Shown: positions 1 through 58,720 of the stretch, piece by piece | How the letters are laid out: each line of letters starts with the position of its first letter | How positions within the stretch are numbered: the first letter of the stretch is position 1 | Source: an uncultured Thiotrichaceae bacterium | Lineage (GTDB): Bacteria > Pseudomonadota > Gammaproteobacteria > SZUA-229 | Assembly: GCA_964466455.1 (NCBI GenBank) | Contig: CAYXNL010000004.1 | Span: 1-58,720 of the forward strand | Direction of reading: 5' to 3' | Length of the DNA: 58,720 nucleotides | Position numbers and translations under genes: made by a program | The notes under the pieces: generated by a model | What the model saw: only the letters and a program-made list of their open reading frames with translations | Databases searched by the model: none | What the model was told of the DNA's origin: nothing

Positions 1-51
1 GAAGGTGGTCGCACAGTGGGTGCCGGTGTGGTATCTAAAATTATTGAGTAA
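1..51 (+). CDS. tuf: Elongation factor Tu, 3' end only (first tuf copy, truncated by window)
   Basis: Translates [16 protein letters not shown], identical to the end of the tuf at 15710-16900; followed by tRNA-Trp-secE-nusG (tufB-type context). Confidence 0.97.
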   Translation, partial: EGGRTVGAGVVSKIIE

Positions 52-138
52 TTAATTCTCTGTTTTGAGCTGTGCGCTGAAAACAGATTACTCAGATGAG
101 TGTATAGTGAAGAATATTTATTCTTCGCTTTCACGGTT

Positions 139-214
139 AGGCCAGTGGCTCAATTGGTAGAGCAGCGGTCTCCAAAACCGCAGGTTGGGGGTTCGAGTCC
201 CTCCTGGCCTGCCA
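139..214 (+). tRNA. trpT: tRNA-Trp (CCA)
   Basis: 76 nt. Acceptor stem AGGCCAG/CTGGCCT, anticodon arm GCGGT-CTCCAAA-ACCGC, T-loop GTTCGAG, encoded 3' CCA; canonical position between tuf and secE. Confidence 0.97.
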
Positions 215-237
215 TTATTAAGGCAGGTGGAAAATAA

Positions 238-618
238 ATGGTCTCCAGGACCGAAGAAGTTGTTTCAAATAAGCTGGACACAGTCAAGTTAGTACTGGCT
301 ATCCTGGTTCTTGTGCTGGGTATTGTCGGTTTCTATAAGTATGAGGCTGAGTCACTTTTATACCGTGTATTAGGGATCGTTACTGCGGCAGGTATTGCTC
401 TTGCTATTGCTTATACAACAAATATAGGGCAGGCAGTGGCTGGTTTTGCGCATGAAGCGAGAATGGAGGTTCGGAAAGTAGTATGGCCGACGCGACAGGA
501 AACCATTCAAACCACAATGATGGTTATTGCTGCTGTCGTTATTATTGGTCTATTTCTCTGGATTGTTGATATGATTTTAGCCAATGCCATTCATCTGTTA
601 ACCGGAATGGGAGCATAA
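238..618 (+). CDS. secE: Preprotein translocase subunit SecE (3-TM form)
   Basis: EVRKVVWPTRQET motif, three hydrophobic segments, upstream of nusG. Confidence 0.97.
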   Translation: MVSRTEEVVSNKLDTVKLVLAILVLVLGIVGFYKYEAESLLYRVLGIVTAAGIALAIAYTTNIGQAVAGFAHEARMEVRKVVWPTRQETIQTTMMVIAAVVIIGLFLWIVDMILANAIHLLTGMGA

Positions 619-621
619 ATC

Positions 622-1155
622 ATGGCAAAACACTGGTACGTGGTGCATGCGTATTCAAATTTTGAGGCGAAGGTAAAGGCATCACTGGAAGAACATATTC
701 GTCTTGCCGAGATGGAGGATAGCTTTGGTCAGATCCTGATACCAACGGAAGAAGTAGTGGAAATCAGAGATGGTGCCAAGCGTCGCTCTGAGCGTAAATT
801 TTTTCCGGGTTATGTTCTGGTTGAAATGGAAATGACGGACGAGACCTGGCATCTGGTAAAAGATGTACCGAAAGTTATGGGTTTTATCGGTGGTACAAAA
901 GATCAGCCCGCACCTATTACAGATAAAGAGGCAATGGCGATTGTTAACGCTATTGCGGAAGGTGTTGAAAAACCCAAGCCTAAAGTTCTGTATCAACCGG
1001 GCGAAGTAGTTCGAGTTACAGACGGCCCCTTTAACGACTTTAATGGCGTGGTTGAGGAAGTGGATTATGAACGAAATCGGCTTAAGGTGGCTGTATTGAT
1101 TTTTGGTCGTTCAACACCGGTGGAGCTGGAATTTAGTCAGGTTGAAAAGGGTTAA
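622..1155 (+). CDS. nusG: Transcription termination/antitermination factor NusG
   Basis: [11 protein letters not shown] start, [13 protein letters not shown] domain and [12 protein letters not shown]. Confidence 0.99.
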
Positions 1156-1228
1156 ACGAGTACCAGATTTTAAGTTTTTGAGTCTATAAAAATACGACTT
1201 AAAAGCTGTGGTTTTTTAAAATATAGAA

Positions 1229-1264
1229 TGGGGAGCCCGAAACTGAGTACGGCGTTTGCACCCG
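1229..1264 (+). promoter_or_regulatory. L1-binding translational operator of the rplK-rplA leader
   Basis: GGGGAGCC...GGCG...ACCC immediately before the rplK RBS resembles the E. coli L11-operon L1 target; not tested with a covariance model. Confidence 0.7.
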
Positions 1265-1274
1265 GGAGAGTAAG

Positions 1275-1709
1275 ATGGCGAAGAAAGTTGAAGCATATAT
1301 AAAATTGCAGGTACCTGCTGGTGCTGCAAATCCTAGTCCACCGGTTGGTCCTGCTCTGGGTCAGCACGGCGTGAATATTATGGAGTTCTGTAAGACGTTT
1401 AATGCTAAAACACAGGGCATTGAAAAAGATCTGCCGATCCCGGTTGTGATTACTGTTTATAGTGATAAAAGTTTTACCTTTATTACAAAAACACCACCGG
1501 CTTCAGTATTGTTGAGGAAGTCAGCCGGAATTGCCAAAGGTAGTGGTGAACCACATATCAATAAAGTGGGTAAAGTTAATCGTGCTCAGCTTGAAGATAT
1601 AGCAACGACTAAAATGCCTGATTTAACTGCAACAGATATGGATGCAGCCGTTCGCACGATTGCAGGTAGTGCGCGTAGTATGGGCATTGAAACAGAGGGT
1701 GTGAAATAA
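1275..1709 (+). CDS. rplK: 50S ribosomal protein L11
   Basis: [15 protein letters not shown] motif. Confidence 0.99.
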
Positions 1710-2404
1710 TGGCTAAGCTATCGAAGCGTGTGAAAGTAATCAACGAAAAAGTGGACAGAGATAAAGTTTATCCACTTGAAGAAGCGCTTTCCTTACTGAA
1801 AGAATTGTCCACAGTTAAATTTAACGAATCTGTTGATGTTAGTGTGAACCTGGGTGTTGACCCAAAGAAAAGTGATCAGGTTGTACGTGGTGCGACAGTG
1901 CTTCCAAATGGAAGCGGAAAAGAAGTACGTGTTGCAGTATTTACCGATGGTGATAACGTAAAAGCAGCACAGGAGGCCGGCGCAGATATTGTCGGTATGG
2001 ATGATCTCGCTGCTGAAGTTAAAAAAGGAAATCTAAATTTTGATGTGGTTATTGCATCGCCTGATGCAATGCGTGTTGTTGGTCAGTTAGGTCAGATACT
2101 TGGACCGCGTGGTTTAATGCCTAATCCAAAAGTAGGCACGGTAACACCAAATGTAGCGCAGGCAGTCAAAAATGCGAAATCCGGACAGGTGCGCTACCGC
2201 GTTGATAAAGCCGGTATTGTGCATGCATCGGTTGGTACGGTTAAGTTTGATGTGTCACAGTTAAAAGAAAATATTGACAGTCTGCTTGCCGATTTAATTA
2301 AGGCAAAACCAACAGCTGCAAAAGGTATTTATCTTAAAAAGATTTCTGTTTCAACAACGATGGGACCCGGTCTGGCAGTGGATCAGTCTGTTTATGCCAG
2401 TTAG
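1709..2404 (+). CDS. rplA: 50S ribosomal protein L1
   Basis: [23 protein letters not shown] motifs. Confidence 0.99.
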
Positions 2405-2421
2405 TTGTTGAGATGATGTAT

Positions 2422-2456
2422 TTGTTACTGCCTGGCAATTTACCAGGTAGTAATAA
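2422..2456 (+). terminator. Stem-loop after rplA (possible terminator/attenuator)
   Basis: TTGTTACTGCCTGG ... CCAGGTAGTAATAA pairs over about 14 bp with G-U pairs; no clean U-tract. Confidence 0.45.
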
Positions 2457-2482
2457 TAAATTTGACAGCCGAGCGATCGGTG

Positions 2483-2560
2483 TCGTCAGAGACCGTAGGT
2501 GCAGAGGCGTTTATATTAAATGCCACTGCTTAATGTCCTACGTAGATGGTGAATCTCTCA
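2483..2560 (+). promoter_or_regulatory. rplJ (L10/L12) leader RNA
   Basis: AGACCGTAGGTG...CTTAAT..CCTACGTAGATGGTG resembles the proteobacterial L10(L12)4-binding leader upstream of rplJ. Confidence 0.8.
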
Positions 2561-2648
2561 GGAGAGCACCGTGAGGATCATATATGTTGTATGGTCTGTA
2601 ATATCCGGTCGGGGTTGTAATGCTCCCGGCTTTAACTGGAGAGCTAAA

Positions 2649-3179
2649 GTGGCACTATGTCTTGAAGACAAGAAATCAATTGTTGCTGAGGTTTCTACAA
2701 TTGCCGCCAGTGCGCTTTCAGCAGTTGCTGCTGAATATCGAGGGTTAAGCGTTGATGAAATGACTGATTTACGTGTTAAAGCGCGTAATGAAGGTGTTTA
2801 TCTACGTGTTATCAAAAACACACTGGTAAAACGTGCAGTTGAAGGTACTGAGTTTGAGTGTATGCGTGATTCACTTGTGGGACCGCTGATTATGGCGTTT
2901 TCACAGGATGATCCCGGTGCAGCCGCTCGACTCGTGAATAACTTTTCAAAAGACAACGACAGGCTTGTCGCGAAGGTAATTGCAATTGGTGGCGAAATAC
3001 TGCCTGTTGAACAACTTGACACTCTGTCAAAATTACCGAACCGTGACCAGGCTCTGGCTATGTTAATGTCGGTAATGAAAGCACCGATCGAAAAATTTGT
3101 TCGCACCCTCAACGAGCCACACGCGAAACTGGTTCGTACTGTGGCGGCTGTGCGTGATCAAAAACAGGCCAATGCTTAG
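2649..3179 (+). CDS. rplJ: 50S ribosomal protein L10
   Basis: GTG start giving MALCLEDKK (cf. E. coli MALNLQDKQ) after GGAG; VIKNTL motif. The ORF track start at 2571 is an over-extension. Confidence 0.97.
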   Translation: MALCLEDKKSIVAEVSTIAASALSAVAAEYRGLSVDEMTDLRVKARNEGVYLRVIKNTLVKRAVEGTEFECMRDSLVGPLIMAFSQDDPGAAARLVNNFSKDNDRLVAKVIAIGGEILPVEQLDTLSKLPNRDQALAMLMSVMKAPIEKFVRTLNEPHAKLVRTVAAVRDQKQANA

Positions 3180-3261
3180 GCGGGCTTGATGTTCAGGCGG
3201 ACACGTAGTAACCAATACTACTTTATAATTTTAACTATATATTTTAAATCTGGAGAAAGTC

Positions 3262-3639
3262 ATGGCTGTTTCTAAAGATGATATTCTGGAAACTATTTCC
3301 AATATGTCTGTAATGGAAGTTGTAGATCTAATATCTGCAATGGAAGAAAAATTTGGTGTATCAGCGGCGGTTGCCGTTGCTGCAGCACCAGCTGCTGGTG
3401 ATGGTGGTGGTGAAGCTGCTGTTGTTAAAGATGAGTTTGATGTGGTATTAACTGGCTTTGGTGGCAACAAGGTTTCTGTTATTAAAGCGGTACGTGCAAT
3501 AACAGGGCTAGGTCTGAAAGAAGCAAAAAGTGCAGTAGAAGATACACCAACAACAGTTAAAGAAGCTGCAACAAAAGACGAAGCTGAAGATATTAAAAAG
3601 CAGCTTGAAGAAGCTGGCGCATCTGTCGAGCTTAAATAG
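3262..3639 (+). CDS. rplL: 50S ribosomal protein L7/L12
   Basis: [28 protein letters not shown]. Confidence 0.99.
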
Positions 3640-3672
3640 GCACTGCGCTGATTATCGTAATCAGCAACAGCT

Positions 3673-3723
3673 AAGGCTGGTGATTCTGTTCGCAGTCGAT
3701 GTGAACAGAATTAACCGGCCTTT
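3673..3723 (+). terminator. rplL-rpoB intergenic attenuator-like hairpin
   Basis: AAGGCTGGT-GATTCTGTTC ... GAACAGAATT-AACCGGCCTTT long stem ending in TTT, in the position of the known rpoBC attenuator. Confidence 0.7.
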
Positions 3724-3816
3724 GCCCGTTTCCGTTACAAACTTCTGATGGAAACTGCTGATAGAAAAGTTATTTATTAAACGTCTAACAAGACAAAGTT
3801 CACACGAGGAATACTG

Positions 3817-6800
3817 ATGGCATATTCATTTACCGAGAAAAAACGACTACGCAAGGATTTCGGTAAACGTCCACCTGTGTTGGATGTTCCCTATCTACTG
3901 TCCATGCAAATAGATTCATTCCGTTCTTTTTTGCAATCAGATAAAGCTCAGCAGAACCGTGAAGAAGCAGGTTTGCAGGGTGCGTTTAAATCAGTATTCC
4001 CAATTGTCAGTTATTCTGGTCATGTGAAGCTGCAATTTGTTCAATATAATTTGGGAAAACCGACTTTTGATGTAAAAGAATGTCAGTTACGTGGGATGAC
4101 CTACGCTGCCCCTTTGCGCGTCATTTTGCGACTGGAGATTTTTGATAAGGATAGCAAGAAAAAAACCACACCGAAAGAAGTAAAGGAACAGGAAGTTTAT
4201 ATGGGTGAAATGCCATTGATGACCGATAATGGTACTTTTGTTATTAATGGCACAGAACGTGTAATCGTTTCCCAGTTGCATCGTTCCCCTGGTGTTTTAT
4301 TCGATCATGACAAGGGTAAAACCCATTCCTCTGGAAAGATATTATATTCAGCGCGTGTCATTCCTTACCGCGGTTCATGGCTTGATTTCGAATTTGATCC
4401 AAAAGACAGTCTGTTCGTGCGTATCGACCGTCGTCGTAAGTTGCCTGCATCTATACTGCTGCGTGCGCTGGGCTATAATAACGAAGAGATTCTCGATATT
4501 TTCTTTGCTAGCGTTGAATATACATTTACCAAAAATGGTCTGAGTTTTGAGCTTTCTCCCGAGCGCCTGCGTGGGGAAACAGCCGGCTTTGATATTAAGG
4601 TTGGAAAAGACGTTATTATCGAATCAGGTCGTCGTATAACCATGCGACATATAAAACAACTGGAAAAGAAAAAAGTTACTACATTAAATGCGCCACTGGA
4701 TTACCTTGTCGGCAAGATTCTGGCACACGATCTGATCGATACAGAAACCGGTGAGGTCATGGTGCCGAGTAATACCGAATTCACTGAAGAATTGATTACC
4801 TTTGTACAGGAAAAAGGTATTAAAAGTGTACGTGTTATTTATACCAATGATCTGGATACAGGCCCATTCATTTCCAATACCTTGAATGTAGATAGCACAA
4901 CGACACAACTGGAAGCACAAATTGAAATCTATCGTATGATGCGCCCGGGGGAACCCCCAACAAAAGACGCGTCTGAAAATCTGTTTAATAACCTGTTTTT
5001 TTCTGAAGATCGTTATGATCTTTCTACCGTTGGACGGATGAAATTTAATCGTCGTTTACAACGTGATTCATCAGAAGGCCCCGGAATACTTTATGACTAC
5101 AAGCATTTTAATAAGAAGAAAGATGAAAAATCAAAGCAGCTAGTTGAAAATAATGCGGAGTCATCGGATATCCTGTCGGTGATGCTGGAGTTGATTAACA
5201 TCCGTAATGGTAAAGGTACGGTAGATGATATTGATCACCTCGGTAATCGTCGTATTCGATCTGTTGGTGAAATGGCTGAAAATGTTTTTCGTGTTGGTCT
5301 GGTGCGTGTTGAACGTGCCGTGAAGGAGCGTTTGACGACAGCTGAACAAGATGGTTTGATGCCGCAGGAATTAATCAATGCAAAACCGGTAGCTGCTGCG
5401 GTGAAAGAATTTTTTGGCTCCAGCCAGTTATCTCAGTTTATGGATCAGAATAACCCCCTGTCTGAGGTAACGCATAAACGTCGGATTTCTGCACTTGGAC
5501 CGGGCGGCCTTACCCGTGAACGTGCCGGTTTTGAAGTACGGGATGTACACCCGACACATTACGGTCGTGTCTGCCCGATTGAAACACCTGAAGGCCCGAA
5601 TATTGGTTTGATTAACTCACTGTCGGTCTATGCCTGCACTAATGAATATGGCTTCCTTGAAACGCCTTATCGCAAGGTTATTGATGGTGTGGCAACCAGT
5701 GAGATCGAATACCTGTCGGCAATTGAAGAAAGTAATTTTATTATTGCCCAGGCGAACGCTACCATGAATGACAATGGTAAATTGCTTGACGAACTGGTTT
5801 CCTGTCGCCACATGAATGAGTTCTCACTGGCCTCGCCGGGCGATGTGCAATATATGGATGTATCACCAAAACAGATTGTCTCGGTAGCCGCGTCCTTAAT
5901 TCCCTTTCTTGAACATAATGATGCGAATCGTGCGTTGATGGGGTCGAACATGCAACGCCAGGCGGTGCCGACCCTGCGTGCTGACAAACCACTGGTTGGT
6001 ACCGGTATGGAACGCGCGGTTGCGCATGATTCCGGTGCATCAGTGATAGCAAAACGTGGTGGAGTAATTGATTCGGTTGATGCTGCACGTATTGTTATTC
6101 GTGCACACAATGATGAGGCGGCTGACGGTGCAACTGGCGTTGATATCTATAATCTCACTAAATATACCCGTTCTAACCAGAATACCTGTATTAACCAGCG
6201 TCCGCTAGTACGAGTGGGTGATGTGGTACAACGGGGTGATATTATTGCTGATGGGCCTTCTACTGATATGGGAGAGCTGGCGCTGGGGCAGAATATGCTG
6301 ATTGCCTATATGACATGGAATGGCTATAACTTTGAAGATTCCATTATCATTTCTGAACGAGTGGTTGAAGAAGACCGTTATACGACTATCCATATTCAGG
6401 AACTGAGTAGTGTAGCGCGTGATACCAAGCTGGGCTCTGAGGAAATTACTGCCGACATACCAAATGTTAGTGAAGGTCTGTTGTCAAAACTGGACGAATC
6501 CGGCGTGGTTTATGTTGGCGCTGAAGTGAAACCGGGTGACATCCTGGTTGGTAAGGTAACACCGAAAGGTGAGACACAACTGACAGCGGAAGAAAAGCTG
6601 TTACGTGCCATTTTTGGTGAAAAAGCCTCTGATGTTAAAGATTCATCATTGCGTGTGCCAGCAAGTACTTTTGGTACCGTTATTGGGGTACAGGTGTTTA
6701 CCCGCGATGGCGTAGAAAAAGATAAACGGGCCATGGAAATCGAAGAACAGGAAATCGCATCAGTGAAGAAGGACGTGGATGCACAATGGCATATTATTGA

Positions 6801-7965
6801 AGAGGATATGTATGCTCGGATGAAATCTATTTTTGTTGATAGTCAGGCCTCTGGTGGGCCGGATGGGCTTAAGGCCGGTGACAAAATAAAAGAGTCATAT
6901 CTTGATGCGCTTGACAACTCGTCCTGGTCACAGATTCGCCTTAAAGATGAAGAAGCAAATGCCAAGATCGAAGAGTTAACCAAACAGCACAAGGAACAGC
7001 GTAAGCTGCTGGATGCCTACTTCGATGAGAAAAGGGCTAAATTAACAGCAGGTGATGATCTCGCTCCTGGCGTGTTAAAAATGGTAAAAGTGTATCTTGC
7101 GGTTAAACGTCGTATGCAGCCAGGTGACAAGATGGCGGGACGCCATGGTAACAAGGGTGTGGTATCAATCATTGTGCCGGTTGAAGATATGCCGCATACC
7201 GAAGATGGAACACCAATTGATATTATTCTTAACCCACTGGGGGTGCCATCACGCATGAATGTGGGGCAGGTTCTTGAAACCCACCTTGGTCTGGCCGCAA
7301 AAGGGCTGGGTGATGTGATCGCCAAAATGCTGGATGACAATGCGCCGGTTGCGGATATTCGTGGGTTCCTTGAAAAAATTTATAACTATAAGATTCATAA
7401 AGTTGATCTGGATTCTTTCAGTGATGAGGAAATTCTGCATCTGGCCGGTAATCTGCGCAAAGGTGTGCCGATGGCAACACCAGTGTTTGACGGTGCAAAT
7501 GAAGAGGAAATTCATTATATGCTCAAGCTGGCCGGGTTGCCGGTAAGCGGGCAGACTACTTTGTATGATGGGTGTACTGGTGATGCATTTGACTGCCCGA
7601 TTACGATTGGCTACAAGTACATGCTGAAACTCAATCACCTGATTGATGACAAAATGCATGCACGTTCAACCGGTCCGTATAGTCTGGTTACCCAGCAGCC
7701 ATTGGGTGGTAAGGCACAGTTCGGTGGTCAGCGCTTTGGTGAGATGGAAGTCTGGGCCCTGGAAGCCTATGGGGCGGCCTACACCTTGCAGGAGATGCTT
7801 ACCGTGAAGTCAGATGATGTGGCCGGTCGTAACAAGATGTATAAAAATATTGTTGATGGTAATCATCACATGGAACCGGGTATGCCGGAATCCTTTAATG
7901 TGTTACTCAAAGAAATTCGTGCGCTGGGTATCAATATTGAACTTGAGCAGGAGAATGAATCCTGA
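3817..7965 (+). CDS. rpoB: RNA polymerase beta subunit
   Basis: [52 protein letters not shown]. Confidence 0.99.
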
Positions 7966-8040
7966 CGCAGGATTCGGCAAACACGTAGCGACTGATTACA
8001 TAACTATCAGATTACATACTATTAGACAGGATTAAGGGCA

Positions 8041-11000
8041 ATGAAAGATTTACTTAAGCTCATCAAACAACAGGGTCAAAATGAAGATTTTGACGCGATT
8101 AAAATCAGTCTTGCATCGCCACAACAGGTGCTGTCATGGTCATTTGGTGAGGTAAAAAAACCTGAAACCATTAACTATCGTACCTTTAAACCGGAACGTG
8201 ACGGGCTTTTCTGTGCCAAAATTTTTGGCCCGGTAAAGGACTATGAGTGTTTATGTGGTAAATACAAACGGCTGAAGCATCGCGGTGTCGTGTGTGAAAA
8301 ATGTGGTGTTGAAGTTACCCAGTCTAAAGTACGCCGTGAACGAATGGGGCACATTGACCTGGCTAGTCCGGTTGCCCATATCTGGTATCTGAAGTCCCTG
8401 CCATCACGCATTGGTCTGCTGCTTGATATGACCCTGCGTGAAATTGAACGAATTTTATATTTTGAAGCCTTCGTTGTGATCGAGCCGGGTCTGACGACAC
8501 TGGAAAAAGGCCAGTTACTAACTGATGAAACCTATCTCGAAGCGATTGAAGAGCATGGGGATGAATTTGATGCACGGATGGGCGCAGAAGCAGTTCATGA
8601 AATGCTGAAAGCGCTGATACTGGAGGAGGAGGCCATTAAAATTCGTGAGGATATGGGGGCAACCAAGTCGGAGACCAAACTTAAACGCCTGGCCAAACGC
8701 CTGAAACTGGTTGAGTCATTTATTGCTTCCGGTAACCGTCCGGAATGGATGATTATGACCGTACTACCAGTTTTGCCACCTGATTTGCGCCCACTGGTAC
8801 CTCTCGATGGCGGTCGTTTTGCCACCTCTGATCTGAATGATTTATATCGTCGTGTGATTAATCGTAACAATCGCCTCAAGCGCCTGCTTGAGCTGTATGC
8901 ACCGGATATCATTGTACGTAATGAAAAACGTATGTTACAGGAATCAGTGGATGCATTGATGGATAACGGTCGTCGCGGACGTGCTATTACCGGTACTAAT
9001 AAGCGCCCGTTAAAATCCCTCGCGGATATGATTAAAGGCAAGCAAGGTCGCTTCCGTCAGAATCTGTTAGGTAAGCGTGTTGATTATTCCGGGCGTTCTG
9101 TCATTGTGGTTGGACCAACGCTTAAGTTGCATCAGTGCGGGCTGCCGAAAAAAATGTCACTGGAGCTGTTCAAGCCTTTTATCTTTAACAAATTGCTCCG
9201 CCGCGGACTGGCAACCACTATCAAAGCGGCAAAGAAAATGGTGGAAAAAGAAGGCCCGGAAGTCTGGGATATTCTTGAGGAAGTTATCCGCGAACACCCG
9301 GTTATGCTTAACCGTGCGCCTACTCTACACCGTCTGGGTATTCAGGCTTTTGAACCAATGCTGATTGAAGGCAAGGCCATTCAATTACATCCGTTAGTCT
9401 GTACCGCTTTCAATGCCGATTTTGACGGCGACCAGATGGCGGTACATATACCCCTGTCGATTGAAGCACAACTGGAAGCACGTACCCTGATGCTGGCAAC
9501 GAATAATATTCTATCACCGGCATCCGGTGAACCTATTATCGTCCCTTCACAGGATATCGTACTGGGTTTGTACTATATGACGCGTGAATCAATTAATGTT
9601 AAAGGTGAAGGTATGGTCTTTGCCGACATTGATGAAGTGTACTGTGCCTTTAATAATGATCAGGCGCATCTACAGGCTAAAGTTAAAGTACGTATTTGTG
9701 AACGGCTCTTCAATGATGACGGTGAACTGGAAGAGTGTTATAAAATTGTTGATACTACAGTTGGGCGTGCCATTCTGTCTGAAATACTGCCCGCTGGACT
9801 GCCCTATGAACTGGTGAATCAGAATCTGGATAAAAAAGCCATTTCTAATCTAATTAATTCCTGTTACCGCCAGGTAGGTTTGAAAGAAACCGTTATTTTT
9901 GCTGATCAATTGATGTACACCGGGTTTCGTTATTCAACCCGTGCCGGTATATCTATTTGTATCAGCGATATGGTTATTCCTGATGAGAAGGTACCGTTGT
10001 TATCAGCCGCCGAGGCAGAAGTGAAAGAGATTCAGAATCAGTATACCTCCGGTCTGCTTACCAACGGTGAACGTTATAACAAGGTGGTTGATATCTGGTC
10101 CCATGCAAATGAAGCGGTTGCCAAAGCAATGATGGACAAACTCAGCGTGGTTGAAGTGGAAGATGCTGAAGGAAATATTGTGAAGCAACCATCGTTTAAT
10201 AATATTTTTGTTATGGCAGATTCCGGTGCAAGGGGTTCGGCCGCTCAGATCAGGCAGCTTGCTGGTATGCGTGGTCTGATGGCCAAACCGGATGGTTCTA
10301 TTATCGAAACACCAATTACCGCCAATTTCCGTGAGGGACTGAACGTATTGCAGTATTTTATTTCTACTCACGGTGCCCGCAAAGGTCTGGCAGATACCGC
10401 ATTGAAAACTGCAAACTCCGGTTACCTGACACGTCGTCTGGTAGATGTTGCACAGGACATGGTTATTTTGAAGGAAGATTGTGCTACTGAAAAGGGAATG
10501 TTAATGCAGTCCATGATTGAAGGTGGTGATGTCATTATGCCACTGAGTGAACTGGTACTCGGTCGTGTGGTAGCAAGAGACGTACTAAATACCGATGATG
10601 AAGTGCTGATTCCACGTGACACACTACTCGATGAGCAGTGGGTTGAGCAGCTTGATGAGCTGGGTATTGATGAGATTTTTGTACGCTCGGTCATTACCTG
10701 TGAGAACCTGCATGGTGTCTGTTCCATGTGTTATGGCCGCGATCTGGCGCGGGGACATCGGGTTAATCACGGGGAGGCAGTAGGGGTTATCGCCGCACAG
10801 TCCATTGGTGAGCCGGGAACACAACTTACCATGCGTACCTTCCATATCGGTGGTGCTGCCAGCCGGTCTGCAGCAGCTAATAGTATCAGTGTGAAGACTA
10901 CCGGAATGATAAATCTGCATAATATTAAAGTGGTTAGACAAAATGCCGGTGGACTGGTTGCCGTATCACGATCCGGTGAGCTTGGCATCGTGGATGAGCA

Positions 11001-12306
11001 GGGGCGTGAACGTGAACTGTATAAAATTCCATACGGTGCTGTTATTTCTGTGGAAGAAGGTGGCGAGATTACCGCCGGTCAGGTGGTTGCTACCTGGGAT
11101 CCTCACACCCATCCGATTATTACCGAGGTGGAAGGCCACGTTAAATTTACTGATTTTGCTGAAGGCATCAGTGTGCAGAAAGAAACGGATGAAATTACCG
11201 GACTGTCTTCCATTGTGGTGATTGATCCCAAGCAACGAGCAACAGCCGGTAAGGATATGCGGCCATTGATTACGCTGGTCGATGATACCGGGGCAGAATT
11301 ATGTATTGCTGGTTCTGATCAGCCTGCACGCTACTTCCTGCCAACGGGTGCCATTATTAATATTGAGGATGGAGGCAGTGTCTCCATTGGTGATGTACTG
11401 GCGCGTATTCCTCAGGCATCCAGTAAAACCCGTGATATTACCGGTGGTTTGCCTCGTGTGGCCGACCTGTTTGAAGCACGTAAACCCAAAGAACCGGCCA
11501 TTATGGCGGAAGCATCCGGTATTATCAGTTTCGGCAAGGAAACTAAAGGTAAACAACGACTGGTGATTACCAACGATGAAAATGAAGCAATCGAGTCACT
11601 GATTCCTAAATGGCGGCACATTAATGTGTTTGAAGGTGAACGTGTTGAGCAGGGTGAAGTGATTGCTGACGGTGAACGCAGTGCGCACGATATCCTGCGA
11701 TTGCTTGGTGCAGAGGCCCTGGCAGAATATCTGGTTAACGAGATTCAGGATGTTTACCGGCTTCAGGGTGTGAAAATTAATGATAAGCACATTGAAGTGA
11801 TTATTCGACAGATGTTGCGTAAATGTGAAATTATCGAAGGGGGCGATTCAGTTTACCTCAAAGGTGAGATTGTTGAGCGGGTTCGCGTCATTGAAGAATG
11901 TGAAAAATTACAGGCGCAGGGTAAAGAACCGGTGATATTTGAACCGATACTGCTGGGGATCACCAAAGGTTCACTGGTGACAGAGTCCTTTATCTCAGCG
12001 GCGTCCTTCCAGGAAACAACCCGTGTCTTAACGGAGGCATCGGTTCGCGGTAGCAGTGACCCACTTCATGGTCTGAAGGAAAATGTTATTGTGGGGCGTC
12101 TGATCCCAGCGGGTACAGGCCTTGCTTACCATGAAGAACGTCAGCGCCGTCGCACAGCAGATATAGATGATGCCTTTATTTCTGAAGAGGAAGCTAAAGC
12201 AATCGTGAACGACAATATCGCGGCCGAGGTGGAAGAAGAGCTTGCTGTGCAGATTGCTGAAGGCAGCGATGCGCAACAGGGTGAACAAACCGAGCAGGAT
12301 GCCTGA
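8041..12306 (+). CDS. rpoC: RNA polymerase beta' subunit
   Basis: [12 protein letters not shown] catalytic motif, N-terminal Zn ribbon, acidic C-terminal tail. Confidence 0.99.
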
Positions 12307-12417
12307 CATTAGTGAGACCGATGATCCTTCTACTTGCTGAGGAAGGTAAGGAGTTGAGGAATGGATCTGAACGTGTTGTGAAACAATAAAACTGCGTGAT
12401 TTTCATGCTCCATCTGC

Positions 12418-12446
12418 TTGACAGTTTCGGGTAGTGGGCATAGAAT
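12418..12446 (+). promoter_or_regulatory. Sigma70 promoter of the str operon
   Basis: TTGACA-17 bp-TAGAAT followed by GC-rich TGCGCC, about 120 bp upstream of rpsL. Confidence 0.85.
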
Positions 12447-12567
12447 TGCGCCTCTTTTGACAGGCTTCAGGGTAGTACCTGGGCCTGTCGTTTATTTTTG
12501 CCTGCGGGATTATCGTAAAAAAACAACCGCGGCTACCGCTTTTACGGGCGGGACTGGAGTGATTTAG

Positions 12568-12942
12568 ATGACAACGATTAATCAATTGGTACGTAAGCCA
12601 CGTCAAAGTAAAGTGGTGAAAAGCAACGTACCAGCGCTTGAGGCTTCACCGCAAAAGCGTGGAGTGTGTACCCGTGTTTATACGACGACACCAAAAAAAC
12701 CAAACTCTGCAATGCGTAAAGTTGCACGTGTTCGGTTAACAAACAGTTATGAAGTAACCAGTTATATTGGTGGTGAGGGGCATAACCTTCAGGAGCACTC
12801 TGTTGTATTGATACGCGGTGGCAGGGTGAAGGATTTACCGGGTGTGCGTTATCACATTGTACGCGGTAGTCTGGATACCCAGGGTGTTGATTCACGTCGT
12901 CAGGGTCGTTCCAAATATGGTACTAAGCGTCCTAAGGGGTAG
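12568..12942 (+). CDS. rpsL: 30S ribosomal protein S12
   Basis: [20 protein letters not shown]. Confidence 0.99.
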
Positions 12943-13020
12943 TACGTGGAGCTTTGTAATACATCTGCTGATCTACGGAAACAAACAGAAAGCCTGTCAC
13001 GGACACCAAAGTGGTTGTGA

Positions 13021-13515
<495 letters not shown>

Positions 13516-13549
13516 AGTGGCGGCTTAATAAAATATTACAGGAAAAGTT

Positions 13550-15655
13550 GTGGCTCGTACAACGCCAATCAGTCGCTATAGAAATATTGGCATTATGGCG
13601 CATATTGATGCCGGCAAAACGACAACCACAGAACGGATTCTTTACTACACTGGCATTTCTCATAAAATAGGTGAGGTTCATGATGGTGCCGCTACCATGG
13701 ACTGGATGGAACAGGAACAGGAGCGGGGTATTACGATTACTTCAGCAGCCACAACCTGTTTCTGGTCGGGCATGGAAAAGCAGTACGAACAGCACCGTAT
13801 CAATATTATTGATACGCCCGGACACGTTGATTTTACCATTGAGGTAGAGCGTTCATTGCGTGTTCTGGATGGAGCCTGTGCTGTATTCTGCGCTGTTGGT
13901 GGGGTTGAGCCGCAGTCGGAAACAGTGTGGCGCCAGGCAAATAAATATCATGTCCCACGGATGGTCTTTGTTAATAAAATGGATCGGGCCGGTGCGGATT
14001 TTCTGCGCGTTGTCGAACAGATAAAAGACCGTCTTGGCGCGAATTCTGTTGCGATGCAGGTTGCGATTGGTGCCGAAGAAAAATTTGAAGGGGTCGTTGA
14101 TCTCGTCAGAATGAAGGCGATTTACTGGAGTGAGGAAAACATGGGTTCGGTGTTTACCGAAACAGATGTTCCCGATGAATTGCAGGCCCTGTGTGAAGAA
14201 CGCCGTGAGCTGATGGTTGAAGCCGCCGCTGAGGCAAATGATGTATTAATGGGAAAATATCTGGAGACAGGTGATCTTGATGTGCAGGAAATTCGCCAGG
14301 GAATACGTGAACGTACACTGGCTAATGAAATTGTGCCGGCATTCTGTGGTTCTGCGTTTAAGAATAAAGGCGTGCAGGCAATGCTTGATGCCGTAATCGA
14401 CTATATGCCATCACCAGTAGATGTGCCACCAATAAAGGGCCATCTGGATGATAAAGATGAGACGGTAGCGGAGCGCCAGCCTGATGATAATGTTCCATTT
14501 GCTGCGCTGGGTTTTAAAATTGCGACAGATCCGTTTGTAGGGAACCTGACGTTTTTCAGGGTTTACTCTGGTGTGTTAAAATCGGGTGACACGGTTTATA
14601 ACCCGGTGAAAGGTAAAAAAGAACGTGTTGGTCGTATTGTGCAGATGCATGCGAACAGCCGTGAAGAAGTCTCAGAGGTTTGCGCTGGCGATATTGCGGC
14701 CGCGATTGGGCTCAGAGACATTACCACCGGTGACACCTTATGTGATCCGAAAGCGGTTATTACGCTGGAAAAGATGGATTTTCCCGATCCGGTTATTTCG
14801 GTTGCTGTAGAGCCGAAAACGAAAGCGGATCAGGAAAAAATGGGTGTTGCGCTGGGTAAGCTGGCACATGAGGATCCTTCGTTTCGTGTCTATACGGATG
14901 AAGAATCGGGACAGACCATTATTTCGGGCATGGGCGAGTTGCACCTTGAGATAATTATTGACCGGATGAGACGTGAGTTTAATGTAGAGGCTAACGTTGG
15001 TAATCCACAGGTTGCCTACCGTGAGGCAATTAGCCGAACGGTAGAGCATGAAGCCAAATTTATACGTCAGTCTGGTGGTAAGGGTCAATATGGGCATGTG
15101 TATCTGCGTTTAGAATCGCGAACACCAGGCGATGGTTATGAATTTGTCAACAAAATTGTTGGTGGCACCATACCAAAAGAGTTTATTCCTGCTGTTGATA
15201 AAGGTGTGCAGGATCAGATGAAAAATGGTGTGCTGGCAGGGTATCCGATTGAAGATGTTTGTGTGACTCTGTTTGATGGTTCGTATCATGATGTTGATTC
15301 GAGTGAGCTGGCGTTTAAAATTGCCGGTTCAATCTGTTTTAGAGAAGCGGCACTGGAGGCCGGTCCAAAGTTACTGGAACCGATAATGAAGGTCGAAGTG
15401 GTTACTCCAGGGGAATATATGGGCGATGTCATGGGTGACCTGAGCCGACGACGTGGTATTGTCAGCGGTATGGAAGACACTGTGTTGGGGAAGAATATTA
15501 GAGCGGACGTGCCGTTGTCAGAAATGTTTGGTTATGCAACAGCGTTGCGTTCGGCTACGCAGGGTCGGGCAACCTATTCAATGGAATTTGAAAAATATGC
15601 GCAGGCGCCAAAGGTCATTGCGGACGCGGTGATTAGTAGTAAAACAGGGTATTGA
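13550..15655 (+). CDS. fusA: Elongation factor G
   Basis: [35 protein letters not shown]; GTG start. Confidence 0.99.
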
Positions 15656-15709
15656 AGCAACTTTATTTTTATTATTTTTATTATTTAAGAATTCAGAGAG
15701 GTAATAACA

Positions 15710-16900
15710 GTGTCCAAGGAAAAGTTTAAAAGAACCAAGCCACATGTAAATGTAGGCACAATTGGTCACGTAGACCACGGTAAAACCACACTGACAGCCG
15801 CGCTGACGAAGGTAATGGCGGAATCACAGGGCGGTGAAGTAAAAGCATTTGACCAGATAGATAATGCCCCGGAAGAACGTGCGCGAGGTATAACGATTGC
15901 GACCTCACACGTAGAATACGAAAGTGAGAACCGCCACTATGCTCACGTAGACTGTCCGGGACATGCTGACTATGTGAAGAACATGATAACCGGTGCAGCG
16001 CAGATGGACGGAGCGATATTAGTGGTATCGGCGGCAGATGGTCCAATGCCACAGACCCGTGAGCACATACTGCTGTCGCGTCAGGTAGGCGTACCGTATG
16101 TACTGGTGTACATGAACAAGGCAGACATGGTTGATGATGAAGAGCTATTAGAGCTGGTTGAAATGGAAATTCGTGAACTGCTTGATGCCTATGAATTTCC
16201 TGGTGATGACACACCAATTATTATTGGTTCAGCACTGAAAGCGCTGGAAGGTGACAGCTCTGAAATTGGCGCGCCATCGATTCTCAAGCTGGTTGCTGCG
16301 ATGGATGATTACATTCCGCTGCCAGAGCGTGCGATTGACCAGCCATTTTTGATGCCGGTTGAGGATGTATTCTCAATCTCCGGACGTGGTACAGTGGTAA
16401 CGGGACGGATTGAGCGTGGTGTTGTTAACGTTGGGGATGAGATTGAGATTGTTGGTATACGCGACACCCAGACGACGATCTGTACAGGCGTAGAGATGTT
16501 TCGTAAGTTGCTGGATCAGGGTGAAGCGGGTGATAACGTTGGTTTGTTACTCCGTGGACTGAAGCGCGAAGAAGTGGAGCGTGGACAGGTTTGTTGTAAA
16601 CCTGGAAGTGTTAAGCCACACACCAAGTTTGAATGTGAAGTGTATGTACTGAGCAAGGATGAAGGTGGTCGCCACACGCCATTTTTTAATAACTATCGTC
16701 CACAGTTTTACTTCCGTACCACGGATGTAACCGGTGCCTGTGATTTACCGGAAGGAACCGAGATGGTAATGCCGGGCGATAACGTTAAGATGACGGTTAC
16801 GCTGATTAACCCGATTGCGATGGAAGAAGGCCTACGCTTTGCGATACGTGAAGGTGGTCGCACAGTGGGTGCCGGTGTGGTATCTAAAATTATTGAGTAA
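15710..16900 (+). CDS. tuf: Elongation factor Tu (str-operon copy)
   Basis: [28 protein letters not shown]. Confidence 0.99.
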
Positions 16901-17020
16901 TTAAATACTCGAAATACCGCCGAATTCACGGTTGTTGTACAAAGAGATGAGAGCGAATACTTTTTGCACGGTGGTGAATTTGGTTGGTATTATGAATGGT
17001 TATAAAACATTAGGATTATT

Positions 17021-17332
17021 ATGGCAAATCAACATATAAGAATTCGTCTAAAGGCGTTTGATCATCACCTGATTGATAAATCAGCCAGTGAAATCGTCGA
17101 CACGGCAAAACGTACCGGGGCACATGTAAAAGGTCCGATTCCGCTACCAACGAAAAAAGAACGCTTTACAATACTGATTTCACCGCATGTAAACAAAGAT
17201 GCGCGTGACCAGTATGAGATACGTACACATAAGCGTATGCTTGATATTATTGACCCCACAGATAAAACAGTAGATGCCTTAATGAAGCTTGACCTGTCTG
17301 CTGGTGTTGATGTACAGATTAAATTAAATTAA
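17021..17332 (+). CDS. rpsJ: 30S ribosomal protein S10
   Basis: [24 protein letters not shown]. Confidence 0.99.
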
Positions 17333-17351
17333 TACCGGATTGAAAATAGTG

Positions 17352-17388
17352 TTGTTATAAGCGGGAAAACCCTGTTATAATAGCGCGC
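17352..17388 (+). promoter_or_regulatory. Extended -10 sigma70 promoter between rpsJ and rplC
   Basis: TG-T-TATAAT (17373-17381) followed by GC-rich AGCGCGC; TTGTTA lies 18 bp upstream of the -10 hexamer. Confidence 0.7.
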
Positions 17389-17587
17389 TTTGTTGCACAG
17401 CGAACAGTAATTTCTGTAACGTTTATAGCACAAAGATTCTACTTATCGTAAGTCCTCTACGGGATACTGCGAAAACGTAATATTTAGAGCCGGATGGTGT
17501 CAGTCGAAAAAGACTGTTGTTATCCGACAACTTTTGTAGAATAACAGATTCGATAACCCTGACTGGTTTTGTTTCAGGGTTTAGTGG

Positions 17588-17628
17588 CTGGCTTACGCCG
17601 GAAAAAGTTTCCGGTAGCCAGTTTTTTT
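17588..17628 (+). terminator. Intrinsic terminator/attenuator-like hairpin just upstream of the rplC RBS
   Basis: CTGGCT(TACG)CCGGAAA-AAG-TTTCCGG-TAGCCAG followed by T7. Confidence 0.7.
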
Positions 17629-17645
17629 ATTGAGTAGGAATCGAA

Positions 17646-18284
17646 ATGACTATTGGTGTTGTTGGTAGAAAAGCGGGTATGACGCGAGTCTTTACTGAGG
17701 ATGGTGTTTCCATTCCGGTAAGCGTAATAGAAGTAACATCGAATCGTATCACCCAGATAAAAACAGACAAAACGGATGGTTATCAGGCTGTGCAGATCAC
17801 AACTGGTACAAAGAAAGCCTCCCGAGTAACAAAACCGATGGCTGGGCATTATGCTAAAGCAGGTGTTGAAGCTGGTCGTGGTCTCTGGGAATTTCGTATA
17901 GATGGTGATGAAGCGGCTGAGCTCACAGTAGGTGGTGAAGTGTCGGTTGGTATCTTTAAGGCAGGCCAGAAGGTAGATGTTACTGGTCGTACCATTGGTA
18001 AGGGTTTTCAGGGTGGAATCAAGCGTCATCATTTCACCATGCAGGACGCGACACATGGTAACTCCATTTCGCATCGTTCTAATGGTTCGATTGGTATGTG
18101 TCAGACTCCTGGTCGAGTAATAAAAGGAAAGAAAATGTCTGGGCACATGGGAAATGTACAACGGACTATGCAGATGCTGGAACTTGTCCGTGTCGATGAA
18201 GAGCGTGGTTTGCTGCTGGTTAAAGGGGCAATTCCTGGTGCAAAAGGTGCTGATGTTATTATCAGTCCCGCAGTAAAGACCTGA
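17646..18284 (+). CDS. rplC: 50S ribosomal protein L3
   Basis: [29 protein letters not shown]. Confidence 0.99.
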
Positions 18285-18386
18285 GAATTAATGGTTCGTA
18301 ATAAGTAACCTGTGAAAATGACCTGTAATAGATAATCCGGATCTGAATTTTTCAGATGAATGTTTAAGAGTTTTTGGTAGAGAATA

Positions 18387-18992
18387 ATGGATCTGCAATT
18401 ACATAATAGTAAAGAATCAATTACTGTATCTGATGCGGTATTTGGTCTTGAATATAAAGAAAGTTTGGTTCATCAGTTAGTAACAGCGTATATGGCTGGT
18501 GCTCGTGCGGGTACTAAAGCGCAAAAAAACAGGTCGGCAGTAAGTGGTGGTGGAGCCAAGCCATGGGCGCAAAAAGGTAGTGGTCGTGCACGAGCTGGTA
18601 CAATTCGTAGTCCGATCTGGCGTAGCGGTGGTATCACCTTTGCCGCACAGCCTCGTGACTATACGCAGAAAGTTAATAAAAAAATGTACAGAGCAGGTGT
18701 GCGTTCCATTCTTTCTGAGCTAAATCGGAAGCAGCGTTTAGTTATTGTGGAAGATATTACAGTTGATGCCCCCAAAACCAGGCAGATGGCTGAGAAGCTA
18801 AAAGAACTGGGTGTGAGTAAAACCCTGGTGATTACTGAGACAGGGGATGAAAAACTCTATCTGTCAGCACGCAATCTGCCCTATGTGGAAGTGACTGACG
18901 TAGCCGGTATGAATCCTGTTAGTCTGTTGCGTTATGATCACGTTGTTGCCACCGTTGGTGCTGTGCGCGTAATAGAGGAGCTACTGTCATGA
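18387..18992 (+). CDS. rplD: 50S ribosomal protein L4
   Basis: [22 protein letters not shown]. Confidence 0.99.
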
Positions 18993-19285
18993 ATCAGGAA
19001 CGTATATATCAGATACTACTTGCTCCTCATGTCTCGGAAAAAGCCGCATTACTTGCTGATGAGAAAAATCAGCATGTATTTAAAGTGTTATCAACGGCCA
19101 CAAAAATGGAAGTTAAACAAGCTGTTGAAGCAATGTTTAATGTAAAGGTAAGCAAGGTGCGGATTACAAATACCAGGGGTAAAAGCAAGCGTTTTAGTGG
19201 TCGTATGGGTAAATGCTCTGATCTGCGGAAAGCTTACGTTACACTAATGCCCGGCAGCGACATTGATTTTGCAGGCGCACATTAA
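18989..19285 (+). CDS. rplW: 50S ribosomal protein L23
   Basis: [14 protein letters not shown]; S10-operon order. Confidence 0.98.
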
Positions 19286-19314
19286 TTTATAGCATTGAGA
19301 TTAAAGACTGAATT

Positions 19315-20142
19315 ATGGCAATAGTAAAAACAAAGCCAACCTCTCCAGGACGCCGTTTTGTCGTCAAGGTTGTTAATAAAGAGCTGCATAAAGGTGCTCC
19401 CGAGCGTTCGCTTACCGAACATAAACATCGCTCCGGTGGGCGCAATAATGCAGGCCGTATCAGTGTGCGGCACATTGGTGGTGGACACAAACAGCGTTAT
19501 CGTCTAATAGATTTCAAGCGTAATAAAGACGGTGTTCAGGCGCGCGTTGATCGTATTGAATACGACCCGAACCGTACTGCAAATATTGCACTACTGGTAT
19601 ATTGCGATGGTGAAAAACGCTACATTATCGCACCGAAAGGCGTAAAGGCAGGTGATGTGCTTCAGTCGGGCAGAGATGTGCCGATTAAAGCCGGTAATTG
19701 TCTACCAATTGCAAATATTCCAGTCGGTACCCTGGTTCACTGTGTAGAAATGAAACCAGGCAAAGGTGCGCAGATCGCCCGCAGTGCCGGTGCCACAGCA
19801 CAATTGCTTGCACGCGAAGGCATTTATGCAACGTTACGTTTGCGTTCTGGTGAAATGCGTAAAATCCATACGGATTGTCGAGCCACTATTGGTGAGGTTG
19901 GTAACTCTGAACATGCCCTGCGTTCATTAGGTAAGGCAGGTGCTTCTCGCTGGCGTGGTGTTCGACCAACCGTTCGTGGTGTTGTGATGAATCCGGTTGA
20001 CCATCCACATGGTGGTGGTGAAGGTCGTACTTCTGGTGGACGCCACCCGGTATCACCATGGGGGATGCCAACTAAGGGATACCGTACCCGTAGTAACAAA
20101 CGTACTGATAACATGATTGTACGTCGACGCCACAAGAAATAA
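19315..20142 (+). CDS. rplB: 50S ribosomal protein L2
   Basis: [17 protein letters not shown]. Confidence 0.99.
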
Positions 20143-20192
20143 GTAAGCTAACTTAATTTGTAAAGAAACTGTTTTAACTAGAGGAATATCAA

Positions 20193-20468
20193 GTGCCACG
20201 TTCGTTAAAAAAAGGTCCATTTATTGACCATCACTTGTTAGATAAGGTTAATAAGGCTGTAGAAAGCAAAGATCGCAAACCAATAAAGACGTGGTCACGC
20301 CGTTCTACAATATTTCCTGAAATGGTCGGTTTGACGATCGCGGTGCATAACGGAAGACAGCATGTTCCTGTGCTAATAAATGAAAATATGGTTGGTCATA
20401 AGTTAGGTGAGTTTGCATTAACGCGAACCTACAGAGGCCATTCTGCTGACAAGAAAGCTAAGAAATAA
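20193..20468 (+). CDS. rpsS: 30S ribosomal protein S19
   Basis: [17 protein letters not shown]. Confidence 0.99.
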
Positions 20469-20478
20469 AGGTACTGTT

Positions 20479-20811
20479 GTGGAAGTAGAGGCTAAATATA
20501 GATTTGCACGCATATCTCCTCAGAAATGTCGGCTGATAGCTGATCAGATTCGTGGGATGCCGGTAGAAGCAGCGCTGGAGACTTTGAACTTTGGAATCAC
20601 TCGATCTTCTGATCTGATGAAAAAAGTTCTTGAATCAGCGATTGCTAATGCAGAACATAATGAAGGTGCGGATATTGATGAATTACGTGTTTCTAAGATA
20701 TATGTGGACGAAGGTCCGACAATGAAACGTATCCGTCCGCGTGCAAAAGGACGCGCTAACCGAATTTTAAAGCGCACAAGCCATATTACTGTTTGTGTTG
20801 CAGATCGCTAA
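20479..20811 (+). CDS. rplV: 50S ribosomal protein L22
   Basis: [16 protein letters not shown]. Confidence 0.99.
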
Positions 20812-20823
20812 AGAGAGTTAAAT

Positions 20824-21519
20824 ATGGGTCAAAAAGTACATCCGATAGGAATCCGTCTGGGTATTTCAACTGACTGGAATTCAAGATGGTATGCGAATAG
20901 CGCTGATTTTCCTGATCTGCTCAATGCAGATATTAAAGTCAGAGAATTTCTGCATAAGAAACTTGCCAACGCAAATGTAAGTAAAATTCATATTGAGCGT
21001 CCGACACGTTCTGCATCAATAACAATTCATACCGCAAGACCGGGTGTTGTAATTGGTAAGAAAGGTGCAGATATTGAAAGTTTGCGACGGGAAGTTGCAA
21101 GTTTAATTGGTCTTCATATAAATAGCGTCAAGTTAAATATTGAAGAGATTCGTAAGCCCGAGCTGGATGCAAAACTGGTTGCTGAAAGTATTGCTCAGCA
21201 ACTCGAACGTCGTGTTATGTTTCGTCGTGCGATGAAACGCGCGATCCAGAATACAATGCGAATGGGTGCGCTGGGAGTCAAAATTAAGATTGGTGGTCGC
21301 TTAAATGGTGCTGAAATTGCACGTAGTGAACAGTATGCGGAAGGTCGTGTACCTCTGCACACTCTGCGTGCCGATATTGATTATGGTTTTCATGAAGCAT
21401 TGACTACTTACGGCATACTTGGAATTAAAGTCTGGATATACAAAGGTGAGATTTTTGACCTTTATAAGTCACAGGACACAAAAGAAACTGCAAAAGCGGG
21501 CACTGCTGCAACAAAATAA
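20824..21519 (+). CDS. rpsC: 30S ribosomal protein S3
   Basis: [26 protein letters not shown]. Confidence 0.99.
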
Positions 21520-21543
21520 CTGCTTTAGCTAGAGGAATAAGAA

Positions 21544-21957
21544 GTGTTACAACCTAAGCGCACAAAATTTCGTAAAATGTTTAAGGGTAAGAATCGTGGT
21601 CTTGCCCAGACCGGTAATAAGGTTAGTTTCGGTGAATATGGTCTGAAGGCAACAGAACGTGGTCGTGTATCGGCTCGCCAGATAGAGGCGGCACGCCGTG
21701 CGATGACGCGCCACGTTAAACGTAGTGGAAAAATCTGGATTAGAGTTTTTCCTGATGTGCCTATATCCAGCAAGCCACTGGAAGTTCGGATGGGTAAAGG
21801 TAAAGGTAATGTTGATTACTGGGTTTCGAAAGTACAGCCTGGCACAGTTTTGTATGAAATAGAAGGTGTATCAGAAAGCCTGGCCAGAGAAGCATTCCAG
21901 TTGGCGGCTGCAAAATTACCTGTTAAAACAATTTTTGTAACACGCGCGGTGATGTAA
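21544..21957 (+). CDS. rplP: 50S ribosomal protein L16
   Basis: [17 protein letters not shown]. Confidence 0.99.
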
Positions 21958-22170
21958 ATGGCAACTGCAGAAGATTATAGAAAAATGTCCGCAAAGGACC
22001 TGAATGACGAATTATTAAGTTTACGACGTGAACAGTTTAATTTGCGTATGCAACTGGGCTCTGGCAATACACCCAAGATTCATCGTTTTAGTACAGTTCG
22101 TCATGATATTGCACGTATTAAAACTGTTCTGACAGAGACTAAAAAAGCCAACTTAAAAGGTGACGCATAA
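21958..22170 (+). CDS. rpmC: 50S ribosomal protein L29
   Basis: EQFNLRMQ...RHDIARIKT. Confidence 0.97.
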
Positions 22171-22451
22171 TGTCCCAGGAAGAATTGACTATGACTGAGA
22201 CAAAGCAACGAACCCTGACTGGTATCGTTACAAGTAATGCTGGTGATAAGTCTGTGACTATTATGATAGAACGTCGTATAAAACATCCTATATATGGCAA
22301 ATATATCAAACGTTCAACACGATTGCGTGTGCATGATGAAGCAAATGAATGTAACCATGGGGATACTATTATTGTTGAACAGTGTCGTCCAATGTCAAAG
22401 ACCAAGTCCTGGCGACTTGTCAAAGTTATTGAAAAAGCAGCAGAGCTTTAA
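22170..22451 (+). CDS. rpsQ: 30S ribosomal protein S17
   Basis: [15 protein letters not shown]; start could be a downstream Met. Confidence 0.97.
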
Positions 22452-22480
22452 CTGCTAGAGAAAAGAGATAGGAGCAGGTC

Positions 22481-22849
22481 ATGATACAAATGCAAACAGT
22501 TTTAAATGCTGCAGATAATAGTGGTGCACGCAGTATGATGTGTATTAAAGTGTTGGGTGGATCGCATAGACGCTATGCTTCCGTTGGAGATGTTATTAAG
22601 GTTAGTATTAAAGATGCTATTCCACGAGGTAAAGTAAAAAAGGGCGAAGTTTATAATGCCGTAGTTGTGCGTACAAAGAAAGGAATACGTCGTGCAGATG
22701 GCTCCAGTATTCGTTTTGATGGTAATGCAGCTGTTATATTAAATGCATCATTACAACCGGTAGGAACACGCATTTTTGGACCGGTAACAAGAGAATTACG
22801 AACACAGAATTTTATGAAAATAGTCTCACTGGCTCCTGAAGTCTTATAA
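22481..22849 (+). CDS. rplN: 50S ribosomal protein L14
   Basis: [21 protein letters not shown]. Confidence 0.99.
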
Positions 22850-22862
22850 GGTATATAACAGA

Positions 22863-23177
22863 ATGAAACGTATTAAAAAAGGTGATCAGGTCATCGTTAT
22901 AGCTGGAAAAGATAAGGGTCGTCAGGGTACTGTGCTGAAGGTTGCTGATGACAGTGTTCTTGTTGAATCAGTAAACATGGTTAAGAAGCATACGAAACCA
23001 AATCCAACTGCAGGTGTTGAAGGTGGTATTGTTGAGAAAACAATGCCAATGAATATCTCTAATGTCATGTTGTTTAATCCGATTATAAACAAGGGCGATA
23101 GAGTTGGTTTTAAAAAATTAGAAGATGGTCGCAAAGTTCGTTATTTTAAATCTAACGGCGAAGTTGTGGATGTTTAA
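22863..23177 (+). CDS. rplX: 50S ribosomal protein L24
   Basis: [19 protein letters not shown] motif. Confidence 0.99.
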
Positions 23178-23189
23178 GGGTTATTTGTC

Positions 23190-23738
23190 ATGGCAAGATT
23201 AGAAGAATATTATCGCGATACTGTTGTTAAAAATTTATTAGCAACAGGCAACTATAAAAACGTAATGGATGTACCACGTATTACCAAAATCACCCTGAAT
23301 ATGGGTTTAGGTGAAGCAATAGGTGATAAAAAAGTACTTGAAAATGCACTTTCTGATATGGAAAAGATATCGGGTCAAAAGCCAGTGACGACACTGGCCC
23401 GTAAATCTGTTGCTTCATTCAAAGTGCGAGATGGCTATCCAATTGGTTGTAAGGTAACGCTGAGAAGCAAAAGGATGTATGAATTTCTTGATCGCCTGAT
23501 TAGTATATCTGTTCCGCGTATCCGTGATTTTCGCGGGCTTAATCCACGTTCGTTTGATGGACGTGGAAACTACAATATGGGTGTCAGAGAACAGATTATT
23601 TTTCCAGAGATTGATTTTGAAAAAATAGACACCATTCGTGGTATGGATATTTGTATAACAACCACGGCTCGTGATAATGATAGTGGTTTTGCATTGTTAA
23701 AAGAATTTAATTTCCCATTTAAGGGTAGTAATAAATAG
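23190..23738 (+). CDS. rplE: 50S ribosomal protein L5
   Basis: [22 protein letters not shown]. Confidence 0.99.
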
Positions 23739-23739
23739 T

Positions 23740-24045
23740 ATGGCTAAAAACTCAATGATTGCGCGTGAGCATAAACGTGCAAAACTGGTAAAACAGTTTG
23801 CTGAGAAACGTGCTCAATATAAGGCTGTTCTGATCGATCAAAATGCAGATTTTGACGAAAAAATGGAAGCACAACGTAAATTACAAACACTCCCACGTGA
23901 TTCCTGTAAAGCACGGCAACGTAACCGTTGTCGTATTACAGGTCGTCCACATGGCGTTTATCGCAAGTTTGGACTATGTAGAAATAAATTACGCGAGGCA
24001 GCTATGCGTGGTGATATTCCCGGCCTGGTTAAGGCTAGTTGGTAG
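23740..24045 (+). CDS. rpsN: 30S ribosomal protein S14
   Basis: [20 protein letters not shown]. Confidence 0.99.
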
Positions 24046-24057
24046 GAGACTGGTATT

Positions 24058-24447
24058 ATGATGACAGATCCAATAGCAGATATGCTTACTCGAATTCGCA
24101 ATGCGCAGGCAGCGTTAAAAAGTGATGTCTTAATGCCCTCATCGAAACTAAAAATTGCGATTGCAAAAGTTTTGAAAAATGAAGGTTATATCACAGACTA
24201 CGAAGCTGATAATGCAGTTAAACCTACATTAACCGTAAGGTTGAAATATTTTGAAGGTCAGCCGGTTATTGATGAAATAAAACGGGTAAGTCGTCCAGGG
24301 TTGCGAATATATAAAAACAAAGATGAGTTGCCAAAAATATTAAATGGAATGGGTGTTGCCATCGTATCAACATCTGCCGGAGTAATGAGTGATCGCCAGG
24401 CCAGAAGAAAAGGTCGAGGTGGTGAAATTCTCTGTACTGTTGCCTGA
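24058..24447 (+). CDS. rpsH: 30S ribosomal protein S8
   Basis: [26 protein letters not shown]. Confidence 0.99.
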
Positions 24448-24501
24448 TTGTTATTAGATAAGCAGTATTACCACGATTAGAAGAATTTAGAGTAAAAAAA
24501 G

Positions 24502-25035
24502 ATGTCTCGTATAGCAAAAAAACCAGTTGTCATCAGCGATGGTGTTGAAGTTAATGTCAGTGGACAGACCGTGACTGCAAAAGGCAAGCATGGTAGCCTT
24601 TCGCTTGAAGTACACGGGATAGTGAAAGTAATGATAGAAAATAATACAGTTACTTTTGCACCTGCAAATGATTCTAAAACCTGTATGGCAATGGCGGGAA
24701 CCATGCGATCACTGGTTAATAATATGGTTCAGGGTGTGTCGGAAGGTTATAGTCGAACATTGCAGCTTGTTGGCGTTGGTTACAGGGCTCAGATTCAGGG
24801 TAATGTTCTGGATTTATCACTCGGTTTCTCACATCCGGTTAAGTATACAATCCCGGAAGGAATTTCTATAACAACTCCTAGCCAGACAGAGATATTTGTA
24901 AAAGGTGCAGATAAGCAGCATGTTGGACAGGTGTGTGCAGAAATTCGATCATATCGTCCACCGGAACCCTATAAAGGTAAAGGTATCAGATATTCTGATG
25001 AGCGTGTGATACGTAAGGAAGCCAAGAAGAAATAA
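24502..25035 (+). CDS. rplF: 50S ribosomal protein L6
   Basis: GVGYRA, RPPEPYKGKGIRY. Confidence 0.99.
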   Translation: MSRIAKKPVVISDGVEVNVSGQTVTAKGKHGSLSLEVHGIVKVMIENNTVTFAPANDSKTCMAMAGTMRSLVNNMVQGVSEGYSRTLQLVGVGYRAQIQGNVLDLSLGFSHPVKYTIPEGISITTPSQTEIFVKGADKQHVGQVCAEIRSYRPPEPYKGKGIRYSDERVIRKEAKKK

Positions 25036-25108
25036 TTAAGCTTCCCAGTTTAAATAATTATAGCGGCCTATGTAAAATAGCATAGGCAGATTAATACAGG
25101 TTGTCGCA

Positions 25109-25465
25109 ATGTTATCAAAAAAAATCAGTAGATTACGTAGAGCAAAACGGGTACGGGCAAAGATAAATGAAGTGGGCTCATACCGTCTGAGTGTACATCG
25201 TACACCAAAACATATTTATGCTCAGGTTATTTCACCTGATGGCAGTAAAGTTGTGGCAGCTGCTTCAACTCTGGAAAAAGATATTGCAACGGACATAAAA
25301 TATACGGGTAACGTTGAAGCTGCAACGCTAGTAGGAAAAGCTATTGCTGAAAAATCAAAAACAGCAGGTATTACCTCTGTTGCTTTTGATCGCTCCGGAT
25401 TTCGTTACCATGGGCGTGTAAAAGCACTTGCAGAATCTGCACGTGAAAATGGACTGGAATTTTAA
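25109..25465 (+). CDS. rplR: 50S ribosomal protein L18
   Basis: [16 protein letters not shown]. Confidence 0.99.
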
Positions 25466-25525
25466 TTCTAGATCCATTATTAAAAGCAGACTACATTTTA
25501 AATAGTTTAAGAATAGGTTTCAGGT

Positions 25526-26032
25526 ATGGCACAGGCAGAATCACCACAAGTTAAAGATGAGTACATTGAAAAACTGGTTGCGGTTAATCGTGTAGCAAAA
25601 GTTGTCAAGGGTGGCCGTCAGTTTGGGTTTACCGCTTTAACGGTAGTTGGAGATGGTAATGGAAAAATTGGTTTTGGTTATGGTAAGGCAAAAGAAGTAC
25701 CACTTGCCATACAAAAAGCAATGGATAAAGCCAGGAAAAACATGAAAACAATACACCTTAAAGGTGATACCCTGCATCATTCATTAACAGGTATTCATGG
25801 TGCTGCCAATGTATACATGCAGCCTGCTTCAGAGGGTACCGGTATTATTGCTGGCGGTGCGATGCGTGCGGTGTTTGAAGTCGTGGGTATAAAAAATGTA
25901 CTGGCGAAAATAAACGGTACACGTAATCCTGTTAATGTAGTTCGTGCGACCATTAACGGGTTAACTTCAATGTCATCTCCTGACTATATTGCAGCTAAAC
26001 GCGGCAAGACAGTTGAAGAGATACTCGGTTAG
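25526..26032 (+). CDS. rpsE: 30S ribosomal protein S5
   Basis: [18 protein letters not shown]. Confidence 0.99.
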
Positions 26033-26050
26033 GTTTAATGGTAACAGCTT

Positions 26051-26236
26051 ATGGCTAGTAAAGAACTTAAAATTACATTAATAAAAAGCCTGATTGGTCG
26101 TCTTAAATCTCATAAGGCATGTGCCAGAGGGCTTGGTTTGTTGCGTACACATCATACCGTTATGGTACAGGACACACCTGAAAACCGTGGCATGATTAAC
26201 AGGATTTCATATATGCTCAATATCGAGGAGCAATAA
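26051..26236 (+). CDS. rpmD: 50S ribosomal protein L30
   Basis: ITLIKSLIG...GLGL...NRGMI. Confidence 0.97.
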
Positions 26237-26237
26237 C

Positions 26238-26672
26238 ATGTATTTAAATACTCTTCAGCCTGCTGCTGGCAGTAAGAAAAATAGCAAGCGAGTTGGACGC
26301 GGAATCGGTTCCGGACAGGGCAAGACCTGTGGACGAGGGCATAAAGGTCAGAAGTCGCGCTCTGGTGGATTTACCAAAGTTGGTTTTGAAGGTGGTCAAA
26401 TGCCATTGCAGCGTCGCCTGCCAAAAGTAGGCTTTACCTCTCGTACTACAAAATTATCTGCAGAGCTCAGGCTACATGAACTGACAAAAGTAGATGTTTC
26501 ACCTGTTGATGTTGACGCATTGATTAAGGCGAACCTGGTTCCTGCCAGTACACAGAAAGTGAAAGTTATTTTATCTGGCAAAATAGACAAAGCAGTGAGC
26601 TTGAAAGGTATTTTGGTAACCCCCGGGGCACGCTCTGCAATTGAATCGGCGGGTGGAAATATTGAGGTGTAA
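26238..26672 (+). CDS. rplO: 50S ribosomal protein L15
   Basis: [20 protein letters not shown]. Confidence 0.99.
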
Positions 26673-26716
26673 CCTCGGTATTCAATGACTGATTCTGACA
26701 AATATGATATATAGAT

Positions 26717-28021
26717 ATGGCTAAGGGTAATTTTACAGAACTAAAGCAGCGCTTATTATTTGTACTGGGTGCCCTGGTTGTGTTCAGGATTGGTACATTT
26801 GTGCCGGTACCGGGTGTAGACCCTAGCGTACTGTCTATTTTATTCGACCAGCAGAAAGGGAGTATTCTGGGTGTGTTTAATATGTTTTCCGGTGGTGCAT
26901 TACGTCGTATGTCGATATTTGCGCTCGGGATCATGCCATACATTTCCGCCTCTATTATTATACAGTTGCTTACTGTAACGGTTCCCTCTCTTGAGCAGTT
27001 GCAGAAAGAGGGTGAGAGTGGTCGGCGTAAAATTACCATGTACACTCGTTATTTCACGCTTGTACTTGCAACTTTTCAGTCTATTGGTATTGCTGTTGCA
27101 TTACAGGGGCAATCGGTACAGTCACATTCGTTAGTGATGAATCCGGGGATGAGCTTCGTTTTTACTGCAACGATAACACTGGTTACCGGTACAATGTTTT
27201 TGATGTGGCTGGGAGAACAGGTAACTGAACGCGGTATCGGCAACGGTATTTCTCTTATCATTTTTGCAGGCATTGTTTCAGGCTTGCCAAAAGCCGTTGG
27301 TGGTACGCTTGAACTGGTAAGAACGGGTGAATTGCATACACTGGCTACATTGTTTCTGTTTATTCTGGCTGTTGCGGTAACTGCTTTTGTCGTGTTTATT
27401 GAACGGGGTCAACGCAGAATCACGGTCAATTATGCCAGAAAGCAGATGGGTAGAAAAATGTATCAGGCGCAGAGCAGCCATCTACCGTTGAAATTAAATA
27501 TGGCTGGCGTTATACCACCTATTTTTGCTTCAAGTATTATTCTGTTTCCTGCAACAATGGCAAGCTGGTTTGGTCAATCACAGGGTATGGAATGGTTGCA
27601 GAATATTGCTGGGAAACTGTCTCCTGGACAACCGATTTATATTATTCTATTTGCCGTTGCAATTATATTTTTCTGCTTCTTTTATACTGCATTACAGTTT
27701 AATGCCAGAGATACTGCTGATAATCTGAAGCGTTCAGGTGCTTTTATACCAGGTATCCGACCAGGGGAGCAAACGGCAAAATATATTGATAAGGTAATGA
27801 CACGGCTGACTCTGGTTGGTGCTTTTTATATTACAGCAGTGTGTTTATTGCCTGAGTTTTTAATTTTATACTGGAATGTACCTTTTTACTTTGGTGGTAC
27901 ATCATTATTGATTATTGTTGTGGTAGTAATGGATTTTATGGCGCAGATACAGTCACATCTTATGTCGCACCAATATGAGGGCATAATGAAAAAGGCTAAT
28001 CTAAATGGATATAGAGGCTAA
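26717..28021 (+). CDS. secY: Preprotein translocase subunit SecY
   Basis: [35 protein letters not shown]. Confidence 0.99.
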
Positions 28022-28076
28022 CAGGTCAATTTAGAGTTAAATTGGCTAAACAATTTGAATTAACAGGAACAAGAAA

Positions 28077-28190
28077 ATGAAAGTTCGTGCTTCAGTAAAA
28101 AAAATGTGTAGAAACTGTAAAATTATCAAGCGTCATGGTGTTGTGCGCGTTATCTGTGCAGATCCACGCCATAAACAACGTCAGGGATAA
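28077..28190 (+). CDS. rpmJ: 50S ribosomal protein L36 (Zn-ribbon form); missed by the ORF track
   Basis: Hand translation [37 protein letters not shown], 37 aa, between secY and rpsM. Confidence 0.98.
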
Positions 28191-28214
28191 ATAACACTGC
28201 ATTGACGCAAACAG

Positions 28215-28243
28215 TTGATTAAAAAACTTATTATTTGTAAAAT
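28215..28243 (+). promoter_or_regulatory. Alpha-operon promoter
   Basis: TTGATT-17 bp-TAAAAT followed by CACGCGC, upstream of rpsM. Confidence 0.7.
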
Positions 28244-28275
28244 CACGCGCTTTATTGCGCAGAACGGAAATTAAA

Positions 28276-28632
28276 ATGGCTCGTATTGCAGGTATTAATA
28301 TACCATCAAACAAACACACTGTTATCGGCTTAAGACATATCTATGGTGTAGGACAACCTCGTGCAAAACAGATTTGTGCAGCAACCGATATTGTGGAAGA
28401 AACTAAAATCGGCGAACTGACAGAAGAGCAGCTTGAATCTTTGCGTAATGAAATTGGTAAATATTCAGTAGAAGGCGACTTGCGCCGTGAAGTATCAATG
28501 AGTATCAAACGCCTGATGGATCTGGGTTGTTATCGGGGTATTCGCCATCGTCGTGGTCTGCCACTGCGTGGGCAACGGACAAAAACTAATGCGCGCACAC
28601 GTAAGGGACCGCGTCGACCGATATCGAGATAG
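28276..28632 (+). CDS. rpsM: 30S ribosomal protein S13
   Basis: Start [10 protein letters not shown] at 28276; [22 protein letters not shown]. Confidence 0.99.
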
Positions 28633-28739
28633 AATATCCCTCGGAAGAGCAGAATATAGCGTGATAAACGCAAGGACTGCCTTTCCCTGTAAACGTTAGA
28701 AATATTTCATTTAGAAACATTATTATATAGAGTAATTAC

Positions 28740-29123
28740 ATGGCTGGTCCAGAAACAAAGAAAAAGGTTAAACGCGCTGTTGTTGATGGTGTTGCACATA
28801 TTTATGCGACCTTTAACAATACCATTATTACCATAACCGATCGTCAGGGAAATGCGCTGGCATGGGCAACTTCAGGTGGGTCAGGTTTTCGCGGTTCACG
28901 CAAAAGTACTCCTTTTGCCGCACAGGTGGCTGCCGAACGCGCTGGTACCCGTGCGAAGGACTACGGGATGAAGAATATTGAGGTTATGGTGCGTGGACCG
29001 GGGCCGGGACGTGAATCTGCTGTACGCTCATTAAATAATATCGGTTTCAAAATTACCAGCATTACAGATGTTACCCCGATTCCTCATAATGGTTGCCGTC
29101 CACCGAAAAGACGTCGCGTGTAA
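28740..29123 (+). CDS. rpsK: 30S ribosomal protein S11
   Basis: [25 protein letters not shown]. Confidence 0.99.
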
Positions 29124-29133
29124 GAGATAAGAT

Positions 29134-29754
29134 ATGGCTAAATATACAGGACCAAAATGTAAACTAAGTCGACGTGAAGGCGTTGATCTTGAATTAAAAT
29201 CCTCACTACGCTCTCTGGAAAGTAAGTGTAAGCTGGATCAGGTGCCCGGACAACACGGCGCCAGGCGTACGCGTTTATCTGATTACGCCCTGCAGTTGCG
29301 TGAAAAGCAGAAAGTACGTCGTATTTATGGTGTGCTTGAAAAACAGTTCCGCAACTATTACAAAGAGGCTGCCCGGATAAAAGGTTCAACGGGTGAAAAT
29401 TTGCTCCAGTTACTTGAGCGTCGTCTCGACAATGTTGTATATCGGGCTGGTTTTGGTTCAACACGTGCCGAAGCAAGACAGATTGTTAACCACAAATGTG
29501 TTCTGGTTAATAATTGCGTGGTGAATATTCCTTCGTATAAGGTTAAGGAAAATGATGTCATTTCGATTCGCGAAAAAGCTAAAAAACAGACACGCATAGC
29601 CGATTCGATCAATATGGCAAAACAAAAAGGTATTGTGGACTGGATTAGTCTGGATGATAGCAAACTGGAAGCTGTCTATAAAAATGTCCCGGAGCGTGCA
29701 GATTTGCCGGCTGATATTAACGAACAGCTTATCGTTGAACTTTATTCCAAATAG
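29134..29754 (+). CDS. rpsD: 30S ribosomal protein S4
   Basis: [18 protein letters not shown]. Confidence 0.99.
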
Positions 29755-29769
29755 GGGAGTTATACCAGT

Positions 29770-30762
29770 ATGTCAGGCAGTGATGAACTTCTTACACCAC
29801 GTACAATTAATGTACAATCTTTTAGTGAAACCCATGCAAAAGTCGCACTGGAACCGCTAGAGCGTGGCTTTGGCCATACTCTGGGTAATGCGCTGCGCCG
29901 TATTCTGCTTTCTTCTATTGAAGGTAGTGCCATTGTTGAGGTACAGATTGAGGGCGTTGTACATGAATACAGTACACTTGAAGGCGTACAGGAAGACGTG
30001 CTTGAAATTCTGTTGAATCTGAAAGGTGTTGCTCTGGTTATGCATAGTAATGATGAGCAGACCATTACTCTGTCCAGGCAGGGAGCGGGTATAGTGACTG
30101 CGGGTAACATTGATACCGGGCACGATATTGAAATCGCCAATCCCGACCATGTCATTGCGAATCTGAATGCTGATGGTAAACTTGATATCACCATGAAGAT
30201 AAAAAAAGGCCGTGGCTATCAACCTTCCAATACGCGTAATATTGATGCGGAATCTTCGCCGGTTGGAACCTTGCAACTGGATGCTTCATTCAGCCCGATA
30301 CGCCGTGTATTCTACAATGTAGAAAACGCGCGTGTTGCACAAAGTACGAATCTGGATAAATTAATCATTGATCTTCAGACCAATGGAACGGTAGATCCGG
30401 AAGAGGCGATCCGAACCGCAGCGACGATACTACAGGCACAACTGTCCTCATTCGTTAATCTACAAAGTATGGAAGATGAGGTAACAGAAGACGAAGAAGC
30501 TGATATTGATCCAATTCTGCTGCGCCCGGTCGATGAGCTTGAACTTACCGTTCGTTCGGCAAACTGTCTTAAAGCGGAAAATGTTTACTATATTGGTGAT
30601 TTGATCCAGCGTACCGAAGTTGAATTATTACGCACACCGAATCTGGGTAAAAAGTCCTTAACAGAAATTAAGGATGTACTGGCCTCACATGGACTGTCAC
30701 TGGGTATTCAGTTAGATAACTGGCCACCAGCATCAATCCGTGAGAAAGAAGAAGCAAGTTAA
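29770..30762 (+). CDS. rpoA: RNA polymerase alpha subunit
   Basis: [32 protein letters not shown]. Confidence 0.99.
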
Positions 30763-30851
30763 ACAATTAAGTTAATGGGTTCCTGCCAGGTTTTTATTTA
30801 TTGCAGGAACGTTATTTTAGCAAGAGATTTTTAGAGTAAAGGTTAAACAAA

Positions 30852-31229
30852 ATGCGTCATCATAAATCAGGTCGTCGCTTAAATCGTAATAGTAGTCATC
30901 GCAAAGCGATGTTCAGTAATATGGCAAACTCACTATTCGACCATGAAATTATCAGGACAACCCTGCCAAAAGCGAAAGAGTTACGTCGGGTAGCCGAACC
31001 ATTAATTACTCTGGCAAAAAAAGATAGTGTAGCAAATCGTCGCCAGGCTTTTGCGCGTCTGCGTGATAAGGCTATCATTGGTAAGCTGTTTAACGAACTT
31101 GCGCTACGTTACCAGCAACGTCCAGGTGGCTATACACGTATTATGAAATGTGGCTTTCGTAGTGGTGATGCGGCACCGATGGCTTATATTGAACTGGTTG
31201 ATCGCCCGGTTGAAGCTGAAGAAGAGTAA
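30852..31229 (+). CDS. rplQ: 50S ribosomal protein L17
   Basis: [18 protein letters not shown]. Confidence 0.99.
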
Positions 31230-31260
31230 GCTAAATACTGTCCTGATGTTTCAGCTCAAT

Positions 31261-31291
31261 AAAAAAGCCAGCAGTTAGCTGGTTTTTTTTT
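31261..31291. terminator. Intrinsic terminator ending the alpha operon (possibly bidirectional)
   Basis: AAAAAAGCCAGC-AGTTA-GCTGGTTTTTTTTT. Confidence 0.9.
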
Positions 31292-31383
31292 GCCCGTGAA
31301 TTACGGCGATGTCAGTACAGAAGTGTCGATAAAGATTTATTGATATGTGCTAAGGTTTATTTATTGAAATAACAGTTTTCCTG

Positions 31384-31965
31384 ATGAGTATTGTCCAGCT
31401 TTTCAAGGCACGAGTAAAACCCGCTGACCGGTTTGAGAAACTGCTATCACCTTATATAGATGGTCTGTATCATTTCGCCTGCCGCCTTTGCCAGTCAACA
31501 GATGATGCCGAAGATCTGCTGCAGCAACTTCTCACGCGACTTTTTCAGAAACTTGCTGAGCTAGAGCAGGTGGAGTCTCTGCGCCCCTGGTTATTCCGTT
31601 CACTTTACAATCTGTATGTAGATAGCTACCGTAAGCAACGGCGTATGTCGGCGGTAATAAGCGCAGAGGATATCCCGCAAGATGAGGTAACAAAGGAAAA
31701 AGATCCGTATGAAGAAGCTGAGTTAAGCCAGAACCAGACAATTATACTTGCCGCAGTGGATCAATTGAATAGTGAGCAGCGTCTGGTATTATTATTGCAC
31801 GACGCAGAGGGCTATACCTTAACTGAGCTGGCAGATATTCTTCAAACCCCATTGGGCACCCTGAAATCACGGTTACACCGGGCGCGTAACCGGGTAAAAG
31901 AGCTGACAGAAATGGAACTTTCTGGTAACGGGACACGTGTATATAGTAAAGAGGAATTGAAATGA
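31384..31965 (+). CDS. ECF-family sigma factor
   Basis: Region 2 (DAEDLLQ...WLFRSLYNLYVDSYRK) and region 4 (LLLHDAEGYTLTELADILQTPLGTLKSRLHRAR); 193 aa. Confidence 0.93.
   Translation: MSIVQLFKARVKPADRFEKLLSPYIDGLYHFACRLCQSTDDAEDLLQQLLTRLFQKLAELEQVESLRPWLFRSLYNLYVDSYRKQRRMSAVISAEDIPQDEVTKEKDPYEEAELSQNQTIILAAVDQLNSEQRLVLLLHDAEGYTLTELADILQTPLGTLKSRLHRARNRVKELTEMELSGNGTRVYSKEELK
31914..31941 (+). promoter_or_regulatory. Candidate ECF-type promoter inside the 3' end of the sigma gene
   Basis: GGAACT-16 bp-CGTGTA, about 20 bp upstream of the anti-sigma start. Confidence 0.55.
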
Positions 31966-32642
31966 TGCAGTGTAAACAGGTACAGTTACTGTTAAATGAT
32001 TATATTGACCGTGACCTTTCTGTACTCCAGACAAAAGGGGTGGTGGAGCACTGTGCCACCTGCCAGAACTGTGCAAAAGACCTTGCTTTGTTACAACAGC
32101 AACAACAGGCTTTAACTTCCCTGCCTGTTTCTTCACTGTCAGAATATACAAAAAAACGTCTATTCAGGCAGGCAACGGCAGATGATTGTGCTGTACACGG
32201 CTATCTACCAGTAAAATTATCATATCGTTTTGCTGCTGTGGCCATGCTTGCTGTGGTGGTTTTATTGCTGAGTTTTATCTACTACCCTGGTAATGGTAAC
32301 AATGTCCGGTCAATGCACCTGATAACGGTAGATAATGGCGTACATACGGTTAAAGTTGCCATTGACTCTAAGGAAAACCTGGACGGTGTTTCATTTCGGG
32401 TTGATTTATCGGATAACCTGCAACTTGCTGGTTTTGGTAACAAAAAACAAATACAGTGGATGGGTGGTTTGCATAAGGGAGTTAATATTATTTCTCTGCC
32501 GATTATAGGTATTGCTCAGGGAAATGGTGAAATTACGACACGAATTTTCTTACATGGTAACGAGAAAATTATGCGGATCAATACCCGCTACAGGCAGGTG
32601 GATGGCATGGTGTATGACAATGATAATATCCGGCAGAGCTAA
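31962..32642 (+). CDS. Zinc-binding anti-sigma factor (zf-HC2/ZAS), single TM, periplasmic beta-rich domain
   Basis: HxxxCxxC (HCATCQNC), TM FAAVAMLAVVVLLLSFIYY, ATGA overlap with the sigma gene. Confidence 0.88.
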   Translation: MMQCKQVQLLLNDYIDRDLSVLQTKGVVEHCATCQNCAKDLALLQQQQQALTSLPVSSLSEYTKKRLFRQATADDCAVHGYLPVKLSYRFAAVAMLAVVVLLLSFIYYPGNGNNVRSMHLITVDNGVHTVKVAIDSKENLDGVSFRVDLSDNLQLAGFGNKKQIQWMGGLHKGVNIISLPIIGIAQGNGEITTRIFLHGNEKIMRINTRYRQVDGMVYDNDNIRQS

Positions 32643-32662
32643 GAATCTGATGATTAAATAGT

Positions 32663-33232
32663 GTGATGACAACCTTATTAAAAAGATTAGCTATATTAGC
32701 AGTAGGAGCACTGTGGGCTGTCATGCCACAAGTTCTGCTGGCTGCACCAGATAATCTGGATGAAATAACCATTCATATGATTGATAATAATGAACCGGTA
32801 CTTGGTGCCCATAATATTGCCTTGCCTGTCCACGGTGATATATCAACTAAGAAAATGGTCGGTCATAACTCTGCAGATGGAAGCAGGAATGAAAACCACA
32901 CTCATCAGGAAATGGGAAATATAGCAAATGAGAACCACAGTGAATTAGAACAGGGGGATGGTAATGCTAATAATATGGAACCGGAAGGTGGAGGTAATGC
33001 AGCCATGCCACCAGAACAACCTGATGAGATAAATCAGTCAACGCTCCCTGAACAGCCTGCACAACCCGAGGAACCAGCCCAGCCAGAGCAACCAGCACAA
33101 CCCGAATCGCCTGAGCAACCAGTCCAGCCCGTACAACCAGAACAACCGGCTCAGATGGAACCCCCTGTGCAACCTGAATCTCCGGGCGAGAATGGGTTTC
33201 CAGATGGCGCTCAGCCCCGTTATCAGGACTAA
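32663..33232 (+). CDS. Secreted acidic low-complexity protein with PEQPAQ repeats
   Basis: Sec-type signal (KR + hydrophobic core + LLA-A), short LDEITIHMID segment, NENH x2, Pro/Glu/Gln repeats. Confidence 0.75.
   Translation: MMTTLLKRLAILAVGALWAVMPQVLLAAPDNLDEITIHMIDNNEPVLGAHNIALPVHGDISTKKMVGHNSADGSRNENHTHQEMGNIANENHSELEQGDGNANNMEPEGGGNAAMPPEQPDEINQSTLPEQPAQPEEPAQPEQPAQPESPEQPVQPVQPEQPAQMEPPVQPESPGENGFPDGAQPRYQD
33047..33184 (+). repeat. Degenerate 18/9-bp coding repeat (PEQPAQ/PES units)
   Basis: cctgaacagcctgcacaa, cccgaggaaccagcccag, ccagagcaaccagcacaa, cctgagcaaccagtccag, ccagaacaaccggctcag. Confidence 0.85.
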
Positions 33233-33316
33233 CGGTTTTATTTATCGTTATACATGCGTATCTGCTGTCTCTGCCCAACTATTGTAGAACTTTGGACTGT
33301 GTCATAATAATCATCT

Positions 33317-34675
33317 ATGGAAGGCATCTTTAGTAAATATTTCCTCTCTGGCTTCATCTTTGCCGTGCTGATATTTCAGGCGCTATCCGTTCAGGCGGGA
33401 TCGGCACAACGGCACAAGGCAGATGTTTCACGTCATTATAGCCGCGCAGGGATGCAATATTTTAATCAAGGTCAGTATCTGAAAGCCCGGTCCTCTTTTG
33501 AACAGGCTTTATCCATCTTATCGCCCGCAGATAAAAGTCGGCTGGCAATTTATTATAATCTTGGTTCTGTCTGTTATAAATTAAAGGAATATAAGCAAAG
33601 CAGAATCTATTTTAATAAATTGGTGGGGGATAAAAGGCTAGGCGCGGTTGCCTACTATAATCTTGCTCTAATTGAAAACCGCCTGGATAATAAACCGGCA
33701 GCAATTGCTTATTTACAAAAAAGTAGAGGAAGTACAACGGATCGGCGGCTTATCGCTCTGGCTAACAGGCAATTGCATCAGCTGGATAATAAAAGTGATA
33801 TCGGTCAGTCTCGTTACCGGCACACCCGAGCAGTAAAAAAAGACTGGCGTGCCTACTTTTATCTAAGCCCGGGTTATGACTCCAATATTAATTTTGCCCC
33901 GCTTGATGTCGGGTCGGGGCGTTCCGGTCGTTTTATACAGGGGATAGGCCTGTTTGACAAAAAAATTGCAGGCAAAGGGAATGGTTATAAAACACCCGTA
34001 TTATTATTTACCTCGTCAATTTTTTTATCCAATTACATTGCTACCGATTTTAATGATTACAATTTATTTGATATTGGTCTGCGCTATAAATTACCATTGA
34101 ATCAATGGCATAATGTACTGAATATTAATATTAAACAGTCAACTTACGGGCACGGAAAATATCAGCGTAACTATAGCGTTACAGTCTATAGCAGACGTTA
34201 TTTTTCGAAGGGGAAGATGTTACGACTACGCTACCGTTATGATCGGATTAACAGTCTGGATTCTATTTATGATTATCTGCAGGGTTATCGTCAGCGTCTG
34301 GGCGCTGCCTATCAGATAAAATGGTCGCATGATTACCTGTTTTTATGGTATGGGCTGGAATTTAATCAGCGTAGAAATACACTCAGACGAAATTATTCGC
34401 CAACACGAAACAGTTTTCGATTACGTTATGAAAGGAAGCTGAACCCGTTACATAAAATTTATATTGAAACAGAATACCAGCGTAGTAATTATGTACCAAC
34501 GGCTGTTCAGGATCGACAGGATAATCGATCCATGTATTCGCTGGCCTATATCTATGACTTTGCACGTAGCTGGCAATTTAAAGCTCAGTGGCGCTTTTCG
34601 AACAACCGTTCCACCGATTCACTTTTTAGTTATAAACGGCACGTTGGTTTGCTGACGCTGAGAAAATCTTTTTAG
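33317..34675 (+). CDS. TPR-containing outer-membrane beta-barrel protein (Slam/DUF560-like architecture)
   Basis: Signal peptide ending VQA; three TPR-like repeats (YYNLG/YYNLA); Tyr/Arg-rich alternating strands; C-terminal Phe (LRKSF). Confidence 0.75.
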   Translation: MEGIFSKYFLSGFIFAVLIFQALSVQAGSAQRHKADVSRHYSRAGMQYFNQGQYLKARSSFEQALSILSPADKSRLAIYYNLGSVCYKLKEYKQSRIYFNKLVGDKRLGAVAYYNLALIENRLDNKPAAIAYLQKSRGSTTDRRLIALANRQLHQLDNKSDIGQSRYRHTRAVKKDWRAYFYLSPGYDSNINFAPLDVGSGRSGRFIQGIGLFDKKIAGKGNGYKTPVLLFTSSIFLSNYIATDFNDYNLFDIGLRYKLPLNQWHNVLNINIKQSTYGHGKYQRNYSVTVYSRRYFSKGKMLRLRYRYDRINSLDSIYDYLQGYRQRLGAAYQIKWSHDYLFLWYGLEFNQRRNTLRRNYSPTRNSFRLRYERKLNPLHKIYIETEYQRSNYVPTAVQDRQDNRSMYSLAYIYDFARSWQFKAQWRFSNNRSTDSLFSYKRHVGLLTLRKSF

Positions 34676-34709
34676 CCGAGACTTGAACAGAAAAGATCTC
34701 TAACCGGCA

Positions 34710-37541
34710 TTACCCTAAAATTCGTTTTAAATACTGACCGGTGTATGAGCTTTCAACCCGTGCTACCGTCTCAGGTGTGCCACAGGCAATGATCTGCCCA
34801 CCTTTATAACCACCTTCGGGGCCCAGATCAATAATCCAGTCAGCCATTTTTATCATATCAAGATTGTGTTCAATGACAATGATGGTGTTGCCGTGGTTGC
34901 GCAGGCGGATCAGTACATCGAGTAATTGCTGCACATCATAAAAATGCAGGCCGGTGGTTGGTTCATCCAGAATATAAACAGTACGGCCGGTATCACGTTT
35001 GGACAGTTCTTTGGAAAGTTTTATCCGTTGGGCTTCCCCTCCTGACAGGGTGGTTGCGCGTTGTCCCAGAGTGATGTAACCCAGACCAACATCAATCAGG
35101 GTCTGTAATTTGCGATTAATAACGGGAATCGCATCAAAAAACAGTAAGGCATCTTCAATGGTCATTTCCAGTATCTGGTGAATATTCAGTCCCTTGTATT
35201 TAACCTCCAGTGTTTCACGATTATAGCGTTTGCTGTGACAGACATCACAGGCAACGTATACATCTGGCAGAAAGTGCATTTCTACTTTAATCACGCCATC
35301 ACCCTGACAGGCTTCACAGCGACCGCCTTTTACATTAAAACTGAAACGTCCCGGTTTGTATCCGCGTGAGCGGGCTTCCTGGGTAGCGGAGAATAATTCG
35401 CGTATTGGTGTAAACAGACCGGTGTAGGTGGCGGGGTTGGAACGGGGAGTGCGCCCGATTGGAGACTGGTCGATATCAACCACCTTATCGAAATGTTCAA
35501 TACCATGACAGGCTGTGTGGGCGGCGGCAGTCATCGAGTTATTATTAATTTCCCGTGCAAGAATGGGGTACAGAGTGTCGTTAATCAGGGTTGATTTACC
35601 TGAACCGGAAACCCCAGTAACGCAGGTAAACAGCCCCACCGGTATCTCTATATCCACATGCTGTAGATTATTGCCGCTAGCACCTTCAATACGGAAGACC
35701 TCACCACTATGAGGGGTTCGCTGGCGAGGTATTTTTATCTGCTTTGTACCACTTAAATACTGGCCGGTTAATGAATTTTTATTTTTTTTGATTTCATCAG
35801 GCGTACCGGCAGCAATAATTTTACCCCCGTGTACCCCGGCACCGGGGCCGATATCAATCACATGATCTGCACTTAAAATGGCATCTTCATCATGTTCAAC
35901 CACGATTACGGTATTACCAATATCGCGCAGGTGGTTCAGTGTCTGGATCAAACGGTCGTTATCACGCTGATGCAGGCCTATCGATGGTTCATCAAGAATA
36001 TACATGACACCAACCAGACCGGCCCCGATTTGACTAGCCAGACGGATACGCTGTGATTCTCCACCGGACAGGGTGTCTGAACTTCGATCCAGAGTCAGAT
36101 AATCGAGTCCAACATTAACCAGAAAATTTAGCCGGGTGGAAATTTCCCGGTTAATCTTTTCTGCAATTTCTCCTCGATTACCCTGTAGATTTAACTGGCT
36201 AAAAAAATCAAAAGCCTGTTCAATGGGCATAGCGGTAATTTCTGCCAGTGTTTTATCCTTAACAAAGACATGTCTGGCAGCCTGATTTAAACGAGTGCCA
36301 TGACATTCGGGGCAGGGTTGTACCGACATATACTTCGCCAGTTCATCACGTACCAGATTTGATTCGGTTTCACGATAGCGCCGTTCCATCGTGTGCAGAA
36401 TCCCTTCAAAGGGGTGGCTGCGTTTTTTGCTGCGGCGACCACGGTGACCGGGGATAAAAAATTCAATTTTTTCTTTGCCACTGCCATATAACAATATAGT
36501 GCGTATCTTTTCAGCTAGATCCCGGTAGGATTTTTCAATATCAAAATTATAATGTTTCGCCAGCGATTGAATAATACTGAAATAATAAGCATTGCGGCGG
36601 TCCCAGCCGCGTATTGCCCCGCCAGCCAGGCTAAGGTGGCTATTACTGACAACTCGCTCGGGATCAAAAAAATGGTTGTGACCGAGGCCCTCACATGCCG
36701 GGCAGGCACCGGCAGGGTTATTAAATGAAAATAGACGCGGTTCGAGTTCCTGCAGGTTGTATCCACATAACGGGCAGGCAAATTTTGCCGAAAAGACAAT
36801 ATCATTCTGTGCGGTTTTCTCTTCCTTGTCCATCCACGCAATGGTGGCAATATCGCTGGATAGTTTGAGCGCTGTTTCAAATGACTCAGCCAGACGGGTC
36901 TGGATATCGGGGCGTACCTTAAAACGATCGACCACAACTTCAATCGTATGCTTCTTTTTCGCGTCCAGTTCAGGGGTCGCTTCCAGCTCGTATACCCTGC
37001 CATCTACGCGTACTCGTAGAAACCCCTGCTGTTTGAATTCATTAAACAGATTCAGATGTTCACCTTTGCGCTCACGTACTACCGGGGCCAGTAGCATCAG
37101 CTTGCTGCCATCAGGTAATGATAATACCTGATCAACCATCTGACTGATGGTCTGTACCTGTAATTCGGTATTGTGTTCGGGGCAACGCGGTGTGCCGGCG
37201 CGGGCATAGAGCAGGCGCAGGTAATCATAAATTTCAGTAACCGTGCCCACGGTTGAACGCGGGTTATGCGAGGTCGTCTTCTGTTCAATGGAGATAGCAG
37301 GAGAGAGCCCTTCAATGGTGTCAACATCCGGTTTTTCCATCATGGAAAGAAACTGACGAGCATAGGTGGATAATGATTGTACATAGCGACGCTGGCCTTC
37401 AGCAAAAATGGTATCAAAAGCCAGTGATGATTTTCCTGAACCGGAAAGACCGGTGATGACAATTAGTTTGTCACGCGGAATATCCAGGTTAATATTTTGT
37501 AAATTATGGGTGCGGGCACCACGAATTTGAATTGTATCCAT
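34710..37541 (-). CDS. uvrA: Excinuclease ABC subunit A
   Basis: GLSGSGKSS and GVSGSGKST Walker A motifs, [16 protein letters not shown], Zn fingers. Confidence 0.99.
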
Positions 37542-37651
37542 AACGTCATACAGCGAAAACTACAGTTAATCTGCTAGAATGCCTGTTTTTAGTTTTATCG
37601 GCAATAGTCCCGATAGCCTATTCCTTTTATTTTGCTCAAAGAATATAAATA

Positions 37652-39034
37652 ATGTCATCCATATCTTCTGTTAATTTAGCTGCCCAGGAACGTCGTGCGG
37701 GTGTTTCGCTGGCAATAATTTATGCCTTCCGTATGCTGGGTTTATTTATGATCCTGCCTGTTTTTGCCTTATATACCGAGCACTTACCCGGTGCTACACC
37801 CTTTTTAATGGGGTTGGCTCTGGGCATTTACGGTCTCACTCAGGCAGTTCTGCAAATTCCGTTTGGTATGTGGTCAGATCGAATCGGGCGTAAACCGGTA
37901 ATATTAATCGGTCTGCTGATTTTTGCAGCTGGTTCGTTAATTGCTGGCTCGGCACACAGTATTGAAGTCATTATCATTGGCCGCGCTATCCAGGGTTGTG
38001 GCGCAGTGGCGGCGGCACTGATGGCATTGGCGGCTGATCTTTCACGTGAAGAACATCGTACAAAAATGATGGCATTGATCGGTACCAGTATCGGTATGTC
38101 ATTTGCATTATCAATGGTGATTGGCCCCATTATTAACGACTGGATTGGTATTAGTGGTATTTTCTATACAACCGCAGTGTTGGCTATCGTTGGTATTGGT
38201 TTATTATATCTGTTGGTTCCTGACCCGGTAAGCAGTCATTTTCACCGCGATGCCGAAGTTGAACCCCAGTCGCTGGTCAGTGTACTTAAAAATACTCAGC
38301 TACTACGGCTGGATCTGGGCATTTTTACGCTGCATTTCATTTTGATGTGTGTATTTCAGGTGTTGCCACTGGTATTACAAAATGATATTGGTATTCCTGC
38401 CAGCCGTCACTGGGAAATTTACCTGCCCGTTTTTATCGTATCCCTGATGATTATGGTGCCATTTATTATTATTGCCGAACGTAAACGGGCGTTGAAGGCC
38501 ATTTTTATCGGAGCGGTTATCAGTCTAATCGTTGCTATTGGTATCTTTGTTGTGACGACCCATTCACTCTGGTTGATTGTTGTGGCATTGATTATTTTCT
38601 TTGCTGGTTTTAATTTACTGGAAGCCACATTACCCTCGCTGATTGCAAAAATAACCCCGGCAACGCAAAAAGGTACTGCAATGGGTGTTTACTCAAGCAG
38701 TCAGTTTCTAGGCGCGTTTGCCGGAGGGGCAATAGGCGGTATGGCTCATCAGTTCTGGGGGATTACAGGGGTTTACTATACTGCGCTGGCTTTTTTACTG
38801 TTCTGGCTGTTGGTCGCCACTACGATGAAACAACCGAGGTATTTAAGTACCTACCTGCTACGCCTGAAAACCGATGGTGCACCGGTAAAAGTAGAACAAT
38901 TACTGGCTGTAGAAGGAGTGATTGAGGCGGCTATTATTCAAAACGATGATACCCCGGCACCAGTTGCTTACCTGAAAATTGAAAAACATAACCTGAATGA
39001 AGAAAAATTATTCGCACTTGGCGTTGCACAATAG
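37652..39034 (+). CDS. yajR: MFS transporter, YajR-like
   Basis: WSDRIGRKP motif A, about 12 TMs, soluble C-terminal domain; conserved uvrA-MFS-ssb arrangement. Confidence 0.85.
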   Translation: MSSISSVNLAAQERRAGVSLAIIYAFRMLGLFMILPVFALYTEHLPGATPFLMGLALGIYGLTQAVLQIPFGMWSDRIGRKPVILIGLLIFAAGSLIAGSAHSIEVIIIGRAIQGCGAVAAALMALAADLSREEHRTKMMALIGTSIGMSFALSMVIGPIINDWIGISGIFYTTAVLAIVGIGLLYLLVPDPVSSHFHRDAEVEPQSLVSVLKNTQLLRLDLGIFTLHFILMCVFQVLPLVLQNDIGIPASRHWEIYLPVFIVSLMIMVPFIIIAERKRALKAIFIGAVISLIVAIGIFVVTTHSLWLIVVALIIFFAGFNLLEATLPSLIAKITPATQKGTAMGVYSSSQFLGAFAGGAIGGMAHQFWGITGVYYTALAFLLFWLLVATTMKQPRYLSTYLLRLKTDGAPVKVEQLLAVEGVIEAAIIQNDDTPAPVAYLKIEKHNLNEEKLFALGVAQ

Positions 39035-39076
39035 TATTATCAGTATTTTGAATAATTAAGTCTGGATGGAGAAACA

Positions 39077-39553
39077 ATGGCTCAAACTGGCATAAATAAA
39101 GTAATCCTGATCGGTAATTTAGGCAAGGATCCGGAAGTGAAATACATGCCAAGCGGTGATGCTGTGGCAAATATCACCATGGCTACCTCGGATACATGGA
39201 ATGATAAAAATAGCGGTGAGAAAAAGGAAAAAACAGAATGGCATCGTGTTGTTTTCTTTGGCAAGCTAGCAGAAATTGTTGGTCAATACTGCAAGAAGGG
39301 CTCCAAGATATATGTCGAAGGACAGTTACAAACCCGTAAATGGCAGGGGCAGGATGGGCAGGATCGTTACACCACTGAGGTTGTTGTCAGAGGATTCAAT
39401 GGCACCATGCAAATGCTTGACAGTCGTGGCGATGGCGGTGGTTATGCACCAGCTCAGGCACCTCAGGCGCAGTCTGCTGCACCGGCAAAACCTCAGCAAA
39501 CGACCGCTCCTGCAATGGTGGATGACAATTTTGATGATGATATTCCGTTTTGA
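39077..39553 (+). CDS. ssb: Single-stranded DNA-binding protein
   Basis: [24 protein letters not shown]-terminal DDDIPF. Confidence 0.99.
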
Positions 39554-39581
39554 AAGGTTCCCGGAAATCTTTTTCACTACC

Positions 39582-39601
39582 ATCTGCCAGGGCAGATTTT
39601 C
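39582..39601 (+). terminator. Possible ssb terminator
   Basis: ATCTGC-CAGG-GCAGAT followed by a short T-run. Confidence 0.45.
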
Positions 39602-39705
39602 AGTCTTCAGGGATTTGATTCCTCGCGGCTTGTGGTGGGTTGCTTGTTATTGCAACCGAGCTTGCAAAGTTGCAGGGTTATCATTATATTTACCTGTCAT
39701 TACTC

Positions 39706-39735
39706 AGGCCAACGTACAAAAGGCCAACGTACAAA
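39706..39735. repeat. Perfect 15-bp tandem duplication
   Basis: AGGCCAACGTACAAA x2. Confidence 0.95.
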
Positions 39736-39761
39736 GCCGAACTTTTCAATAGGAGGAGATA

Positions 39762-39962
39762 ATGGATACAGAAAAAATAATGGAGGGTATTTCTGCAGAA
39801 ATGCTGGTTGCATTAAGTGCAATGGAAAAAGCAGAAACGCAGGAAGAAAAACGGATATACAGTGAAATAATAAAAAATTTGAGTAGTTCACTAGGTGAGC
39901 TTTATCATTTGATCAGCGATATGGCGGGGCTGTATGATGAAGATGAATCCATTCCCTTTTAA
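39762..39962 (+). CDS. Small acidic helical protein with SSB-like C-terminus (DEDESIPF)
   Basis: Strong RBS AGGAGGAG just before the ATG; 66 aa; amphipathic helical pattern. Confidence 0.8.
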   Translation: MDTEKIMEGISAEMLVALSAMEKAETQEEKRIYSEIIKNLSSSLGELYHLISDMAGLYDEDESIPF

Positions 39963-39996
39963 GCACCGATAAAAGCGGGCAATAAAATAGCAGAAT

Positions 39997-42255
39997 ATGA
40001 CGCAACAGAATGAACTTGAATTCGAAGGCATAGAACATCTACCAATCTCTGAATTTACTGAAAAAGCCTATCTCGATTACTCTATGTATGTCATTCTGGA
40101 TCGGGCTCTGCCATTCATTGGTGATGGTCTAAAACCAGTTCAGCGTCGTATTGTTTATGCTATGTCCGAGCTTGGGCTGAAAGCCTCGTCCAAACATAAA
40201 AAATCAGCACGTACTGTTGGTGATGTACTGGGTAAGTACCATCCGCATGGTGATAGTGCCTGTTATGAAGCCATGGTGCTGATGGCGCAGCCATTTTCCT
40301 ACCGCTACCCACTGGTTGACGGACAGGGGAACTGGGGTTCAACAGACGACCCAAAATCATTTGCGGCAATGCGTTATACCGAGTCACGGTTAACCGCTTA
40401 TGCAGAAGTATTACTAGGTGAGCTGGGTCAGGGGACGGTTGAATGGACACCTAACTTTGATGGTACGCTGGATGAACCCGAATCACTTCCCGCACGTTTA
40501 CCTAATGTTCTATTAAATGGCGGGACAGGTATAGCAGTTGGCATGGCGACCGATATTCTGCCACATAACCTGCGCGAAGTGGCCAGCGCCTGTGTGCGTT
40601 TACTGGAAGCACCGAAAAGCACACTGGAAGAATTGTGTGAGCATATTCAGGGACCAGATTTTCCTACCGAGGCGGAGATTATTACCCCGCGTGAAGAGAT
40701 TATCGAAACCTATCGCAGTGGACGCGGCAGTATCCGTCAGCGCGGCTGTTATCATACAGAAGACGGGTTTATTATTATTACAGCGCTACCCTACCAGGTT
40801 TCTGGTAATAAAATACTGGAACAGATAGCGCAACAGATGACGGCAAAAAAGCTACCAATGGTAGAAGATTTACGGGATGAATCTGACCATGAAAATCCAA
40901 CCCGGCTAGTCATTGTGCCACGCTCAAACCGGGTTAATAGCGATGAGTTGATGCAGCATCTGTTTGCGACCACTGATCTTGAACGCAGTTACCGTGTAAA
41001 TATGAATATGATCGGTATCGACGGGCGCCCTCAGGTAAAAGATTTACGCCTGCTGCTGGGGGAATGGCTTAATTATCGTACCGTTACCGTTCGTCGTCGT
41101 CTGCAATGGCGCCTGGAGAAAGTTAATAAACGTTTGCATGTGCTGGATGCGTTGTTAATTGCGTATCTGAATATTGATGAAGTGATTGCGATTATTCGCG
41201 AAAACGATAAACCCAAACCGGTATTAATAGTACATTTCTCGATTAGTGATCTACAGGCGGAAGCCATTCTGGAATTAAAACTGCGTAATCTGGCGAAACT
41301 GGAGGAAATGAAAATACGTAAGGAACAGAATGCGCTGGCACTGGAACGAACCTGGCTTGAAAAAATTCTGGCTTCAGCGCAGCGTTTAAAGACACTGATT
41401 CGCAAAGAGATTATTGCTGATGCCGATGCCTATGGCGACGACAGACGATCCCCCATTGTTGAACGCACCGTCGCTCATGCGCTGGCTGAATCATCACTCA
41501 TTTCCTCTGAAGCGATTACGATTATATTATCGAACAAAGGTTGGGTGCGGGCGGCAAAGGGACATGAAGTTGATCCATCAAAATTAAATTATAAAGCGGG
41601 GGACAGTTACTCTGCTTCTGTACAGGGCAAGACGAATCAACGCGTTGTTTTTTTTGATTCGAGTGGGCGTGCTTATACCCTGCCGGCACATAAGTTGCCA
41701 TCTGCGCGTGGACAGGGCGACCCCCTGACCGGTTATTTTACCTCTCCTGCCGGCGCATATTTTATCGCTGTTATGACTGGTCATGAAGATGACCTGTATC
41801 TACTGTCCAGTGATTCTGGTTATGGTTTTGTCGGTCGGCTGGGTGATATGCAGGCAAATGCCAGAAAAGGTAAAGTGGTATTAAATGTGGGCAGGGGAGC
41901 AAAAGCATTATCCCCTGTCAAAGTTTGTGATATGAAAACCGACCGGATTGTTGCGGTCGGTAGTACCGGATATATGCTGGTAACCCCGCTTGCACAGTTA
42001 CCACAAATGGCAAAGGGTAAAGGGAATAAAATTATTAATATACCTTCCAGGCTACTGAAAAGTGGTGAGGAGCGGGTGGTAGCGATAACACTGGTAGCGG
42101 AAAAAGCCAGTCTGGTCGTGCATTGTGGTAAGAAATATAAAACGATGAAATCATCTGAACTGGGTAATTACGCCGGTGAACGCGGACGACGGGGGGTGAA
42201 GCTGTCCCAGGGCTATCGTCAGGTAGATCGAATGCTTGTACTCAAAAAAAACTGA
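39997..42255 (+). CDS. parC: DNA topoisomerase IV subunit A
   Basis: [19 protein letters not shown], catalytic AAMRYTE. Confidence 0.98.
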
Positions 42256-42281
42256 GCTAGTTTGTTTATAATTCTGTTATA

Positions 42282-44441
42282 TCAGCCGGACATTTCAGTG
42301 AAATCATAATCCATCTCCGGTGCTGGTTCCTGCAGGAAATTACCCTGTATAAAGTTAATCCCCATGCCCCATAAAATAGACAGGCTGGCGGCATTAGGTA
42401 CATGCTGCGCGATGGTGAGTTTACCTAACTCAGCAGATCTGTCGGCAATCATCTTAATATGTTCCTGATTCTGTATGTTTTCCGCCAGATCTTCCATATG
42501 CCCCGGGTCTATGCGTAAATAGTCTGCATCAATATGCTGTAATAACTGGAATGGGTTAGAGCCGGAGCCGAAGTCGTCGAGGATAAAACCGCATTTTAGC
42601 TTCTTTAACTGCTGTGACAGTTCTCTGGCATGTTTCAAATTGGTTACGGCTACACTTTCTTTTACTGCAAAAGTCAGTGAGTTTGCTGGTAACTGTTTTT
42701 CTTTTATCTGGTAACTCAGCCAGTCAATCAAGGTATTATCTTTGATTGATGCAGCAGATAGTTTGAGAAAAAGCAATGTTTCCTTTCCCTGTTTACAACG
42801 GTTGGTAAAATGTGTGATGGCCTGATAAAACACCCAGCGGTCGATGGCTGTTGCCATACCAATTCGTTCTGCTGCAGGAAAAAAATCCTGTGGCATAATG
42901 AGTTTGGGAACACCTTTTTTCTGGTTTGTATTTCTGAGTCGTACGAATACTTCATAGCGTTCTTTTGTATCACCGTGTAGACTGACAATCGGCTGAAAAT
43001 GCAGGATGAAATTATCGTTCTTCAATGCACCGGTTAGTTGTTGCTTGAGGCAACTATCAACCTCCTGGCGTGTCAGTTCTCCTTTTTCCGGTTCATGAAT
43101 ACAGAACTGATTAACCCCTTTTTCGGTGGCTTCCTGCAATGCTTTTTCAACACTTGCCAGAGCCGTGTTATATTCCAGTGCGTCGGTGTCAATTAACAAG
43201 GCACCGATACTGCAGGTAGTGTTAATACTATTATTATTTATTTTATAGGTAAGCGTTAGCATAATCTCCTGTAGTTGAGCAATCAGTTTTTCAGTATCTG
43301 TCTTACTATGATTCTCGGCAATACAGGCAAAAGTGGAATGGGTGTATCGGGCAAGCGTGATCTGTTCATCCACAACCGAATTAAGTGCTTTGGCCGCTGC
43401 GGTAATATATTTATCGGCATCCGATATGCCAACGGTTTTTTTTATGGCATCAAAATTATCAAGCTGTATCTCCATAACGACTGCAGGCTGCTCATCCTGT
43501 GCGTGATGATTAATAACATCCTTGAGAGTTTCAATAAAATACTGGCGATTGAAAATACCCGTCAACTGGTCTTTCTGACTTAGCAGCTTTAACTGTTTTT
43601 CCAGTTCTTCTGAGTCGATGGTTTCTTTACGGATAATAATCTGTATACAGGATTCGTTATCAATCCGTGCTGGTGACAATTCCATTTTACCTTCAAATTC
43701 TTCTCCATCAGGTTGACGTAACCGGGTTTGCAGGGTTTTTGAGCCGTCTTCGGTTTTTGCATAGTTACGTAAAAATTTCTTGAATGGCTCACGCTGATCT
43801 TTTGCAATCATATCAAGTACAGGGAGTCCTTCAAGCTCGTCAGACTCATTAATACTAAAAAGTTCAAGGTAGGACTGATTGGAATAGATATGCATACCTT
43901 CATGGATGTAGGCAATCGCATCTCTGGAGCTATCGAGTAGTGAGTTACAGCGACGTTCTGTTTCGCGCAACGATTTCCCCATGGTTTCTGTTTTTCTGGT
44001 CTGGATTAGTGCCTGCTGTTCGCGGTCAATGACCAGTAATAAATGCTCGATATTATCAAAAGAAACTAGATCAACTGCACCGTTGTGCATAGCGTCGAGA
44101 ACAGAGGAATTCATCCCTTTTCGATCAACGGCTATGACACGGCTTAGCGAACAGGTCGGCTGTTTTTTTAGACACTCACAGACCTGTTTCAGATTAATCA
44201 GTTCCATGCCGTTAAAGTAGATCACCAGATCGGGAGGGTGCGATTCAGTGGCCTGAATTAGATCCTCTTCATCCTCCACACGAGAAGATCTCGCCGTATA
44301 ACCTGTTCCCCGCAGGGAACTGACGATACGCTCTTCCGTATCAAATGAATCATCAATAATAATTAAGTTAACTGATTTTTCTTTCACAATATTCCCGATA
44401 TAGGTTGAACATTCATGCGCCTGGTCAGTATTTAGATACAT
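42282..44441 (-). CDS. fimX: FimX-like pseudo-REC-PAS-degenerate GGDEF-EAL c-di-GMP receptor
   Basis: REC lacks the acceptor Asp (PDLVIYF); GGDEF replaced by YTHST; EAL motif EVF, DDFGSG present, AQHV in place of AEGV; GAGG RBS upstream of the ATG. Confidence 0.8.
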   Translation of the reverse strand: MYLNTDQAHECSTYIGNIVKEKSVNLIIIDDSFDTEERIVSSLRGTGYTARSSRVEDEEDLIQATESHPPDLVIYFNGMELINLKQVCECLKKQPTCSLSRVIAVDRKGMNSSVLDAMHNGAVDLVSFDNIEHLLLVIDREQQALIQTRKTETMGKSLRETERRCNSLLDSSRDAIAYIHEGMHIYSNQSYLELFSINESDELEGLPVLDMIAKDQREPFKKFLRNYAKTEDGSKTLQTRLRQPDGEEFEGKMELSPARIDNESCIQIIIRKETIDSEELEKQLKLLSQKDQLTGIFNRQYFIETLKDVINHHAQDEQPAVVMEIQLDNFDAIKKTVGISDADKYITAAAKALNSVVDEQITLARYTHSTFACIAENHSKTDTEKLIAQLQEIMLTLTYKINNNSINTTCSIGALLIDTDALEYNTALASVEKALQEATEKGVNQFCIHEPEKGELTRQEVDSCLKQQLTGALKNDNFILHFQPIVSLHGDTKERYEVFVRLRNTNQKKGVPKLIMPQDFFPAAERIGMATAIDRWVFYQAITHFTNRCKQGKETLLFLKLSAASIKDNTLIDWLSYQIKEKQLPANSLTFAVKESVAVTNLKHARELSQQLKKLKCGFILDDFGSGSNPFQLLQHIDADYLRIDPGHMEDLAENIQNQEHIKMIADRSAELGKLTIAQHVPNAASLSILWGMGINFIQGNFLQEPAPEMDYDFTEMSG

Positions 44442-44488
44442 AGGTACCTCTATTAATATCTCATCAATGTAATTTTGATGACAGACTC

Positions 44489-46354
44489 CTAGAGTGATGA
44501 CCAGATTTCATCAAAATCATCTTTTGTTTGCGATGACTGTTGTTTTTTTGCCTGCTTTTTAATCCGCGTTACCTCATCCGTGTTGGTGTAATGAAACTGG
44601 GTGAATGAGCCGGTATTTTCCTCCGCCATCCCTAATGTGATGGCTAGTTTTTTATCAACTGCTGCCACAGTGAGTTTATCATTTGTTTTAAATGCGTGAG
44701 CAGGTAATATAATCGTTGCCTGTTGTTTAAGTGCTTTTATCCCCGGCAGGATTAAACATTCAAATGGATTTTCATTTGGGCGGTTGGCTCTTTGCGCTGA
44801 TGCGGTAATTAGTCTGGTTGAGATAACCTGTATACCAATTTCGAGGCCATTTTTATGAGTAAACTGTATCCACCGTATAATACCGGTTCGCCACTCATAT
44901 TTGTTATCACCGACATATTCGTGAAGCGCAATAATTTCACCAATTTGAGCACGAGATGTGTCATCAGAATTCCAGCGCAGGCAGTATCCCCCGGCGCTGA
45001 TGTTAACAATCTCCCAGTGTGATTCCAGATTGTTTTTATATTTATCCAGTGATTTTTTATGATTTTTCTTCTGTTCCTGCTCGTAGGCATCAGTGAGTAC
45101 TGTGCCACGGGCAACCATATCCCAGGAATTATTTGCTGTATTTTCTACCTCCGTACGTGCCATGTGGCCACTCAGAGTAGACGCGGTTGAATCATCATGA
45201 ATTGTTTCCAGGGTAAAATCGAGATCATTCTTGACCGTTTGTTCAGTACGGATAATACCCGATCTGGTATCGACTCCTTTCGCTTTTTTATTGAGGGCGT
45301 TTAATATTTTAACGATCGTGCTTAAGCCAATGGCTATATCAATGTTTCCCTCACTCTTCGAGCGAGTGAAACGACGTTTTGGATTTGTTCCCCAGTTAGT
45401 TAGCAGTACCTGTAATGACGCGATGGATATTTCGTTACCAATAGTCGGTTTTTCCTGGTTACTGGTGGACAGGTCAATTAGCTTTTGAGTGTGCGCGACA
45501 AGTTGTGTGGTATTAAGGTAGCGTTTAATATCTTCTTTTTGCAGGTCGTCTTTGTTCAGGTAATCCGGTGGTGCGTCTTTTTCACTGTGAATACAGAAAA
45601 TTTTATCAATCTGGCTTGTCTCTACGTCATTTTGATCTGGCTCACATTCAATTACGCCATATTTTTCCCAGTCTGCAAGTTTGTCGAAGACGCGTTCGCA
45701 ATCGCTTTGACTTAAGGCAATGGGACGCGCCAGCGCAAACAGTAAAATTTGTTTGTAACAGCTTCCAATGGTAACCGTTTTTTGCTCCATTTCGTTATCA
45801 CTAACGGCTATATTCAGTAGTCCTCCGGTTTCAGCAAAGAGATATATCTGGTGCAAATCGCGCCATAGACCACCCGGTGGTGGTGCGTATATCTCACTGG
45901 ATCGTAATACAAGTTCAGCTAAGTAATGAATGGCTCGGCAACATGCCGTAGCCTGAATTTTTGCCCGGGCTCTTGCGGTGATTGTTATATTGGTACGGTT
46001 TGTTGTATCAGACAGAATAATTTTATAACCGTAGGCTATTTCCTGTAGTAATGACTGGTTCAGATTGATTATTTTTTTACTTTTTTCGGGCAACGGCAGA
46101 GTGCGGTTGATGAAGTATTTTTTCAGGTTGTTAAAAATTTCTCTTACCGGTTCGCGTAGCATTTCCATATTTTCAAGACGTGCTTTTACCGGAATTGTCT
46201 GCCGGTTAATATCTCGCAGTATCTGATAAATCTGTCTGGTTAGTTCTCCCATATTAGCGTTGGGTAGTCTGGCCAGCAACTTTTTCAGCTTACGTGGCTG
46301 ACTGGGTACTGCGCTGTCTACAGGAGTGTTTTGTTCAGGTATTAGTAATTTCAT
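44489..46354 (-). CDS. fimW: FimW-like PilZ-type c-di-GMP receptor
   Basis: RxxxR (RRFTR, aa 327-331) and NxSxxG (NISAGG, aa 451); directly upstream of the fimX-like gene, as I recall for P. aeruginosa fimW-fimX. Confidence 0.62.
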   Translation of the reverse strand: MKLLIPEQNTPVDSAVPSQPRKLKKLLARLPNANMGELTRQIYQILRDINRQTIPVKARLENMEMLREPVREIFNNLKKYFINRTLPLPEKSKKIINLNQSLLQEIAYGYKIILSDTTNRTNITITARARAKIQATACCRAIHYLAELVLRSSEIYAPPPGGLWRDLHQIYLFAETGGLLNIAVSDNEMEQKTVTIGSCYKQILLFALARPIALSQSDCERVFDKLADWEKYGVIECEPDQNDVETSQIDKIFCIHSEKDAPPDYLNKDDLQKEDIKRYLNTTQLVAHTQKLIDLSTSNQEKPTIGNEISIASLQVLLTNWGTNPKRRFTRSKSEGNIDIAIGLSTIVKILNALNKKAKGVDTRSGIIRTEQTVKNDLDFTLETIHDDSTASTLSGHMARTEVENTANNSWDMVARGTVLTDAYEQEQKKNHKKSLDKYKNNLESHWEIVNISAGGYCLRWNSDDTSRAQIGEIIALHEYVGDNKYEWRTGIIRWIQFTHKNGLEIGIQVISTRLITASAQRANRPNENPFECLILPGIKALKQQATIILPAHAFKTNDKLTVAAVDKKLAITLGMAEENTGSFTQFHYTNTDEVTRIKKQAKKQQSSQTKDDFDEIWSSL

Positions 46355-46477
46355 CGGATTATTTCTATGTGACCTGCCTGTTCCTGGCTATTGTTCTGAT
46401 TGATGGTGAAGATTAATAAAATCAACAAGATGGCTGGTGTTTATTATTATTCCCATTATCGTATTTTTAAGTGTAGT

Positions 46478-47494
46478 CTAGATACCAGAAATTGCTATTT
46501 TGGATGATTTTCCGCTGACTTCCCGTACCAGTCTGGGAACCAGATATCCGGGCAGATGTGCCTGCATCTGCTGAATAAGCTGGATTGCTGTTTTTTCATT
46601 ACAGTTAAAATGTGCAGCCCCCTGTACCGGATCAAGCAGATGAAGATAATAAGGCAGGGTATACGCCGTATGCAGGCGCTTACTTAATGAAATAAGTGCC
46701 TCACTATTATCATTAACACCGTTTAACAGGACACTTTGATTTAACAGGGTAATCCCTGACTGATACAGTTGTTTTAGTACCTGTCTTTCATCGCCAGCTA
46801 TTTCATTGGCATGGTTTGCATGAATAACCATGATGATACGAAAGCGACTGCTTTTCAGTAGATAAAGTAGTTGGCTGGTTATTCGTTCTGGTAAAACCAC
46901 CGGGAGGCGAGTGTGAATGCGTAAGGTTTGCAGAGAGGCTACAGTTTCCAGACGTTTGAGTAAATGAGCAAGCCGGTTGTCATCCAGCATTAGCGGGTCG
47001 CCGCCACTGAGAATAATTTCTTCGATTTCACCGTGCTGGCGCAGGTAGTCAAGCAGAGACTGGAGTCTGGATGTTTTGCAGGATGCCTCTGTATAAGGGT
47101 AGTGGCGACGGAAACAGTAACGGCAATGTATTGCACAGGCTCCAGTTGTTACCAGCAGGGCGCGACCATGGTATTTGTGCAGCAGTCCATCAATGGTGAT
47201 AGCATCAAGATCACCAACCGGATCGGTCAGCCCGTCTGTTTTTTCTTCTTCAAGAAGAGGCAGAATTTGCCTCAACAGGGGGTCGTCGGGGTCGCCAGGC
47301 TGAATTTTTCTTAAATAGGACGGCGTTACCAGACATTTGAAATCAGGTTGCTGCAAAATTTTATGGTGCAACTGCTCACTTAAACCCAGTATTTGAATGA
47401 GTTGGGCGGGTGAGGTAATGGCCCGGCTGAGGGTTTGTTTCCAGGTGGATACGGTCTCGGATTCGGTGAATATGTTTAGTGCGGGCTTCATCAT
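46478..47494 (-). CDS. epmB: EF-P beta-lysylation protein EpmB (lysine 2,3-aminomutase family radical SAM)
   Basis: CAIHCRYCFRR (CxxxCxxC), LSGGDPL, IHTRLPVV; divergent from efp. Confidence 0.95.
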   Translation of the reverse strand: MMKPALNIFTESETVSTWKQTLSRAITSPAQLIQILGLSEQLHHKILQQPDFKCLVTPSYLRKIQPGDPDDPLLRQILPLLEEEKTDGLTDPVGDLDAITIDGLLHKYHGRALLVTTGACAIHCRYCFRRHYPYTEASCKTSRLQSLLDYLRQHGEIEEIILSGGDPLMLDDNRLAHLLKRLETVASLQTLRIHTRLPVVLPERITSQLLYLLKSSRFRIIMVIHANHANEIAGDERQVLKQLYQSGITLLNQSVLLNGVNDNSEALISLSKRLHTAYTLPYYLHLLDPVQGAAHFNCNEKTAIQLIQQMQAHLPGYLVPRLVREVSGKSSKIAISGI

Positions 47495-47670
47495 TCCATT
47501 TATGGTTTATTTTTTATCGTTATAAAATTCCAGAGTGAAGTCAATCCGAAATCGCGGTAATATTACGCCAATTTACTTCAGGGCACCTCTATTAATTGAT
47601 TGCGGTGCCCTTCACTCAGCATCAACTGCTGTATTATTTTTTATACCCGTTGGGGAAAGGCATAGCAAAC

Positions 47671-48234
47671 ATGGCATCTTATAGTCCAAATCAGTTTAAA
47701 AATGGTTTAAAAATACTTATCGACAATGACCCCTGCTCAATTACCGAAAATATTGTAGTTAAACCGGGTAAAGGGCAGGCATTTAACCGGATTAAGGCCA
47801 AAAATCTGAAAACGGGCAGAGTGATAGAAAAAACCTATAAAAGTACCGAGTCTGTAGGGGCTGCGGATGTCGATGAAATGGATGTTGAATATTTATACAG
47901 TGACGGTGAATACTGGCACTTCATGGATCCGGTATCGTATGAGCAGTATGCGGCCGATAAGGTTGCCGTGGGTGATGGTGTTAAATGGCTTAAAGGGCAG
48001 GAAAGTTGTGTGATGACATTATGGAATGGTTCCCCGTTGGTGATTGCCACGCCTAACTTTGTTGAATTAACGGTGTCGCAAACTGATCCTGGCCTGAAAG
48101 GTGATACCGCACAGGGCGGTACTAAACCTGCCACGCTGGAAACCGGTGCAGAAGTTAAGGTGCCCCTGTTTATTGAGGAAGGTGATGTGCTTAAGATAGA
48201 TACCCGTACGGGCGACTATGTTTCACGTGCATAA
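47671..48234 (+). CDS. efp: Elongation factor P
   Basis: Start MASYS at 47671; KPGKG (modified Lys), [13 protein letters not shown]. Confidence 0.98.
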
Positions 48235-48274
48235 TGGATTACAGCAGGTCTGGCAGTATTGTTGCAGGTAGTAG

Positions 48275-49255
48275 ATGAACTCGCGCTGGCAGCCGACAGC
48301 AAGTTTGGCCGTACTGAAAAAACGAGCGCATCTGTTGCAGGAAATACGTGCTTTTTTTTCTGCTCGCGAGGTGATGGAAGTTGAAACACCTGTCTTATCT
48401 ACTTATGCAACCACCGATCCTCATCTGGATAGTTTACAAACGACAGTGGGTGATACCACCTGTTATCTGAATACCTCACCGGAATACTGTATGAAACGCC
48501 TGCTGGCCAGTCAGGCAATTGCGATCTACCAGATTATCAGAGTCTTTCGTGATGATGAATATGGCCGTTATCATAATCCTGAATTCACCATGTTGGAATG
48601 GTATCGTCCTGGCTATTCACTGACGCAACTTATGGATGAAGTAGAGGCGCTGATTAAAACCACCTCTGCCGGTCGGTTTTCGTCGCCGTGTTTTTCTCGC
48701 CTTAGTTACCAGCAAGCCTTTGAACAGTATGCCGGATTTAATCCACACAGGTGTAGCATGGCACAGTGCCGACAGGTAGTGCTGGATCACAATATTGAGA
48801 TTCCTGAGGGGATGTCCGCAGCACAGACTAGTCTGGATGACTGGCTGGACTGGATCCTGACGCAGTTGGTACTGCCTGCATTACCCGCGCAGCAGTTTGT
48901 TTTTTTATATGATTATCCTGCATCACAGGCATCGCTGGCAAAAATAGAAAAGACCGACATGGGGTACCCGTTAGCACGCCGGTTTGAATTACTCTATGGC
49001 GAACTGGAACTGGCGAATGCGTTTTATGAATTAACCGATGCCAATGAACAGGAGCAGCGCTTTAGACAGGAATGCCAACAGCGACAGATAGCAGGAAAAC
49101 CAGCTCCGGAGATGGACCAAAACCTGCTGGCGGCATTAGCACATGGCCTGGCAGAATGTTCAGGAGTGGCAATAGGTCTGGATCGCTTACTGATGGTGTT
49201 ATGCAACAGTCGGTCAATAGATGAAGTGCTGGCATTTCCGTGGCAACGGATCTGA
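48275..49255 (+). CDS. epmA: EF-P lysine aminoacylase EpmA (PoxA/GenX)
   Basis: TSPEYCMKRLL, HNPEFTMLEWY, GVAIGLDRL. Confidence 0.96.
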   Translation: MNSRWQPTASLAVLKKRAHLLQEIRAFFSAREVMEVETPVLSTYATTDPHLDSLQTTVGDTTCYLNTSPEYCMKRLLASQAIAIYQIIRVFRDDEYGRYHNPEFTMLEWYRPGYSLTQLMDEVEALIKTTSAGRFSSPCFSRLSYQQAFEQYAGFNPHRCSMAQCRQVVLDHNIEIPEGMSAAQTSLDDWLDWILTQLVLPALPAQQFVFLYDYPASQASLAKIEKTDMGYPLARRFELLYGELELANAFYELTDANEQEQRFRQECQQRQIAGKPAPEMDQNLLAALAHGLAECSGVAIGLDRLLMVLCNSRSIDEVLAFPWQRI

Positions 49256-49511
49256 AAGTAGTCGAGAGATTGCTCCTGAGAAAAGTATTCCGCGATGTTG
49301 CGGACAGGTAAAAAAAGCCAGTTTTATGCTGCGATTGTTGTCCCTGATCATTAAAATTGTGTTTTACAGTAGAATTTATTGAATAGATAGGGTAACTTCG
49401 CAGTAATTGTTTTTTGTAATGAATCTGGAAATGCCTTGCAATGATATAACCCACAGGGCATTTTTTCGAGTCAGTGCCTGCAATATATATTTGGCAATTA
49501 AATTTATGTAA

Positions 49512-50642
49512 ATGAACATGAAGGTAGCTTTCAGCATGTCGATTAGAAAAATAACAAAATATTCTCTTCTCCTTTTCTCTTTTATCTCGATTGTTGCACA
49601 GGCTGACAGTGTTATCACGGTGGGTGTCGCGCCCCATGGTGGTTATGTCATTCTCGGTGGTAGTGTGATTCCGTTAAAAGAGGTCACTCTTTCGGCACAA
49701 ATGCCTGGTCGAGTGGTATCAATTGCCGGGGATGAAGGGGACAGGTTTAAAGCGGGTACGGTTTTGCTCAAGCTGAATAACGAAGATTTACTGGCAAAGA
49801 AAACGGCCGTTGAAGCGCAACTGGCCTCGGCGAAAGATGCGGTACAGAATGCACGGGTGCAATATAACCGGGAATTATGGAGCCCGCGTGTTTATAACCC
49901 TCGTCCAATGTCGGGGATGGCGATGCCTTCCATGTTTGACAGTTTTTTTAACAGGAATAGTTTTTTTGGTGGTAATGGCAATAAAAGCATCGAGCGACAT
50001 GCAGATCTTGTTGGCCAGGGTTCACAGGTTGTGGCAGCCCGTTCACGGGTACGTGAGGTCGAATCAAAGTTGCGCGAAGTTGATGCCAAGCTACGTGATA
50101 CCGTTGCCATCGCACCATTTGACGGTATTATTATGAAAAAACAGGTTGAAATTGGTGACACCGTTCAGCCGGGGCAGCCATTACTGATTTTTTCCTATAT
50201 AAAATTTCTGCGTATTCGTGCGGATGTTCCCGCACGTTTAATGCCGGGGCTTAGAAAAGGCATGATAGTTCCCGCTATGCTGGATGTGGGTAATACACAG
50301 GTTAATGTTCGTGTTGCGCAGATTTCACCGGTAGCAGATAAAACACGCCATACAGTGACCGTCAAGTTTGATTTACCCGAGGGTGTTCCCGGTGGTGTGG
50401 GTACTTATGCAGAAGTAATGATCCCTGATGTTAATTCACCTATGCGTGCTCTGCCGGTTGTCCCTAATGCTGCAATACAGAGGAACGGCAGCCTGCCTTC
50501 CGTCATGGTACTCAATCATAATAATAAACCGGAAATGCGCTTGATTCGTATTGGTGAAAAAGTGGGTGAGGATAGCGTTACCGTGCTTTCAGGTTTGAAA
50601 CCCGGTGAGCGGATCCTTGTTCATGGCCATAATGGACAATAG
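49512..50642 (+). CDS. RND periplasmic adaptor (HlyD/MFP family) with hairpin-tip insertion
   Basis: Split lipoyl motifs (SAQMPGRV...GDRFKAG and APFDGII..VEIGDTVQPGQPL), coiled coil, cleavable signal AQA-D; start may be 49536. Confidence 0.92.
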   Translation: MNMKVAFSMSIRKITKYSLLLFSFISIVAQADSVITVGVAPHGGYVILGGSVIPLKEVTLSAQMPGRVVSIAGDEGDRFKAGTVLLKLNNEDLLAKKTAVEAQLASAKDAVQNARVQYNRELWSPRVYNPRPMSGMAMPSMFDSFFNRNSFFGGNGNKSIERHADLVGQGSQVVAARSRVREVESKLREVDAKLRDTVAIAPFDGIIMKKQVEIGDTVQPGQPLLIFSYIKFLRIRADVPARLMPGLRKGMIVPAMLDVGNTQVNVRVAQISPVADKTRHTVTVKFDLPEGVPGGVGTYAEVMIPDVNSPMRALPVVPNAAIQRNGSLPSVMVLNHNNKPEMRLIRIGEKVGEDSVTVLSGLKPGERILVHGHNGQ

Positions 50643-50725
50643 TTATCTGGTCTCAACTTCAGATAGTTGCAGGTGTTCGTGGCGGCAGGACGAACAGAGT
50701 TTAATGGTAAAAAATAATGACTAGT

Positions 50726-50764
50726 TTCTTATGACCGATTCTTATGACCGATTCTTATGACAGA
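50726..50764. repeat. 13-bp tandem repeat spanning the RND start codon
   Basis: TTCTTATGACCGA x2 plus TTCTTATGACAGA. Confidence 0.95.
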
Positions 50765-53700
50765 TAATAAAGAAAAAAAATCACTGGATGTTGTAGAAGA
50801 AAAGCTTAAATCCGTGCCAGGAGAGCCTGAAGCTGTGGAAAAAGAAGTGCATTTAGGTGTCGCGGGTAATGTTGCACGAATTTTTATCAGCTCACCATTA
50901 ACACCCATGCTTATCATTCTGTTTATTCTGATGGGCCTTGCGGGTATTGTTTTTACCCCGCGGCAGGAAGACCCACAGATAACCGTTCCAATGGTTGATA
51001 TTTTTGTCAGATATCCAGGTGCCTCTGCGCAGCAGGTCACTGCACTGGTGGCGAAACCACTGGAACGCATCATGAGTGAGATGAGTGGTGTGAAACACAT
51101 CTATGCTGCAGCGCAACGGGATTCGGCTATTGTTACTGTGCAGTTTAAGGTGGGGCAGAAGATGGGTCCCTCACTGACCAAGCTATACAGCAAACTCAAC
51201 TCCAATAAAGACAAGATGCCGCCGGGGGTTACCAGCTATATTGTTAAGCCAAAAGATATTAATGATGTTCCTGGACTGACCTTAACGCTCTGGTCTAACC
51301 AGGTGAACGATGCCTCATTGCGTCTGGTCGCACTGGATGTATTGCAGAAACTAAGTGAAGTACCCAATTCTAACCAGGGGTTTGTTGTCAGCGGGCGTAC
51401 CGAACAGTTGCGGGTAGAAGTTTTACCAGAGAAGCTGGCAGGCTATGGTATCACCTTGCAGCAGATAGCAAATACCATACGCCAGGCAAATAGTGAAGAA
51501 AGCGTGGGCAATATCGAAGCCTGGGATAAAAGCTTTAAGGTATATACCGGTTCTTTTCTGAGAACAGCGCAGGATGTTGAAAATGTTGTTGTAGGCATCA
51601 AGGATGGTCTCCCTGTATACATACGTGATGTTGCTAATGTTATTAACGGGCCGTCTGAAGTAACCAAACTGGTCACGCAATACACCGGGCCCGCCAGCAA
51701 GGAAAAAGAGGTTGCTAATGGGGCTCAGGCAGTAACGATTGCTATTGCCAAGAAAAAAGGTAGTAATGGTGTTTCTGTCTATAAAGCATTACTGGCAAAA
51801 GTTAACGCTATAAAAGGTGTCATTATTCCCGATAATGTTCATGTCTTTGTTTCTCGGGACTACGGGGTGACAGCAAATAACAAGGTAAATGAGCTGATCT
51901 TCAAGTTATTTGTCGCCACCGGTATTGTGACCCTGTTGATCTGGTATGCGCTGGGTTGGCGCCCTGCCGTGGTGGTGCTGATTGTTATCCCGATTGTTAT
52001 TCTGTTTACCGTATTCAGCGCGATGATATTGGGGCAGAGTATAAACAGAGTGAGTCTGTTCGCCCTGATTTTTTCCATTGGCATTCTGGTTGATGACGCG
52101 ATTGTGGTGATTGAAAATATCTATCGCCACTGGTTGATAAAAGGGGATATGAGTGAAAAAGTATCTATTGATGCAGTGCGGGAGGTAGGTAATCCAACTA
52201 TTCTGGCTACCTTCACGGTAATTGCAGCGCTGCTGCCAATGGGAGCGGTGCGCGGCATGATGGGGCCCTATATGCTGCCTATTCCCATATTAGGCACGGT
52301 CGCCATGCTGGTTTCACTATTTGCTGCTTTTGCGTTTACCCCGTGGCTGGCTAACAGGCTCAAACCCTCAATGGAGCAGTTGCGTAAATCGGAGGAAAAG
52401 GAACATCGAGCTAATGATCGACTGGCCAGATTTTTCAGGAGAATGATCTGTCCGCTGGTGGATAATAAAAAACTGGGTTATGGCTTTTTAATATCACTGT
52501 TTGTACTGTTCTTCGCCAGTTGTGCAATGTTTTATACAAAGGCTGTATCGGTAAAAATGCTGCCACTGGATAATAAGGCTGAATTTGATATTGTCATTAA
52601 TTTTCCTGAAGGCACATCCTTAATTGATACCGCTAATTTAGCAGCTACCCTGGCAGGTGAAGCGAGGAAATTTAAAAATGTTGTTGCATTGCAGTCCTAT
52701 GTAGGGACAGCTTCACCGTATGATTTCAACGGTCTGGTTCGTCATTATTATCTGCGTGATAAACCCTGGCAGGCAGATATTCAGGTTGAACTGACCGATA
52801 AGGATAAACGAGACGTTACCAGCCATCAAATTGTTGAGAAAATGCGTAAGGTTATGGCTCCTGTTGCGAAGGCCGCAGGTGCCCGCATACAAATGGTAGA
52901 GATGCCGCCGGGGCCGCCGGTGTTGCAATCTGTGGTGGCGATAATTTATGGACCGAATGCTAAAACACGCAGGAAATTTGCCCATGATATGACGCTTATG
53001 TTCGAAAAAGCGCCGAGTATTACTGATGTTGATAATTTAATGCAGGATCCGTATGAAATTTGGCGCTTTGAAGTGGATCGCGACAAGGCGTTGCGTGAAG
53101 GTATCAGTGTTGATGCCATTAATCAGACATTGGCTATGGCCGTCGGTGGCTACAGACTTGGTGATATTAAACGTGGCTCGGTGGTTGACCCTACCTATAT
53201 CGTGCTACAGGTACCTCAGTCGGTACGCTCCGAGTTCTCCAGACTGGGGACAATTCCGGTACAGGCCGCCAATGGAGCGCTGGTGCCATTGTCAGAACTG
53301 GGTACTTTTGTGAAGGGCATTGAACAGGATGTTATCTACCAGAAAGATTTGCGTAACGTTGAATTCGTGACCGGTGCCAGTGCAGGCAAGCTGGCTGCAC
53401 CAATATATGGCATGTTCCAGGTCGATGATATGCTCAAGAACTATATTGCGCCCGATGGCGTGAAGGTAGCCCATGGGTTTATTCACGGTGGTTATTTTGG
53501 GCCACCGGCTAACAGTAGAAAGTCAGCGTTTGAATGGGGTGGTGAGTGGACGGTGACGTATGAAACCTTCAGGGACATGGGGGGCGCATTTCTAATTGCC
53601 ATGGTGCTGATTTATATGCTGGTTGTGGTTGAGTTTAAAAATTACATTTTTGCCTCAATTATTATGGCACCGATCCCGCTGACACTTATTGGTATTATTC

Positions 53701-54854
53701 CGGGTCACTGGTTACTGAATGCGAGCTTTACCGCCACATCCATGATTGGCTGGATTGCGCTATCCGGCATTATTGTGCGTAACTCAATATTACTGGTGGA
53801 TTTCACCCGCCATGAAGTACTGCGAGGTATTGATGTACGTGATGCGGTCATTAACGCATGCCGTGCCAGAACACGTCCCATTCTGATTACCGCACTGGCA
53901 CTGGTTGGCGGCTCCAGTGTTATTCTGACTGACCCGATCTTCCAGGGGATGGCTATTTCCTTACTGTTCGGTGTTATTGTTTCAACGATATTAACCCTGT
54001 TTATTATTCCGTTGGGTTGTATCTCGGCTAAAAATGCCTTTGCAGTTTGCCCCGCTGGTTCAGTAAAAGCAACGGTAGAAGAAGAATATATTGATAGCCT
54101 GGAGCCGCCCTCATGTGAGTACAAAACACCGGTGTGGATGAGTGTTTATAGCGCTGTTGTCAGCGTCGTGAACTGGATCTTTGTTATTGTGAAAATGTTT
54201 TATAACCTGGTGCGGCTGCTTATTAGCGTAATCAGGGAAAAGCTTACTTCCAGTCATGCAACACCACCAACCGAGCCTGGAACGCCCGGTTCTTCGTCAC
54301 CCACCCCGGTACCCCCCGCACCACCCGTACCCTCTACGCCTGCGGCTTCTACAGACGTGCATTCTACGGTTAAGACTAAGACTGCGGAGTCAGATGCATC
54401 GGCGACAGCGTCCGTAGCTGATTTGGCTACAGAAAAAACAGAATCTACGGATATAAATCAGGAGAAAATAGCTAAGCCAGGCGTTAACCATGAGGTTGTA
54501 AAAAAAGCAATGGTTAAGAAAGCAATGGTTAAGAAAGCAATGGTTAAAAAGGGAATTGTTAAGAAGGAAACGGTTAAGAAAAAGGAAGGTAAAACAGTAC
54601 CGAAAAAGAGTGTGGTGAAGAAAAAAATATCGGTGAAAACATTACCGGTAAAGAAAACAACAGGCGAGAATAGTCCAGTTAAAAAAGGCCGGCCTGAAAA
54701 AGTTCCAGGTAGAAAAATAACGGTTAAGAAAGTACCGGCTAAAAAATCACCATCAGGCAAACGTAGAGGCATCCGCTTAAAAGTTGATAACGATCAGATG
54801 CCTGATAACCATAAGTCTGATAACCATAAGTCTGATAAAGATAGTGGAGAATAA
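50757..54854 (+). CDS. RND permease (AcrB/AcrD/AcrF-like) with about 280-aa C-terminal extension
   Basis: TM4 GILVDDAIVVIENI, TM10 GIIVRNSILLVDF (Arg at the AcrB K940 position), TM11 RTRPILITA; 1365 aa. Confidence 0.93.
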   Translation: MTDNKEKKSLDVVEEKLKSVPGEPEAVEKEVHLGVAGNVARIFISSPLTPMLIILFILMGLAGIVFTPRQEDPQITVPMVDIFVRYPGASAQQVTALVAKPLERIMSEMSGVKHIYAAAQRDSAIVTVQFKVGQKMGPSLTKLYSKLNSNKDKMPPGVTSYIVKPKDINDVPGLTLTLWSNQVNDASLRLVALDVLQKLSEVPNSNQGFVVSGRTEQLRVEVLPEKLAGYGITLQQIANTIRQANSEESVGNIEAWDKSFKVYTGSFLRTAQDVENVVVGIKDGLPVYIRDVANVINGPSEVTKLVTQYTGPASKEKEVANGAQAVTIAIAKKKGSNGVSVYKALLAKVNAIKGVIIPDNVHVFVSRDYGVTANNKVNELIFKLFVATGIVTLLIWYALGWRPAVVVLIVIPIVILFTVFSAMILGQSINRVSLFALIFSIGILVDDAIVVIENIYRHWLIKGDMSEKVSIDAVREVGNPTILATFTVIAALLPMGAVRGMMGPYMLPIPILGTVAMLVSLFAAFAFTPWLANRLKPSMEQLRKSEEKEHRANDRLARFFRRMICPLVDNKKLGYGFLISLFVLFFASCAMFYTKAVSVKMLPLDNKAEFDIVINFPEGTSLIDTANLAATLAGEARKFKNVVALQSYVGTASPYDFNGLVRHYYLRDKPWQADIQVELTDKDKRDVTSHQIVEKMRKVMAPVAKAAGARIQMVEMPPGPPVLQSVVAIIYGPNAKTRRKFAHDMTLMFEKAPSITDVDNLMQDPYEIWRFEVDRDKALREGISVDAINQTLAMAVGGYRLGDIKRGSVVDPTYIVLQVPQSVRSEFSRLGTIPVQAANGALVPLSELGTFVKGIEQDVIYQKDLRNVEFVTGASAGKLAAPIYGMFQVDDMLKNYIAPDGVKVAHGFIHGGYFGPPANSRKSAFEWGGEWTVTYETFRDMGGAFLIAMVLIYMLVVVEFKNYIFASIIMAPIPLTLIGIIPGHWLLNASFTATSMIGWIALSGIIVRNSILLVDFTRHEVLRGIDVRDAVINACRARTRPILITALALVGGSSVILTDPIFQGMAISLLFGVIVSTILTLFIIPLGCISAKNAFAVCPAGSVKATVEEEYIDSLEPPSCEYKTPVWMSVYSAVVSVVNWIFVIVKMFYNLVRLLISVIREKLTSSHATPPTEPGTPGSSSPTPVPPAPPVPSTPAASTDVHSTVKTKTAESDASATASVADLATEKTESTDINQEKIAKPGVNHEVVKKAMVKKAMVKKAMVKKGIVKKETVKKKEGKTVPKKSVVKKKISVKTLPVKKTTGENSPVKKGRPEKVPGRKITVKKVPAKKSPSGKRRGIRLKVDNDQMPDNHKSDNHKSDKDSGE
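54498..54587 (+). repeat. 15-bp coding repeat, VKKxx pentapeptides in the RND tail
   Basis: VKKAM x3, VKKGI, VKKET, VKKKE. Confidence 0.95.
54802..54838 (+). repeat. 15-bp tandem repeat (DNHKS) at the RND C-terminus
   Basis: CTGATAACCATAAGT x2 plus CTGATAA. Confidence 0.9.
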
Positions 54855-54858
54855 TTTA

Positions 54859-55584
54859 ATGTATGCTAAAGGTAAATTTCTGTCATTATCATGTCTTGTC
54901 TTAGCATTATTGCCTTCGGTTGTAATGGCGACACAGGAACAGGATAAAGCAGGTGCAGCACTGAAAGCGATTGATTCGACAAGGGCGGGGGCAGCGACGA
55001 CTCATACAGTTATAAAACCGGCGGGAACTAAAAATAGTGTTACCGTCAGAAGTGCCAGAAGTAATAATATGCCAATGAAATTTCCACCATGGCCGCCCCG
55101 GCAATCTTTTAACCATAACATGTTACCGCCTCCACCACCCGGGCCTTATATGTCTACGGCATTAAGTAATACGCCGACGAAAGTTCCAGTATCGAATCGA
55201 CCCGTGTATTTACCACCAGTAATGCACTCACCACCGGTAATGAATGAAGGTGCGGAGCCGATGGCAATGTTCAGTCCAGATCGGCCCTGGCCAGGTGATC
55301 GGGTAAGGCAATGGAAGCCTGAAAATGGCGGCTATCATTACGCCGGGTCTGCTTTTCCACCACAATATCCACCCGTTAAAGAAAATGGGTACCGCCCATA
55401 TCAACCAGCGCTGCCCCCGAGGTTTGTCAGGTCACCAGGTAGAATGCATACCAGGATGCCATCCAGCCGCCACAGGTACAATGGTTCGGCCATGATGCAA
55501 CCGGGTATGCCGCCACGGTTTCAACCACCGGCTTATCCTTCTGCACCACTTCAGCCATACCATCGTTCACAAACCGGATATTAA
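54859..55584 (+). CDS. Secreted proline-rich low-complexity protein
   Basis: GGAGA RBS 8 nt before ATG 54859; signal peptide ending VMA; LPPPPPGPYMSTAL, PDRPWP, many PP pairs. Confidence 0.78.
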   Translation: MYAKGKFLSLSCLVLALLPSVVMATQEQDKAGAALKAIDSTRAGAATTHTVIKPAGTKNSVTVRSARSNNMPMKFPPWPPRQSFNHNMLPPPPPGPYMSTALSNTPTKVPVSNRPVYLPPVMHSPPVMNEGAEPMAMFSPDRPWPGDRVRQWKPENGGYHYAGSAFPPQYPPVKENGYRPYQPALPPRFVRSPGRMHTRMPSSRHRYNGSAMMQPGMPPRFQPPAYPSAPLQPYHRSQTGY

Positions 55585-55589
55585 ATAGT

Positions 55590-56393
55590 TTGATGGGTAT
55601 ATCACGGTTTTTTTTGTTTTTTGTCGTATTTTTACTGTCACTAATGATGAACACTGCGGCAGTTGCGGGAGATCGTATTGCCGGACGTAGCGATCAGCGG
55701 ACTCGGCCATTGAATTCGGCAGAGTTTATTCTGGCGGCAACGGATAACCCATGGGTGCCGTCGCCAACACAACGGGCAGACGGCTTTCCTCATTACTATA
55801 ATGCAAAAAAAGATAACCCCTTCCAGCCTCAGCAAATGAACCGGTCACCGATTTATAACAGTAGAAATTCATCACATCCTTATTACAGATACCCGATGCA
55901 ACCACGTTATGTGACGCCAGCTATCCTGAAATCAATCAGAAAACAGCAAATGCGTGCACAGCAAATACTGCCATCATGGCAGCGATATCCATACCCATAC
56001 CAAAGATATCCATACCAAAAGCGTAATTACTGGCAATATAATCCATCACCTAACAGATATGGAAGAGGTGGTGATCGCGGCAATAGCCTTGGAAATAACC
56101 CTGGGAATAGCCCTGAAAATAGCCCCGAAAATAGCTATGGCAACTGGTCTGCGAACCCTGCATTACCGGTTAGTCCCGGTACCCTGCTGGATAAATCATT
56201 ATTAGATGGCAACGGGGGCTTGCCGCTTACCCCGGACATGACAGCAATAGAGGGTATTTCACCATTAAACGCCAATGAACCATTACCGCCTGAATTATCA
56301 GGGAATAATTATGACAGTTCGGGTCGTTATTTTGATCCCATGGCATTTAATCCCTCGTCAATGTTCGGTCCTTTTGATAATTTTGCGCGGTAG
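55590..56393 (+). CDS. Secreted Tyr/Pro/Asn/Gln/Arg-rich low-complexity protein
   Basis: Signal peptide ending AVA; QRYPYPYQRYPYQ; (G/E)NS(P/L/Y) repeats; 5 bp after the previous stop. Confidence 0.78.
   Translation: MMGISRFFLFFVVFLLSLMMNTAAVAGDRIAGRSDQRTRPLNSAEFILAATDNPWVPSPTQRADGFPHYYNAKKDNPFQPQQMNRSPIYNSRNSSHPYYRYPMQPRYVTPAILKSIRKQQMRAQQILPSWQRYPYPYQRYPYQKRNYWQYNPSPNRYGRGGDRGNSLGNNPGNSPENSPENSYGNWSANPALPVSPGTLLDKSLLDGNGGLPLTPDMTAIEGISPLNANEPLPPELSGNNYDSSGRYFDPMAFNPSSMFGPFDNFAR
56079..56138 (+). repeat. 12-bp coding repeat (GNSL GNNP GNSP ENSP ENSY)
   Basis: ggcaatagcctt ggaaataaccct gggaatagccct gaaaatagcccc gaaaatagctat. Confidence 0.9.
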
Positions 56394-56645
56394 TCTGTAA
56401 TGCCTGAACACTGCATAGCGGTGGTCGGCACATAGCGTATTTGGCTAATATACCAATCTTTATTAGTGTAATCATAAGGTTAAGTTATTAGCGTTCCTGT
56501 GAAATATTCGGGGTAAGTGGTAAAACACCCCGATCTTTCAGGTAAATAGCAGCGTCATATTGTCAGCTTATGCGCTTACGTTCATAGTGTAGAATAGTGT
56601 TGATGACATAACGATAATAAATGATTTTACAGGCAGGTAATTTTT

Positions 56646-57275
56646 ATGTTGACAGTTGTAGGTAATTTGAAGGGTGGAACAGGCAAAAGTACAGTTGCAT
56701 TCAACCTTGCAGTATGGTTAGCATACGACAAACAAGGGGTGAAAGCTTTCGATTTAGATCCACAATGTACATTGCTTGATGTTTGTGAAGTACGAGAAGA
56801 AGACGGTTATGAGCCGATATTTGAGGTGTCTTCCGATGTAGATGAAATGGTTACCCTGGCCGCAGACAAAAAATACAGGCAACCGATTATTGTCGATATG
56901 AGTGCAAGTAATATGCCTGCAATGGAAACGGCCATTTCGGTTGCTGACAGAATACTGATACCGGTACAACCGAGTCAGGCAGATATCTGGTCAACGCAAC
57001 GGTTTTTAAAAATTGTCGCGCAGAATCTGAATACAGATAAAAATACAGAAGTGCTTGGTTTTATTAATCGTGCAGATACACATCGGGGTATTCGGGAAAC
57101 AGAAGAAGCACAGCAGGCATTGCAGGTGTTGCAGGGTGTTAAGGCGCTGGATATCCGGCTATATCAGCGAACCGCCTATCGACGCTCATTCAGCGAGGGG
57201 CTGGGTGTATTTGAACTCGACCCGATGGGAAAGGCATCGAAGGAAATGAAAAAACTGGCGGTGATGCTCGATTAA
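56646..57275 (+). CDS. Short orphan ParA/MinD-family ATPase
   Basis: Deviant Walker A KGGTGKST, A' DLDPQ, Walker B IIVD; 209 aa, no N-terminal HTH, no parB adjacent. Confidence 0.93.
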   Translation: MLTVVGNLKGGTGKSTVAFNLAVWLAYDKQGVKAFDLDPQCTLLDVCEVREEDGYEPIFEVSSDVDEMVTLAADKKYRQPIIVDMSASNMPAMETAISVADRILIPVQPSQADIWSTQRFLKIVAQNLNTDKNTEVLGFINRADTHRGIRETEEAQQALQVLQGVKALDIRLYQRTAYRRSFSEGLGVFELDPMGKASKEMKKLAVMLD

Positions 57276-57348
57276 GATACTTGACTACGGTATTGCGCGG
57301 TCTACTTATCCAATAAATTCAGGGTACAGGATTGAAAGAGGTTTATGT

Positions 57349-58344
57349 ATGAAATTTTTTCGCTGGTTATTAAGTAATATATTATTAATTATTGTTGTGG
57401 TCGGACTGATCTATACCTATGTGTACTGGGGACATCTGACTGGCGCTGATACCCCGGGAGGGAGGGTAATTACCTATTTATCTGGTGAGTCAGGCTTCGT
57501 CCATAATTTTGTTAATGGGATTAAAGAAAAAAACAGCAATCGGGAAAAGCACTCACCGTCTAATCAGCATACTGCAACGCCGTCAGTGGCTTTACATGGG
57601 GAAAATAACTCAGATCATTCGATCACAACATCCGGCTCAGCACCAGACAATCATGCTACTCCGGAAAATGTTTCTGCCGGGAAGGTAACCGCTGAGGCAA
57701 AGGAAAAAGAAAAAGAAAATAACGTTAACGTTGTTTCACGACAGCCGCAGCAGAGTGATAATACCGGCAATGCTTCATCTGCTGTATTACCACCCAAAGA
57801 AGCCGCGCATAACGCTAATAGTACCCTGGCGCAACAACCGGTTGCTACAAAAGAAAAGAATACTATTCCCCGGAAAAAAGGTCTTTCACCTTCCGCTCAG
57901 GCAAAGGTAGAACCACAGAAACCTGAACAGCAAGGTCATTCTAAAATAGCCAGATCAGGTGTTTTTGTCAGTCCAGACGTTGAGTCCGCACTGGAAAAGG
58001 CCGGTGCTAAAGGGGAGGTGGCAACATTGACACCGACCGCAATACGTAAAGTCTGGATCGAAGCCAGAAAATCCTTTTATAAGCATGACTATATGCAATC
58101 AGAGAAGGACTATAAACGTGTTATAGCGGCGACAAAAAATAATTATGATGCCTATGGAGAACTGGGTAACGTTTATTTTTATCAGGGTAAAAATGATAAA
58201 GCCGCCGCCACTTACATGAAAGCTGCGCTTATAATGATAGATTCAGGGCAGAGTAACCGCGCGCGCAGCTTACTGGGCCTGATGCACTATCTCAGTAAGG
58301 ATAAAGCGAAATTGCTTGAGCAGAAACTTGAGGCAGCTCAATAA
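57349..58344 (+). CDS. Membrane-anchored protein with disordered linker and C-terminal TPR domain
   Basis: N-terminal TM (LLSNILLIIVVVGLIYTYVYW), long S/N/A/E/K-rich linker, TPR-like YDAYGELGNVYFYQGKNDKAA. Confidence 0.8.
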   Translation: MKFFRWLLSNILLIIVVVGLIYTYVYWGHLTGADTPGGRVITYLSGESGFVHNFVNGIKEKNSNREKHSPSNQHTATPSVALHGENNSDHSITTSGSAPDNHATPENVSAGKVTAEAKEKEKENNVNVVSRQPQQSDNTGNASSAVLPPKEAAHNANSTLAQQPVATKEKNTIPRKKGLSPSAQAKVEPQKPEQQGHSKIARSGVFVSPDVESALEKAGAKGEVATLTPTAIRKVWIEARKSFYKHDYMQSEKDYKRVIAATKNNYDAYGELGNVYFYQGKNDKAAATYMKAALIMIDSGQSNRARSLLGLMHYLSKDKAKLLEQKLEAAQ

Positions 58345-58437
58345 CAGACACTGTCCAGAGAGCTATAATGTTTCACGCGGTACGTAATTTATTTATACCT
58401 GATATTATGAAACGAGGCGCTGCTGGCGATTTTTAGT

Positions 58438-58720
58438 ATGACCGATAAAAAAATGACAGAATCAATAAAAGCCGAGTCAACCGATACCCCGGCTGAAAAA
58501 ACAACAGATACTGCCAACACCGTATCTAATGTAAAAACGGAGATAAAGGTAGAAAAAAAAGCGGAGGGTAAAAAAATCTCAGCGAAAAGATCGGTGGCTA
58601 AAGCATCGACAGCAGAGGCACCGTCTAAAAAGAAGGCGGTGAAGAAAGATCCCGTGAAAAAAGGCCCCGTGAAAAAAGGCCCGGTGAAGAAAGACGCAGT
58701 GAAGAAAGATGAGGTGAAGA
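58438..58720 (+). CDS. Lys-rich histone-H1-like protein with VKKxx repeats, truncated by window end (not in ORF track)
   Basis: Hand translation, open to the edge: MTDKKMTESIKAESTDTPAEK...SKKKAVKKDPVKKGPVKKGPVKKDAVKKDEVK. Confidence 0.8.
   Translation, partial: MTDKKMTESIKAESTDTPAEKTTDTANTVSNVKTEIKVEKKAEGKKISAKRSVAKASTAEAPSKKKAVKKDPVKKGPVKKGPVKKDAVKKDEVK
58639..58720 (+). repeat. 15-bp coding repeat, VKKxx pentapeptides
   Basis: gtgaagaaagatccc gtgaaaaaaggcccc gtgaaaaaaggcccg gtgaagaaagacgca gtgaagaaagatgag gtgaag. Confidence 0.95.

Follow-up and report, generated by a model that had tools for sequence, protein, structure and literature searches.

In the window (the whole 58,720-nt stretch of DNA that was analysed), a 66-aa ORF is located on the plus strand at positions 39762–39962, stop included, situated between ssb and parC. 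Direct reading gives an ATG at 39762, a TAA at 39960–39962 and the product MDTEKIMEGISAEMLVALSAMEKAETQEEKRIYSEIIKNLSSSLGELYHLISDMAGLYDEDESIPF, and a Shine-Dalgarno sequence, GGAGG (39752–39756, plus strand), lies 5 nt before the start codon. The upstream neighbour ssb (39077–39553, plus strand; PF00436, E 5e-40; TIGR00621) encodes a protein with the C-terminal end NFDDDIPF and is separated from the small ORF by 208 bp. On the other side, 34 bp lie between the small-ORF stop and parC (39997–42255, plus strand; TIGR01062, 1068 bits), which encodes topoisomerase IV subunit A and is a mere neighbour, outside the unit. The initial annotation had described a 66-aa ORF with a strong RBS between ssb and parC, ending in YDEDESIPF next to an SSB that ends in FDDDIPF; the ORF, its RBS, its position and both endings were all confirmed. 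The small protein has a pI of 4.18 and a net charge of -10, and its tail tip, Y58–F66 (YDEDESIPF; 39933–39959, plus strand), consists of an aromatic-plus-acidic patch followed by S-I-P-F-COOH.

The spacer between ssb and the small ORF holds several elements of its own. A consensus scan, and that only, gives a sigma-70-like promoter candidate, TTGCAA-17-TATATT, at 39662–39690 (plus strand). Further downstream in the 5' leader lies a tandem 15-nt repeat, two copies of GGCCAACGTACAAA[A/G] (39707–39736, plus strand), which is unique in the genome and could be a regulator site or a slippage-prone spacer. One of the two copies is absent from a ~95% identical strain (run X10), which has a 15-nt gap at 39706; differences read from the same alignment comprise three synonymous changes and three amino-acid replacements in the small ORF, with the tail unchanged. 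Closer to ssb, a spacer stretch at 39595–39648 has copies (41–54 nt, 78–83% identical) at C92:38-78 and C1:17900-17953 of the same genome, and it may be a small dispersed repeat.

An AlphaFold2 model of the small ORF (m0987af95ee33) was built from a 37-sequence alignment. The model is a helical hairpin with a mean pLDDT of 86, in which the helix blocks reach 87–97 and the last block, with the tail tip, is a low-confidence end at ~51. Helix 1 comprises residues 3–23 (39768–39830, plus strand) and is preceded by a D-(T/P)-E-K N-cap; helix 2 comprises residues 27–59 (39840–39938, plus strand), and N-cap boxes, D-P-E-K and T-P-E-E, start both helices. The helical hairpin proposed in the initial annotation is therefore supported by the model, where core, floppy acidic linker and tip together make up an SSB-like layout. 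A Foldseek search returned generic hairpins only, with best E-values of 0.56 in the PDB (encapsulated-ferritin-like) and 0.17 among the viral models of BFVD. An encapsulated ferritin-like hairpin, which would call for ferroxidase Glu/His residues and an encapsulin gene nearby, was rejected on that E-value of 0.56, the lack of a conserved His in the family alignment and the lack of a conserved neighbour. Membership of the SSB family was rejected as well: the model is all-helical, without an OB fold, and the SSB OB-fold profiles PF00436 and PF22657 are absent from the small ORF and from all 37 members tested.

The small protein belongs to a family that was retrieved from a broad range of bacteria. 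A one-genome-per-species scan yielded 39 loci, an exhaustive HMMER search gave 32 clusters at 50% identity, and a word-indexed search returned the small protein itself and one 68%-identical relative. The gammaproteobacterial hosts, sulfur oxidisers, are MAGs of Acidiferrobacteraceae, Thiogranum, Ectothiorhodospiraceae, a lucinid symbiont and Methylococcaceae; the other hosts are Desulfobacterota, SAR324, a Zetaproteobacteria MAG, an anammox MAG and one Bacteroidota MAG. The source organism itself is from hydrothermal-vent metagenomes. Within its genus the gene is present in two of three genomes, and these are the only carriers among 61 relatives. In a vent metagenome (run X14), a family homologue of another organism aligns at 39759–39793 with an assembly depth of ~1280, so the family can belong to abundant community members.

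Conservation is concentrated in the helices. In the helix 1 region, M1, D2 and M7 are invariant and E4, K5 and E13 are conserved in at least 90% of members; in helix 2, S34 and N39 are invariant and K38, L40, S43, V46 and F47 reach at least 90%. The most conserved family block, YSExVKNL(C/S)xSLGVF, lies on helix 2. No significant match was found for the small ORF or the family among Pfam and NCBIfam profiles, none for the family in a PDB-sequence profile search, and no meaningful one among PHROGs and PADLOC profiles. The family was also not found in phage, plasmid and viral-contig collections (for phage, by tblastn with the family consensus), and a phage, plasmid or defence origin was rejected on the combined outcome for these collections, PHROGs, PADLOC and BFVD. 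The family is undescribed and chromosomal, belongs to free-living sulfur-cycle bacteria and is without a mobile-element signature.

Two observations concern individual branches of the family. Two members, in an anammox MAG (L037:6001-6159) and in a Desulfobacterota isolate (L041:6001-6156), end after ~51 residues with the whole tail missing, and they are probably decaying copies. One gammaproteobacterial subclade (L019, L024, L025, L027, L029 and L032) shares a block, about TTCGGTGAATATTTC, at approximately -60 to -25 before the ATG; this block may be a promoter or operator for some regulator, and it is absent from the window.

To analyze the genomic context, flanking genes were compared across the family loci. 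The linkage to ssb and parC, suggested by the arrangement in the window, did not hold: none of the 39 loci has ssb, parC or an MFS gene within ~6 kb. The same-genus copy (G002:C10, L002/L014, ~1–1300 of L002) is located between prfC and the gene for a 426-aa Fic-motif protein (HPFWDGNGRTGR). No conserved partner gene was found among 135 flanking proteins (147 Pfam families, the top family occurring in five proteins). The commonest flanking families are PAS, Cache and GGDEF, with 3–5 proteins each, and toxin-antitoxin components, with 2–3 each; an association with DNA-metabolism genes was not seen at the family loci. Since the gene travels alone, without a conserved neighbour, any partner must be a host component present in many phyla, like the SSB-interacting enzymes.

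Several modes of regulation and spread were considered for these loci and rejected. For SOS regulation, 4 LexA-box-like sites were found upstream versus 2.6 expected. For an integron cassette, complementary R''/R' cores (RYYYAAC ... GTTRRRY) were sought beside the ORF; 0 complementary attC core pairs were present in 298 kb of family loci versus 2.9 expected, and none in the window. For a MITE or transposon unit, inter-locus DNA similarity ends at the RBS and at the stop codon, and terminal inverted repeats were not seen at the ends of the 409-bp segment described below. Among family loci, flanking conservation is limited to the RBS and the first codons.

The position of the gene beside ssb can be traced in related strains. 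A 10-nt direct repeat occurs here in two copies on the plus strand: the left copy, ATTCCGTTTT (39542–39551), holds the I-P-F codons and the first base of the ssb stop, and the right copy, ATTCCCTTTT (39951–39960), holds the I-P-F codons and the first base of the small-ORF stop. Together they delimit a 409-bp segment composed of leader and ORF (39542–39950, plus strand), which is absent from a related strain. In the contig of this strain (run X16, 4515 nt, ~92% identical), 39541 is joined to 39951, so that 409 bp are skipped and 10 letters fit both sides; ssb ends on the right-hand 10-mer, the parC leader follows directly, and the small gene is absent. In runs X12 and X14, the sequence after ssb resembles the second genome of the genus, and the match with the window picks up again precisely at 39954 (CCCTTTTAAGCACCG), with non-coding sequence before it. 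The orphan CCCTTTTAA that precedes the parC leader in these runs is the scar of a former ...PF-stop. Within the genus the MFS–ssb pair is conserved and the genes 3' of ssb differ in every genome. No donor context emerged for the 409-bp segment from the closest homologue, whose flanks are unrelated.

Whether the 409-bp polymorphism arose by insertion or by deletion, its junction lies in the microhomology of the two IPF-coding ends, and the ssb 3' end is a rearrangement point in this lineage. Because related strains differ after ssb, and the X16 strain is without the gene, the small gene is dispensable and its place beside ssb reflects a rearrangement of local extent, with neither an operon-like nor a functional linkage behind it.

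Next, the tails of the family members were compared. After helix 2, every member carries an acidic and aromatic tail of 7–20 residues (mean 12.5, of which 5.3 are acidic and 2.0 aromatic), with 1–3 aromatics in each; the family means are a pI of 4.4 and a net charge of -7. Among 69 members, 34 end in [ILVM]PF-COOH, five in xPF and two in PF plus 2–3 residues, 12 end in an acidic run followed by a hydrophobic residue, and the remaining 16 end otherwise, mostly acidic. PF near the end is missing from 28 of the 69 (~40%), mostly in Desulfobacterota, with endings such as DFEE, DEDDYE, DFDDEII and EPPL. The tree of the family is weakly resolved; by subgroup, PF is found in 34 of 38 members around the window protein and in 7 of 31 members of the other, mostly Desulfobacterota, subgroup. 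This second subgroup has lost the PF ending, and a few of its members end in EDIPF or EDLPF. The initial annotation had named loss of the terminal (I/L)PF in homologues as the finding that would count against it, and such a loss was half borne out: the ending is kept in the subgroup of the window protein (34/38) and is missing from 28 of 69 members overall.

The 27 genomic members that end in PF use ATT or ATC for the final Ile, CCA, CCG, CCC or CCT for Pro, and TTT or TTC for Phe. Since synonymous variants of all three codons occur, selection acts on the protein and not on the DNA, and about half of the family members show such selection on the terminal ΦPF. The same synonymous variation, together with the fact that homologues in 39 genomes share only the RBS and the ORF at the DNA level, indicates that the small ORF is a real gene. 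A tip held at the very C-terminus, a linker free in length and synonymous codon turnover are together what one sees in a tethered C-terminal docking motif, and this pattern is the strongest support for the idea of an SSB-like tail put forward in the initial annotation.

To assess how unusual such an ending is, ORF ends were surveyed in the organism's own genome (2.27 Mb, 44.7% GC, 97% complete), using 6213 ATG-ORFs of at least 50 aa. IPF closes only 3 of these 6213 across the whole genome, and the combination of at least three acidic residues in the preceding six with [ILVM]PF is confined to SSB and the small ORF. A position matrix for the SSB tip was then built from 23 SSB tails and used to score the last eight residues of ORF ends. 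The last eight residues of the small ORF rank 6 among 6196 ORF ends (top 0.1%), and 0.02% of internal 8-mers reach the same score; this score is nevertheless 5.3, far lower than the 25.7 of SSB itself. By these counts, the SSB-like ending of the small ORF is more than a chance match.

Recognition of the SSB C-terminal tip (SSB-Ct) has been described in terms of two hot spots, of which the distal one is the (D)IPF segment and the proximal one the aromatic/acidic DFDD segment (PMC10143822). Three features of the SSB tip can be compared with the tail of the small protein. The window protein has ΦPF at the C-terminus with a free carboxylate (IPF, then stop), and it has a proximal aromatic-plus-acidic segment on a disordered linker (YDED in the window, PYDDD in the consensus). 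The acidic residues of SSB at positions -3 and -4 have no such counterpart: the family tip motif is (E/G)-(P/S)-I-P-F, not D-D-I-P-F. At position -3, the 27 PF-ending members have Pro (17), Ser (8), Leu (1) or Glu (1), never Asp in the subgroup of the window protein, whereas Asp or Glu occupies this position in all 23 distinct SSB tails tabulated. Position -4 in PF-ending members is mostly Glu, so that acidity is shifted one residue upstream relative to the D-D-[IV]-P-F of SSB. The proposal of an SSB-tail mimic therefore keeps its general form, a tail that is acidic, disordered according to the model and closed by IPF-COOH, but loses the match at position -3, where Pro or Ser stands in 25 of 27. 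The two tips are related rather than identical, and that of the small ORF may have another reader.

The tips of the host SSBs were examined alongside the family tails. An SSB gene was recovered in 21 of the 24 genomes holding a family member, and 20 of these have an SSB ending in D/E-[IV]-P-F. A non-ΦPF member is present in 16 genomes; an SSB was found in 14 of them, and all 14 keep D(I/V)PF on it. The family tails do not co-vary with the tips of the host SSBs, and the I/V differences do not track each other either. As PF-less members occur in genomes whose SSBs keep D(I/V)PF, a function shared by the whole family cannot depend on the ΦPF tip. In two Desulfocapsaceae genomes (G069 and G072; L058-L059, L076-L080), 3–4 ssb paralogues were observed, the extra ones being shorter and having the tips DMEVPF, DTEVPF and EKDVPF.

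The acidic-IPF tip of SSB is read by exonuclease I, RecQ, PriA, RecO, RecG, the DNA polymerase III subunit chi and others. Exonuclease I (PF08411), a classical reader, is encoded in the organism's own genome (C41:9330-10133), and no match to chi (PF04364) was found in this 97%-complete genome or in the same-genus genome G002. The phyletic pattern was considered as a guide to a specific reader and rejected, as the distribution of PF-tailed members follows neither that of chi (PF04364) nor that of exonuclease I (PF08411). To our knowledge, all well-studied bearers of the SSB tip are SSBs, and a limited literature search, partly poorly targeted, found no natural non-SSB carrier or mimic of SSB-Ct.

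Starting from the gene, the family, the predicted fold and the disordered linker of variable length, we infer a mode of binding, the identity of the partners, an oligomeric state and a physiological effect. Our best reading, which we offer tentatively, is that of a tethered SSB-tip-like docking peptide acting as a competitor or adaptor. The small protein is stand-alone, cytoplasmic and strongly acidic, and is built on a predicted two-helix hairpin of ~55 residues. The small hydrophobic core and the conserved polar helix face suggest that the hairpin could be a scaffold for oligomerisation, probably as a dimer packed into a four-helix bundle. From this scaffold the disordered tail would be presented, with the YDED patch (compare the DFDD of SSB) followed by (E/G)-(P/S)-I-P-F-COOH. 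The terminal Phe and the free carboxylate might dock in the SSB-tip-type pocket of replication, recombination or repair enzymes, and the acidic residues further upstream in the tail may contact the adjoining basic surface of the enzyme. As a decoy, the small protein would be a competitor of SSB tips on one or a few of these enzymes; alternatively, if the conserved hairpin surface holds a second partner, it could act as an adaptor that bridges both.

The main rival to this docking peptide is a polyanionic nucleic-acid mimic, which we regard as rather unlikely. Here the acidic-aromatic tail, or the whole protein, would fill a basic cleft that binds ssDNA, DNA or RNA, for instance of the SSB OB fold, a recombinase, a nucleoid protein or RNA polymerase, and would modulate or block nucleic-acid binding; the terminal ΦPF would be a lineage-specific affinity enhancer, not the functional core. 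Acidic tails of this kind are known from phage T7 gp2.5 and gp4, where they are aromatic-ended, and from the delta subunit of Bacillus RNA polymerase. In every family member an acidic tail with 1–3 aromatics directly follows helix 2, and the PF-less members keep [DE]-[FY]-[DE] patches (EDFDDEII, DYDFEDD, GLDFEE), as a nucleic-acid mimic would lead one to expect. The SSB tip has moreover been reported to bind the OB domain of SSB itself, in cis (PMC3936761). The retention of a terminal I-P-F over linkers of 7–20 residues, with synonymous changes, is, however, more specific than a charge mimic needs, and no DNA-mimic fold or family was matched in the PDB-sequence profile search or by Foldseek in the PDB and BFVD.

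A second rival, which we consider unlikely, is that the tail serves an unrelated purpose and that its resemblance to SSB is convergent or incidental. The tail could then be a degron or adaptor tag for an AAA+ protease, or it could dock on a partner unrelated to DNA metabolism, for instance a chaperone, a cell-division protein or a PDZ-like reader of Φ-x-Φ-COOH. Alternatively, its acidity could keep a regulatory hairpin soluble or protect it from aggregation. The systematic difference from SSB at position -3 points in this direction, as do the loci, where replication and repair genes are not associated and an SOS box is absent. The conserved polar face of helix 2 (S34, K38, N39, S43) suggests that the hairpin has a partner of its own, and signalling proteins (PAS, GGDEF, Cache) and toxin-antitoxin genes are slightly over-represented nearby. 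This enrichment in signalling neighbours is nonetheless small (3–5 of 135), and such families are abundant in these genomes. Moreover, SSB-tip pockets are the only bacterial readers of acidic-IPF-COOH known to us, and the limited literature search turned up no other. A neighbourhood artefact, i.e., an IPF-stop captured or duplicated from the ssb 3' end or a spurious frame in the ssb–parC spacer, might be read from the 10-mers at the bounds of the 409-bp segment, which are near-identical and code for the IPF of ssb and of the ORF, and from the related strain whose ssb reads straight into the right-hand copy, but it is highly improbable, with a family spread over several phyla and conserved at the protein level, and the idea that the ORF borrowed the ssb end is excluded because homologues elsewhere, in unrelated contexts and none near ssb, end in ESIPF or EPIPF.

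The interpretation of the initial annotation as a whole thus stands in part: the ORF is real, the hairpin is predicted and the IPF tail is kept with PF in 34 of 38 members of the subgroup, whereas the linkage to ssb or parC (0/39 loci), the residue at -3 and the 28 of 69 members without PF speak against it. The simplest form of the SSB-tail hypothesis is contradicted by half of the family, judging from the endings. The tethered docking peptide that we prefer would nevertheless be of consequence, as the C-terminal tip of SSB is a central hub of bacterial genome maintenance and an antibacterial drug target. A related tip on a scaffold that does not bind DNA would, if true, be a natural regulator or competitor of the SSB hub. 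The Pro or Ser at -3 and the one-residue shift of acidity would then constitute a natural experiment on pocket specificity, and the family offers a natural control, with one subgroup carrying the PF tip and the other going without.

In its strongest form, which seems to us somewhat doubtful, the docking reading implies a cellular, chromosomally encoded family of free-standing SSB-tip proteins, in which an oligomeric acidic hairpin would carry several SSB-like tips at once and would tune or hijack the SSB network of sulfur-cycle bacteria, e.g., by sequestering exonuclease I, RecQ or PriA in certain conditions. If true, this would be the first natural non-SSB regulator in a cellular genome acting via SSB-Ct pockets. 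As a corollary, nucleotide identity over the IPF-stop would let such genes recombine into and out of the ssb 3' end, as the 409-bp polymorphism suggests. Should the tail be read elsewhere, what remains is an undescribed, widespread family of small proteins with a clear tethered C-terminal motif.

Among known systems, small acidic DNA-mimic or competitor proteins, such as T7 gp5.9, phi29 p56, Ugi and the C-terminal helix of DinI, resemble the family in size (50–85 residues), in their strongly negative charge, in being encoded by stand-alone genes and in occupying a nucleic-acid-binding surface, as the family might. They show no sequence match or significant fold match to the family, and the mimics use a folded charged surface, whereas the conserved feature of the family is a terminal linear motif. 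Phage T7 gp2.5 and gp4 and T4 gp32 carry acidic tails on DNA-binding or helicase domains, the T7 tails having an aromatic end. With them the family shares a polyanionic, disordered tail whose terminal aromatic would sit on basic patches of partner enzymes and compete with nucleic acid; unlike them, it is without a nucleic-acid-binding domain, and it does not occur in the phage, plasmid and viral collections searched. The nearest known thing to the family tail is the SSB-Ct motif itself (...DFDDDIPF). The family differs from it in its carrier, an acidic two-helix hairpin without an OB fold, in the Pro or Ser at -3, in the ~40% of PF-less members and in a linker of 7–20 residues, but it shares with SSB-Ct a disordered acidic C-terminal tail, an aromatic-plus-acidic patch, a terminal I-P-F-COOH and a variable linker that ends in a conserved tip.

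Follow-up and report, generated by a model that had tools for sequence, protein, structure and literature searches.

Gene content and boundaries of the locus

The cluster described here occupies positions 49512-58720 of the window, by which we mean the whole 58,720-nucleotide stretch of DNA from an uncultured Thiotrichaceae bacterium that was analysed. It contains seven consecutive genes, all on the + strand and all found as a preliminary description made from the sequence alone had listed them: an adaptor, an RND permease, two secreted low-complexity proteins, a ParA-type ATPase, a membrane-anchored TPR protein and a Lys-rich reading frame at the window end. The sister contig L070, which was reached by a look-up with ParA (an exact look-up with the TPR protein gave no match) and is 98.97% identical to the window over 7964 nt, extends the cluster past the window end by a 376-aa membrane protein (7713-8843 in L070) followed by a 494-aa dynamin-like GTPase (8853-10337). 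The latter was missing from the preliminary gene list, and the "Lys-repeat protein" of that list is a real open reading frame but merely the N-terminus of the 376-aa protein.

In agreement with the preliminary description, no member of the TolC/OEP family was seen in a non-exhaustive scan of the window ORFs and of five related loci with precomputed Pfam assignments (L002, L067-L070), an absence at the level of the locus that leaves room for an outer membrane factor (OMF) gene elsewhere in the genome. A ParB-type domain is likewise absent from every cluster gene of the window and the related loci, as had been proposed. The window copy is a reduced variant, without the SGP, SCP2, LolA-like, DUF302 and sigma-54 activator genes found in other copies. 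Control of the window cluster by sigma-54 was considered and rejected, since the only promoter match is one base short and the activator gene is absent; the relatives L002 and L003 carry both the site (TGGCAT-N5-TTGCA) and the activator gene. A psd gene adjoins the cluster in the window clade. Sequencing runs that contain the region are of DNA or unknown type only, and the Logan contigs end at the 15-bp repeats and carry no transcript information.

The RND permease and its adaptor

The first gene (49512-50642) encodes a periplasmic adaptor of the membrane fusion protein (MFP) type of 376 aa with a signal peptide (TIGR01730, 157 bits; HlyD_D23), and an adaptor gene adjoins the RND gene in 54 loci. 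The insertion noted earlier in its hairpin was borne out by an alignment of 18 adaptors: a Met/Phe/Gly-rich segment of about 45 residues (49875-50009) separates the two helices at the tip of the alpha-hairpin, has the family consensus MPGMG(M/L)PSMFD, and is kept in the adaptors of tail-bearing and tail-less pumps alike.

The RND permease (50757-54854) has 1365 aa, of which residues 1-1092 form the core. The Pfam family ACR_tran (PF00873) matches residues 41-875 with an E value of 9.8e-138 and also a second stretch, and the core has the corresponding fold with 12 transmembrane helices and two large periplasmic loops. The acidic pair of the proton relay in TM4 can be read directly in the sequence (VDDAIV, residues 445-450); the position of the TM10 Lys, judged by eye without a formal alignment, appears to be Arg in the window pump. 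The score with RND_permease_2 (NF033617) is 424 bits, under the subfamily cutoff of 1250, and the model for HME pumps of the CusA and CzcA type reaches 228.8 bits against a cutoff of 701 (TIGR00914), below the HAE-type models, and these scores speak against a copper or other HME pump, a reading that was rejected. The closest structures in the PDB, MdtB, MexK and TriC, match with about 210 bits (E 1e-59 to 1e-61) as against 1500-2090 bits within the family in metagenomes, and the family is distant from every characterised TolC-dependent pump, in line with the earlier reading.

The C-terminal tail of the pump and ParA

About 270 residues of the window pump lie beyond TM12. They include an extra hydrophobic or amphipathic helix followed by basic residues (54132-54233), which is present in all tail-bearing pumps and varies in hydrophobicity (KD19 0.9-2.6), with a K/R cluster next to it. 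Probably this helix lies on the membrane surface or re-enters the membrane and holds the tail in the cytoplasm; in some members, however, it is hydrophobic enough (KD 2.6) for a true transmembrane helix, in which case the tail would be periplasmic and beyond the reach of ParA. A low-complexity spacer follows (54258-54758), first Pro-rich and then Lys-rich with a 15-bp tandem repeat (KAMVK; 54504-54581). Across the family this spacer measures 130-360 residues, and its composition is not conserved because lineages differ (KAEK, ER/K-type or Ala/Gln-rich elsewhere). The tail ends with the peptide KRRGIRLK (54759-54782), whose family motif [KR]RGI[KR]LK occurred in 43 pumps and in 0 of about 1000 other ORFs. 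The conserved element of the tail is this terminal RRGIRLK peptide rather than the Lys-rich repeat. The preliminary description had seen Lys-rich, H1-like tails as a feature of the system, and family-wide nucleoid tethering by such tails is rejected: the spacer depends on the lineage, Lys-rich tails of this kind are limited to the window clade, the Lys-rich N-terminus of the last window gene is confined to the window clade, and the Lys-rich stretches of the tail are spacers.

ParA (56646-57275) is a ParF-like ATPase of the ParA/MinD family with 209 aa and matches to CbiA, AAA_31 and MipZ. Residues 8-16 form a deviant Walker A motif with the signature lysine (LKGGTGKST). NF041546 scores 135 bits, under its cutoff of 180; among solved structures ParF of TP228 comes closest (E 1e-9), and further partial matches are BcsQ (TIGR03371, E 4e-11) and VirC1. 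The protein is 46-87% identical across 33 loci.

The presence of the tail peptide tracks that of the ParA gene, which was found in 33 of the 36 motif-bearing loci and in 0 of the 15 that lack the motif, locus counts that are not phylogenetically independent. Motif and parA are both lost in L060, a Thiothrix MAG that keeps the TPR protein, the Met-rich coiled-coil protein and the dynamin; L008 and L055 have the motif and no ParA within 10 kb. Partners of ParA proteins act via charged, disordered terminal peptides (PMC10241942). The co-occurrence and the joint loss in L060 make the C-terminal [KR]RGI[KR]LK peptide of the pump a candidate partner of ParA.

The secreted proteins

The first secreted protein (54859-55584) is Pro/Met-rich (P 18%) and predicted to be disordered, has no Pfam match and carries the motif PPPPGPY (nt 55126-55149); its existence had been recognised, but the start assigned to it, 54856, has to be moved to the ATG at 54859. 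In 20 loci the ORF directly after a tail-bearing pump contains a P[PA]..GP[YF] motif, which no ORF following a tail-less pump has, and the alignment of the window protein with its L054 counterpart is limited to the motif. The second low-complexity protein (55590-56393; P 12%, N 10%, Y 7%) is related only to proteins of the nearest loci, L002 and L003 (28-35% identity); homology to the L054 protein c55 was considered, and no similarity was found.

Although the preliminary description drew a comparison with sulfur-globule (Sgp) proteins, these two proteins are not members of the SGP family, and neither of them gave a match to SGP (PF17228, gathering cutoff 26.7 bits) even at E values up to 10. 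At least seven other loci do encode SGP members between the pump and ParA genes, with scores above the cutoff in L054 (29.6 bits), L014 (31.8), L032 (33.7), L033 (36.8) and L052 (32.9) and orthologues of the L054 ORF in L007 and L024; L067 (17.5 bits) and L015 (16.1 bits) score below it. Insertion of SGP genes into the cluster is seen in at least four separate lineages.

The TPR, coiled-coil and dynamin-like proteins

The TPR protein (57349-58344; TPR_16 and others) has an N-terminal membrane anchor, a disordered linker and a C-terminal domain of 2-3 TPR repeats, which, judged by the charge bias in 30 family members, most likely lies in the periplasm with the N-terminus inside. Its gene is absent from at least six loci (L006, L015, L032, L033, L068 and L069), all carriers of the tail motif, and is kept in L060, which lacks the motif. 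We consequently drop the earlier suggestion of a TPR anchor for ParA and, with it, a role as ParA adaptor or receptor of the tail peptide.

The last reading frame of the window (58438-58720) encodes, with a VKKDP repeat of 15-bp period, the Lys-rich N-terminus of the 376-aa protein known from L070 and the family alignment. This part is restricted to the window clade; what is conserved is a transmembrane helix and Met/Asn/Ser/Thr heptad repeats forming a putative periplasmic Met-rich coiled coil, so that the label "Lys-repeat protein" does not describe the family. The dynamin-like GTPase that follows is 70-83% identical over more than 120 clusters, with a family length of about 480-520 aa. Dynamin_N matches the L002 orthologue with 50.7 bits (Pfam cutoff 27) and is also listed for L070, and the G1 (GTFSAGKS) and G3 (DSPG) motifs were read from the sequence, as were C-terminal hydrophobic helices. 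NCBIfam and Pfam hold no specific model for the Met-rich coiled-coil protein, the PPPGPY protein or this dynamin subfamily.

Distribution and conserved gene order

The order adaptor, long-tailed RND, secreted ORFs, ParA, (TM-TPR), (DUF302), Met-rich coiled-coil protein and dynamin recurs in about 33 genomes across two classes, which upholds the expected synteny; recurrence in more than 30 genomes is far beyond chance. Carriers include Thiothrix (10 or more species), Thiolinea, Cocleimonas, Thioalkalivibrio, Ectothiorhodospiraceae, Endothiovibrio, Magnetococcales and many MAGs; those with names are nearly all sulfur oxidisers, in a taxon sample that over-represents the relatives of the query. 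Less certain cases, which weigh against the tie to sulfur, are the MAG L069, a 5.2-Mb genome with heterotroph-like neighbouring genes, and MAGs labelled Leucothrix. The system is abundant in metagenomes of marine sediments and vents. The pairwise-identity matrices of RND, ParA, dynamin and adaptor correlate at 0.62-0.86. No description of an RND-ParA-dynamin cluster was found in the literature searched.

Links to sulfur metabolism and a possible hydrophobic cargo

Tail-less paralogues of the pump nest within the same RND clade and lie beside genes of sulfur metabolism: an SQR-like gene in L031 and L044, genes for a NapC-like cytochrome and FccAB-like proteins in L016, and genes for a secreted rhodanese and a DUF302 protein in L012 and L055. 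In Thiothrix, the tail-less paralogues follow the order SQR, MFP, RND, secreted low-complexity protein. An operon of SQR, RND, MFP and a gene of unknown function is induced by sulfide in Azospira (PMC5358917), and in A. vinosum sgpD adjoins the gene of an HAE exporter (PMC10386293).

Two further proteins of related clusters point to a hydrophobic cargo. A 130-aa cytoplasmic protein encoded upstream of the adaptor has a predicted SCP2 fold (pLDDT 86; 2cx7, E 3e-7, TM 0.73-0.79), and a periplasmic DUF4412 protein has a predicted fold that matches LolA, RseB and LprG; these folds came from structure prediction, and sequence-only PDB searches with the SCP2-like and DUF4412-like profiles gave no matches. 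SCP2 and LolA-like folds carry hydrophobic ligands. Together, the SGP genes, the tail-less copies beside SQR, FccAB-like or rhodanese genes and the two folds tie the pump family to zero-valent sulfur. The sulfur globule, named in the preliminary description as one example of a target structure, thus gains support from the orthologous clusters and the paralogues, though not from the secreted proteins of the window itself. We know of no RND pump that transports elemental sulfur. SUP05 bacteria, which store sulfur, reportedly have no dynamin (PMC6509183). Both points count against the function proposed below.

Proposed function and alternative explanations

We propose that the window carries a reduced copy of a module that is conserved among sulfur-oxidising bacteria, spans the envelope and may serve to build and position sulfur storage globules. 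The proton-driven RND/adaptor pair would take a hydrophobic cargo out of the inner membrane, most likely zero-valent sulfur produced by SQR or FccAB and otherwise a hydrophobic component of the globule envelope, and deliver it to the periplasm without exit through a TolC channel. There the cargo would meet the co-encoded secreted proteins, namely the PPPGP[YF] protein, lineage-specific low-complexity proteins and, in several lineages, SGP. The ParF-like ATPase would grip the cytoplasmic tail peptide, so that pump complexes and the attached periplasmic deposit would be spaced or partitioned along the cell, and the dynamin-like GTPase, anchored in the membrane, would together with the Met-rich coiled-coil protein give shape or stability to the inner membrane that surrounds the deposit. 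For this reading, which is drawn from gene content and sequence, we estimate a probability somewhat below one half (about 0.45). Of the earlier idea of a deposition machine spaced by ParA and basic tails, it retains the synteny, the pump and the sulfur connection, but not the Lys-rich tails or the TPR anchor. A bolder version, in which the sulfur globule is an organelle with its own encoded machinery, the pump loads zero-valent sulfur from the inner membrane into this protein-coated periplasmic globule, nucleoid-bound ParA positions and partitions it across the membrane via the RRGIRLK tail, and the dynamin shapes the invagination housing it, is speculative and on balance doubtful.

The SCP2 and LolA-like folds and the lack of an OMF gene would also suit ParA-organised export of another hydrophobic envelope component (a lipid, hopanoid-like or quinone-like), which the pump and the carrier proteins would move from the cytoplasm to the outer envelope, with sulfur-globule genes as neighbours merely through shared ecology. 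The window clade, without SGP genes and with psd adjoining the cluster, fits this explanation, which we nevertheless regard as unlikely, since at least four separate lineages have SGP genes inserted in the cluster, SQR-like, FccAB-like or rhodanese genes adjoin the paralogous pumps, and the named carriers are nearly all sulfur oxidisers.

Methionine-rich segments occur at the tip of the adaptor, in the secreted proteins and in the periplasmic coiled coil, and recall instead a stress system against sulfide or soft metals, in which the pump would clear polysulfides, metal sulfides or Cu(I)/Ag(I), the Met-rich partners would bind them and the dynamin would repair the membrane like IniA or DynA. 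Known bacterial dynamins function in membrane stress responses. The authors of the Azospira study interpreted the SQR-RND operon as a response that serves detoxification (PMC5358917). Such a role appears improbable for a pump of HAE rather than HME type (TIGR00914, 229 bits against the cutoff of 701; RND_permease_2, 424 bits) in a cluster devoid of OMF, CusF and metal-sensor genes, and a stress pump has no evident need of a ParA-recruiting tail or SGP coat proteins.

The partial matches of ParA to BcsQ and VirC1 raise the question of whether it is a fixed cytoplasmic subunit that governs the assembly or site of the pump, comparable to BcsQ of cellulose synthase or TadZ of Tad pili, the tail peptide merely docking ParA dimers. 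We consider this improbable too: the nearest solved relative, ParF, is a partition ATPase that uses the nucleoid, and the long variable spacer (130-360 residues) fits a reach from the membrane better than tight docking. This alternative touches the ParA step only and does not conflict with the sulfur reading. That a standard multidrug efflux operon simply happens to adjoin unrelated genes for ParA, TPR and dynamin proteins, as the public annotations "efflux RND transporter", "AAA family ATPase" and "dynamin family protein" would have it, is scarcely credible given the gene order kept across two classes, the co-variation of tail peptide and ParA, the absence of an OMF gene and the remoteness of the family from all characterised pumps.

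Comparison with known systems

With McdA-McdB of carboxysomes, PpfA-TlpT of chemoreceptor clusters and ParF-ParG of TP228 the cluster shares a small ATPase of the ParF type whose Walker A motif is deviant and which is encoded beside its presumed cargo in the absence of ParB, and a candidate partner that is a short basic peptide ending a disordered region. In contrast to these systems, the cargo here would be an RND pump, an integral membrane protein, and by way of the pump a structure in the periplasm; the candidate peptide is located at the C-terminus of the cargo itself instead of the N-terminal end of a distinct adaptor protein; the set includes a dynamin-like GTPase; and both binding and positioning are predictions. 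The tripartite HAE1 pumps (MdtBC, MexK, TriABC, AcrAB-TolC) have the same 12-TM core with two periplasmic loops, the Asp-Asp pair in TM4 and an adjacent membrane-fusion adaptor, whereas the present family is set apart by its distance to the nearest solved pump (about 210 bits), a predicted cytoplasmic tail of 130-360 residues with a conserved end peptide, and a locus without an OMF gene. Its adaptor has a conserved Met-rich loop at the hairpin tip where TolC-docking adaptors have a tight turn.

SgpA, SgpB, SgpC and SgpD of A. vinosum are, like the secreted proteins, Sec-exported and of low complexity; they are Gly/Tyr-rich, and SGP members occur inside orthologous clusters, whereas the window proteins are Pro/Met-rich and Pro/Asn/Tyr-rich with no SGP match. 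No link of a pump, ParA or dynamin to Sgp proteins was found in the literature searched. The predicted GTPase resembles the bacterial dynamins BDLP, DynA, IniA and LeoA and the EHD ATPases in its Dynamin_N domain, G1 (GxxxxGKS) and G3 (DxxG) motifs, a G4-like NQID and C-terminal hydrophobic helices, but is shorter (about 480-520 aa), has EHD4 and EHD2 as closest solved structures at E values of only 1e-3, and differs from known dynamins in being highly conserved and invariably accompanied by the pump/ParA set. In Azospira suillum PS, Dsui_3440-3443 combine SQR with an RND protein, an adaptor and an unknown protein, an arrangement shared by the tail-less paralogues of Thiothrix; the likeness is one of gene arrangement, and the operon differs from the cluster in having no tail, ParA or dynamin. 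Its deletion left the rate of sulfide oxidation unaffected, according to the authors (PMC5358917).

Implications

The cluster bears on the route by which zero-valent sulfur passes from SQR or FccAB to a protein-coated periplasmic globule and on how globules are sized, spaced and inherited, processes for which, to our knowledge, the coat proteins (Sgp) are the only machinery known. It offers a concrete gene set open to deletion in cultured Thioalkalivibrio versutus and several Thiothrix isolates. If the link between ParA and the tail holds true, this would be the first ParA ATPase that organises an integral-membrane transporter and, through it, an extracytoplasmic structure, and the role of the RND pump would be organelle biogenesis instead of efflux. 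Even without the link to sulfur, the invariant tail peptide, ParA and the highly conserved membrane dynamin constitute an unstudied envelope system.

Gene content and boundaries of the cluster

The region 49512-58720 of the window is filled by seven genes on the + strand. The first two encode a membrane-fusion adaptor of 376 aa (TIGR01730, 157 bits) and an RND permease of 1365 aa (ACR_tran, E 1e-137). They are followed by the genes for two Sec-type secreted low-complexity proteins (54859-55584, + strand, 18% P and 6% M; 55590-56393, + strand, 12% P, 10% N and 7% Y), neither of which matches Pfam or NCBIfam, a ParA/MinD-family ATPase of 209 aa, which contains the motif KGGTGKST and scores 135 bits against NF041546, under the cutoff of 180, a protein with an N-terminal anchor and a TPR domain at its C-terminus, and a last ORF, which opens at 58438 and runs past the window end. 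No TolC-like family was found among the window ORFs scanned, and the window copy is devoid of the SCP2-like, DUF4412, DUF302 and sigma-54 activator genes. The upstream genes epmB, efp and epmA are unrelated housekeeping genes.

Reading beyond the window end, as the preliminary description had proposed, was made possible by the sister-strain contig L070, which was found by an exact ParA protein match and shares 98.97% identity with the window over 7964 nt. In L070 the last ORF is complete and encodes a 376-aa protein (Met-coil protein), which combines a Lys-rich N-terminus with a single TM helix and a heptad region rich in Met, Asn, Ser and Thr. It is followed by the gene for a Dynamin_N protein of 494 aa, which has hydrophobic helices at its C-terminus, then by psd on the opposite strand and by unrelated genes. 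The seven-gene set recognized initially is therefore confirmed and extended to a cluster of at least nine genes, with a dynamin-like GTPase as the last one.

According to Tandem Repeats Finder, both the pump tail (54504-54581) and the last ORF (58639-58720) contain repeats of 15 bp. Publicly available assemblies of this organism are interrupted at the 15-bp tandem repeats (54504-54581, 58458-58600), and 58458-58600 is covered by two variant contigs differing at seven positions, so that the repeat regions vary between strains or copies.

Two further observations concern the upstream region. The relatives L002 and L003 possess a divergent sigma-54 activator gene together with a TGGCAT-N5-TTGCA site; the sequence TGGAAATGCCTTGCA at window 49420-49445, upstream of the adaptor gene, resembles this promoter but is one base short, and the activator gene is missing from the window. 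At 42282-46354 (- strand), the gene for a PAS-containing GGDEF-EAL protein adjoins that for a 621-aa protein with a FimW_N/FimW_C annotation, which denotes a PilZ-type c-di-GMP receptor. The closest relatives (L001, L003, L004) have conserved this pair upstream of epmB-efp-epmA; it is probably unrelated to the cluster.

Distribution and comparison with known systems

A pump scan with one genome per species yielded 64 loci, whose gene order was derived by tblastn and ORF clustering. The order adaptor, long RND pump (1220-1440 aa), one to four secreted low-complexity ORFs, ParA, TM-TPR protein (in many loci), anchored DUF302 protein (in some), Met-rich coiled-coil protein and dynamin recurs in Thiothrix (10 or more species), Thiolinea, Cocleimonas, MAGs labelled Leucothrix, Thioalkalivibrio, Ectothiorhodospiraceae and many further gammaproteobacterial MAGs, which answers the question of synteny raised by the preliminary description. 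The same gene set surrounds more distant pumps in Endothiovibrio diazotrophicus, in a separate genome of 5.2 Mb and in Magnetococcales, in the last without a dynamin gene nearby. The flanking genes (T2SS pseudopilins, ApbE, ArgD, psd) vary by lineage and thus define the cluster boundaries. When pairwise identities were compared as matrices, those for the pump, the adaptor, ParA and the dynamin correlated with coefficients of 0.62-0.86. Public annotation of the cluster genes is generic throughout, and in the literature searched this gene set was found nowhere described. In one MAG clade (L037:14094-16400, L040, L059), an unrelated ORF of 404 aa and an additional, longer ParA-like gene (336 aa) are both inserted between the pump gene and the regular ParA gene; the dynamin gene of this clade lies upstream of the adaptor gene rather than at the end.

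Compared with solved relatives, the pump scored best against MdtB, MexK and TriC (about 210 bits), whereas scores within the family are 1500-2090 bits; for the window pump, the HME model scored below the HAE models. The nearest relative of ParA is ParF of TP228. For the dynamin, EHD4 and EHD2 are the nearest, with an E value of 1e-3; nevertheless, its identity amounts to 70-83% over more than 120 metagenomic clusters.

The pump tail and its proposed coupling to ParA

Alignment of all pumps revealed a common plan downstream of TM12: a loop that is acidic or rich in Gly, a helix ranging from hydrophobic to amphipathic with a K/R cluster behind it, a spacer 100-300 residues long and the end peptide [KR]RGI[KR]LK, which is almost invariant. 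The composition of the spacer is lineage-dependent, being Pro/Lys-rich in the window clade, Ala/Gln-rich in Thiothrix, built of KAEK repeats in Cocleimonas-like genomes and of the ER/K type in L052. The basic tails had been regarded as links to the nucleoid; as a family feature this does not fit, since the spacer changes by lineage and the constant part is the end peptide.

The end peptide was present in 43 pumps and in 0 of about 1000 other ORFs. Among loci with adequate downstream sequence, which are not phylogenetically independent, ParA was encoded in 33/36 loci with the peptide and in 0/15 without it. The peptide-bearing loci devoid of ParA are L008, L055 and L058, the last with an assembly gap. 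In L060, a Thiothrix MAG, the tail is present and the end peptide absent; a 550-bp gap occupies the expected place of parA, and the genes for TPR, Met-coil protein and dynamin are retained. As the TPR protein is missing in six peptide-bearing loci, ParA is the component that tracks the peptide. Partners of ParA-family proteins act via charged, disordered terminal peptides (PMC10241942). We infer that the tail is cytoplasmic and presents a candidate ParA-contact peptide, for which it would serve as a 'fishing line'; the topology of the extra helix after TM12 is a prediction, and in some members this helix is hydrophobic enough to span the membrane. We assign a probability of roughly 0.85 to the view that the cluster and its ParA-tail coupling are real functional units.

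Adaptor, secreted proteins, Met-coil protein and TPR protein

The hairpin insertion noticed in the adaptor is real: this insert, at the tip of the hairpin, is conserved as MPGMG(M/L)PSMFD throughout the family, including the adaptors of tail-less pumps. The ORF immediately 3' of the tailed pump contains the motif P[PA]..GP[YF] in 20 loci, and this motif was never seen in the ORF after a tail-less pump; outside of it, the first secreted proteins have diverged. The conserved part of the Met-coil protein comprises the TM helix and the heptad region, in which Met occupies core positions. Its Lys-rich N-terminus is limited to the window clade, which argues against the proposed role as H1-like linker. 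Likewise, the TPR protein can hardly serve as the anchor it was taken for, given its absence from those six loci and its predicted N-in orientation with a periplasmic TPR domain (charge bias of 30 TPR proteins).

Similar short Met/Phe-rich strings (MPSMFDSFF, SSMFGPFDNF, MMNDVMPF) occur in several periplasmic parts, namely the adaptor tip (49875-50009), the second secreted protein at its C-terminus (~56340-56390) and, in L070, the Met-coil heptad region at its end; other lineages have MNxFxP(F/W) instead. They may represent a shared interaction motif or merely a common composition.

Putative carriers of hydrophobic ligands

In seven loci, including those of Magnetococcales and Endothiovibrio, the adaptor gene is immediately preceded by the gene for a 130-aa SCP2-like protein. 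This protein retains 60-78% identity between classes, its relatives are named SCP-2 family proteins by NCBI, and its model (pLDDT 86) matches 2cx7 in Foldseek (E 3e-7, TM 0.73-0.79) and also UbiJ-SCP2. L067 and L068 encode a periplasmic DUF4412 protein above the Pfam cutoff, whose model matches RseB/MucB, LolA-superfamily, LolB, EPDR1 and LprG folds in Foldseek (E 5e-7 to 1e-3, with low TM-scores). Both the SCP2 fold and the LolA-like fold carry hydrophobic ligands.

Proposed link to sulfur

In several loci, Gly/Tyr-rich secreted ORFs located between pump and ParA exceed the cutoff of 26.7 bits for the Pfam sulfur globule protein family SGP (PF17228): L054 (29.6 bits; orthologues in L007 and L024), L014 (31.8 bits), L032 (33.7 bits), L033 (36.8 bits) and L052 (32.9 bits). 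L067 (17.5 bits) and L015 (16.1 bits) fall below it.

Next to the tail-less paralogous pumps (1080-1122 aa), neither ParA nor dynamin is encoded; in Thiotrichaceae, these pumps have the following contexts. In Thiothrix fructosivorans (L031:7476-14117) and T. lacustris (L044:7445-14151), genes for a sulfide:quinone oxidoreductase (SQR)-like flavoprotein, the adaptor, a tail-less RND pump and a secreted protein lie compactly on the same strand, followed by PsiE and cytochrome bd genes. The secreted protein is Gly/Asn/Ser/Met-rich with PNM repeats and a Met/Pro/Gln-rich end; it is not recognized by Pfam SGP and has the motif D-F-x4-KGKG in common with true SGP members. In a maximum-likelihood tree, these SQR-linked copies nest within the Thiothrix tail/ParA clade and are thus recent offshoots of the same pump. 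In L016 (562-6538), a tail-less RND gene precedes those for a NapC/NirT-type tetrahaem cytochrome, a dihaem cytochrome c and a TAT-signal flavoprotein of the FccB type; the genes look like FccAB, which suggests that an electron route from sulfide oxidation is encoded alongside the pump. In L012 and L055, the tail-less pump precedes a secreted rhodanese and DUF302. In the literature, a sulfide-induced operon of Azospira suillum combines SQR with an RND pump, an adaptor and a gene of unknown function (PMC5358917), and the A. vinosum sgpD gene adjoins a HAE exporter gene (PMC10386293).

The named carriers are overwhelmingly sulfur oxidizers known to form zero-valent sulfur. The link is weakened by the fact that the two secreted proteins of the window are not SGP members, by some carriers of unknown physiology and by the reported lack of dynamin in SUP05 bacteria (PMC6509183). 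A sulfur-globule function of the cluster is a tentative assignment, whose chances we place slightly below even.

Proposed function

A machine depositing material into an inclusion, rather than an efflux pump, had been proposed, and this interpretation is partly supported: the general idea fits the comparative evidence, whereas the specific mechanics (basic tails as nucleoid links, TPR protein as anchor, Lys-repeat protein as H1-like linker) do not. The best-supported model has three parts: the RND/adaptor pump would handle hydrophobic zero-valent sulfur or a globule component, ParA would organise the pump via the tail peptide, and the pump would be coupled to a membrane dynamin.

Follow-up and report, generated by a model that had tools for sequence, protein, structure and literature searches.

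A large subfamily of RND permeases carries a C-terminal tail with a seven-residue basic motif, RRGIRLK, close to its end, and the presence of this motif coincides with that of a neighboring ParA-like ATPase gene: among 62 related loci, 29 have both, 33 have neither and none is discordant. Based on these comparisons, we propose with moderate confidence that the pump is linked to this ATPase through the motif, and that the Lys-rich segment preceding it would be a lineage-specific polycationic spacer. The pattern suggests that the pump may carry its own address tag for the ATPase. In the following, we describe the permease encoded in a window of 58,720 nucleotides, the whole stretch of DNA analysed, together with its homologs, its genomic neighborhood and the alternative explanations for its tail.

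The permease gene (50757..54854, + strand) is one uninterrupted open reading frame (ORF) for a protein of 1365 residues, of which residues 1–1095 constitute the core and the remaining 270 the tail, slightly fewer than the approximately 280 of the original prediction. The core scores 461 bits (cut-off 28; E=9.8e-138) with the Pfam family ACR_tran (PF00873) and can be aligned end to end with the MexK and CmeB chains in the PDB. An AF2 model of residues 1–1200, obtained with a 90-sequence alignment at a mean pLDDT of 84.8, displays the pattern of 12 transmembrane (TM) helices and the periplasmic beta/alpha subdomains expected for an RND protein, with TM12 ending at about residue 1090–1095. The Asp pair D446/D447 in TM4 is invariant in all 90 aligned sequences and presumably has a proton-relay role, by analogy with D407/D408 of AcrB. 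Solved RND permeases span 1022–1069 residues, in line with the length of about 1050 originally quoted for AcrB-type permeases, and the 270-residue extension is therefore real relative to the family norm.

With the AcrB/MexB/MdtB-type RNDs (PF00873), this permease shares the full RND core, the Asp-Asp pair of TM4 and a membrane-fusion adaptor partner. It is, however, only similar to the solved pumps at about E-60, the members of its subfamily have C-terminal tails of 170–390 residues whereas the solved pumps stop soon after TM12, and its cluster contains no outer-membrane factor gene. Moreover, it scores 424 and 312 bits against NF033617 and NF000282, the NCBIfam models of curated multidrug RNDs, where the cut-off is 1250; by this sequence measure, it represents a separate subfamily, and the role of this subfamily is evidently not ordinary drug efflux. 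The subfamily is large, with a core identity of 62–65% across Gammaproteobacteria, Alphaproteobacteria and Magnetococcales, and is concentrated in bacteria that oxidise and store sulfur and in relatives of these that live in symbiosis.

Behind TM12, the tail begins with an acidic linker (residues 1096–1125; 54042..54131, + strand), which has two Cys and a net charge of -4 and is modeled with a pLDDT below 50 (residues 1098–1123 disordered). The linker ends in a conserved EYKTP, and its junction with the following helix, EYKTPLWM, is conserved among homologs. This helix (residues 1126–1163; 54132..54245, + strand; VWMSVYSAVVSVVNWIFVIVKMFYNLVRLLISVIREKL) is hydrophobic, comprises 38 residues and is modeled as single and continuous at pLDDT 62–86, with disorder on both sides. 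It has a mean KD of 1.36 and a hydrophobic moment of 1.34, and a polar/small-residue stripe along it, with G/S at i, i+4 and i+7, suggests that it may engage in helix–helix packing. Next come a Pro/Ser/Thr-rich linker (residues 1164–1205; 54246..54371, + strand) with 12 Pro in 42 residues and a TPPPxxPPP-type sequence conserved among homologs, disordered over residues 1164–1200, where the model ends, and an acidic, Thr-rich variable stretch (residues 1206–1247; 54372..54497, + strand; net charge -3), the sequence of which is not conserved between homologs. The Lys-rich region of VKKxx repeats (residues 1248–1342; 54498..54782, + strand) counts 95 residues, with 32 K and 5 R against 4 D/E (net charge +33, pI 11.45). 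It contains a 15-bp tandem repeat in 5.2 copies (54504–54581, TRF), its copy number is polymorphic in frame, and it ends in KRRGIRLK.

This succession of an extra helix, a Pro/Thr/Ser linker, an acidic stretch and a Lys-rich part of about 100 residues is the one originally described, except that the protein had been thought to end at RRGIRLK (residues 1336–1342; 54762..54782, + strand). The motif, which contributes 3 R and 1 K to an otherwise low-complexity tail and which we put forward as the candidate tag for the ParA-like ATPase (motif-bearing peptide, KKAPSKKSSPGGRRGIRLKDD), is in fact followed by an acidic C-terminal end of 23 residues (residues 1343–1365; 54783..54851, + strand; VDNDQMPDNHKSDNHKSDKDSGE). 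This end has a net charge of -4 and a DNHKS repeat, with a 15-bp repeat at 54802–54838. Judging by its composition, the tail beyond residue 1200 is predicted to be disordered. It has neither a Pfam match above threshold nor a folded C-terminal domain; the match to HC2 (PF07382) amounts to 23.4 bits at a gathering score of 40. The likeness to histone H1 noted earlier holds for the composition and, as far as these scores indicate, is compositional only.

The tail is not a peculiarity of one strain, as had been considered in case homologs should lack it: we obtained 774 matches to tail-bearing homologs, including ones from Chromatiaceae, Thiothrix, Thiodiazotropha, Sedimenticola, Magnetococcales and others. 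The exact motif RRGIR[LIV]K occurs in 108 of 128 proteins, and 19 of the other 20 have a close variant, e.g. RRGIKLK, RRGIQLK or RRGIRLR/N; a relaxed pattern is matched by 193 of 216 family proteins. In all homologs, the motif lies 2–30 residues from the C-terminus, in most of them with acidic residues following, and a scan of 8605 ORFs from the loci found it nearly confined to RND C-termini. The tail helix is present in about 205 of the 216 family members. It occurs twice in one homolog (P0229) and is absent from the Magnetococcales proteins and from two further ones (L021, L031), all of which keep the motif; likewise, in 25 of the 216, the motif is found on a tail that is not Lys/Arg-rich. 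In the Magnetococcales proteins (1186–1202 residues), the stretch from TM12 to KKEGGxRRGIRLKP lacks both a hydrophobic segment and Lys repeats, and the tails are not basic but rich in acidic residues; the loci of these proteins still encode the ParA-like gene. Conversely, the protein of locus L063 has a Lys-rich tail, but no recognisable motif and no ParA. Even at more than 90% protein identity, the Lys repeats drift quickly in sequence and length, while the motif remains unchanged. Helix and Lys repeats can both be missing, which leaves R-R-G-I-R-L-K as the sole near-invariant element of the tail. The expectation of a conserved helix and motif with repeats of variable length was thus borne out for the motif and the repeats, the helix being dispensable in some lineages.

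The neighboring genes described here all lie on the + strand. Upstream of the permease gene is that of a periplasmic adaptor (MFP; 49512..50642), which matches HlyD_D23/HlyD_3 in Pfam and RND_mfp in NCBIfam (157 bits); an MFP gene precedes the RND gene in nearly all related loci. Downstream follow two genes for secreted low-complexity proteins (54859..55584 and 55590..56393), which have N-terminal signal-peptide-like hydrophobic segments and no match in Pfam or NCBIfam, and in related loci, one to five such low-complexity secreted-type genes separate the RND gene from the ParA-like one. The ParA-like ATPase (56646..57275) is succeeded by a protein with an N-terminal TM helix and C-terminal TPRs (57349..58344; TPR_16 and related matches), which is found at this place in a subset of loci. 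The last ORF (58438..58720) leaves the window and probably encodes the Lys-rich N-terminus of a membrane protein of a family referred to as X, an assignment made by position and by the Lys-rich start, as the portion of X that is conserved would be encoded past the end of the window. Genes for X and for a dynamin-like GTPase are frequent neighbors in related loci. A scan for promoters and terminators yielded only as many candidates as expected by chance, and it carries no information on operon structure. The sequencing runs that contain the locus are DNA runs only.

The ParA-like ATPase, a protein of 209 residues, is of the ParF/McdA type, with matches to CbiA/AAA_31/MipZ in Pfam and to ParF (1.4e-09) and McdA (5e-06) in the PDB. 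It features the deviant Walker A motif KGGxxK[ST] with its signature Lys (KGGTGKST), and NLKGGTGKST, DLDPQ, PSQAD and NRxDTH are invariant in 29 orthologs. Given the invariance of all ParA motifs and the likeness to ParF and McdA, the ATPase looks active. It scores 135 bits against the NCBIfam model ParA_partition, which has an equivalog cut-off of 180; in sequence terms, it is related to the plasmid-partition ParAs, but is not their equivalog.

For the comparison of motif and ParA-like gene, we scored the adjacent gene only, at the 62 loci in which the 3' end of the RND gene is complete and the flank is long enough. A ParA-like gene is located 31–3174 nt downstream of the RND gene in all 29 loci with the motif and in none of the 33 without it. 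Seven changes are needed for each of the two traits on the RND-core tree, and all six independent contrasts are concordant (sign test, p=0.031). In locus L048, where the RND tail measures just 22 residues, the genes L1c, L1d, TPR, X and dynamin-like are retained, while ParA is missing from between L1d and TPR, which are now 26 nt apart. Joint loss from an otherwise retained cluster is also seen in Thiofilum (L059) compared to its sister Thiothrix (L060), in locus L040 and in the pair L024/L071; tblastn searches of the co-loss loci yielded no ParA remnant. In a reciprocal check, two further ParA-like orthologs, selected solely by the length of their contigs, were both found downstream of an MFP-RND pair with the motif, which in one of these loci is hidden behind a frameshift in the called gene. 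The adjacency is not universal, since in a Thiomargarita MAG (L015) the motif is present and unrelated genes follow the RND gene within the 2.7-kb flank. An engagement of the ParA by the polycationic tail had been among the original suggestions, next to a binding of DNA or of polyphosphate; the co-distribution speaks strongly for the engagement itself, but attributes it to RRGIRLK and not to the polycation.

ParA/MinD ATPases position chromosomes, plasmids, carboxysomes, chemoreceptor arrays, flagella and the divisome, and many of them are 'orphans' with no partner assigned. The known partners present a short, positively charged, disordered peptide and may themselves form part of the cargo (PMC10241942; PMC11407121). 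With the tags of ParB, ParG, McdB, MinE, PomX and TlpT, the RND motif shares the short basic peptide, here in a region predicted to be disordered, and the encoding in one operon with a small ParF/McdA-like ATPase; it differs from them in its C-terminal position and its fusion to a 12-TM transporter. To our knowledge, all characterised ParA partner peptides are N-terminal. The RRG(I) part recalls, in our view, the N-terminal GRGL motif of ParB. In a PDB search, the motif had no sequence similarity to any solved ParA partner peptide, and a 32-residue motif peptide retrieved only a chance match to ribosomal protein uS12 (E=3.3). In the literature, we found no account of RRGIRLK, of a Lys-rich or H1-like RND extension, or of a ParA-like/RND pairing.

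In the mechanism that we propose, the extension marking this RND subfamily would be cytoplasmic and mostly disordered. RRGIRLK and the acidic residues trailing it would form a functional element that docks onto the ParF/McdA-type ATPase and probably stimulates it, which would make the pump complex itself the cargo that a ParA system positions. Together, the stretches rich in Pro and in Lys would provide a long, flexible, lineage-specific polycationic spacer, which would let the tag reach a matrix-bound, probably nucleoid-bound ParA and may contribute non-specific DNA affinity. Direct binding, ATPase stimulation, the nucleoid matrix and the positioning outcome are what we infer here. In locus L043, a natural in-frame read-through fusion (13700–14563, with TGA=W) joins the tail via a 22-residue linker to the ParA-like protein. 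The ParA-like ortholog folds at pLDDT >90 in the AF2 model, and the motif stays at pLDDT <50, with no docking predicted confidently; this makes for a weak test, as the prediction was run on a monomer, without nucleotide and without an alignment for the peptide. Two other candidates were set aside: a likeness between the tail and the ParA segment DTHRGIRET in a MAFFT overlay was treated as coincidence, and X was rejected as a ParA partner acting through a basic N-terminus, since its N-terminus is acidic in several ParA-bearing loci (L028, L030 and L043) and X also remains where ParA is lost.

Rather than ParA, the motif might bind another component of the module, for which the dynamin-like GTPase, the TPR protein and the cytoplasmic N-terminus of X are candidates, or it might bind a small ligand such as c-di-GMP, with the ParA-like gene merely traveling along. 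We regard this as unlikely, though a serious contender. The X and dynamin-like genes, too, are often found near the RND gene, but together with the TPR gene they persist where motif and ParA have been lost (L048, L059, L040), and in Magnetococcales, motif and ParA occur in loci that lack dynamin-like and DUF302 genes. GGDEF/EAL genes are found near several loci, and RRGIR fits what we take to be the RRxxR arginine-pair pattern of PilZ switches; yet this RRxxR-like string is all that the tail has, with no PilZ match, barrel or (D/N)xSxxG, and the GGDEF genes, of which these genomes have many, are either on the opposite strand or distant. Still, the co-distribution could reflect shared membership in a module instead of direct contact.

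Alternatively, the tail might chiefly be a polyanion binder, with the H1-like segment anchoring the pump, without any involvement of ParA, to nucleoid DNA, RNA or polyphosphate; the motif would be no more than the end of the basic region. The extreme charge of the Lys-rich segment and the weak HC2-like match would fit this account, as would the Lys-rich tail without ParA in L063 and the similar Lys-rich, cytoplasmic N-terminus of the neighbor X in the same clade: the product of 58438–58720, probably an X protein, shares a VKKxx-type repeat with the RND tail, and Lys-rich starts are also seen in X from L001, L004 and L038. The segment also resembles Hc2 (PF07382), AlgP and PhaF in its short Lys/Ala/Val/Pro-rich repeats, its very high pI and its predicted disorder, AlgP and PhaF having C-termini of KPAA-type repeats; unlike in these proteins, however, it is part of a membrane protein and dispensable within the family. 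We consider this account quite unlikely. It leaves the perfect co-distribution of motif and ParA unexplained, and it is at odds with the rapid drift of the repeats next to a fixed motif and with the 25 motif carriers that have no Lys/Arg-rich tail, among them those with the non-basic Magnetococcales tails. Since the Magnetococcales have motif and ParA without Lys repeats and L063 represents the converse case, polyanion binding, by sequence comparison, cannot be the core conserved function of the tail, although it is plausible as a lineage-specific add-on.

The coupling to ParA presupposes a cytoplasmic tail, and the hydrophobic segment past TM12 (median 35 residues in the family) bears on this point. 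Were it a 13th TM helix, the Pro- and Lys-rich tail would be periplasmic and could act as a tether to peptidoglycan or the outer membrane in the manner of TonB and TolA, which contain Pro-rich spacers and Lys/Ala-rich stretches. The resemblance lies in the hydrophobic helix with a Pro-rich and Lys-rich extended region behind it; in addition, one source annotates a homolog (P0104) as 'AcrB/TonB', and the cluster has no outer-membrane factor gene. An in-to-out TM helix is, however, opposed by the charges that flank it, with a mean of -1.6 ahead of it and of +1.2 over the 15 residues that follow, and by the highly basic remainder of the tail, which has a median net charge of +18 in the family. 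Unlike TonB and TolA, the RND tail has no folded C-terminal domain (TonB_C/TolA_C), but ends in a short acidic low-complexity stretch, and the co-distributed partner candidate, ParA, is cytoplasmic. The motif is conserved behind zero, one or two hydrophobic segments, which should place it on the cytoplasmic side of TM12. The comparative evidence thus points to the cytoplasm as the most likely location of the motif, and we deem a periplasmic tether very improbable. The helix would instead attach the tail's base to the membrane or embed it there, with the sidedness of the tail unchanged, possibly as an interfacial element, by dipping in and out, or by packing on the TM domain. AcrZ, the single-helix partner of AcrB, similarly adds one hydrophobic helix to an RND TM domain, but the tail helix does so in cis, after TM12, and has no sequence relationship to it.

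The notion that the low-complexity, repeat-bearing and copy-number-polymorphic tail is a functionless extension or the artefact of a read-through or gene fusion is effectively refuted by its conservation and has a negligible chance of being right, given hundreds of homologs across classes, the invariant seven-residue motif and a reading frame that is no assembly artefact, being identical in contigs assembled from four independent runs, which belong to three studies, with the in-frame loss of 15 nt, or one VKKAM unit (also in P0126), as the sole indel.

If RRGIRLK does couple the pump to ParA, this would be the first envelope-spanning transporter to serve as a ParA cargo, and the first C-terminal ParA tag, fused straight to the cargo; its seven residues would also be searchable and testable at once. 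A further step is much more speculative and, we think, doubtful: the pump might be the membrane-embedded cargo or seed of a hitherto unrecognised ParA-positioned envelope system, in which pump and adaptor would work together with the secreted low-complexity proteins, with X, a Met-rich membrane protein, and with the dynamin-like GTPase. This system would build a periplasmic structure or space it along the length of the cell, in these sulfur-storing lineages possibly the periplasmic sulfur globules, and RRGIRLK would link this structure, through the inner membrane, to a gradient of ParA in the cytoplasm. Our literature search retrieved nothing that links sulfur globules to RND, dynamin or DUF302 proteins.

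Opposite the Lys-rich region, an ORF on the minus strand (54458–54772) was rejected as a gene and represents a Phe/Leu-rich shadow of the Lys codons.

The RND permease of the window is encoded by a 1365-aa ORF at 50757-54854 (+), directly downstream of an adaptor gene (49512-50642). Residues 41-1088 make up a genuine RND permease (Pfam ACR_tran, E=9.8e-138), yet this core falls under the cut-offs of the curated multidrug subfamilies; its best solved relatives, MdtB, MexK and CmeB (about E-60), all measure 1022-1069 aa. In an AF2 model of residues 1-1200 (alignment of 90 homologues, mean pLDDT 84.8), TM12 ends around residue 1090-1095 and is followed by a disordered linker (1098-1123) and a single unbroken helix (1126-1163, pLDDT 62-86), beyond which the chain is disordered again. 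The long tail of the original prediction is real: 270 aa follow TM12, consisting of an acidic linker containing Cys, a hydrophobic helix of 38 aa, a Pro/Ser/Thr linker, an acidic/Thr stretch, a Lys-rich part of 95 residues (32 K, 5 R, net +33, pI 11.45) that ends in KRRGIRLK as described, and a further acidic end of 23 aa that had gone unmentioned. The proposed likeness to histone H1 holds for composition only, as the HC2 profile reaches 23.4 bits, short of its cut-off of 40.

The VKKAM units of the tail are encoded by a 15-bp tandem repeat. Four metagenome assemblies, independent of one another and made from samples of hydrothermal vents and other sources, have the same reading frame, and the sole indel among them is an in-frame loss of 15 nt, i.e. 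one VKKAM unit, which matches a 1360-aa relative in the protein collection. A second 15-bp tandem repeat (54802-54838) encodes 2.5 copies of DNHKS within the acidic C-terminal end; the close relatives P0122 and P0123 have a single unit, so both tail repeats are length-polymorphic, in frame.

A search seeded with residues 1060-1365 returned 774 matches, nearly all of them RND permeases of 1250-1400 aa, which contradicts a strain-specific tail absent from homologues. The core-seeded search gave 8000 matches at E < 1e-50, of which the best 120 share 61-81% identity (the near-identical P0002 aside) and almost all exceed 1190 aa; an outgroup without the tail (Nitrospira, Geobacteraceae, NC10 and others) stands at 42-46% identity. 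Scanning one genome per species, we located the family in Chromatiaceae (Allochromatium, Chromatium, Thiorhodococcus, Halochromatium, Thiohalocapsa), Thiothrix, Thiofilum, Leucothrix, Thiomargarita, Marithrix, Thiodiazotropha, Sedimenticola, Hydrogenovibrio, Vesicomyosocius, Ectothiorhodospiraceae, Sulfuritalea, Hyphomicrobiaceae, Rhodomicrobium, Rhodobacterales and Sneathiellales, and named matches of the core protein search added Magnetococcales. The common tail plan runs from an acidic linker through EYKTPLWM and the hydrophobic helix to a TPPPxxPPP linker, and then through a variable region and (A/V)KK repeats to KKAPSKKxSPxGRRGIRLKxD.

The invariant part of this plan is RRGIRLK (residues 1336-1342 in the window protein). 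It occurs exactly, as RRGIR[LIV]K, in 108 of 128 proteins, and 19 of the other 20 carry near variants (RRGIKLK, RRGIQLK, RRGIRLR/N, RNGIQLK); the lone exception, P0011, ends inside its Lys-rich repeats. The motif lies 1-30 residues from the C-terminus, usually with acidic residues after it, and is essentially confined to RND C-termini among the 8605 ORFs of all fetched loci. The Lys-rich part drifts fast, even between proteins more than 90% identical, and is absent from 25 motif-bearing members (216 members scored). The expectation that helix and motif would be conserved while repeat length varies was thus borne out for motif and repeats, but not for the helix: in Magnetococcales RNDs (1186-1202 aa), a non-basic, non-hydrophobic stretch leads from TM12 to KKEGGxRRGIRLKP, and two further loci (L021, L031) combine a Lys/Arg-rich tail with the motif or a close variant without the helix. 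One Hyphomicrobiales protein has two helices in its tail. The extra helix is an optional element.

Downstream of the RND gene, 56646-57275 (+) encodes a 209-aa ATPase of the ParA/MinD type (signature KGGTGKST), which is nearest to ParF (1.4e-09) and McdA without being an equivalog of plasmid ParA. Conservation among its orthologues is high, with all ATPase motifs kept, and one orthologue folds at pLDDT > 90 (AF2). The loci of distant homologues share a recurring gene order: the adaptor (MFP), the tailed RND, one to five secreted proteins, for which no Pfam family was found in these neighbourhoods, the ParA-like ATPase, optional TPR and DUF302 genes, a membrane protein family, X, and a dynamin-like GTPase. 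Scoring covered 62 non-redundant loci in which the 3' end of the RND gene is complete and which either have a detected ParA-like gene or extend for 3.5 kb or more downstream. Motif and ParA-like gene, the latter 31-3174 nt downstream, are both present in 29 and both absent in 33, with no discordant locus. On a tree of RND cores, built with the tail columns excluded, each trait requires seven changes, and six of six phylogenetically independent contrasts are concordant (sign test p=0.031). Many motif-less loci are without the entire cluster and possibly represent paralogues. Four lineages (L048, L059, L040 and L024/L071) have other cluster genes but neither motif nor ParA, and tblastn found no ParA remnant in these five loci. 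In L048, the RND tail measures 22 aa and ParA is missing from the 26 nt that separate L1d and TPR; Thiofilum (L059) is without both traits, in contrast to its sister Thiothrix (L060). Two further ParA-like orthologues, picked solely for the length of surrounding sequence, both lie behind an MFP-RND pair with the motif, in one case in a shifted frame of the called RND gene, probably through an assembly indel. Two loci call for caution: a Thiomargarita MAG (L015) has the motif but unrelated genes downstream within its 2.7-kb flank, and L063 has neither ParA nor a recognisable motif, yet retains a Lys-rich tail. On a long-read contig (L089, 5338-5913), the RND gene as called breaks off behind the Pro-rich linker, at 1203 aa, while the Lys-rich region and GRRGIRLKDDG carry on in another frame; the frameshift within the Pro-rich region is due to an indel in the assembly or to a genuine disruption of the gene.

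According to reviews, partners of ParA/MinD ATPases touch their ATPase by a short, positively charged, disordered N-terminal stretch, may belong to the cargo itself, and, for ParA-like members with a basic C-terminal surface, the nucleoid serves as the matrix (PMC10241942; PMC11407121). The RND motif matches the short basic disordered stretch and the partner-as-cargo arrangement, although it is C-terminal rather than N-terminal. Because it fits these two points, we propose RRGIRLK as a tag that the pump itself carries for the ParA-like ATPase. In this model, the Pro-rich and Lys-rich parts of the tail would serve as an extended polycationic spacer, allowing the tag to reach ParA and perhaps adding affinity for DNA, and the helix would keep the base of the tail membrane-associated. 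X has a Lys-rich cytoplasmic N-terminus, similar to the RND tail, in L001, L004 and L038, the closest relatives of the window, and the Lys-rich ORF at 58438 lies at the position of X in those relatives; this hints at a polyanionic target shared within the clade. That the motif binds ParA directly and stimulates the ATPase, which matrix is used, and that positioning results are all inferred. In the AF2 model of a natural in-frame read-through fusion (L043), the motif is unstructured, a weak result from a monomer with no nucleotide and no peptide alignment, and the model lends docking no support. We found no literature description of the motif, the tail or the RND-ParA pairing.

The motif might instead bind another component of the module or a ligand, a reading weakened by the loci that lost motif and ParA and retain X, the dynamin-like gene and TPR, and by Magnetococcales, where motif and ParA occur in loci that have no dynamin-like or DUF302 gene. 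A tail acting chiefly as a polyanion binder is weakened as well, given that the Lys repeats are dispensable and fast-evolving. The same dispensability tells against ParA engagement by the polycationic tail as originally predicted, whereas the concordance of motif and ATPase speaks for the engagement as such. A periplasmic, TonB/TolA-like tether is unlikely. TM12 of RND pumps ends in the cytoplasm, as established from AcrB structures, and the motif, being kept behind zero, one or two hydrophobic segments, should lie on that side. The charge distribution agrees with a cytoplasmic tail (mean charge -1.6 in the acidic flank before the helix and +1.2 in the 15 residues after it; median net charge +18 for the remainder beyond the hydrophobic segment). 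A polar/small stripe at i, i+3/4 along the helix (S, S, S, N, K, N, R, S, R in the window protein; G, G, G, Q, N, R, G in relatives) fits, from sequence, a membrane-associated helix packed on another helix rather than a clean transmembrane span. Finally, the tail as junk or artefact is refuted by its conservation.

The ParA-like proteins contain a segment DTH(R/x)(G/A)(I/V)RE(T/S) (window 57060-57085, residues about 139-147), onto which MAFFT laid the RND-tail RRGIRLK; the likeness is probably a coincidence, the other reading being that the tag mimics this part of ParA.

In most loci, the gene for X comes after those for the ParA-like, TPR or DUF302 proteins (window 58438-58720, probable; L001 19277-20413; L004 18622-19737; L003 19717-20235). 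X matches no Pfam or NCBIfam family. Its variable cytoplasmic N-terminus precedes a conserved transmembrane helix (SARRWELVVYPSLFAFILLAGYGFFLIY) and a heptad-like, presumably periplasmic Met/Asn/Ser/Thr-rich region ending SRPMSFMNxFMPW. Met/Phe/Pro-rich strings recur in a hairpin-tip insertion of the adaptor (49863-49997, NPRPMSGMAMPSMFDSFFNRNSFF), at the C-terminus (56330-56393, DPMAFNPSSMFGPFDNFAR) of the secreted protein at 55590-56393, and at the C-terminus of X in L003, L028 and L043 (RPMSFMNAFMPW). They may represent a shared periplasmic docking motif, a likeness seen by inspection; a strict regex did not match all three.

Downstream of the ParA-like gene, clusters often include the DUF302 protein and the dynamin-like GTPase (Dynamin_N, roughly 490-520 aa), as in L001, L004, L089, L090 and others; the GTPase gene is instead found upstream, on the opposite strand, in loci of Chromatiaceae, Thiodiazotropha and Sedimenticola. 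EF-P and the lysyl-transferase EpmA are encoded immediately upstream of the adaptor in the window (47596-49255) and its closer relatives L001, L004, L038, L089 and L090, and downstream instead in Chromatiaceae and Sedimenticola; the arrangement appears to be conserved synteny with no evident functional link. In four distant loci, an ORF of exactly 131 aa and no family sits just ahead of the adaptor gene (L003 8228-8623; L006 8014-8409; L087 8111-8506; L088 8117-8512).

Most taxa of the family are sulfur oxidisers, and many of these deposit sulfur in the periplasm. Speculatively, the secreted low-complexity neighbours suggest that the system helps to build or space out a periplasmic structure. 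Another such Met/Pro-rich periplasmic protein, made of tandem MRPPMPGMHQRQA repeats, is encoded behind the RND cluster of L006 at the contig end (16721-17197).

Follow-up and report, generated by a model that had tools for sequence, protein, structure and literature searches.

Organization of the ParA gene cluster

The window (the whole stretch of DNA that was analysed, 58,720 nt) ends in a run of plus-strand genes that encode an RND pump with its adaptor, two secreted proteins, a ParA-family ATPase and two further membrane proteins:

49512–50642, + strand: MFP, the periplasmic adaptor of the RND pump (TIGR01730 RND_mfp, 157 bits, over the cut-off)
50757–54854, + strand: RND permease, 1365 aa, with its core at residues ~1–1090 (PF00873 ACR_tran, E 1e-137)
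54859–55584, + strand: Sec1, secreted Pro-rich low-complexity protein with a signal peptide; no Pfam match
55590–56393, + strand: Sec2, secreted Tyr/Pro/Gln/Asn-rich low-complexity protein with a signal peptide; no Pfam match
56646–57275, + strand: ParA-family ATPase, 209 aa, an intact ORF with an ATG start and a predicted ParF-like fold
57349–58344, + strand: TM-TPR protein with an N-terminal anchor, a low-complexity linker and a C-terminal TPR (TPR_16, E 2.6e-7, under the gathering score)
58438–58720, + strand: 5′ part of LysTM, a Lys-rich/TM/Met-rich membrane protein that extends past the window

An earlier note on this DNA had reported a 209-residue ParA with the sequences KGGTGKST and RTAYRRSF, all of which are present. 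It had also placed a TM-TPR protein and a Lys-rich protein downstream; both are there, but the Lys-rich ORF does not end at the edge of the window. From 58438 it crosses an assembly gap of ~100 N within its VKK repeats and goes on to encode a TM helix along with a Met-rich domain. A dynamin-like GTPase of 494 residues follows LysTM, beyond the window. The order of the cluster is MFP, tailed RND, secreted low-complexity proteins, ParA, TM-TPR protein, (DUF302), Met-rich membrane protein and dynamin-like GTPase. A promoter and terminator scan of positions 49200–58720 gave a site count not above that of shuffled sequence and no plus-strand terminator inside the cluster, where the lone promoter-like site, a weak one, lies at 56560–56588.

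Gene order in other genomes indicates that the cluster is real and extends beyond local synteny: it is conserved in numerous gammaproteobacterial families as well as in Magnetococcales, where the same arrangement is found. Distant loci from 20 genomes of other families were read by strand-specific ORF lists and tblastn. The flanking genes efp, epmA, psd, prmB and aroC are all gone from these loci, with MFP and RND found beside ParA in 17/20, the TPR protein in 14/20 (a TPR homolog comes after ParA in 14/20), LysTM in 11/20 and the dynamin-like GTPase in 11/20. RND orthologs that are 50–64% identical adjoin the ParA ortholog in distant families, and weak homologs occupy the Sec1 position in relatives. 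The ParA that was previously called an orphan does lack a ParB, but is one of several genes that are conserved together as a cluster. The clusters of two genomes, G162 and G009, are verified to be without ParA and are also without the RND tail, and both retain the TPR protein and LysTM; G162 retains the dynamin-like GTPase as well. Because the rest of the cluster exists without ParA in G162, ParA is an accessory rather than a core component.

Sequence motifs and predicted fold of ParA

Three segments of the ATPase are of particular interest:

56670–56693, + strand: deviant Walker A motif KGGTGKST, residues 9–16, read directly from the sequence, with signature Lys K9 and Walker A Lys K14
56970–57005, + strand: PSQADIWSTQRF, residues 109–120, in switch II and the beginning of the next helix; near-invariant and family-specific
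57168–57200, + strand: RTAYRRSFSEG loop, residues 175–185, which includes RTAYRRSF (175–182), the ‘basic patch’ of the earlier note

The residues K9, G10, G11, G13, K14, S15, T16, D36, D38 and D84 are invariant among 27 orthologs, and the ATPase machinery looks intact. An AF2 monomer model has a pLDDT of 85.3, with residues 176–184 as the sole segment below 50. Foldseek returned 234 PDB matches to this model at E ≤ 0.001; the best 50 of the 234 are almost all members of the ParA/MinD family, among them ParF, Soj, MinD, McdA and MipZ, and the top matches are TP228 ParF/ParA (TM 0.76–0.78). The protein also matches PF01656 CbiA in Pfam (50.8 bits, cut-off 25.4). The xKGGxxK[ST] Walker A motif, the Walker A′ and B aspartates and the fold together place it in the ParA/MinD superfamily. 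Its last helix is part of the ParF fold; what extends past this helix differs among orthologs.

Within the PSQADIWSTQRF block, P109, S110, Q111, D113, W115, T117, Q118, R119 and F120 are invariant in the 27 orthologs. The block is still found in the ParA of genome G021, which is 34% identical and adjoins an RND tail with the sequence KRGIRLH. We regard this block as a candidate partner-binding surface. In the RTAYRRSFSEG loop, R175, R179, R180, S181, S183, E184 and G185 are invariant in the same set. This loop aligns with PRNVRLAEAPSHG of the Soj protein from the same genome and may contribute to DNA binding.

A separate clade of chromosomal ParA proteins

Across 27 species-level genomes the ParA orthologs are 77–86% identical, with similar values for aroC and efp of the same loci; by this measure the protein is as well conserved as a housekeeping gene. 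The TM-TPR protein encoded at the same loci is 31–50% identical. The parA gene is syntenic amid housekeeping genes in 27 related genomes, the base composition of the window is even, and the gene is single-copy in every carrier except G215, which has two matches. In the tree, 43 chromosomal orthologs form a single clade (support 96/96, stem 1.76) outside the plasmid ParF-type sequences. The best plasmid homolog, from a tblastn search of the 72,556 plasmids in PLSDB, is 37% identical. Three of the four nearest plasmid loci inspected have a gene for 80–100 residues downstream of the ATPase, either ParG-like or a short ORF. At the locus described here the next gene encodes the 331-residue TM-TPR protein and the gap is just 73 bp, which leaves no room for a ParG-like gene.

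The absence of parB and rep near this gene, claimed previously, was borne out: no parB, rep or integrase gene was found near ParA, the parB search covering the window and 6.7 kb of contig beyond it. The sole ParB_N match in the 2.27-Mb assembly lies on another contig (C17:11545), beside a separate 267-residue soj/parA. The earlier note had named clustering with plasmid/ICE ParAs, together with a parB just outside the window, as the outcome that would count against it; the clade proved to be separate and no such parB was found.

Several family assignments were considered and rejected. The absence of an adjacent parB and the length of 209 aa, as against about 250–270 aa, are inconsistent with a ParABS Soj. 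Assignment as a ParF/ParG-type partition ATPase fails on the NF041546 score, the gene context and the tree. The full-length match to this NCBIfam model (ParA_partition) is ~135 bits (135.2), under its cut-off of 180 bits, and the model was dropped as a classifier: it discriminates poorly, since scores of 98–126 bits are also reached by Soj of this genome and by two further ParA-like proteins. The MipZ model PF09140 matches residues 3–39 only (the P-loop), and the structural match to MipZ (TM 0.72/0.57) is under that to ParF. MinD was rejected because ParA has no C-terminal amphipathic membrane-targeting helix and scores 25.8 against a TIGR01968 cut-off of 212.9. The loci examined hold genes for RND, secreted proteins, TPR, LysTM and a dynamin-like GTPase, and not mcdB or carboxysome genes as expected for McdA. 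Finally, scores for VirC1 and BcsQ are low (NF010423, 22.8 against 313; TIGR03371, 42.9 against 157.85), with no T4SS or bcs genes in the locus. The Pfam VirC1 model PF07015 gives 26.3 bits, barely above its cut-off of 24.

ParA has the features by which we delimit a ‘sulfur-globule-cluster ParA’ clade, a provisional grouping defined in the present analysis and not a curated family: monophyly, an RND frame ending in RRGIRLK and an SGP gene in the genome. The family to which it belongs comprises >4,300 sequence clusters, carried by clam symbionts, vent and sediment sulfur oxidizers and magnetotactic cocci. Nowhere do its members carry an annotation other than ‘AAA family ATPase’ or ‘chromosome partitioning protein’, and the family is therefore mislabelled at present.

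A conserved peptide at the tip of the RND tail

The RND permease carries a long C-terminal extension that ends in a short, conserved peptide:

54027–54854, + strand: RND C-terminal tail, residues 1091–1365, hydrophobic at ~1126–1160, then Pro/Thr/Ser-rich, then with Lys-rich VKK repeats
54762–54782, + strand: RRGIRLK, RND residues 1336–1342, a candidate ParA-binding and ATPase-activating peptide 1.9 kb upstream of ParA

The tail contains 16% Lys, carries a net charge of +24 and consists of 69% disorder-promoting residues; it matches the histone H1-like HC2 family with 23.4 bits. Its sequence and composition differ widely among lineages, and the VKK region is lineage-specific. The tip is different in this respect. 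RRGIRLK or a near variant occurs once per locus in 46 scan-matched loci, 0–23 residues before the RND stop codon. In a sample of 401 genomes (62 ParA-positive and 339 ParA-negative), the exact peptide is found in 39/62 ParA-positive and 9/339 ParA-negative genomes (p = 2.3e-29), and it lies 0.9–5 kb from ParA in 28 of the 39 ParA-positive genomes that have it. One exception is G237, where the tail ends in TRGIRLD and ParA was not found.

Tail length was also compared with the occurrence of ParA (54/56 versus 6/13, p = 5e-5). This association hints weakly at a link between the two, as many genomes carry a second, tail-less RND paralog and RND orthology was verified solely in G162 and G009. A further indication comes from ParB of the same genome, the N-terminus of which (MAVKKKGLGRGLTALL) resembles the RND tail sequence GKRRGIRLKVD. 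Taken together, these features make the RRGIRLK tip the likely handle by which ParA engages a partner.

In the source lineage the RND tail contains an extra hydrophobic segment of ~34 residues after TM12. If this segment crosses the membrane once, RRGIRLK would be periplasmic and a model in which ParA grips the tip would fail. The tails of Magnetococcus marinus and of loci L101, L103 and L082 have no such segment, and all carry the same peptide; with standard RND topology, the peptide would therefore be on the cytoplasmic side in those loci. These four segment-free tails and the tail charge of +24 argue against a single membrane crossing, and the tip is tentatively taken to be cytoplasmic in the source lineage as well.

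The activating partner of ParA had been proposed to be either the basic protein encoded from 58438 or the RND tail. The tail is favoured, through its terminal RRGIRLK and not through the basic VKK repeats. The conserved part of LysTM consists of a juxtamembrane FxASARRWE sequence, the TM helix and the coiled-coil-like Met-rich domain. Its Lys-rich N-terminal part is lineage-specific and is replaced by 25–85 variable residues in distant orthologs. As this part is missing there and the gene survives in ParA-less clusters, the 58438 protein is probably not the ParA activator. The N-terminus of the TPR protein (MKxFRW) was also considered as a ParA-binding peptide and was rejected, since it is unconserved in ParA-positive loci (MKVVSQL, MTSLLKK, MLGFLLR).

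Association with sulfur-globule proteins

In distant relatives, the small secreted Gly/Tyr-rich proteins encoded between RND and ParA are members of the SGP family (PF17228, 34–59 bits, cut-off 26.7), and true PF17228 proteins occupy the position of Sec2. SGP genes were found in 48/62 ParA-positive and 5/339 ParA-negative genomes (odds ratio 229, p = 1.8e-43), and at least 15 genomes have an SGP gene at a distance of 0.35–3.2 kb from ParA. The remaining 14/62 ParA-positive genomes have no SGP match. In the source genome, an SGP gene is on contig C41 (41.6 bits) and dsrA on contig C27; the cluster in the window holds no SGP gene, Sec1 and Sec2 matching no family. The earlier description of the surroundings as an envelope-transport locus missed this association, which is the main point.

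Sulfur globules are extracytoplasmic and coated by Sgp proteins (PMC10386293). A cytoplasmic ParA could consequently reach them solely via membrane proteins, and the link between the two is one that we infer. The Sgp literature searched deals with coat proteins only, with no pump, ParA or dynamin, and describes globule placement as apparently random in many species. The sole pump mentioned in a paper on the pyrite transcriptome of Allochromatium vinosum is an unrelated one of the CzcA type. No description of the cluster was found in literature on sulfur globules with ParA, dynamin or RND/efflux, or on RRGIRLK.

A model for cargo positioning

The reading that we favour, with a probability of roughly 0.55, is that ParA is a dedicated cargo-positioning ATPase of a chromosomal cluster tied to sulfur globules, and that it grips the tip of the pump tail. 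Gene context and phylogeny support the general idea, put forward earlier, that this ParA positions a cargo with no ParB involved and has a disordered partner dedicated to it. In the proposed mechanism, ATP-bound ParA dimers would sit on the nucleoid, and the RND pump, in the inner membrane, would lie next to the extracytoplasmic deposit of sulfur. The long, disordered cytoplasmic tail of the pump would reach the nucleoid, where its RRGIRLK tip would bind a ParA dimer and stimulate ATP hydrolysis. The resulting diffusion-ratchet would space pump/globule assemblies along the cell and share them between daughters. A stronger form of this proposal takes the globule itself as the final cargo: nucleoid-bound ParA would partition a periplasmic globule across the inner membrane, via the RRGIRLK tip of an RND/MFP assembly that is attached to the globule or feeds it. 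We put this form forward tentatively and lean somewhat against it.

ParA might instead be an organizer or assembly switch of a membrane complex, in the style of BcsQ, FlhG, TadZ or VirC1 and with no nucleoid gradient. It would then control the site, the number or the very formation of RND/MFP/dynamin assemblies, for example by polar recruitment or by gating of the pump or the dynamin-like protein. ParA/MinD ATPases do organize envelope machines with extracytoplasmic products, and the weak BcsQ (TIGR03371, 42.9 bits) and VirC1 (PF07015, 26.3 bits) matches span most of ParA; BcsQ is also among the structural matches of the model. The membrane dynamin-like GTPase of the cluster is a possible regulated target, and the co-occurrence data suit an organizer equally well as a ratchet. 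We nevertheless consider this explanation unlikely, given a ParA without a C-terminal amphipathic membrane-targeting helix, an invariant YRRS loop that corresponds, in alignment, to an arginine-bearing loop in Soj of the same genome, and a nearest fold that is a nucleoid-matrix ATPase (ParF). The Lys-rich, H1-like stretches of the RND tail and LysTM likewise point to DNA. That same resemblance to ParF could be taken as the mark of an integrated plasmid or ICE ParF/ParG partition ATPase, or a relic of one, as the closest structure and family model (ParF, ParA_partition) are plasmid ones and the annotation of the Magnetococcus ortholog reads ‘plasmid segregation oscillating ATPase ParF’. An origin of this kind is hardly credible and is already contradicted by the identity of ≤37% to anything in 72,556 plasmids, the separate 43-ortholog clade (96/96), the lack of a ParG-like gene, the housekeeping synteny, single copy and even base composition, and the failure to find parB, rep or integrase genes nearby.

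The favoured reading also depends on the RND tail being the partner. It is improbable that a downstream protein activates ParA in its place, be it the Lys-rich 58438 protein, the TM-TPR protein via its short N-terminus (MKFFRW) or the dynamin-like GTPase. Invariance and tracking of ParA are unique to the RND tail tip, whereas the Lys-rich part of LysTM and the TPR N-terminus vary in ParA-positive loci; TPR and LysTM survive in the ParA-less G162 and G009, as does the dynamin-like GTPase in G162. What such a partner has in its favour is that the partner gene as a rule comes immediately after parA, that ParA and TPR are closely spaced or overlapping in several genomes, the conserved cytoplasmic juxtamembrane FxASARRWE of LysTM and the strongly basic character of the 58438 protein. 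We give equally little weight to the view that ParA and RRGIRLK co-occur merely as parts of a ‘full’ cluster, with the peptide binding the dynamin-like GTPase, DNA or, should the tail cross the membrane, a periplasmic component, and ParA having another partner. Co-occurrence does not equal contact, the topology in the source lineage is ambiguous given the hydrophobic segment after TM12, G237 has a motif-like tail with no ParA detected, and the tail-length test is confounded by the tail-less paralog subfamily. Yet G162 lost exactly ParA and the tail and kept the dynamin-like, TPR and LysTM genes, segment-free tails that are cytoplasmic by standard RND topology carry the same peptide, and RRGIRLK resembles an activating peptide at the N-terminus of ParB.

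Bacteria generally rely on ParA/MinD ATPases for the placement of large cargos, those known being chromosomes, plasmids, carboxysomes, chemoreceptor arrays, flagella, the divisome and conjugation machines. If the favoured reading is correct, a ParA cargo outside the cytoplasm, or a membrane pump serving it, would be a new feature, and a second would be that the partner peptide is part of a polytopic transporter, in its C-terminal tail. In the stronger form of the proposal, globules would not be passive deposits: pump, coat proteins, ParA and dynamin would make up a dedicated genetic toolkit that builds and distributes them actively. The cluster provides sulfur-globule biology, which has to account for the delivery of elemental sulfur to globules and for their enclosure, placement and inheritance, with its first candidate genes besides those for coat proteins.

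Comparison with known systems

The closest counterpart is the ParF/ParG system of TP228. ParF and the ParA described here share a length of about 206–210 aa, the deviant Walker A motif and the fold (TM 0.76–0.78, 21–26% identity). Both have no N-terminal DNA-binding domain, and in both the partner is expected to act by a flexible, arginine-bearing peptide. Unlike ParF, the present protein is chromosomal, has neither a ParG-like gene nor a centromere and falls in a separate clade that is marked by the invariant blocks PSQxDxWSTQRF, NRADTH and RTxYRRSxSEG. The candidate peptide belongs to a 12-TM transporter and lies at its C-terminus.

McdA–McdB and PpfA–TlpT are ParB-less ParA systems encoded beside genes for their protein cargo, with a disordered, positively charged partner segment; in PpfA–TlpT the partner is itself part of the cargo, and the ParA partners described so far act through their N-termini (PMC10241942). 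The peptide considered here is C-terminal, and the cargo would be a membrane pump and an extracytoplasmic sulfur deposit rather than a cytoplasmic body. The present cluster contains no carboxysome or chemotaxis genes. McdA itself is a distant structural match (6non, TM 0.67/0.57), and the sequence match to Cyanothece McdA covers residues 77–191 only (E 5e-6).

BcsQ, VirC1 and TadZ/CpaE resemble the present ParA in being ParA/MinD ATPases inside an operon for a membrane machine with an extracytoplasmic product, and they show weak whole-length similarity to it. The NCBIfam scores are nonetheless far under the cut-offs, bcs, T4SS and tad genes are absent, and the partner here would be an RND pump. 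Members of the family that includes SgpA/B/C/D of A. vinosum (PF17228) occur inside the cluster of distant relatives, but Sec1 and Sec2 of the window are not among its members.

A last comparison is with PhaF and PhaM, PHA granule proteins with histone H1-like Lys/Ala/Pro tails that tether granules to the nucleoid and involve no ATPase. By analogy, a Lys-rich, H1-like segment on a storage-granule-associated protein could bind the nucleoid and help in granule sharing, and LysTM also contains VKK repeats. In the cluster described here, however, the H1-like stretches are a lineage-specific decoration, and the conserved pair is ParA and RRGIRLK.

The ParA protein and its relation to plasmid partition proteins

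The earlier note described a 209-aa ParA with KGGTGKST and RTAYRRSF stretches and no parB nearby, and both the ORF and the rest of the contig bear this out. The features of the gene and its product are:

56646–57275, + strand: ParA ORF, ATG start, open frame, 209 aa
ParA residues 9–16: deviant Walker A motif KGGTGKST, read in translation
ParA residues 109–120: family block PSQxDxWSTQRF, from the ortholog alignment
ParA residues 141–146: family block NRADTH, from the ortholog alignment
ParA residues 175–182: RTAYRRSF stretch, read in translation
ParA residues 175–185: family block RTxYRRSxSEG, from the ortholog alignment
73 bp downstream of ParA: TM-TPR gene, 331 aa

ParA scores 50.8 bits against Pfam CbiA and 135 bits, over its whole length, against the NCBIfam short-ParA model NF041546, for which the cut-off is 180 bits. 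TP228 ParF is both the nearest solved structure by sequence (E 1e-9) and the nearest fold to the AF2 model (pLDDT 85.3; Foldseek TM 0.76–0.78), with Soj, McdA and MipZ ranking behind. The residues invariant among orthologs comprise the catalytic set and the three family-specific blocks. The PSQxDxWSTQRF block lies after switch II, the region where partners of MinD-type and ParA-type ATPases bind, and is kept even in the divergent ParA of genome G021. The RTxYRRSxSEG block, the one low-confidence part of the monomer model, lines up with the arginine loop in the host's own Soj. ParA has no membrane-targeting helix. The functional roles of these blocks are inferred.

Among 72,556 plasmids, the best identity to ParA is 37%. 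The nearest plasmid homologs are mostly followed by a ~100-aa gene, ParG-type or unannotated, whereas the gene that follows ParA here encodes the 331-aa TM-TPR protein, which sets it apart from the ParF/ParG arrangement. In a maximum-likelihood tree, 43 chromosomal orthologs form one clade (support 96/96, stem 1.76) that includes neither the plasmid ParF-type proteins nor the host's Soj, its FlhG or its two further ParA-like proteins. The sole ParB_N match in the whole genome is on contig C17, where it adjoins an ordinary soj of 267 aa. Given the separate clade, the low plasmid identity and the absence of a ParG-type neighbor or adjacent parB, the reading of a non-plasmid, non-ICE ParA holds. 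The CbiA-family matches of ParA/MinD type in the genome, namely Soj (C17), two ParA-like proteins (C38 and C9), an FlhG-like protein (C38) and the ParA at 56646, all stay below a MinD equivalog score, and the host may lack MinD.

Organization and distribution of the cluster

The contig, part of a 2.27-Mb assembly of 97% completeness, is 65,450 bases long, and the window takes up its first 58,720. The contig continues, in order, with the rest of LysTM (the Lys-rich membrane protein), a dynamin-like GTPase, psd, prmB and aroC:

From 58438, across a gap: LysTM, with VKK repeats, then a TM helix, then a Met-rich domain
After LysTM, beyond the window: dynamin-like GTPase, 494 aa (PF00350, 52 bits)

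The gap of ~100 N (contig C4, about 58720–58820) sits within the VKK repeats, and the repeat KKDAVKKDEVKK is identical on either side. It looks like an assembly break inside the repeats, which makes the apparent number of repeats and length of the protein provisional.

For the first secreted protein, the longest ORF begins at TTG 54784, within the end of the RND gene; a likelier start is the ATG at 54859, 4 bp past the RND stop, from which the signal peptide is clean. Two further genes occur in the nearest relatives, whose ParA is 85% identical: one directly before ParA, for a 255-aa secreted protein with a faint DUF4412-like match, and one that separates TPR from LysTM and encodes a membrane-anchored DUF302 protein (L004:9181–9948 and L004:11648–12238 in one relative; compare window 56394–56645 and 58345–58437). 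Neither gene turns up in the host's 97% complete assembly, and the host cluster is therefore a reduced version.

More than 120 sequence clusters, all ~209 aa, are 81–100% identical to ParA. In 27 species-level MAGs the ortholog is 77–86% identical, as conserved as aroC or efp, and the locus is fully syntenic. Since synteny inside one clade says little, we sampled the class. An ortholog (36–59% identity) is present in 62 of 400 genomes (47 of 321 genera), single-copy in 61 of the 62 carriers. Among Gammaproteobacteria, the carriers with names are Sulfuriflexus mobilis, Endothiovibrio diazotrophicus and the Solemya symbiont Ca. Reidiella endopervernicosa. Twenty of the carriers, which belong to other families, lack the housekeeping flanks and keep cluster genes: MFP and RND in 17, TPR in 14, and LysTM and the dynamin-like gene in 11 each. 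Sampling at phylum level brought in 47 carriers from another class; the six looked up are all Magnetococcales, including Magnetococcus marinus MC-1 and Magnetofaba australis, and five of seven loci fetched from that class have the same arrangement. Annotation of ParA is generic in every carrier. It is highly likely that ParA is a member of this cluster.

The RND tail tip as candidate partner

The earlier note placed the partner of ParA in either the RND tail or the protein at 58438. Tails past TM12 vary strongly by lineage, being Lys-rich in the window's lineage and Pro/Ala/Glu-rich elsewhere. In all 46 loci matched by a regex scan, RRGIRLK or a near variant closes the RND frame, once per locus and 0–23 residues ahead of the stop, including three loci with a frameshift-split tail. 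The exact motif occurs in 39 of the 62 genomes with ParA and in 9 of the 339 without it (p = 2.3e-29); nine is about the chance expectation for the degenerate DNA pattern. In 28 of the 39 it lies 0.9–5 kb from ParA. Genome G021 combines its divergent ParA (34% identity) with a tail reading KRGIRLH; in G237, an exception, the tail reads TRGIRLD and no ParA was found. The RND tail sequence GKRRGIRLKVD resembles KKKGLGRGLTALL, the activating N-terminal stretch of the host's ParB. ParA partners have a positively charged, disordered terminus and may themselves be a cargo component (PMC10241942). The RND tail is the half of the earlier proposal that is retained, its tip being a plausible partner that tracks ParA. 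In the 58438 protein the Lys-rich part is lineage-specific, and this protein is probably not the activator; distant LysTM orthologs have 25–85 variable residues ahead of an FxASARRWE-TM segment that is conserved. The N-terminus of TPR, also considered, is unconserved.

Two clusters without ParA are the most telling natural experiments. In the complete genome G162 (G162:C1:1794500–1803000; locus L094) the cluster opens with a tail-less RND and goes on with Sgp-like proteins, a 260-aa protein, TPR, LysTM and the dynamin-like GTPase; ParA is missing at its expected place. G009 (G009:C1; L096) has a tail-less RND, TPR and LysTM, and ParA is absent. Neither RND has a tail or RRGIRLK. The tail therefore depends on ParA. 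TPR and LysTM are independent of it, and so, judging from G162, is the dynamin-like gene.

In the window's lineage the tail also contains an extra hydrophobic segment:

54132–54236 (RND residues about 1126–1160): WMSVYSAVVSVVNWIFVIVKMFYNLVRLLISVI, ~34 residues after TM12

If this segment crosses the membrane once, RRGIRLK would be periplasmic. Many tailed orthologs conserve the segment, which may anchor the tail in the membrane as a re-entrant or amphipathic element. Tails of Magnetococcales and some others lack it, and Magnetococcus marinus and three other loci have RRGIRLK tails without it. The net charge of the tail, +24, favors a cytoplasmic location.

Many ParA-positive genomes contain a second, tail-less RND ortholog (55–60% identical, ~1090–1130 aa; e.g. 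G274:C242, G084:C41, G215:C141, G135:C19 and G186:C6). This paralog subfamily confounds the tail-length statistics and makes tail calls by length less clear. In Magnetococcales (L099, Magnetococcus marinus MC-1; L101, Magnetofaba australis), ParA itself has a Lys-rich C-terminal extension, e.g. ...SSKKKKAPKEGKKSAKISKTG; Lys-rich stretches in the window's lineage are carried by the RND tail and LysTM. The basic segment seems to shift between cluster members.

Association with sulfur-globule proteins

The genes that separate RND from ParA in relatives code for low-complexity proteins with signal peptides. Several of these in distant genomes (127–152 aa, Gly/Tyr/Asn-rich) score 58.7, 57.0, 37.3 and 34.4 bits against the Pfam sulfur-globule protein family (SGP, PF17228; gathering score 26.7). 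In the 401-genome sample, SGP is found in 48 of the 62 genomes with ParA and in 5 of the 339 without it (odds ratio 229, p = 1.8e-43), and an SGP gene lies 0.35–3.2 kb from ParA in at least 15 genomes. The window's two secreted proteins have no family match. Elsewhere in the host genome are:

C41:10453–11142: two tandem SGP-family matches (41.6 bits)
C27:17111–19470: DsrA (611.8 bits) with an adjoining DsrB-like gene
C19:18993–19865: NifH-like protein

SGP and dsrA identify the host as a sulfur-storing oxidizer; together with the NifH-like protein, these genes point to a putatively diazotrophic one. Because sulfur globules are extracytoplasmic (PMC10386293), ParA could be linked to them only via membrane proteins. 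A role for ParA in globule positioning is an attractive hypothesis. No paper in the literature searched connects ParA, dynamin-like proteins or the RND pump of this cluster with sulfur globules, and none contains RRGIRLK.

Comparison with known ParA systems

By the membership tests applied, ParA falls outside ParF/ParG, Soj, MipZ, MinD, McdA, VirC1 and BcsQ. It shares its fold with ParF, and in its putative mode of working it would most resemble the cargo-positioning ParAs of the McdA–McdB and PpfA–TlpT systems.

Follow-up and report, generated by a model that had tools for sequence, protein, structure and literature searches.

The open reading frame that starts at position 58438 of the window (the whole analysed stretch of DNA, 58,720 nucleotides long) carries a run of VKKxx pentapeptides resembling one in the C-terminal tail of an RND permease encoded upstream. 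The frame belongs to a real gene for a predicted bitopic protein, and the VKKxx run is a slippage-type repeat; the account that we hold to be probable, if not strongly so, is that its likeness to the RND tail arose by parallel expansion, and that the lysine-rich arm carrying it most likely contacts a polyanion. The carrier gene is more interesting than the repeat, being widespread, unnamed, very strongly conserved and predicted to encode a coiled coil of a "Met-zipper" kind.

A gene broken within its repeat

The window comprises positions 1-58720 of a 65,450-bp scaffold (C4:1-58720). In the plus frame opened by the ATG at 58438, no stop codon occurs up to 58720, the last base of the window, and the translation (MTDKKMTESIK...SKKKA-VKKDP-VKKGP-VKKGP-VKKDA-VKKDE-VK) contains the five pentads that the first-pass annotation had read there; direct reading and Tandem Repeats Finder both agree with it, including the 15-bp period found also in the RND tail. 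The window is followed by a scaffold gap of 100 N (C4 58721-58820), which lies inside the VKKxx repeat; what cuts the frame there is this gap and not a stop codon. Past the gap the frame reads VKKDA-VKKDE-VKKDT-VRKTAAEIKK... up to a stop codon whose last base is C4 59752; an immediate closure of the frame, which the same annotation had named as a possibility, is thus excluded, and the 391-aa protein is present in NCBI. The final 39 nt on the 5' side of the gap are identical to the initial 39 nt on its 3' side; therefore, the assembler broke within the repeat.

Joining the flanks through this 39-nt overlap gives a predicted protein of 391 aa, with a full array of VKKDP VKKGP VKKGP VKKDA VKKDE VKKDT followed by a degenerate VRKTA. 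The joined product has a letter-for-letter match in NCBI, encoded on a different contig of 46.9 kb (P0121), and because of this identity both the join and the six-unit array are independently confirmed. The exact DNA junction, searched for in metagenome contigs, gave no match. In the public annotation of the scaffold, only a product of 274 aa (P0122) is given for this gene; it is a fragment, because the assembly gap splits the gene, and the artefact is here corrected from a 274-aa fragment to a 391-aa gene broken in its repeat. The assembly contains 70 scaffold gaps, each of exactly 100 N, and others among them may likewise conceal repeats.

In the 93-nt spacer that follows the upstream TPR gene, the best sigma-70-like match of the region is located 69 nt upstream of the ATG. 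As a putative promoter it is suggestive at most, because the total of such sites in the region is not above the shuffle expectation. Antisense open reading frames at 58389-58718 on the minus strand were considered and rejected: they are mirror images of the repeat, and the homologues belong to the plus frame.

Protein architecture and family

With the post-gap part as query, 332 homologues were found at E<=1e-3, nearly all of them unnamed proteins of uncultured Gammaproteobacteria; the host range of the family is that of uncultured sulfur-type or sulfur-cycle members of this class. One homologue bears a precomputed PF28544 tag, and some are named "YoxC" or "methyl-accepting chemotaxis protein" by JGI. 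The first-pass annotation had looked to the rest of the gene for an identifiable C-terminal domain. The rest was retrieved, but no Pfam or NCBIfam model scored above its cut-off, the coiled-coil and DUF948 matches being sub-threshold, and a PDB profile search returned no related solved structure. Judged by its sequence, the host protein is a bitopic inner-membrane protein of no described family.

In an alignment of 25 members, a variable N-terminal region gives way to a core in which about 110 columns are invariant. Homologues share the start MTDKK. The core comprises a basic helix (LK.RA..A..RAQ.KIL), the element VSD..DPLERLA.TF..SA(R/K)RWE, whose invariant SA(R/K)RWE precedes the membrane segment, and the single transmembrane (TM) helix itself (MVVYPS.FAF.LLA.YGFFLIY). 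After it come about 90 Met-rich residues forming a near-invariant heptad coiled coil, an invariant GPFGMMND.MPF motif and a Pro-rich tail. In the post-TM heptads, 76% of the a/d positions are hydrophobic, against 16% elsewhere; Met accounts for 13 of the 25 a/d residues and for 17% of the segment. Neither the Met-at-a/d coiled coil nor the fixed RND-MFP association is described in the libraries searched.

The arm, about 85 residues long, contains about 20-25% Lys, its best 30-residue window holding 13 Lys, with KKxxx pentads in seven to eight units. An AF2 model of the sister-strain protein, built on a 25-sequence alignment, is of low confidence (mean pLDDT 51, pTM 0.18). In it, residues 1-84 (pLDDT 33-38) are without secondary structure, which corresponds to predicted disorder; a helix spans residues 87-125, and a single long helix (134-263) runs through the TM segment. 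Since the N-terminal side carries a net charge of +16 over residues 1-148, the positive-inside rule predicts a cytoplasmic arm and a periplasmic Met zipper, a topology that we infer from charge only.

Genomic context

The features of the locus are listed in Table 1. About 50 loci (distinct MAGs labelled Thiotrichaceae or Gammaproteobacteria) share one gene order: MFP, RND, one to three unknown secreted proteins, the ParF-like ATPase, the TPR gene, the 58438 gene and a dynamin-like GTPase, with PSD adjoining the cluster on the other strand. In these loci the 58438 gene stands two genes downstream of the ATPase, and the dynamin-like gene begins 10 nt past its stop codon. In Sedimenticola and Ectothiorhodospiraceae the order is MFP, RND, ParA and, directly downstream of ParA, the family gene; Piscirickettsiaceae/Methylophaga loci contain MFP, RND, TPR and the family gene, without ParA. 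Within the taxonomic family of the window, the gene occurs in its long or short form in 15 of 41 sampled genomes. Given this conserved synteny, the gene is regarded as a fixed accessory of the atypical RND-MFP module.

Table 1. Coordinates of features at the locus (window positions unless marked C4, the scaffold)
Feature	Position	Strand	Evidence or remark
Periplasmic adaptor (MFP) of RND	49512..50642	+	
Atypical RND permease, 1365 aa	50757..54854	+	Pfam ACR_tran 1e-137
RND-tail array: VKKAM x3, VKKGI, VKKET, VKKKE	54498..54587	+	separate 15-bp tandem repeat
ParF-like (type Ib) ParA/MinD-family ATPase, 209 aa	56646..57275	+	Pfam CbiA
Bitopic TPR protein, directly upstream of the 58438 gene	57349..58344	+	syntenic
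Sigma-70-like match, ATAACA-17-TATAAT	58341..58369	+	best in region; 10/12 matches
First 94 of 391 codons of the 58438 gene, encoding the lysine-rich arm (predicted disordered, probably cytoplasmic)	58438..58720	+	ORF calls, conserved MTDKK start
VKKxx 15-bp tandem repeat	58639-58720	+	Tandem Repeats Finder: 4.7 copies, 85% matches, score 86-94
Remaining codons of the 58438 gene, past the scaffold gap	C4 58821-59752 (= L001 3822-4753)		same frame

The RND permease matches generic multidrug-type profile models better than CusA, and its basic C-terminal tail, of about 270 aa, ends in RRGIRLK. Between its twelfth TM helix and the basic tail (residues ~1115-1160, window 54100-54230), an extra hydrophobic stretch, VWMSVYSAVVSVVNWIFVIVKMFYNLVRLLISVI, is present; if the lysine tail is cytoplasmic, this stretch has to form a hairpin or anchor the chain in the plane of the membrane. 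The NCBIfam model ParA_partition matches the ParF-like ATPase at 2e-39, below its cut-off.

Several further observations concern the neighbourhood. Short Met/Phe-rich periplasmic motifs are found in the hairpin-tip insert of the MFP (PSMFDSFFNRNSFFG, window 49863-49997), at the C-terminus of unkB (PSSMFGPFDNFAR, window 56300-56393) and in the invariant GPFGMMNDVMPF of the 58438 family (C4 ~59230-59290); PSMFDSFFNRNSFFG, PSSMFGPFDNFAR and GPFGMMNDVMPF are possible mutual docking elements for the Met zipper. The locus is also unusually rich in in-frame coding tandem repeats: SDNHK occurs 2.5 times at the very end of the RND (window 54802-54838; 15 bp, 100% matches), and the second secreted protein has a YPYPYQ repeat (15 bp) at 55991-56019 and an NSPE-type repeat (12 bp) at 56082-56135. 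In a 66%-identical relative (L003), a DUF302 gene (13768-14241) lies between the TPR gene and the family gene, and a PF04314 (LpqE-like/PCuAC-type) gene (9409-9999) lies just past PSD; the two give a faint copper-related hint beside a very Met-rich periplasmic protein.

Distribution of the RND tail and of the arm

The C-terminus of the RND was scored in 50 loci, 39 with ParA and 11 without. The tail is K-rich in 38 of the 39 ParA-positive loci and ends in RRGI[RQK]L in 34; among the 11 ParA-negative loci neither feature occurs, the K content being 2.5% or lower. The long lysine arm of the family tracks a clade, while the RND tail tracks ParA. In nine ParA-positive loci of the Sedimenticola type, the N-terminus of the family protein is 29-75 residues long, with 2-10% Lys, and mostly acidic, and the basic RND tail is kept; the family is present in at least 11 loci without ParA. 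The basic N-terminus is thus not phyletically coupled to the ATPase. Because the distributions differ, the RND tail and the arm are taken to be coupled to different things, which constrains any model of the system.

Short forms from the taxonomic family of the window (L096, L098-L103; G006-G008, G011, G015, G022, G023) have the arm replaced by a Cys-rich cytoplasmic module, VRDVIIESIECEPGI.GCTADPDTCPN.P..CDKKLSMFGYYDD (…CEPG..GCTADPDTCPN…CDKK…), preceded by a conserved basic peptide, PKKKIKS. This module may be a metal-binding domain. As the arm is missing in nine ParA-positive loci and gives place to the Cys-rich module in the short forms, it is not essential to the core function of the family.

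One complete-chromosome Thiotrichales MAG (L054/G001, CP070838.1) has no orthologous ParA, its best match being 28% identical. On the minus strand of its bases 2-3940 (L088), the orthologous RND is truncated within its tail by the beginning of the record, and the circular record was thus apparently opened in the tail repeat. The family gene of this genome is found 1.6 Mb away from that RND. As a single MAG with a truncated RND, it was given no weight as a test of an arm without ParA.

These distributions bear on the proposal that the arm docks on the ParF-like ATPase and stimulates it, the protein being an adaptor that links the envelope complex to a ParA gradient. The position of the gene relative to the ATPase in about 50 loci agrees with such a role, as does its conserved, basic and disordered N-terminus (MTDKK...), which is how partners of A/D ATPases have been described (PMC10241942); the Cys-rich short forms in ParA-positive loci, moreover, begin with basic PKKKIKSVRD. 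The proposal nevertheless has to accommodate family members in at least 11 ParA-less loci (Piscirickettsiaceae and others) and the short, mostly acidic N-termini of ParA-positive Sedimenticola-type orthologues. The RRGIRLK end of the RND tracks ParA far more tightly (34/39 vs 0/11) and is the stronger candidate. We consider docking of the arm rather unlikely; the phyletic test, in which the tail tracks ParA and the arm does not, favours the RND tail over the arm as the putative primary ParA partner element.

Variation of the arm among strains and relatives

In a comparison strain (L002, GCA_006240915.1), which is 99.3-99.6% identical over 14.5 kb, the gene is ungapped and encodes 376 aa, with an array of only VKKDA-VKKDE-VKKDT. 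It differs from the window by a clean in-frame indel of 45 nt, that is, three units, L002 having the fewer; the RND-tail array does not differ between them. Of the base changes that separate these strains, 5 non-synonymous and 2 synonymous ones fall in the arm, against 1 and 4 in the core; the numbers are small. A phase-variable contingency repeat was considered and rejected, the unit being 15 bp and the 45-nt strain difference staying in frame.

Among close relatives, the number and kind of units vary directly upstream of a conserved VKKTAAE(I/L). Some arrays consist of one to three units of [TAMV]VKK[ET]x, and others read KKKAA-KKPEV-KKTET-KKTES-KKPVV, KKTPL-KKSTD-KKPAV-KKPAV or KKAEP four times. 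Pentad runs of three or more are found in few of the loci L002-L055, with unrelated units, most members having no pentad run, and the arm keeps 12-23% Lys and about 70-185 residues in all scorable loci of this set. That lysine fraction and length are held despite sequence turnover indicates selection on composition. The conserved property appears, at the sequence level, to be lysine density and not the VKKxx motif, and selection would act on the charge and length of the arm. The VKKxx run is a slippage-type expansion of a unit beside the conserved VKKTAAE element; given the indel, the turnover of units and the steady Lys content, the array is a copy-number-variable repeat within a compositionally constrained arm.

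The same data could be read more simply, with the arm as a weakly constrained low-complexity spacer whose repeats reflect neutral slippage of AAG/AAA-rich DNA. The strain-level indel, the surplus of non-synonymous differences that the arm shows (5:2 vs 1:4 in the core), an arm sequence that is not alignable across the family and the absence of the arm from distant orthologues all fit this. Against it, 12-23% Lys over ~70-185 residues is kept in every scorable L002-L055 locus, and a purely neutral spacer is in our estimation unlikely.

VKKxx arrays and the lysine tracts of the genome

In the RND tail, Tandem Repeats Finder delimits the 15-bp array to 54504-54581 (5.2 copies, score 107). Val is encoded by GTG in 7 of 7 units of the 58438 gene and by GTT/GTA in the RND array, as the first-pass annotation had noted, and its conclusion that neither array is a DNA duplication of the other stands, similarity between units being limited to V-K-K coding. 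DNA homology between the arrays is rejected, since the need to encode V-K-K accounts for the identity that they show and their Val codons are systematically different. Within each array the units are homogeneous at the DNA level, as would be expected if the two had expanded in tandem independently.

When the whole assembly (2.27 Mb, 97.4% complete) was scanned in all six frames, three or more consecutive VKKxx units occurred in these two genes only; the motif is thus confined to the locus in the scan that the earlier annotation had proposed. About 15 open reading frames of the genome have strongly lysine-rich windows, and Val stands directly before KK in 24% of the cases from these tracts and in 30% of those from the RND tails of relatives. 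Because Val commonly precedes KK, two independent arrays of V-starting pentads are not improbable.

Proteins with appended lysine tracts, rich also in V/A/T, recur in this genome, the clear cases among the roughly 15 being TopA, an HU-like protein, a small H1-like protein, ribosomal protein S2 and a DEAD-box helicase. DNA topoisomerase I (TopA; C6:30916-33345) has a perfect (KKKxx)x6 C-terminal tail (C6:33220-33309; KKKVV KKKAA KKKIT KKKVA KKKTV KKKTA). C-terminal lysine repeats are characteristic of actinobacterial TopA (PMC5714199). Ribosomal protein S2 (C25:300-1220) has a C-terminal extension, first K-rich and then acidic, with VVKKAAVKKKASVKKK. The N-termini of an HU-like protein (C18:19766-20173) and of a small protein (C21:32966-33295) are K-rich, as is the tail of a DEAD-box helicase (C23:30773-32071), and a 132-aa H1-like protein is encoded at C43:6378-6776.

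From the shared pentads, the first-pass annotation had proposed selection on a common protein-level motif that ties both ends of the locus to one function. In its specific form, VKKxx would be selected in both proteins and read by one common partner or ligand. The restriction of strict (VKKxx)>=3 to two genes of a 97%-complete genome, their placement in a single conserved cluster and the [VI]KKxx pentads kept near the end of relatives' RND tails speak for it. They are, however, set against a unit number that differs between near-identical strains, unrelated pentads or none in relatives, distant ParA-positive orthologues that lack the arm while the RND tail persists, the frequency of V before KK (24-30% of lysine tracts) and a TopA with (KKKxx)6. 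Selection on the specific motif is accordingly not supported as the explanation of the likeness, in view of the unit indel, the sporadic and unrelated pentads, the arm-less orthologues and the common V-KK, and a single reader of both arrays is improbable. Of the link between the two ends, what survives is that both regions are H1-like, probably cytoplasmic and in the same cluster; the specific motif link does not.

Proposed explanation

In the account that we prefer, the likeness to the RND tail would be parallel evolution, because VKKxx is a strain-variable repeat in a generic lysine-rich arm: the shared V-K-K and the five-residue period are an outcome often to be expected when generic basic low-complexity sequence of the KKxxx type expands twice independently. 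Both the arm and the RND tail would most likely contact a polyanion on the cytoplasmic side of the membrane, nucleoid DNA being the most probable one. Nucleoid DNA is the matrix on which ParA-type ATPases normally work. It is favoured as the ligand because similar tracts in this genome sit on nucleic-acid-binding proteins and a ParA-type ATPase is encoded next door, because lysine repeats stabilise TopA-DNA complexes (PMC5714199), and because granules are held to the nucleoid by the PAKKA motifs of PhaM and the histone-like tail of PhaF (PMC9049629). Weak matches to the histone H1-like HC2 model also speak for a nucleic-acid link. ParA/MinD partners are recognised via a positively charged disordered N-terminus (PMC10241942), and the arm may also present such a basic disordered N-terminus to be read by ParA-type ATPases.

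Binding of the arm to anionic phospholipids of the inner leaflet, with membrane remodelling by the dynamin-like GTPase and PSD, draws on the dynamin-like gene 10 nt past the stop codon, syntenic across the long-arm clade, and on the adjacent PSD, but this is an argument from adjacency, the Sedimenticola-type dynamin-like gene lies ~8 kb off on the other strand, several short-form loci have none, and the other K-rich tracts of the genome sit on nucleic-acid proteins, so that we regard lipid binding as very doubtful.

An extension of the preferred account is that the arms of the RND pump and of the Met-zipper protein together couple the envelope RND/MFP complex to the nucleoid, with the ParF-like ATPase spacing it. 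We offer this tentatively and think it decidedly unlikely as it stands. If true, it would describe a ParA-positioned efflux-type machine, and repeat number would tune the length or avidity of the tether.

Comparison with known systems

The arm is closest in kind to the H1-like tails of PhaM (PAKKA), PhaF (C-terminus), actinobacterial TopA and chlamydial Hc2. These are disordered, with about 20-25% Lys together with A/V/P/T, and the arm is alike; both are often built of pentads of KK plus three small residues and appended to a protein with another main function. Known H1-like tails are non-specific DNA binders that anchor cargo on the nucleoid or increase processivity (PMC9049629, PMC5714199). 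Unlike them, the tract described here forms the N-terminus of a bitopic membrane protein whose other domain is predicted to be periplasmic, and its VKK[DG]x unit carries acidic residues and Gly-Pro, unlike PAKKA. The Pfam HC2 model (PF07382) scores 13 bits (E 0.11) on P0001 and 23.4 bits (E 7e-5) on the RND tail, both far below the cut-off of 40, and gives no match on the window fragment. By analogy, the repeat is another instance of a known bacterial histone-like lysine tract, with DNA binding as a putative activity.

Partners of ParA/MinD-type ATPases (ParG, ParB, McdB, MinE, TlpT) likewise have a basic disordered N-terminus and are encoded beside a small ParF-like ATPase (PMC10241942). The present family differs from them in that some lineages have it but no ATPase, and some that have the ATPase lack the arm. 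Proteins of the DUF948/YoxC type (PF06103) also combine a single TM helix with a long stretch of helical repeats after it, but Met-at-a/d heptads, GPFGMMND.MPF, a long cytoplasmic arm and an RND context are foreign to them; membership in DUF948 was rejected at 15.8-19.6 bits against a gathering threshold of 37.2. The Cu(I)/Ag(I) binders of RND systems (CusF, the CusB N-terminus, SilE/PcoE) are also periplasmic, Met-rich and associated with an MFP-RND pair. The Met zipper, in contrast to their exposed MxxM or His/Met sites, follows the strict 3-4 heptad of a coiled-coil core. A periplasmic Cu(I)/Ag(I) binder of the CusF, PcoE/SilE or CopC kind was rejected, with no match in Pfam, NCBIfam or PDB and the Mets at heptad a/d.

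Set beside these systems, the repeat is ordinary: a strain-variable H1-like lysine tract of the PhaM, PhaF and TopA kind. Its host gene always belongs with an atypical RND-MFP pair, and in most cases an orphan ParF-like ATPase and a dynamin-like GTPase are encoded there as well; this family and its surrounding system merit more attention than the VKKxx repeat.
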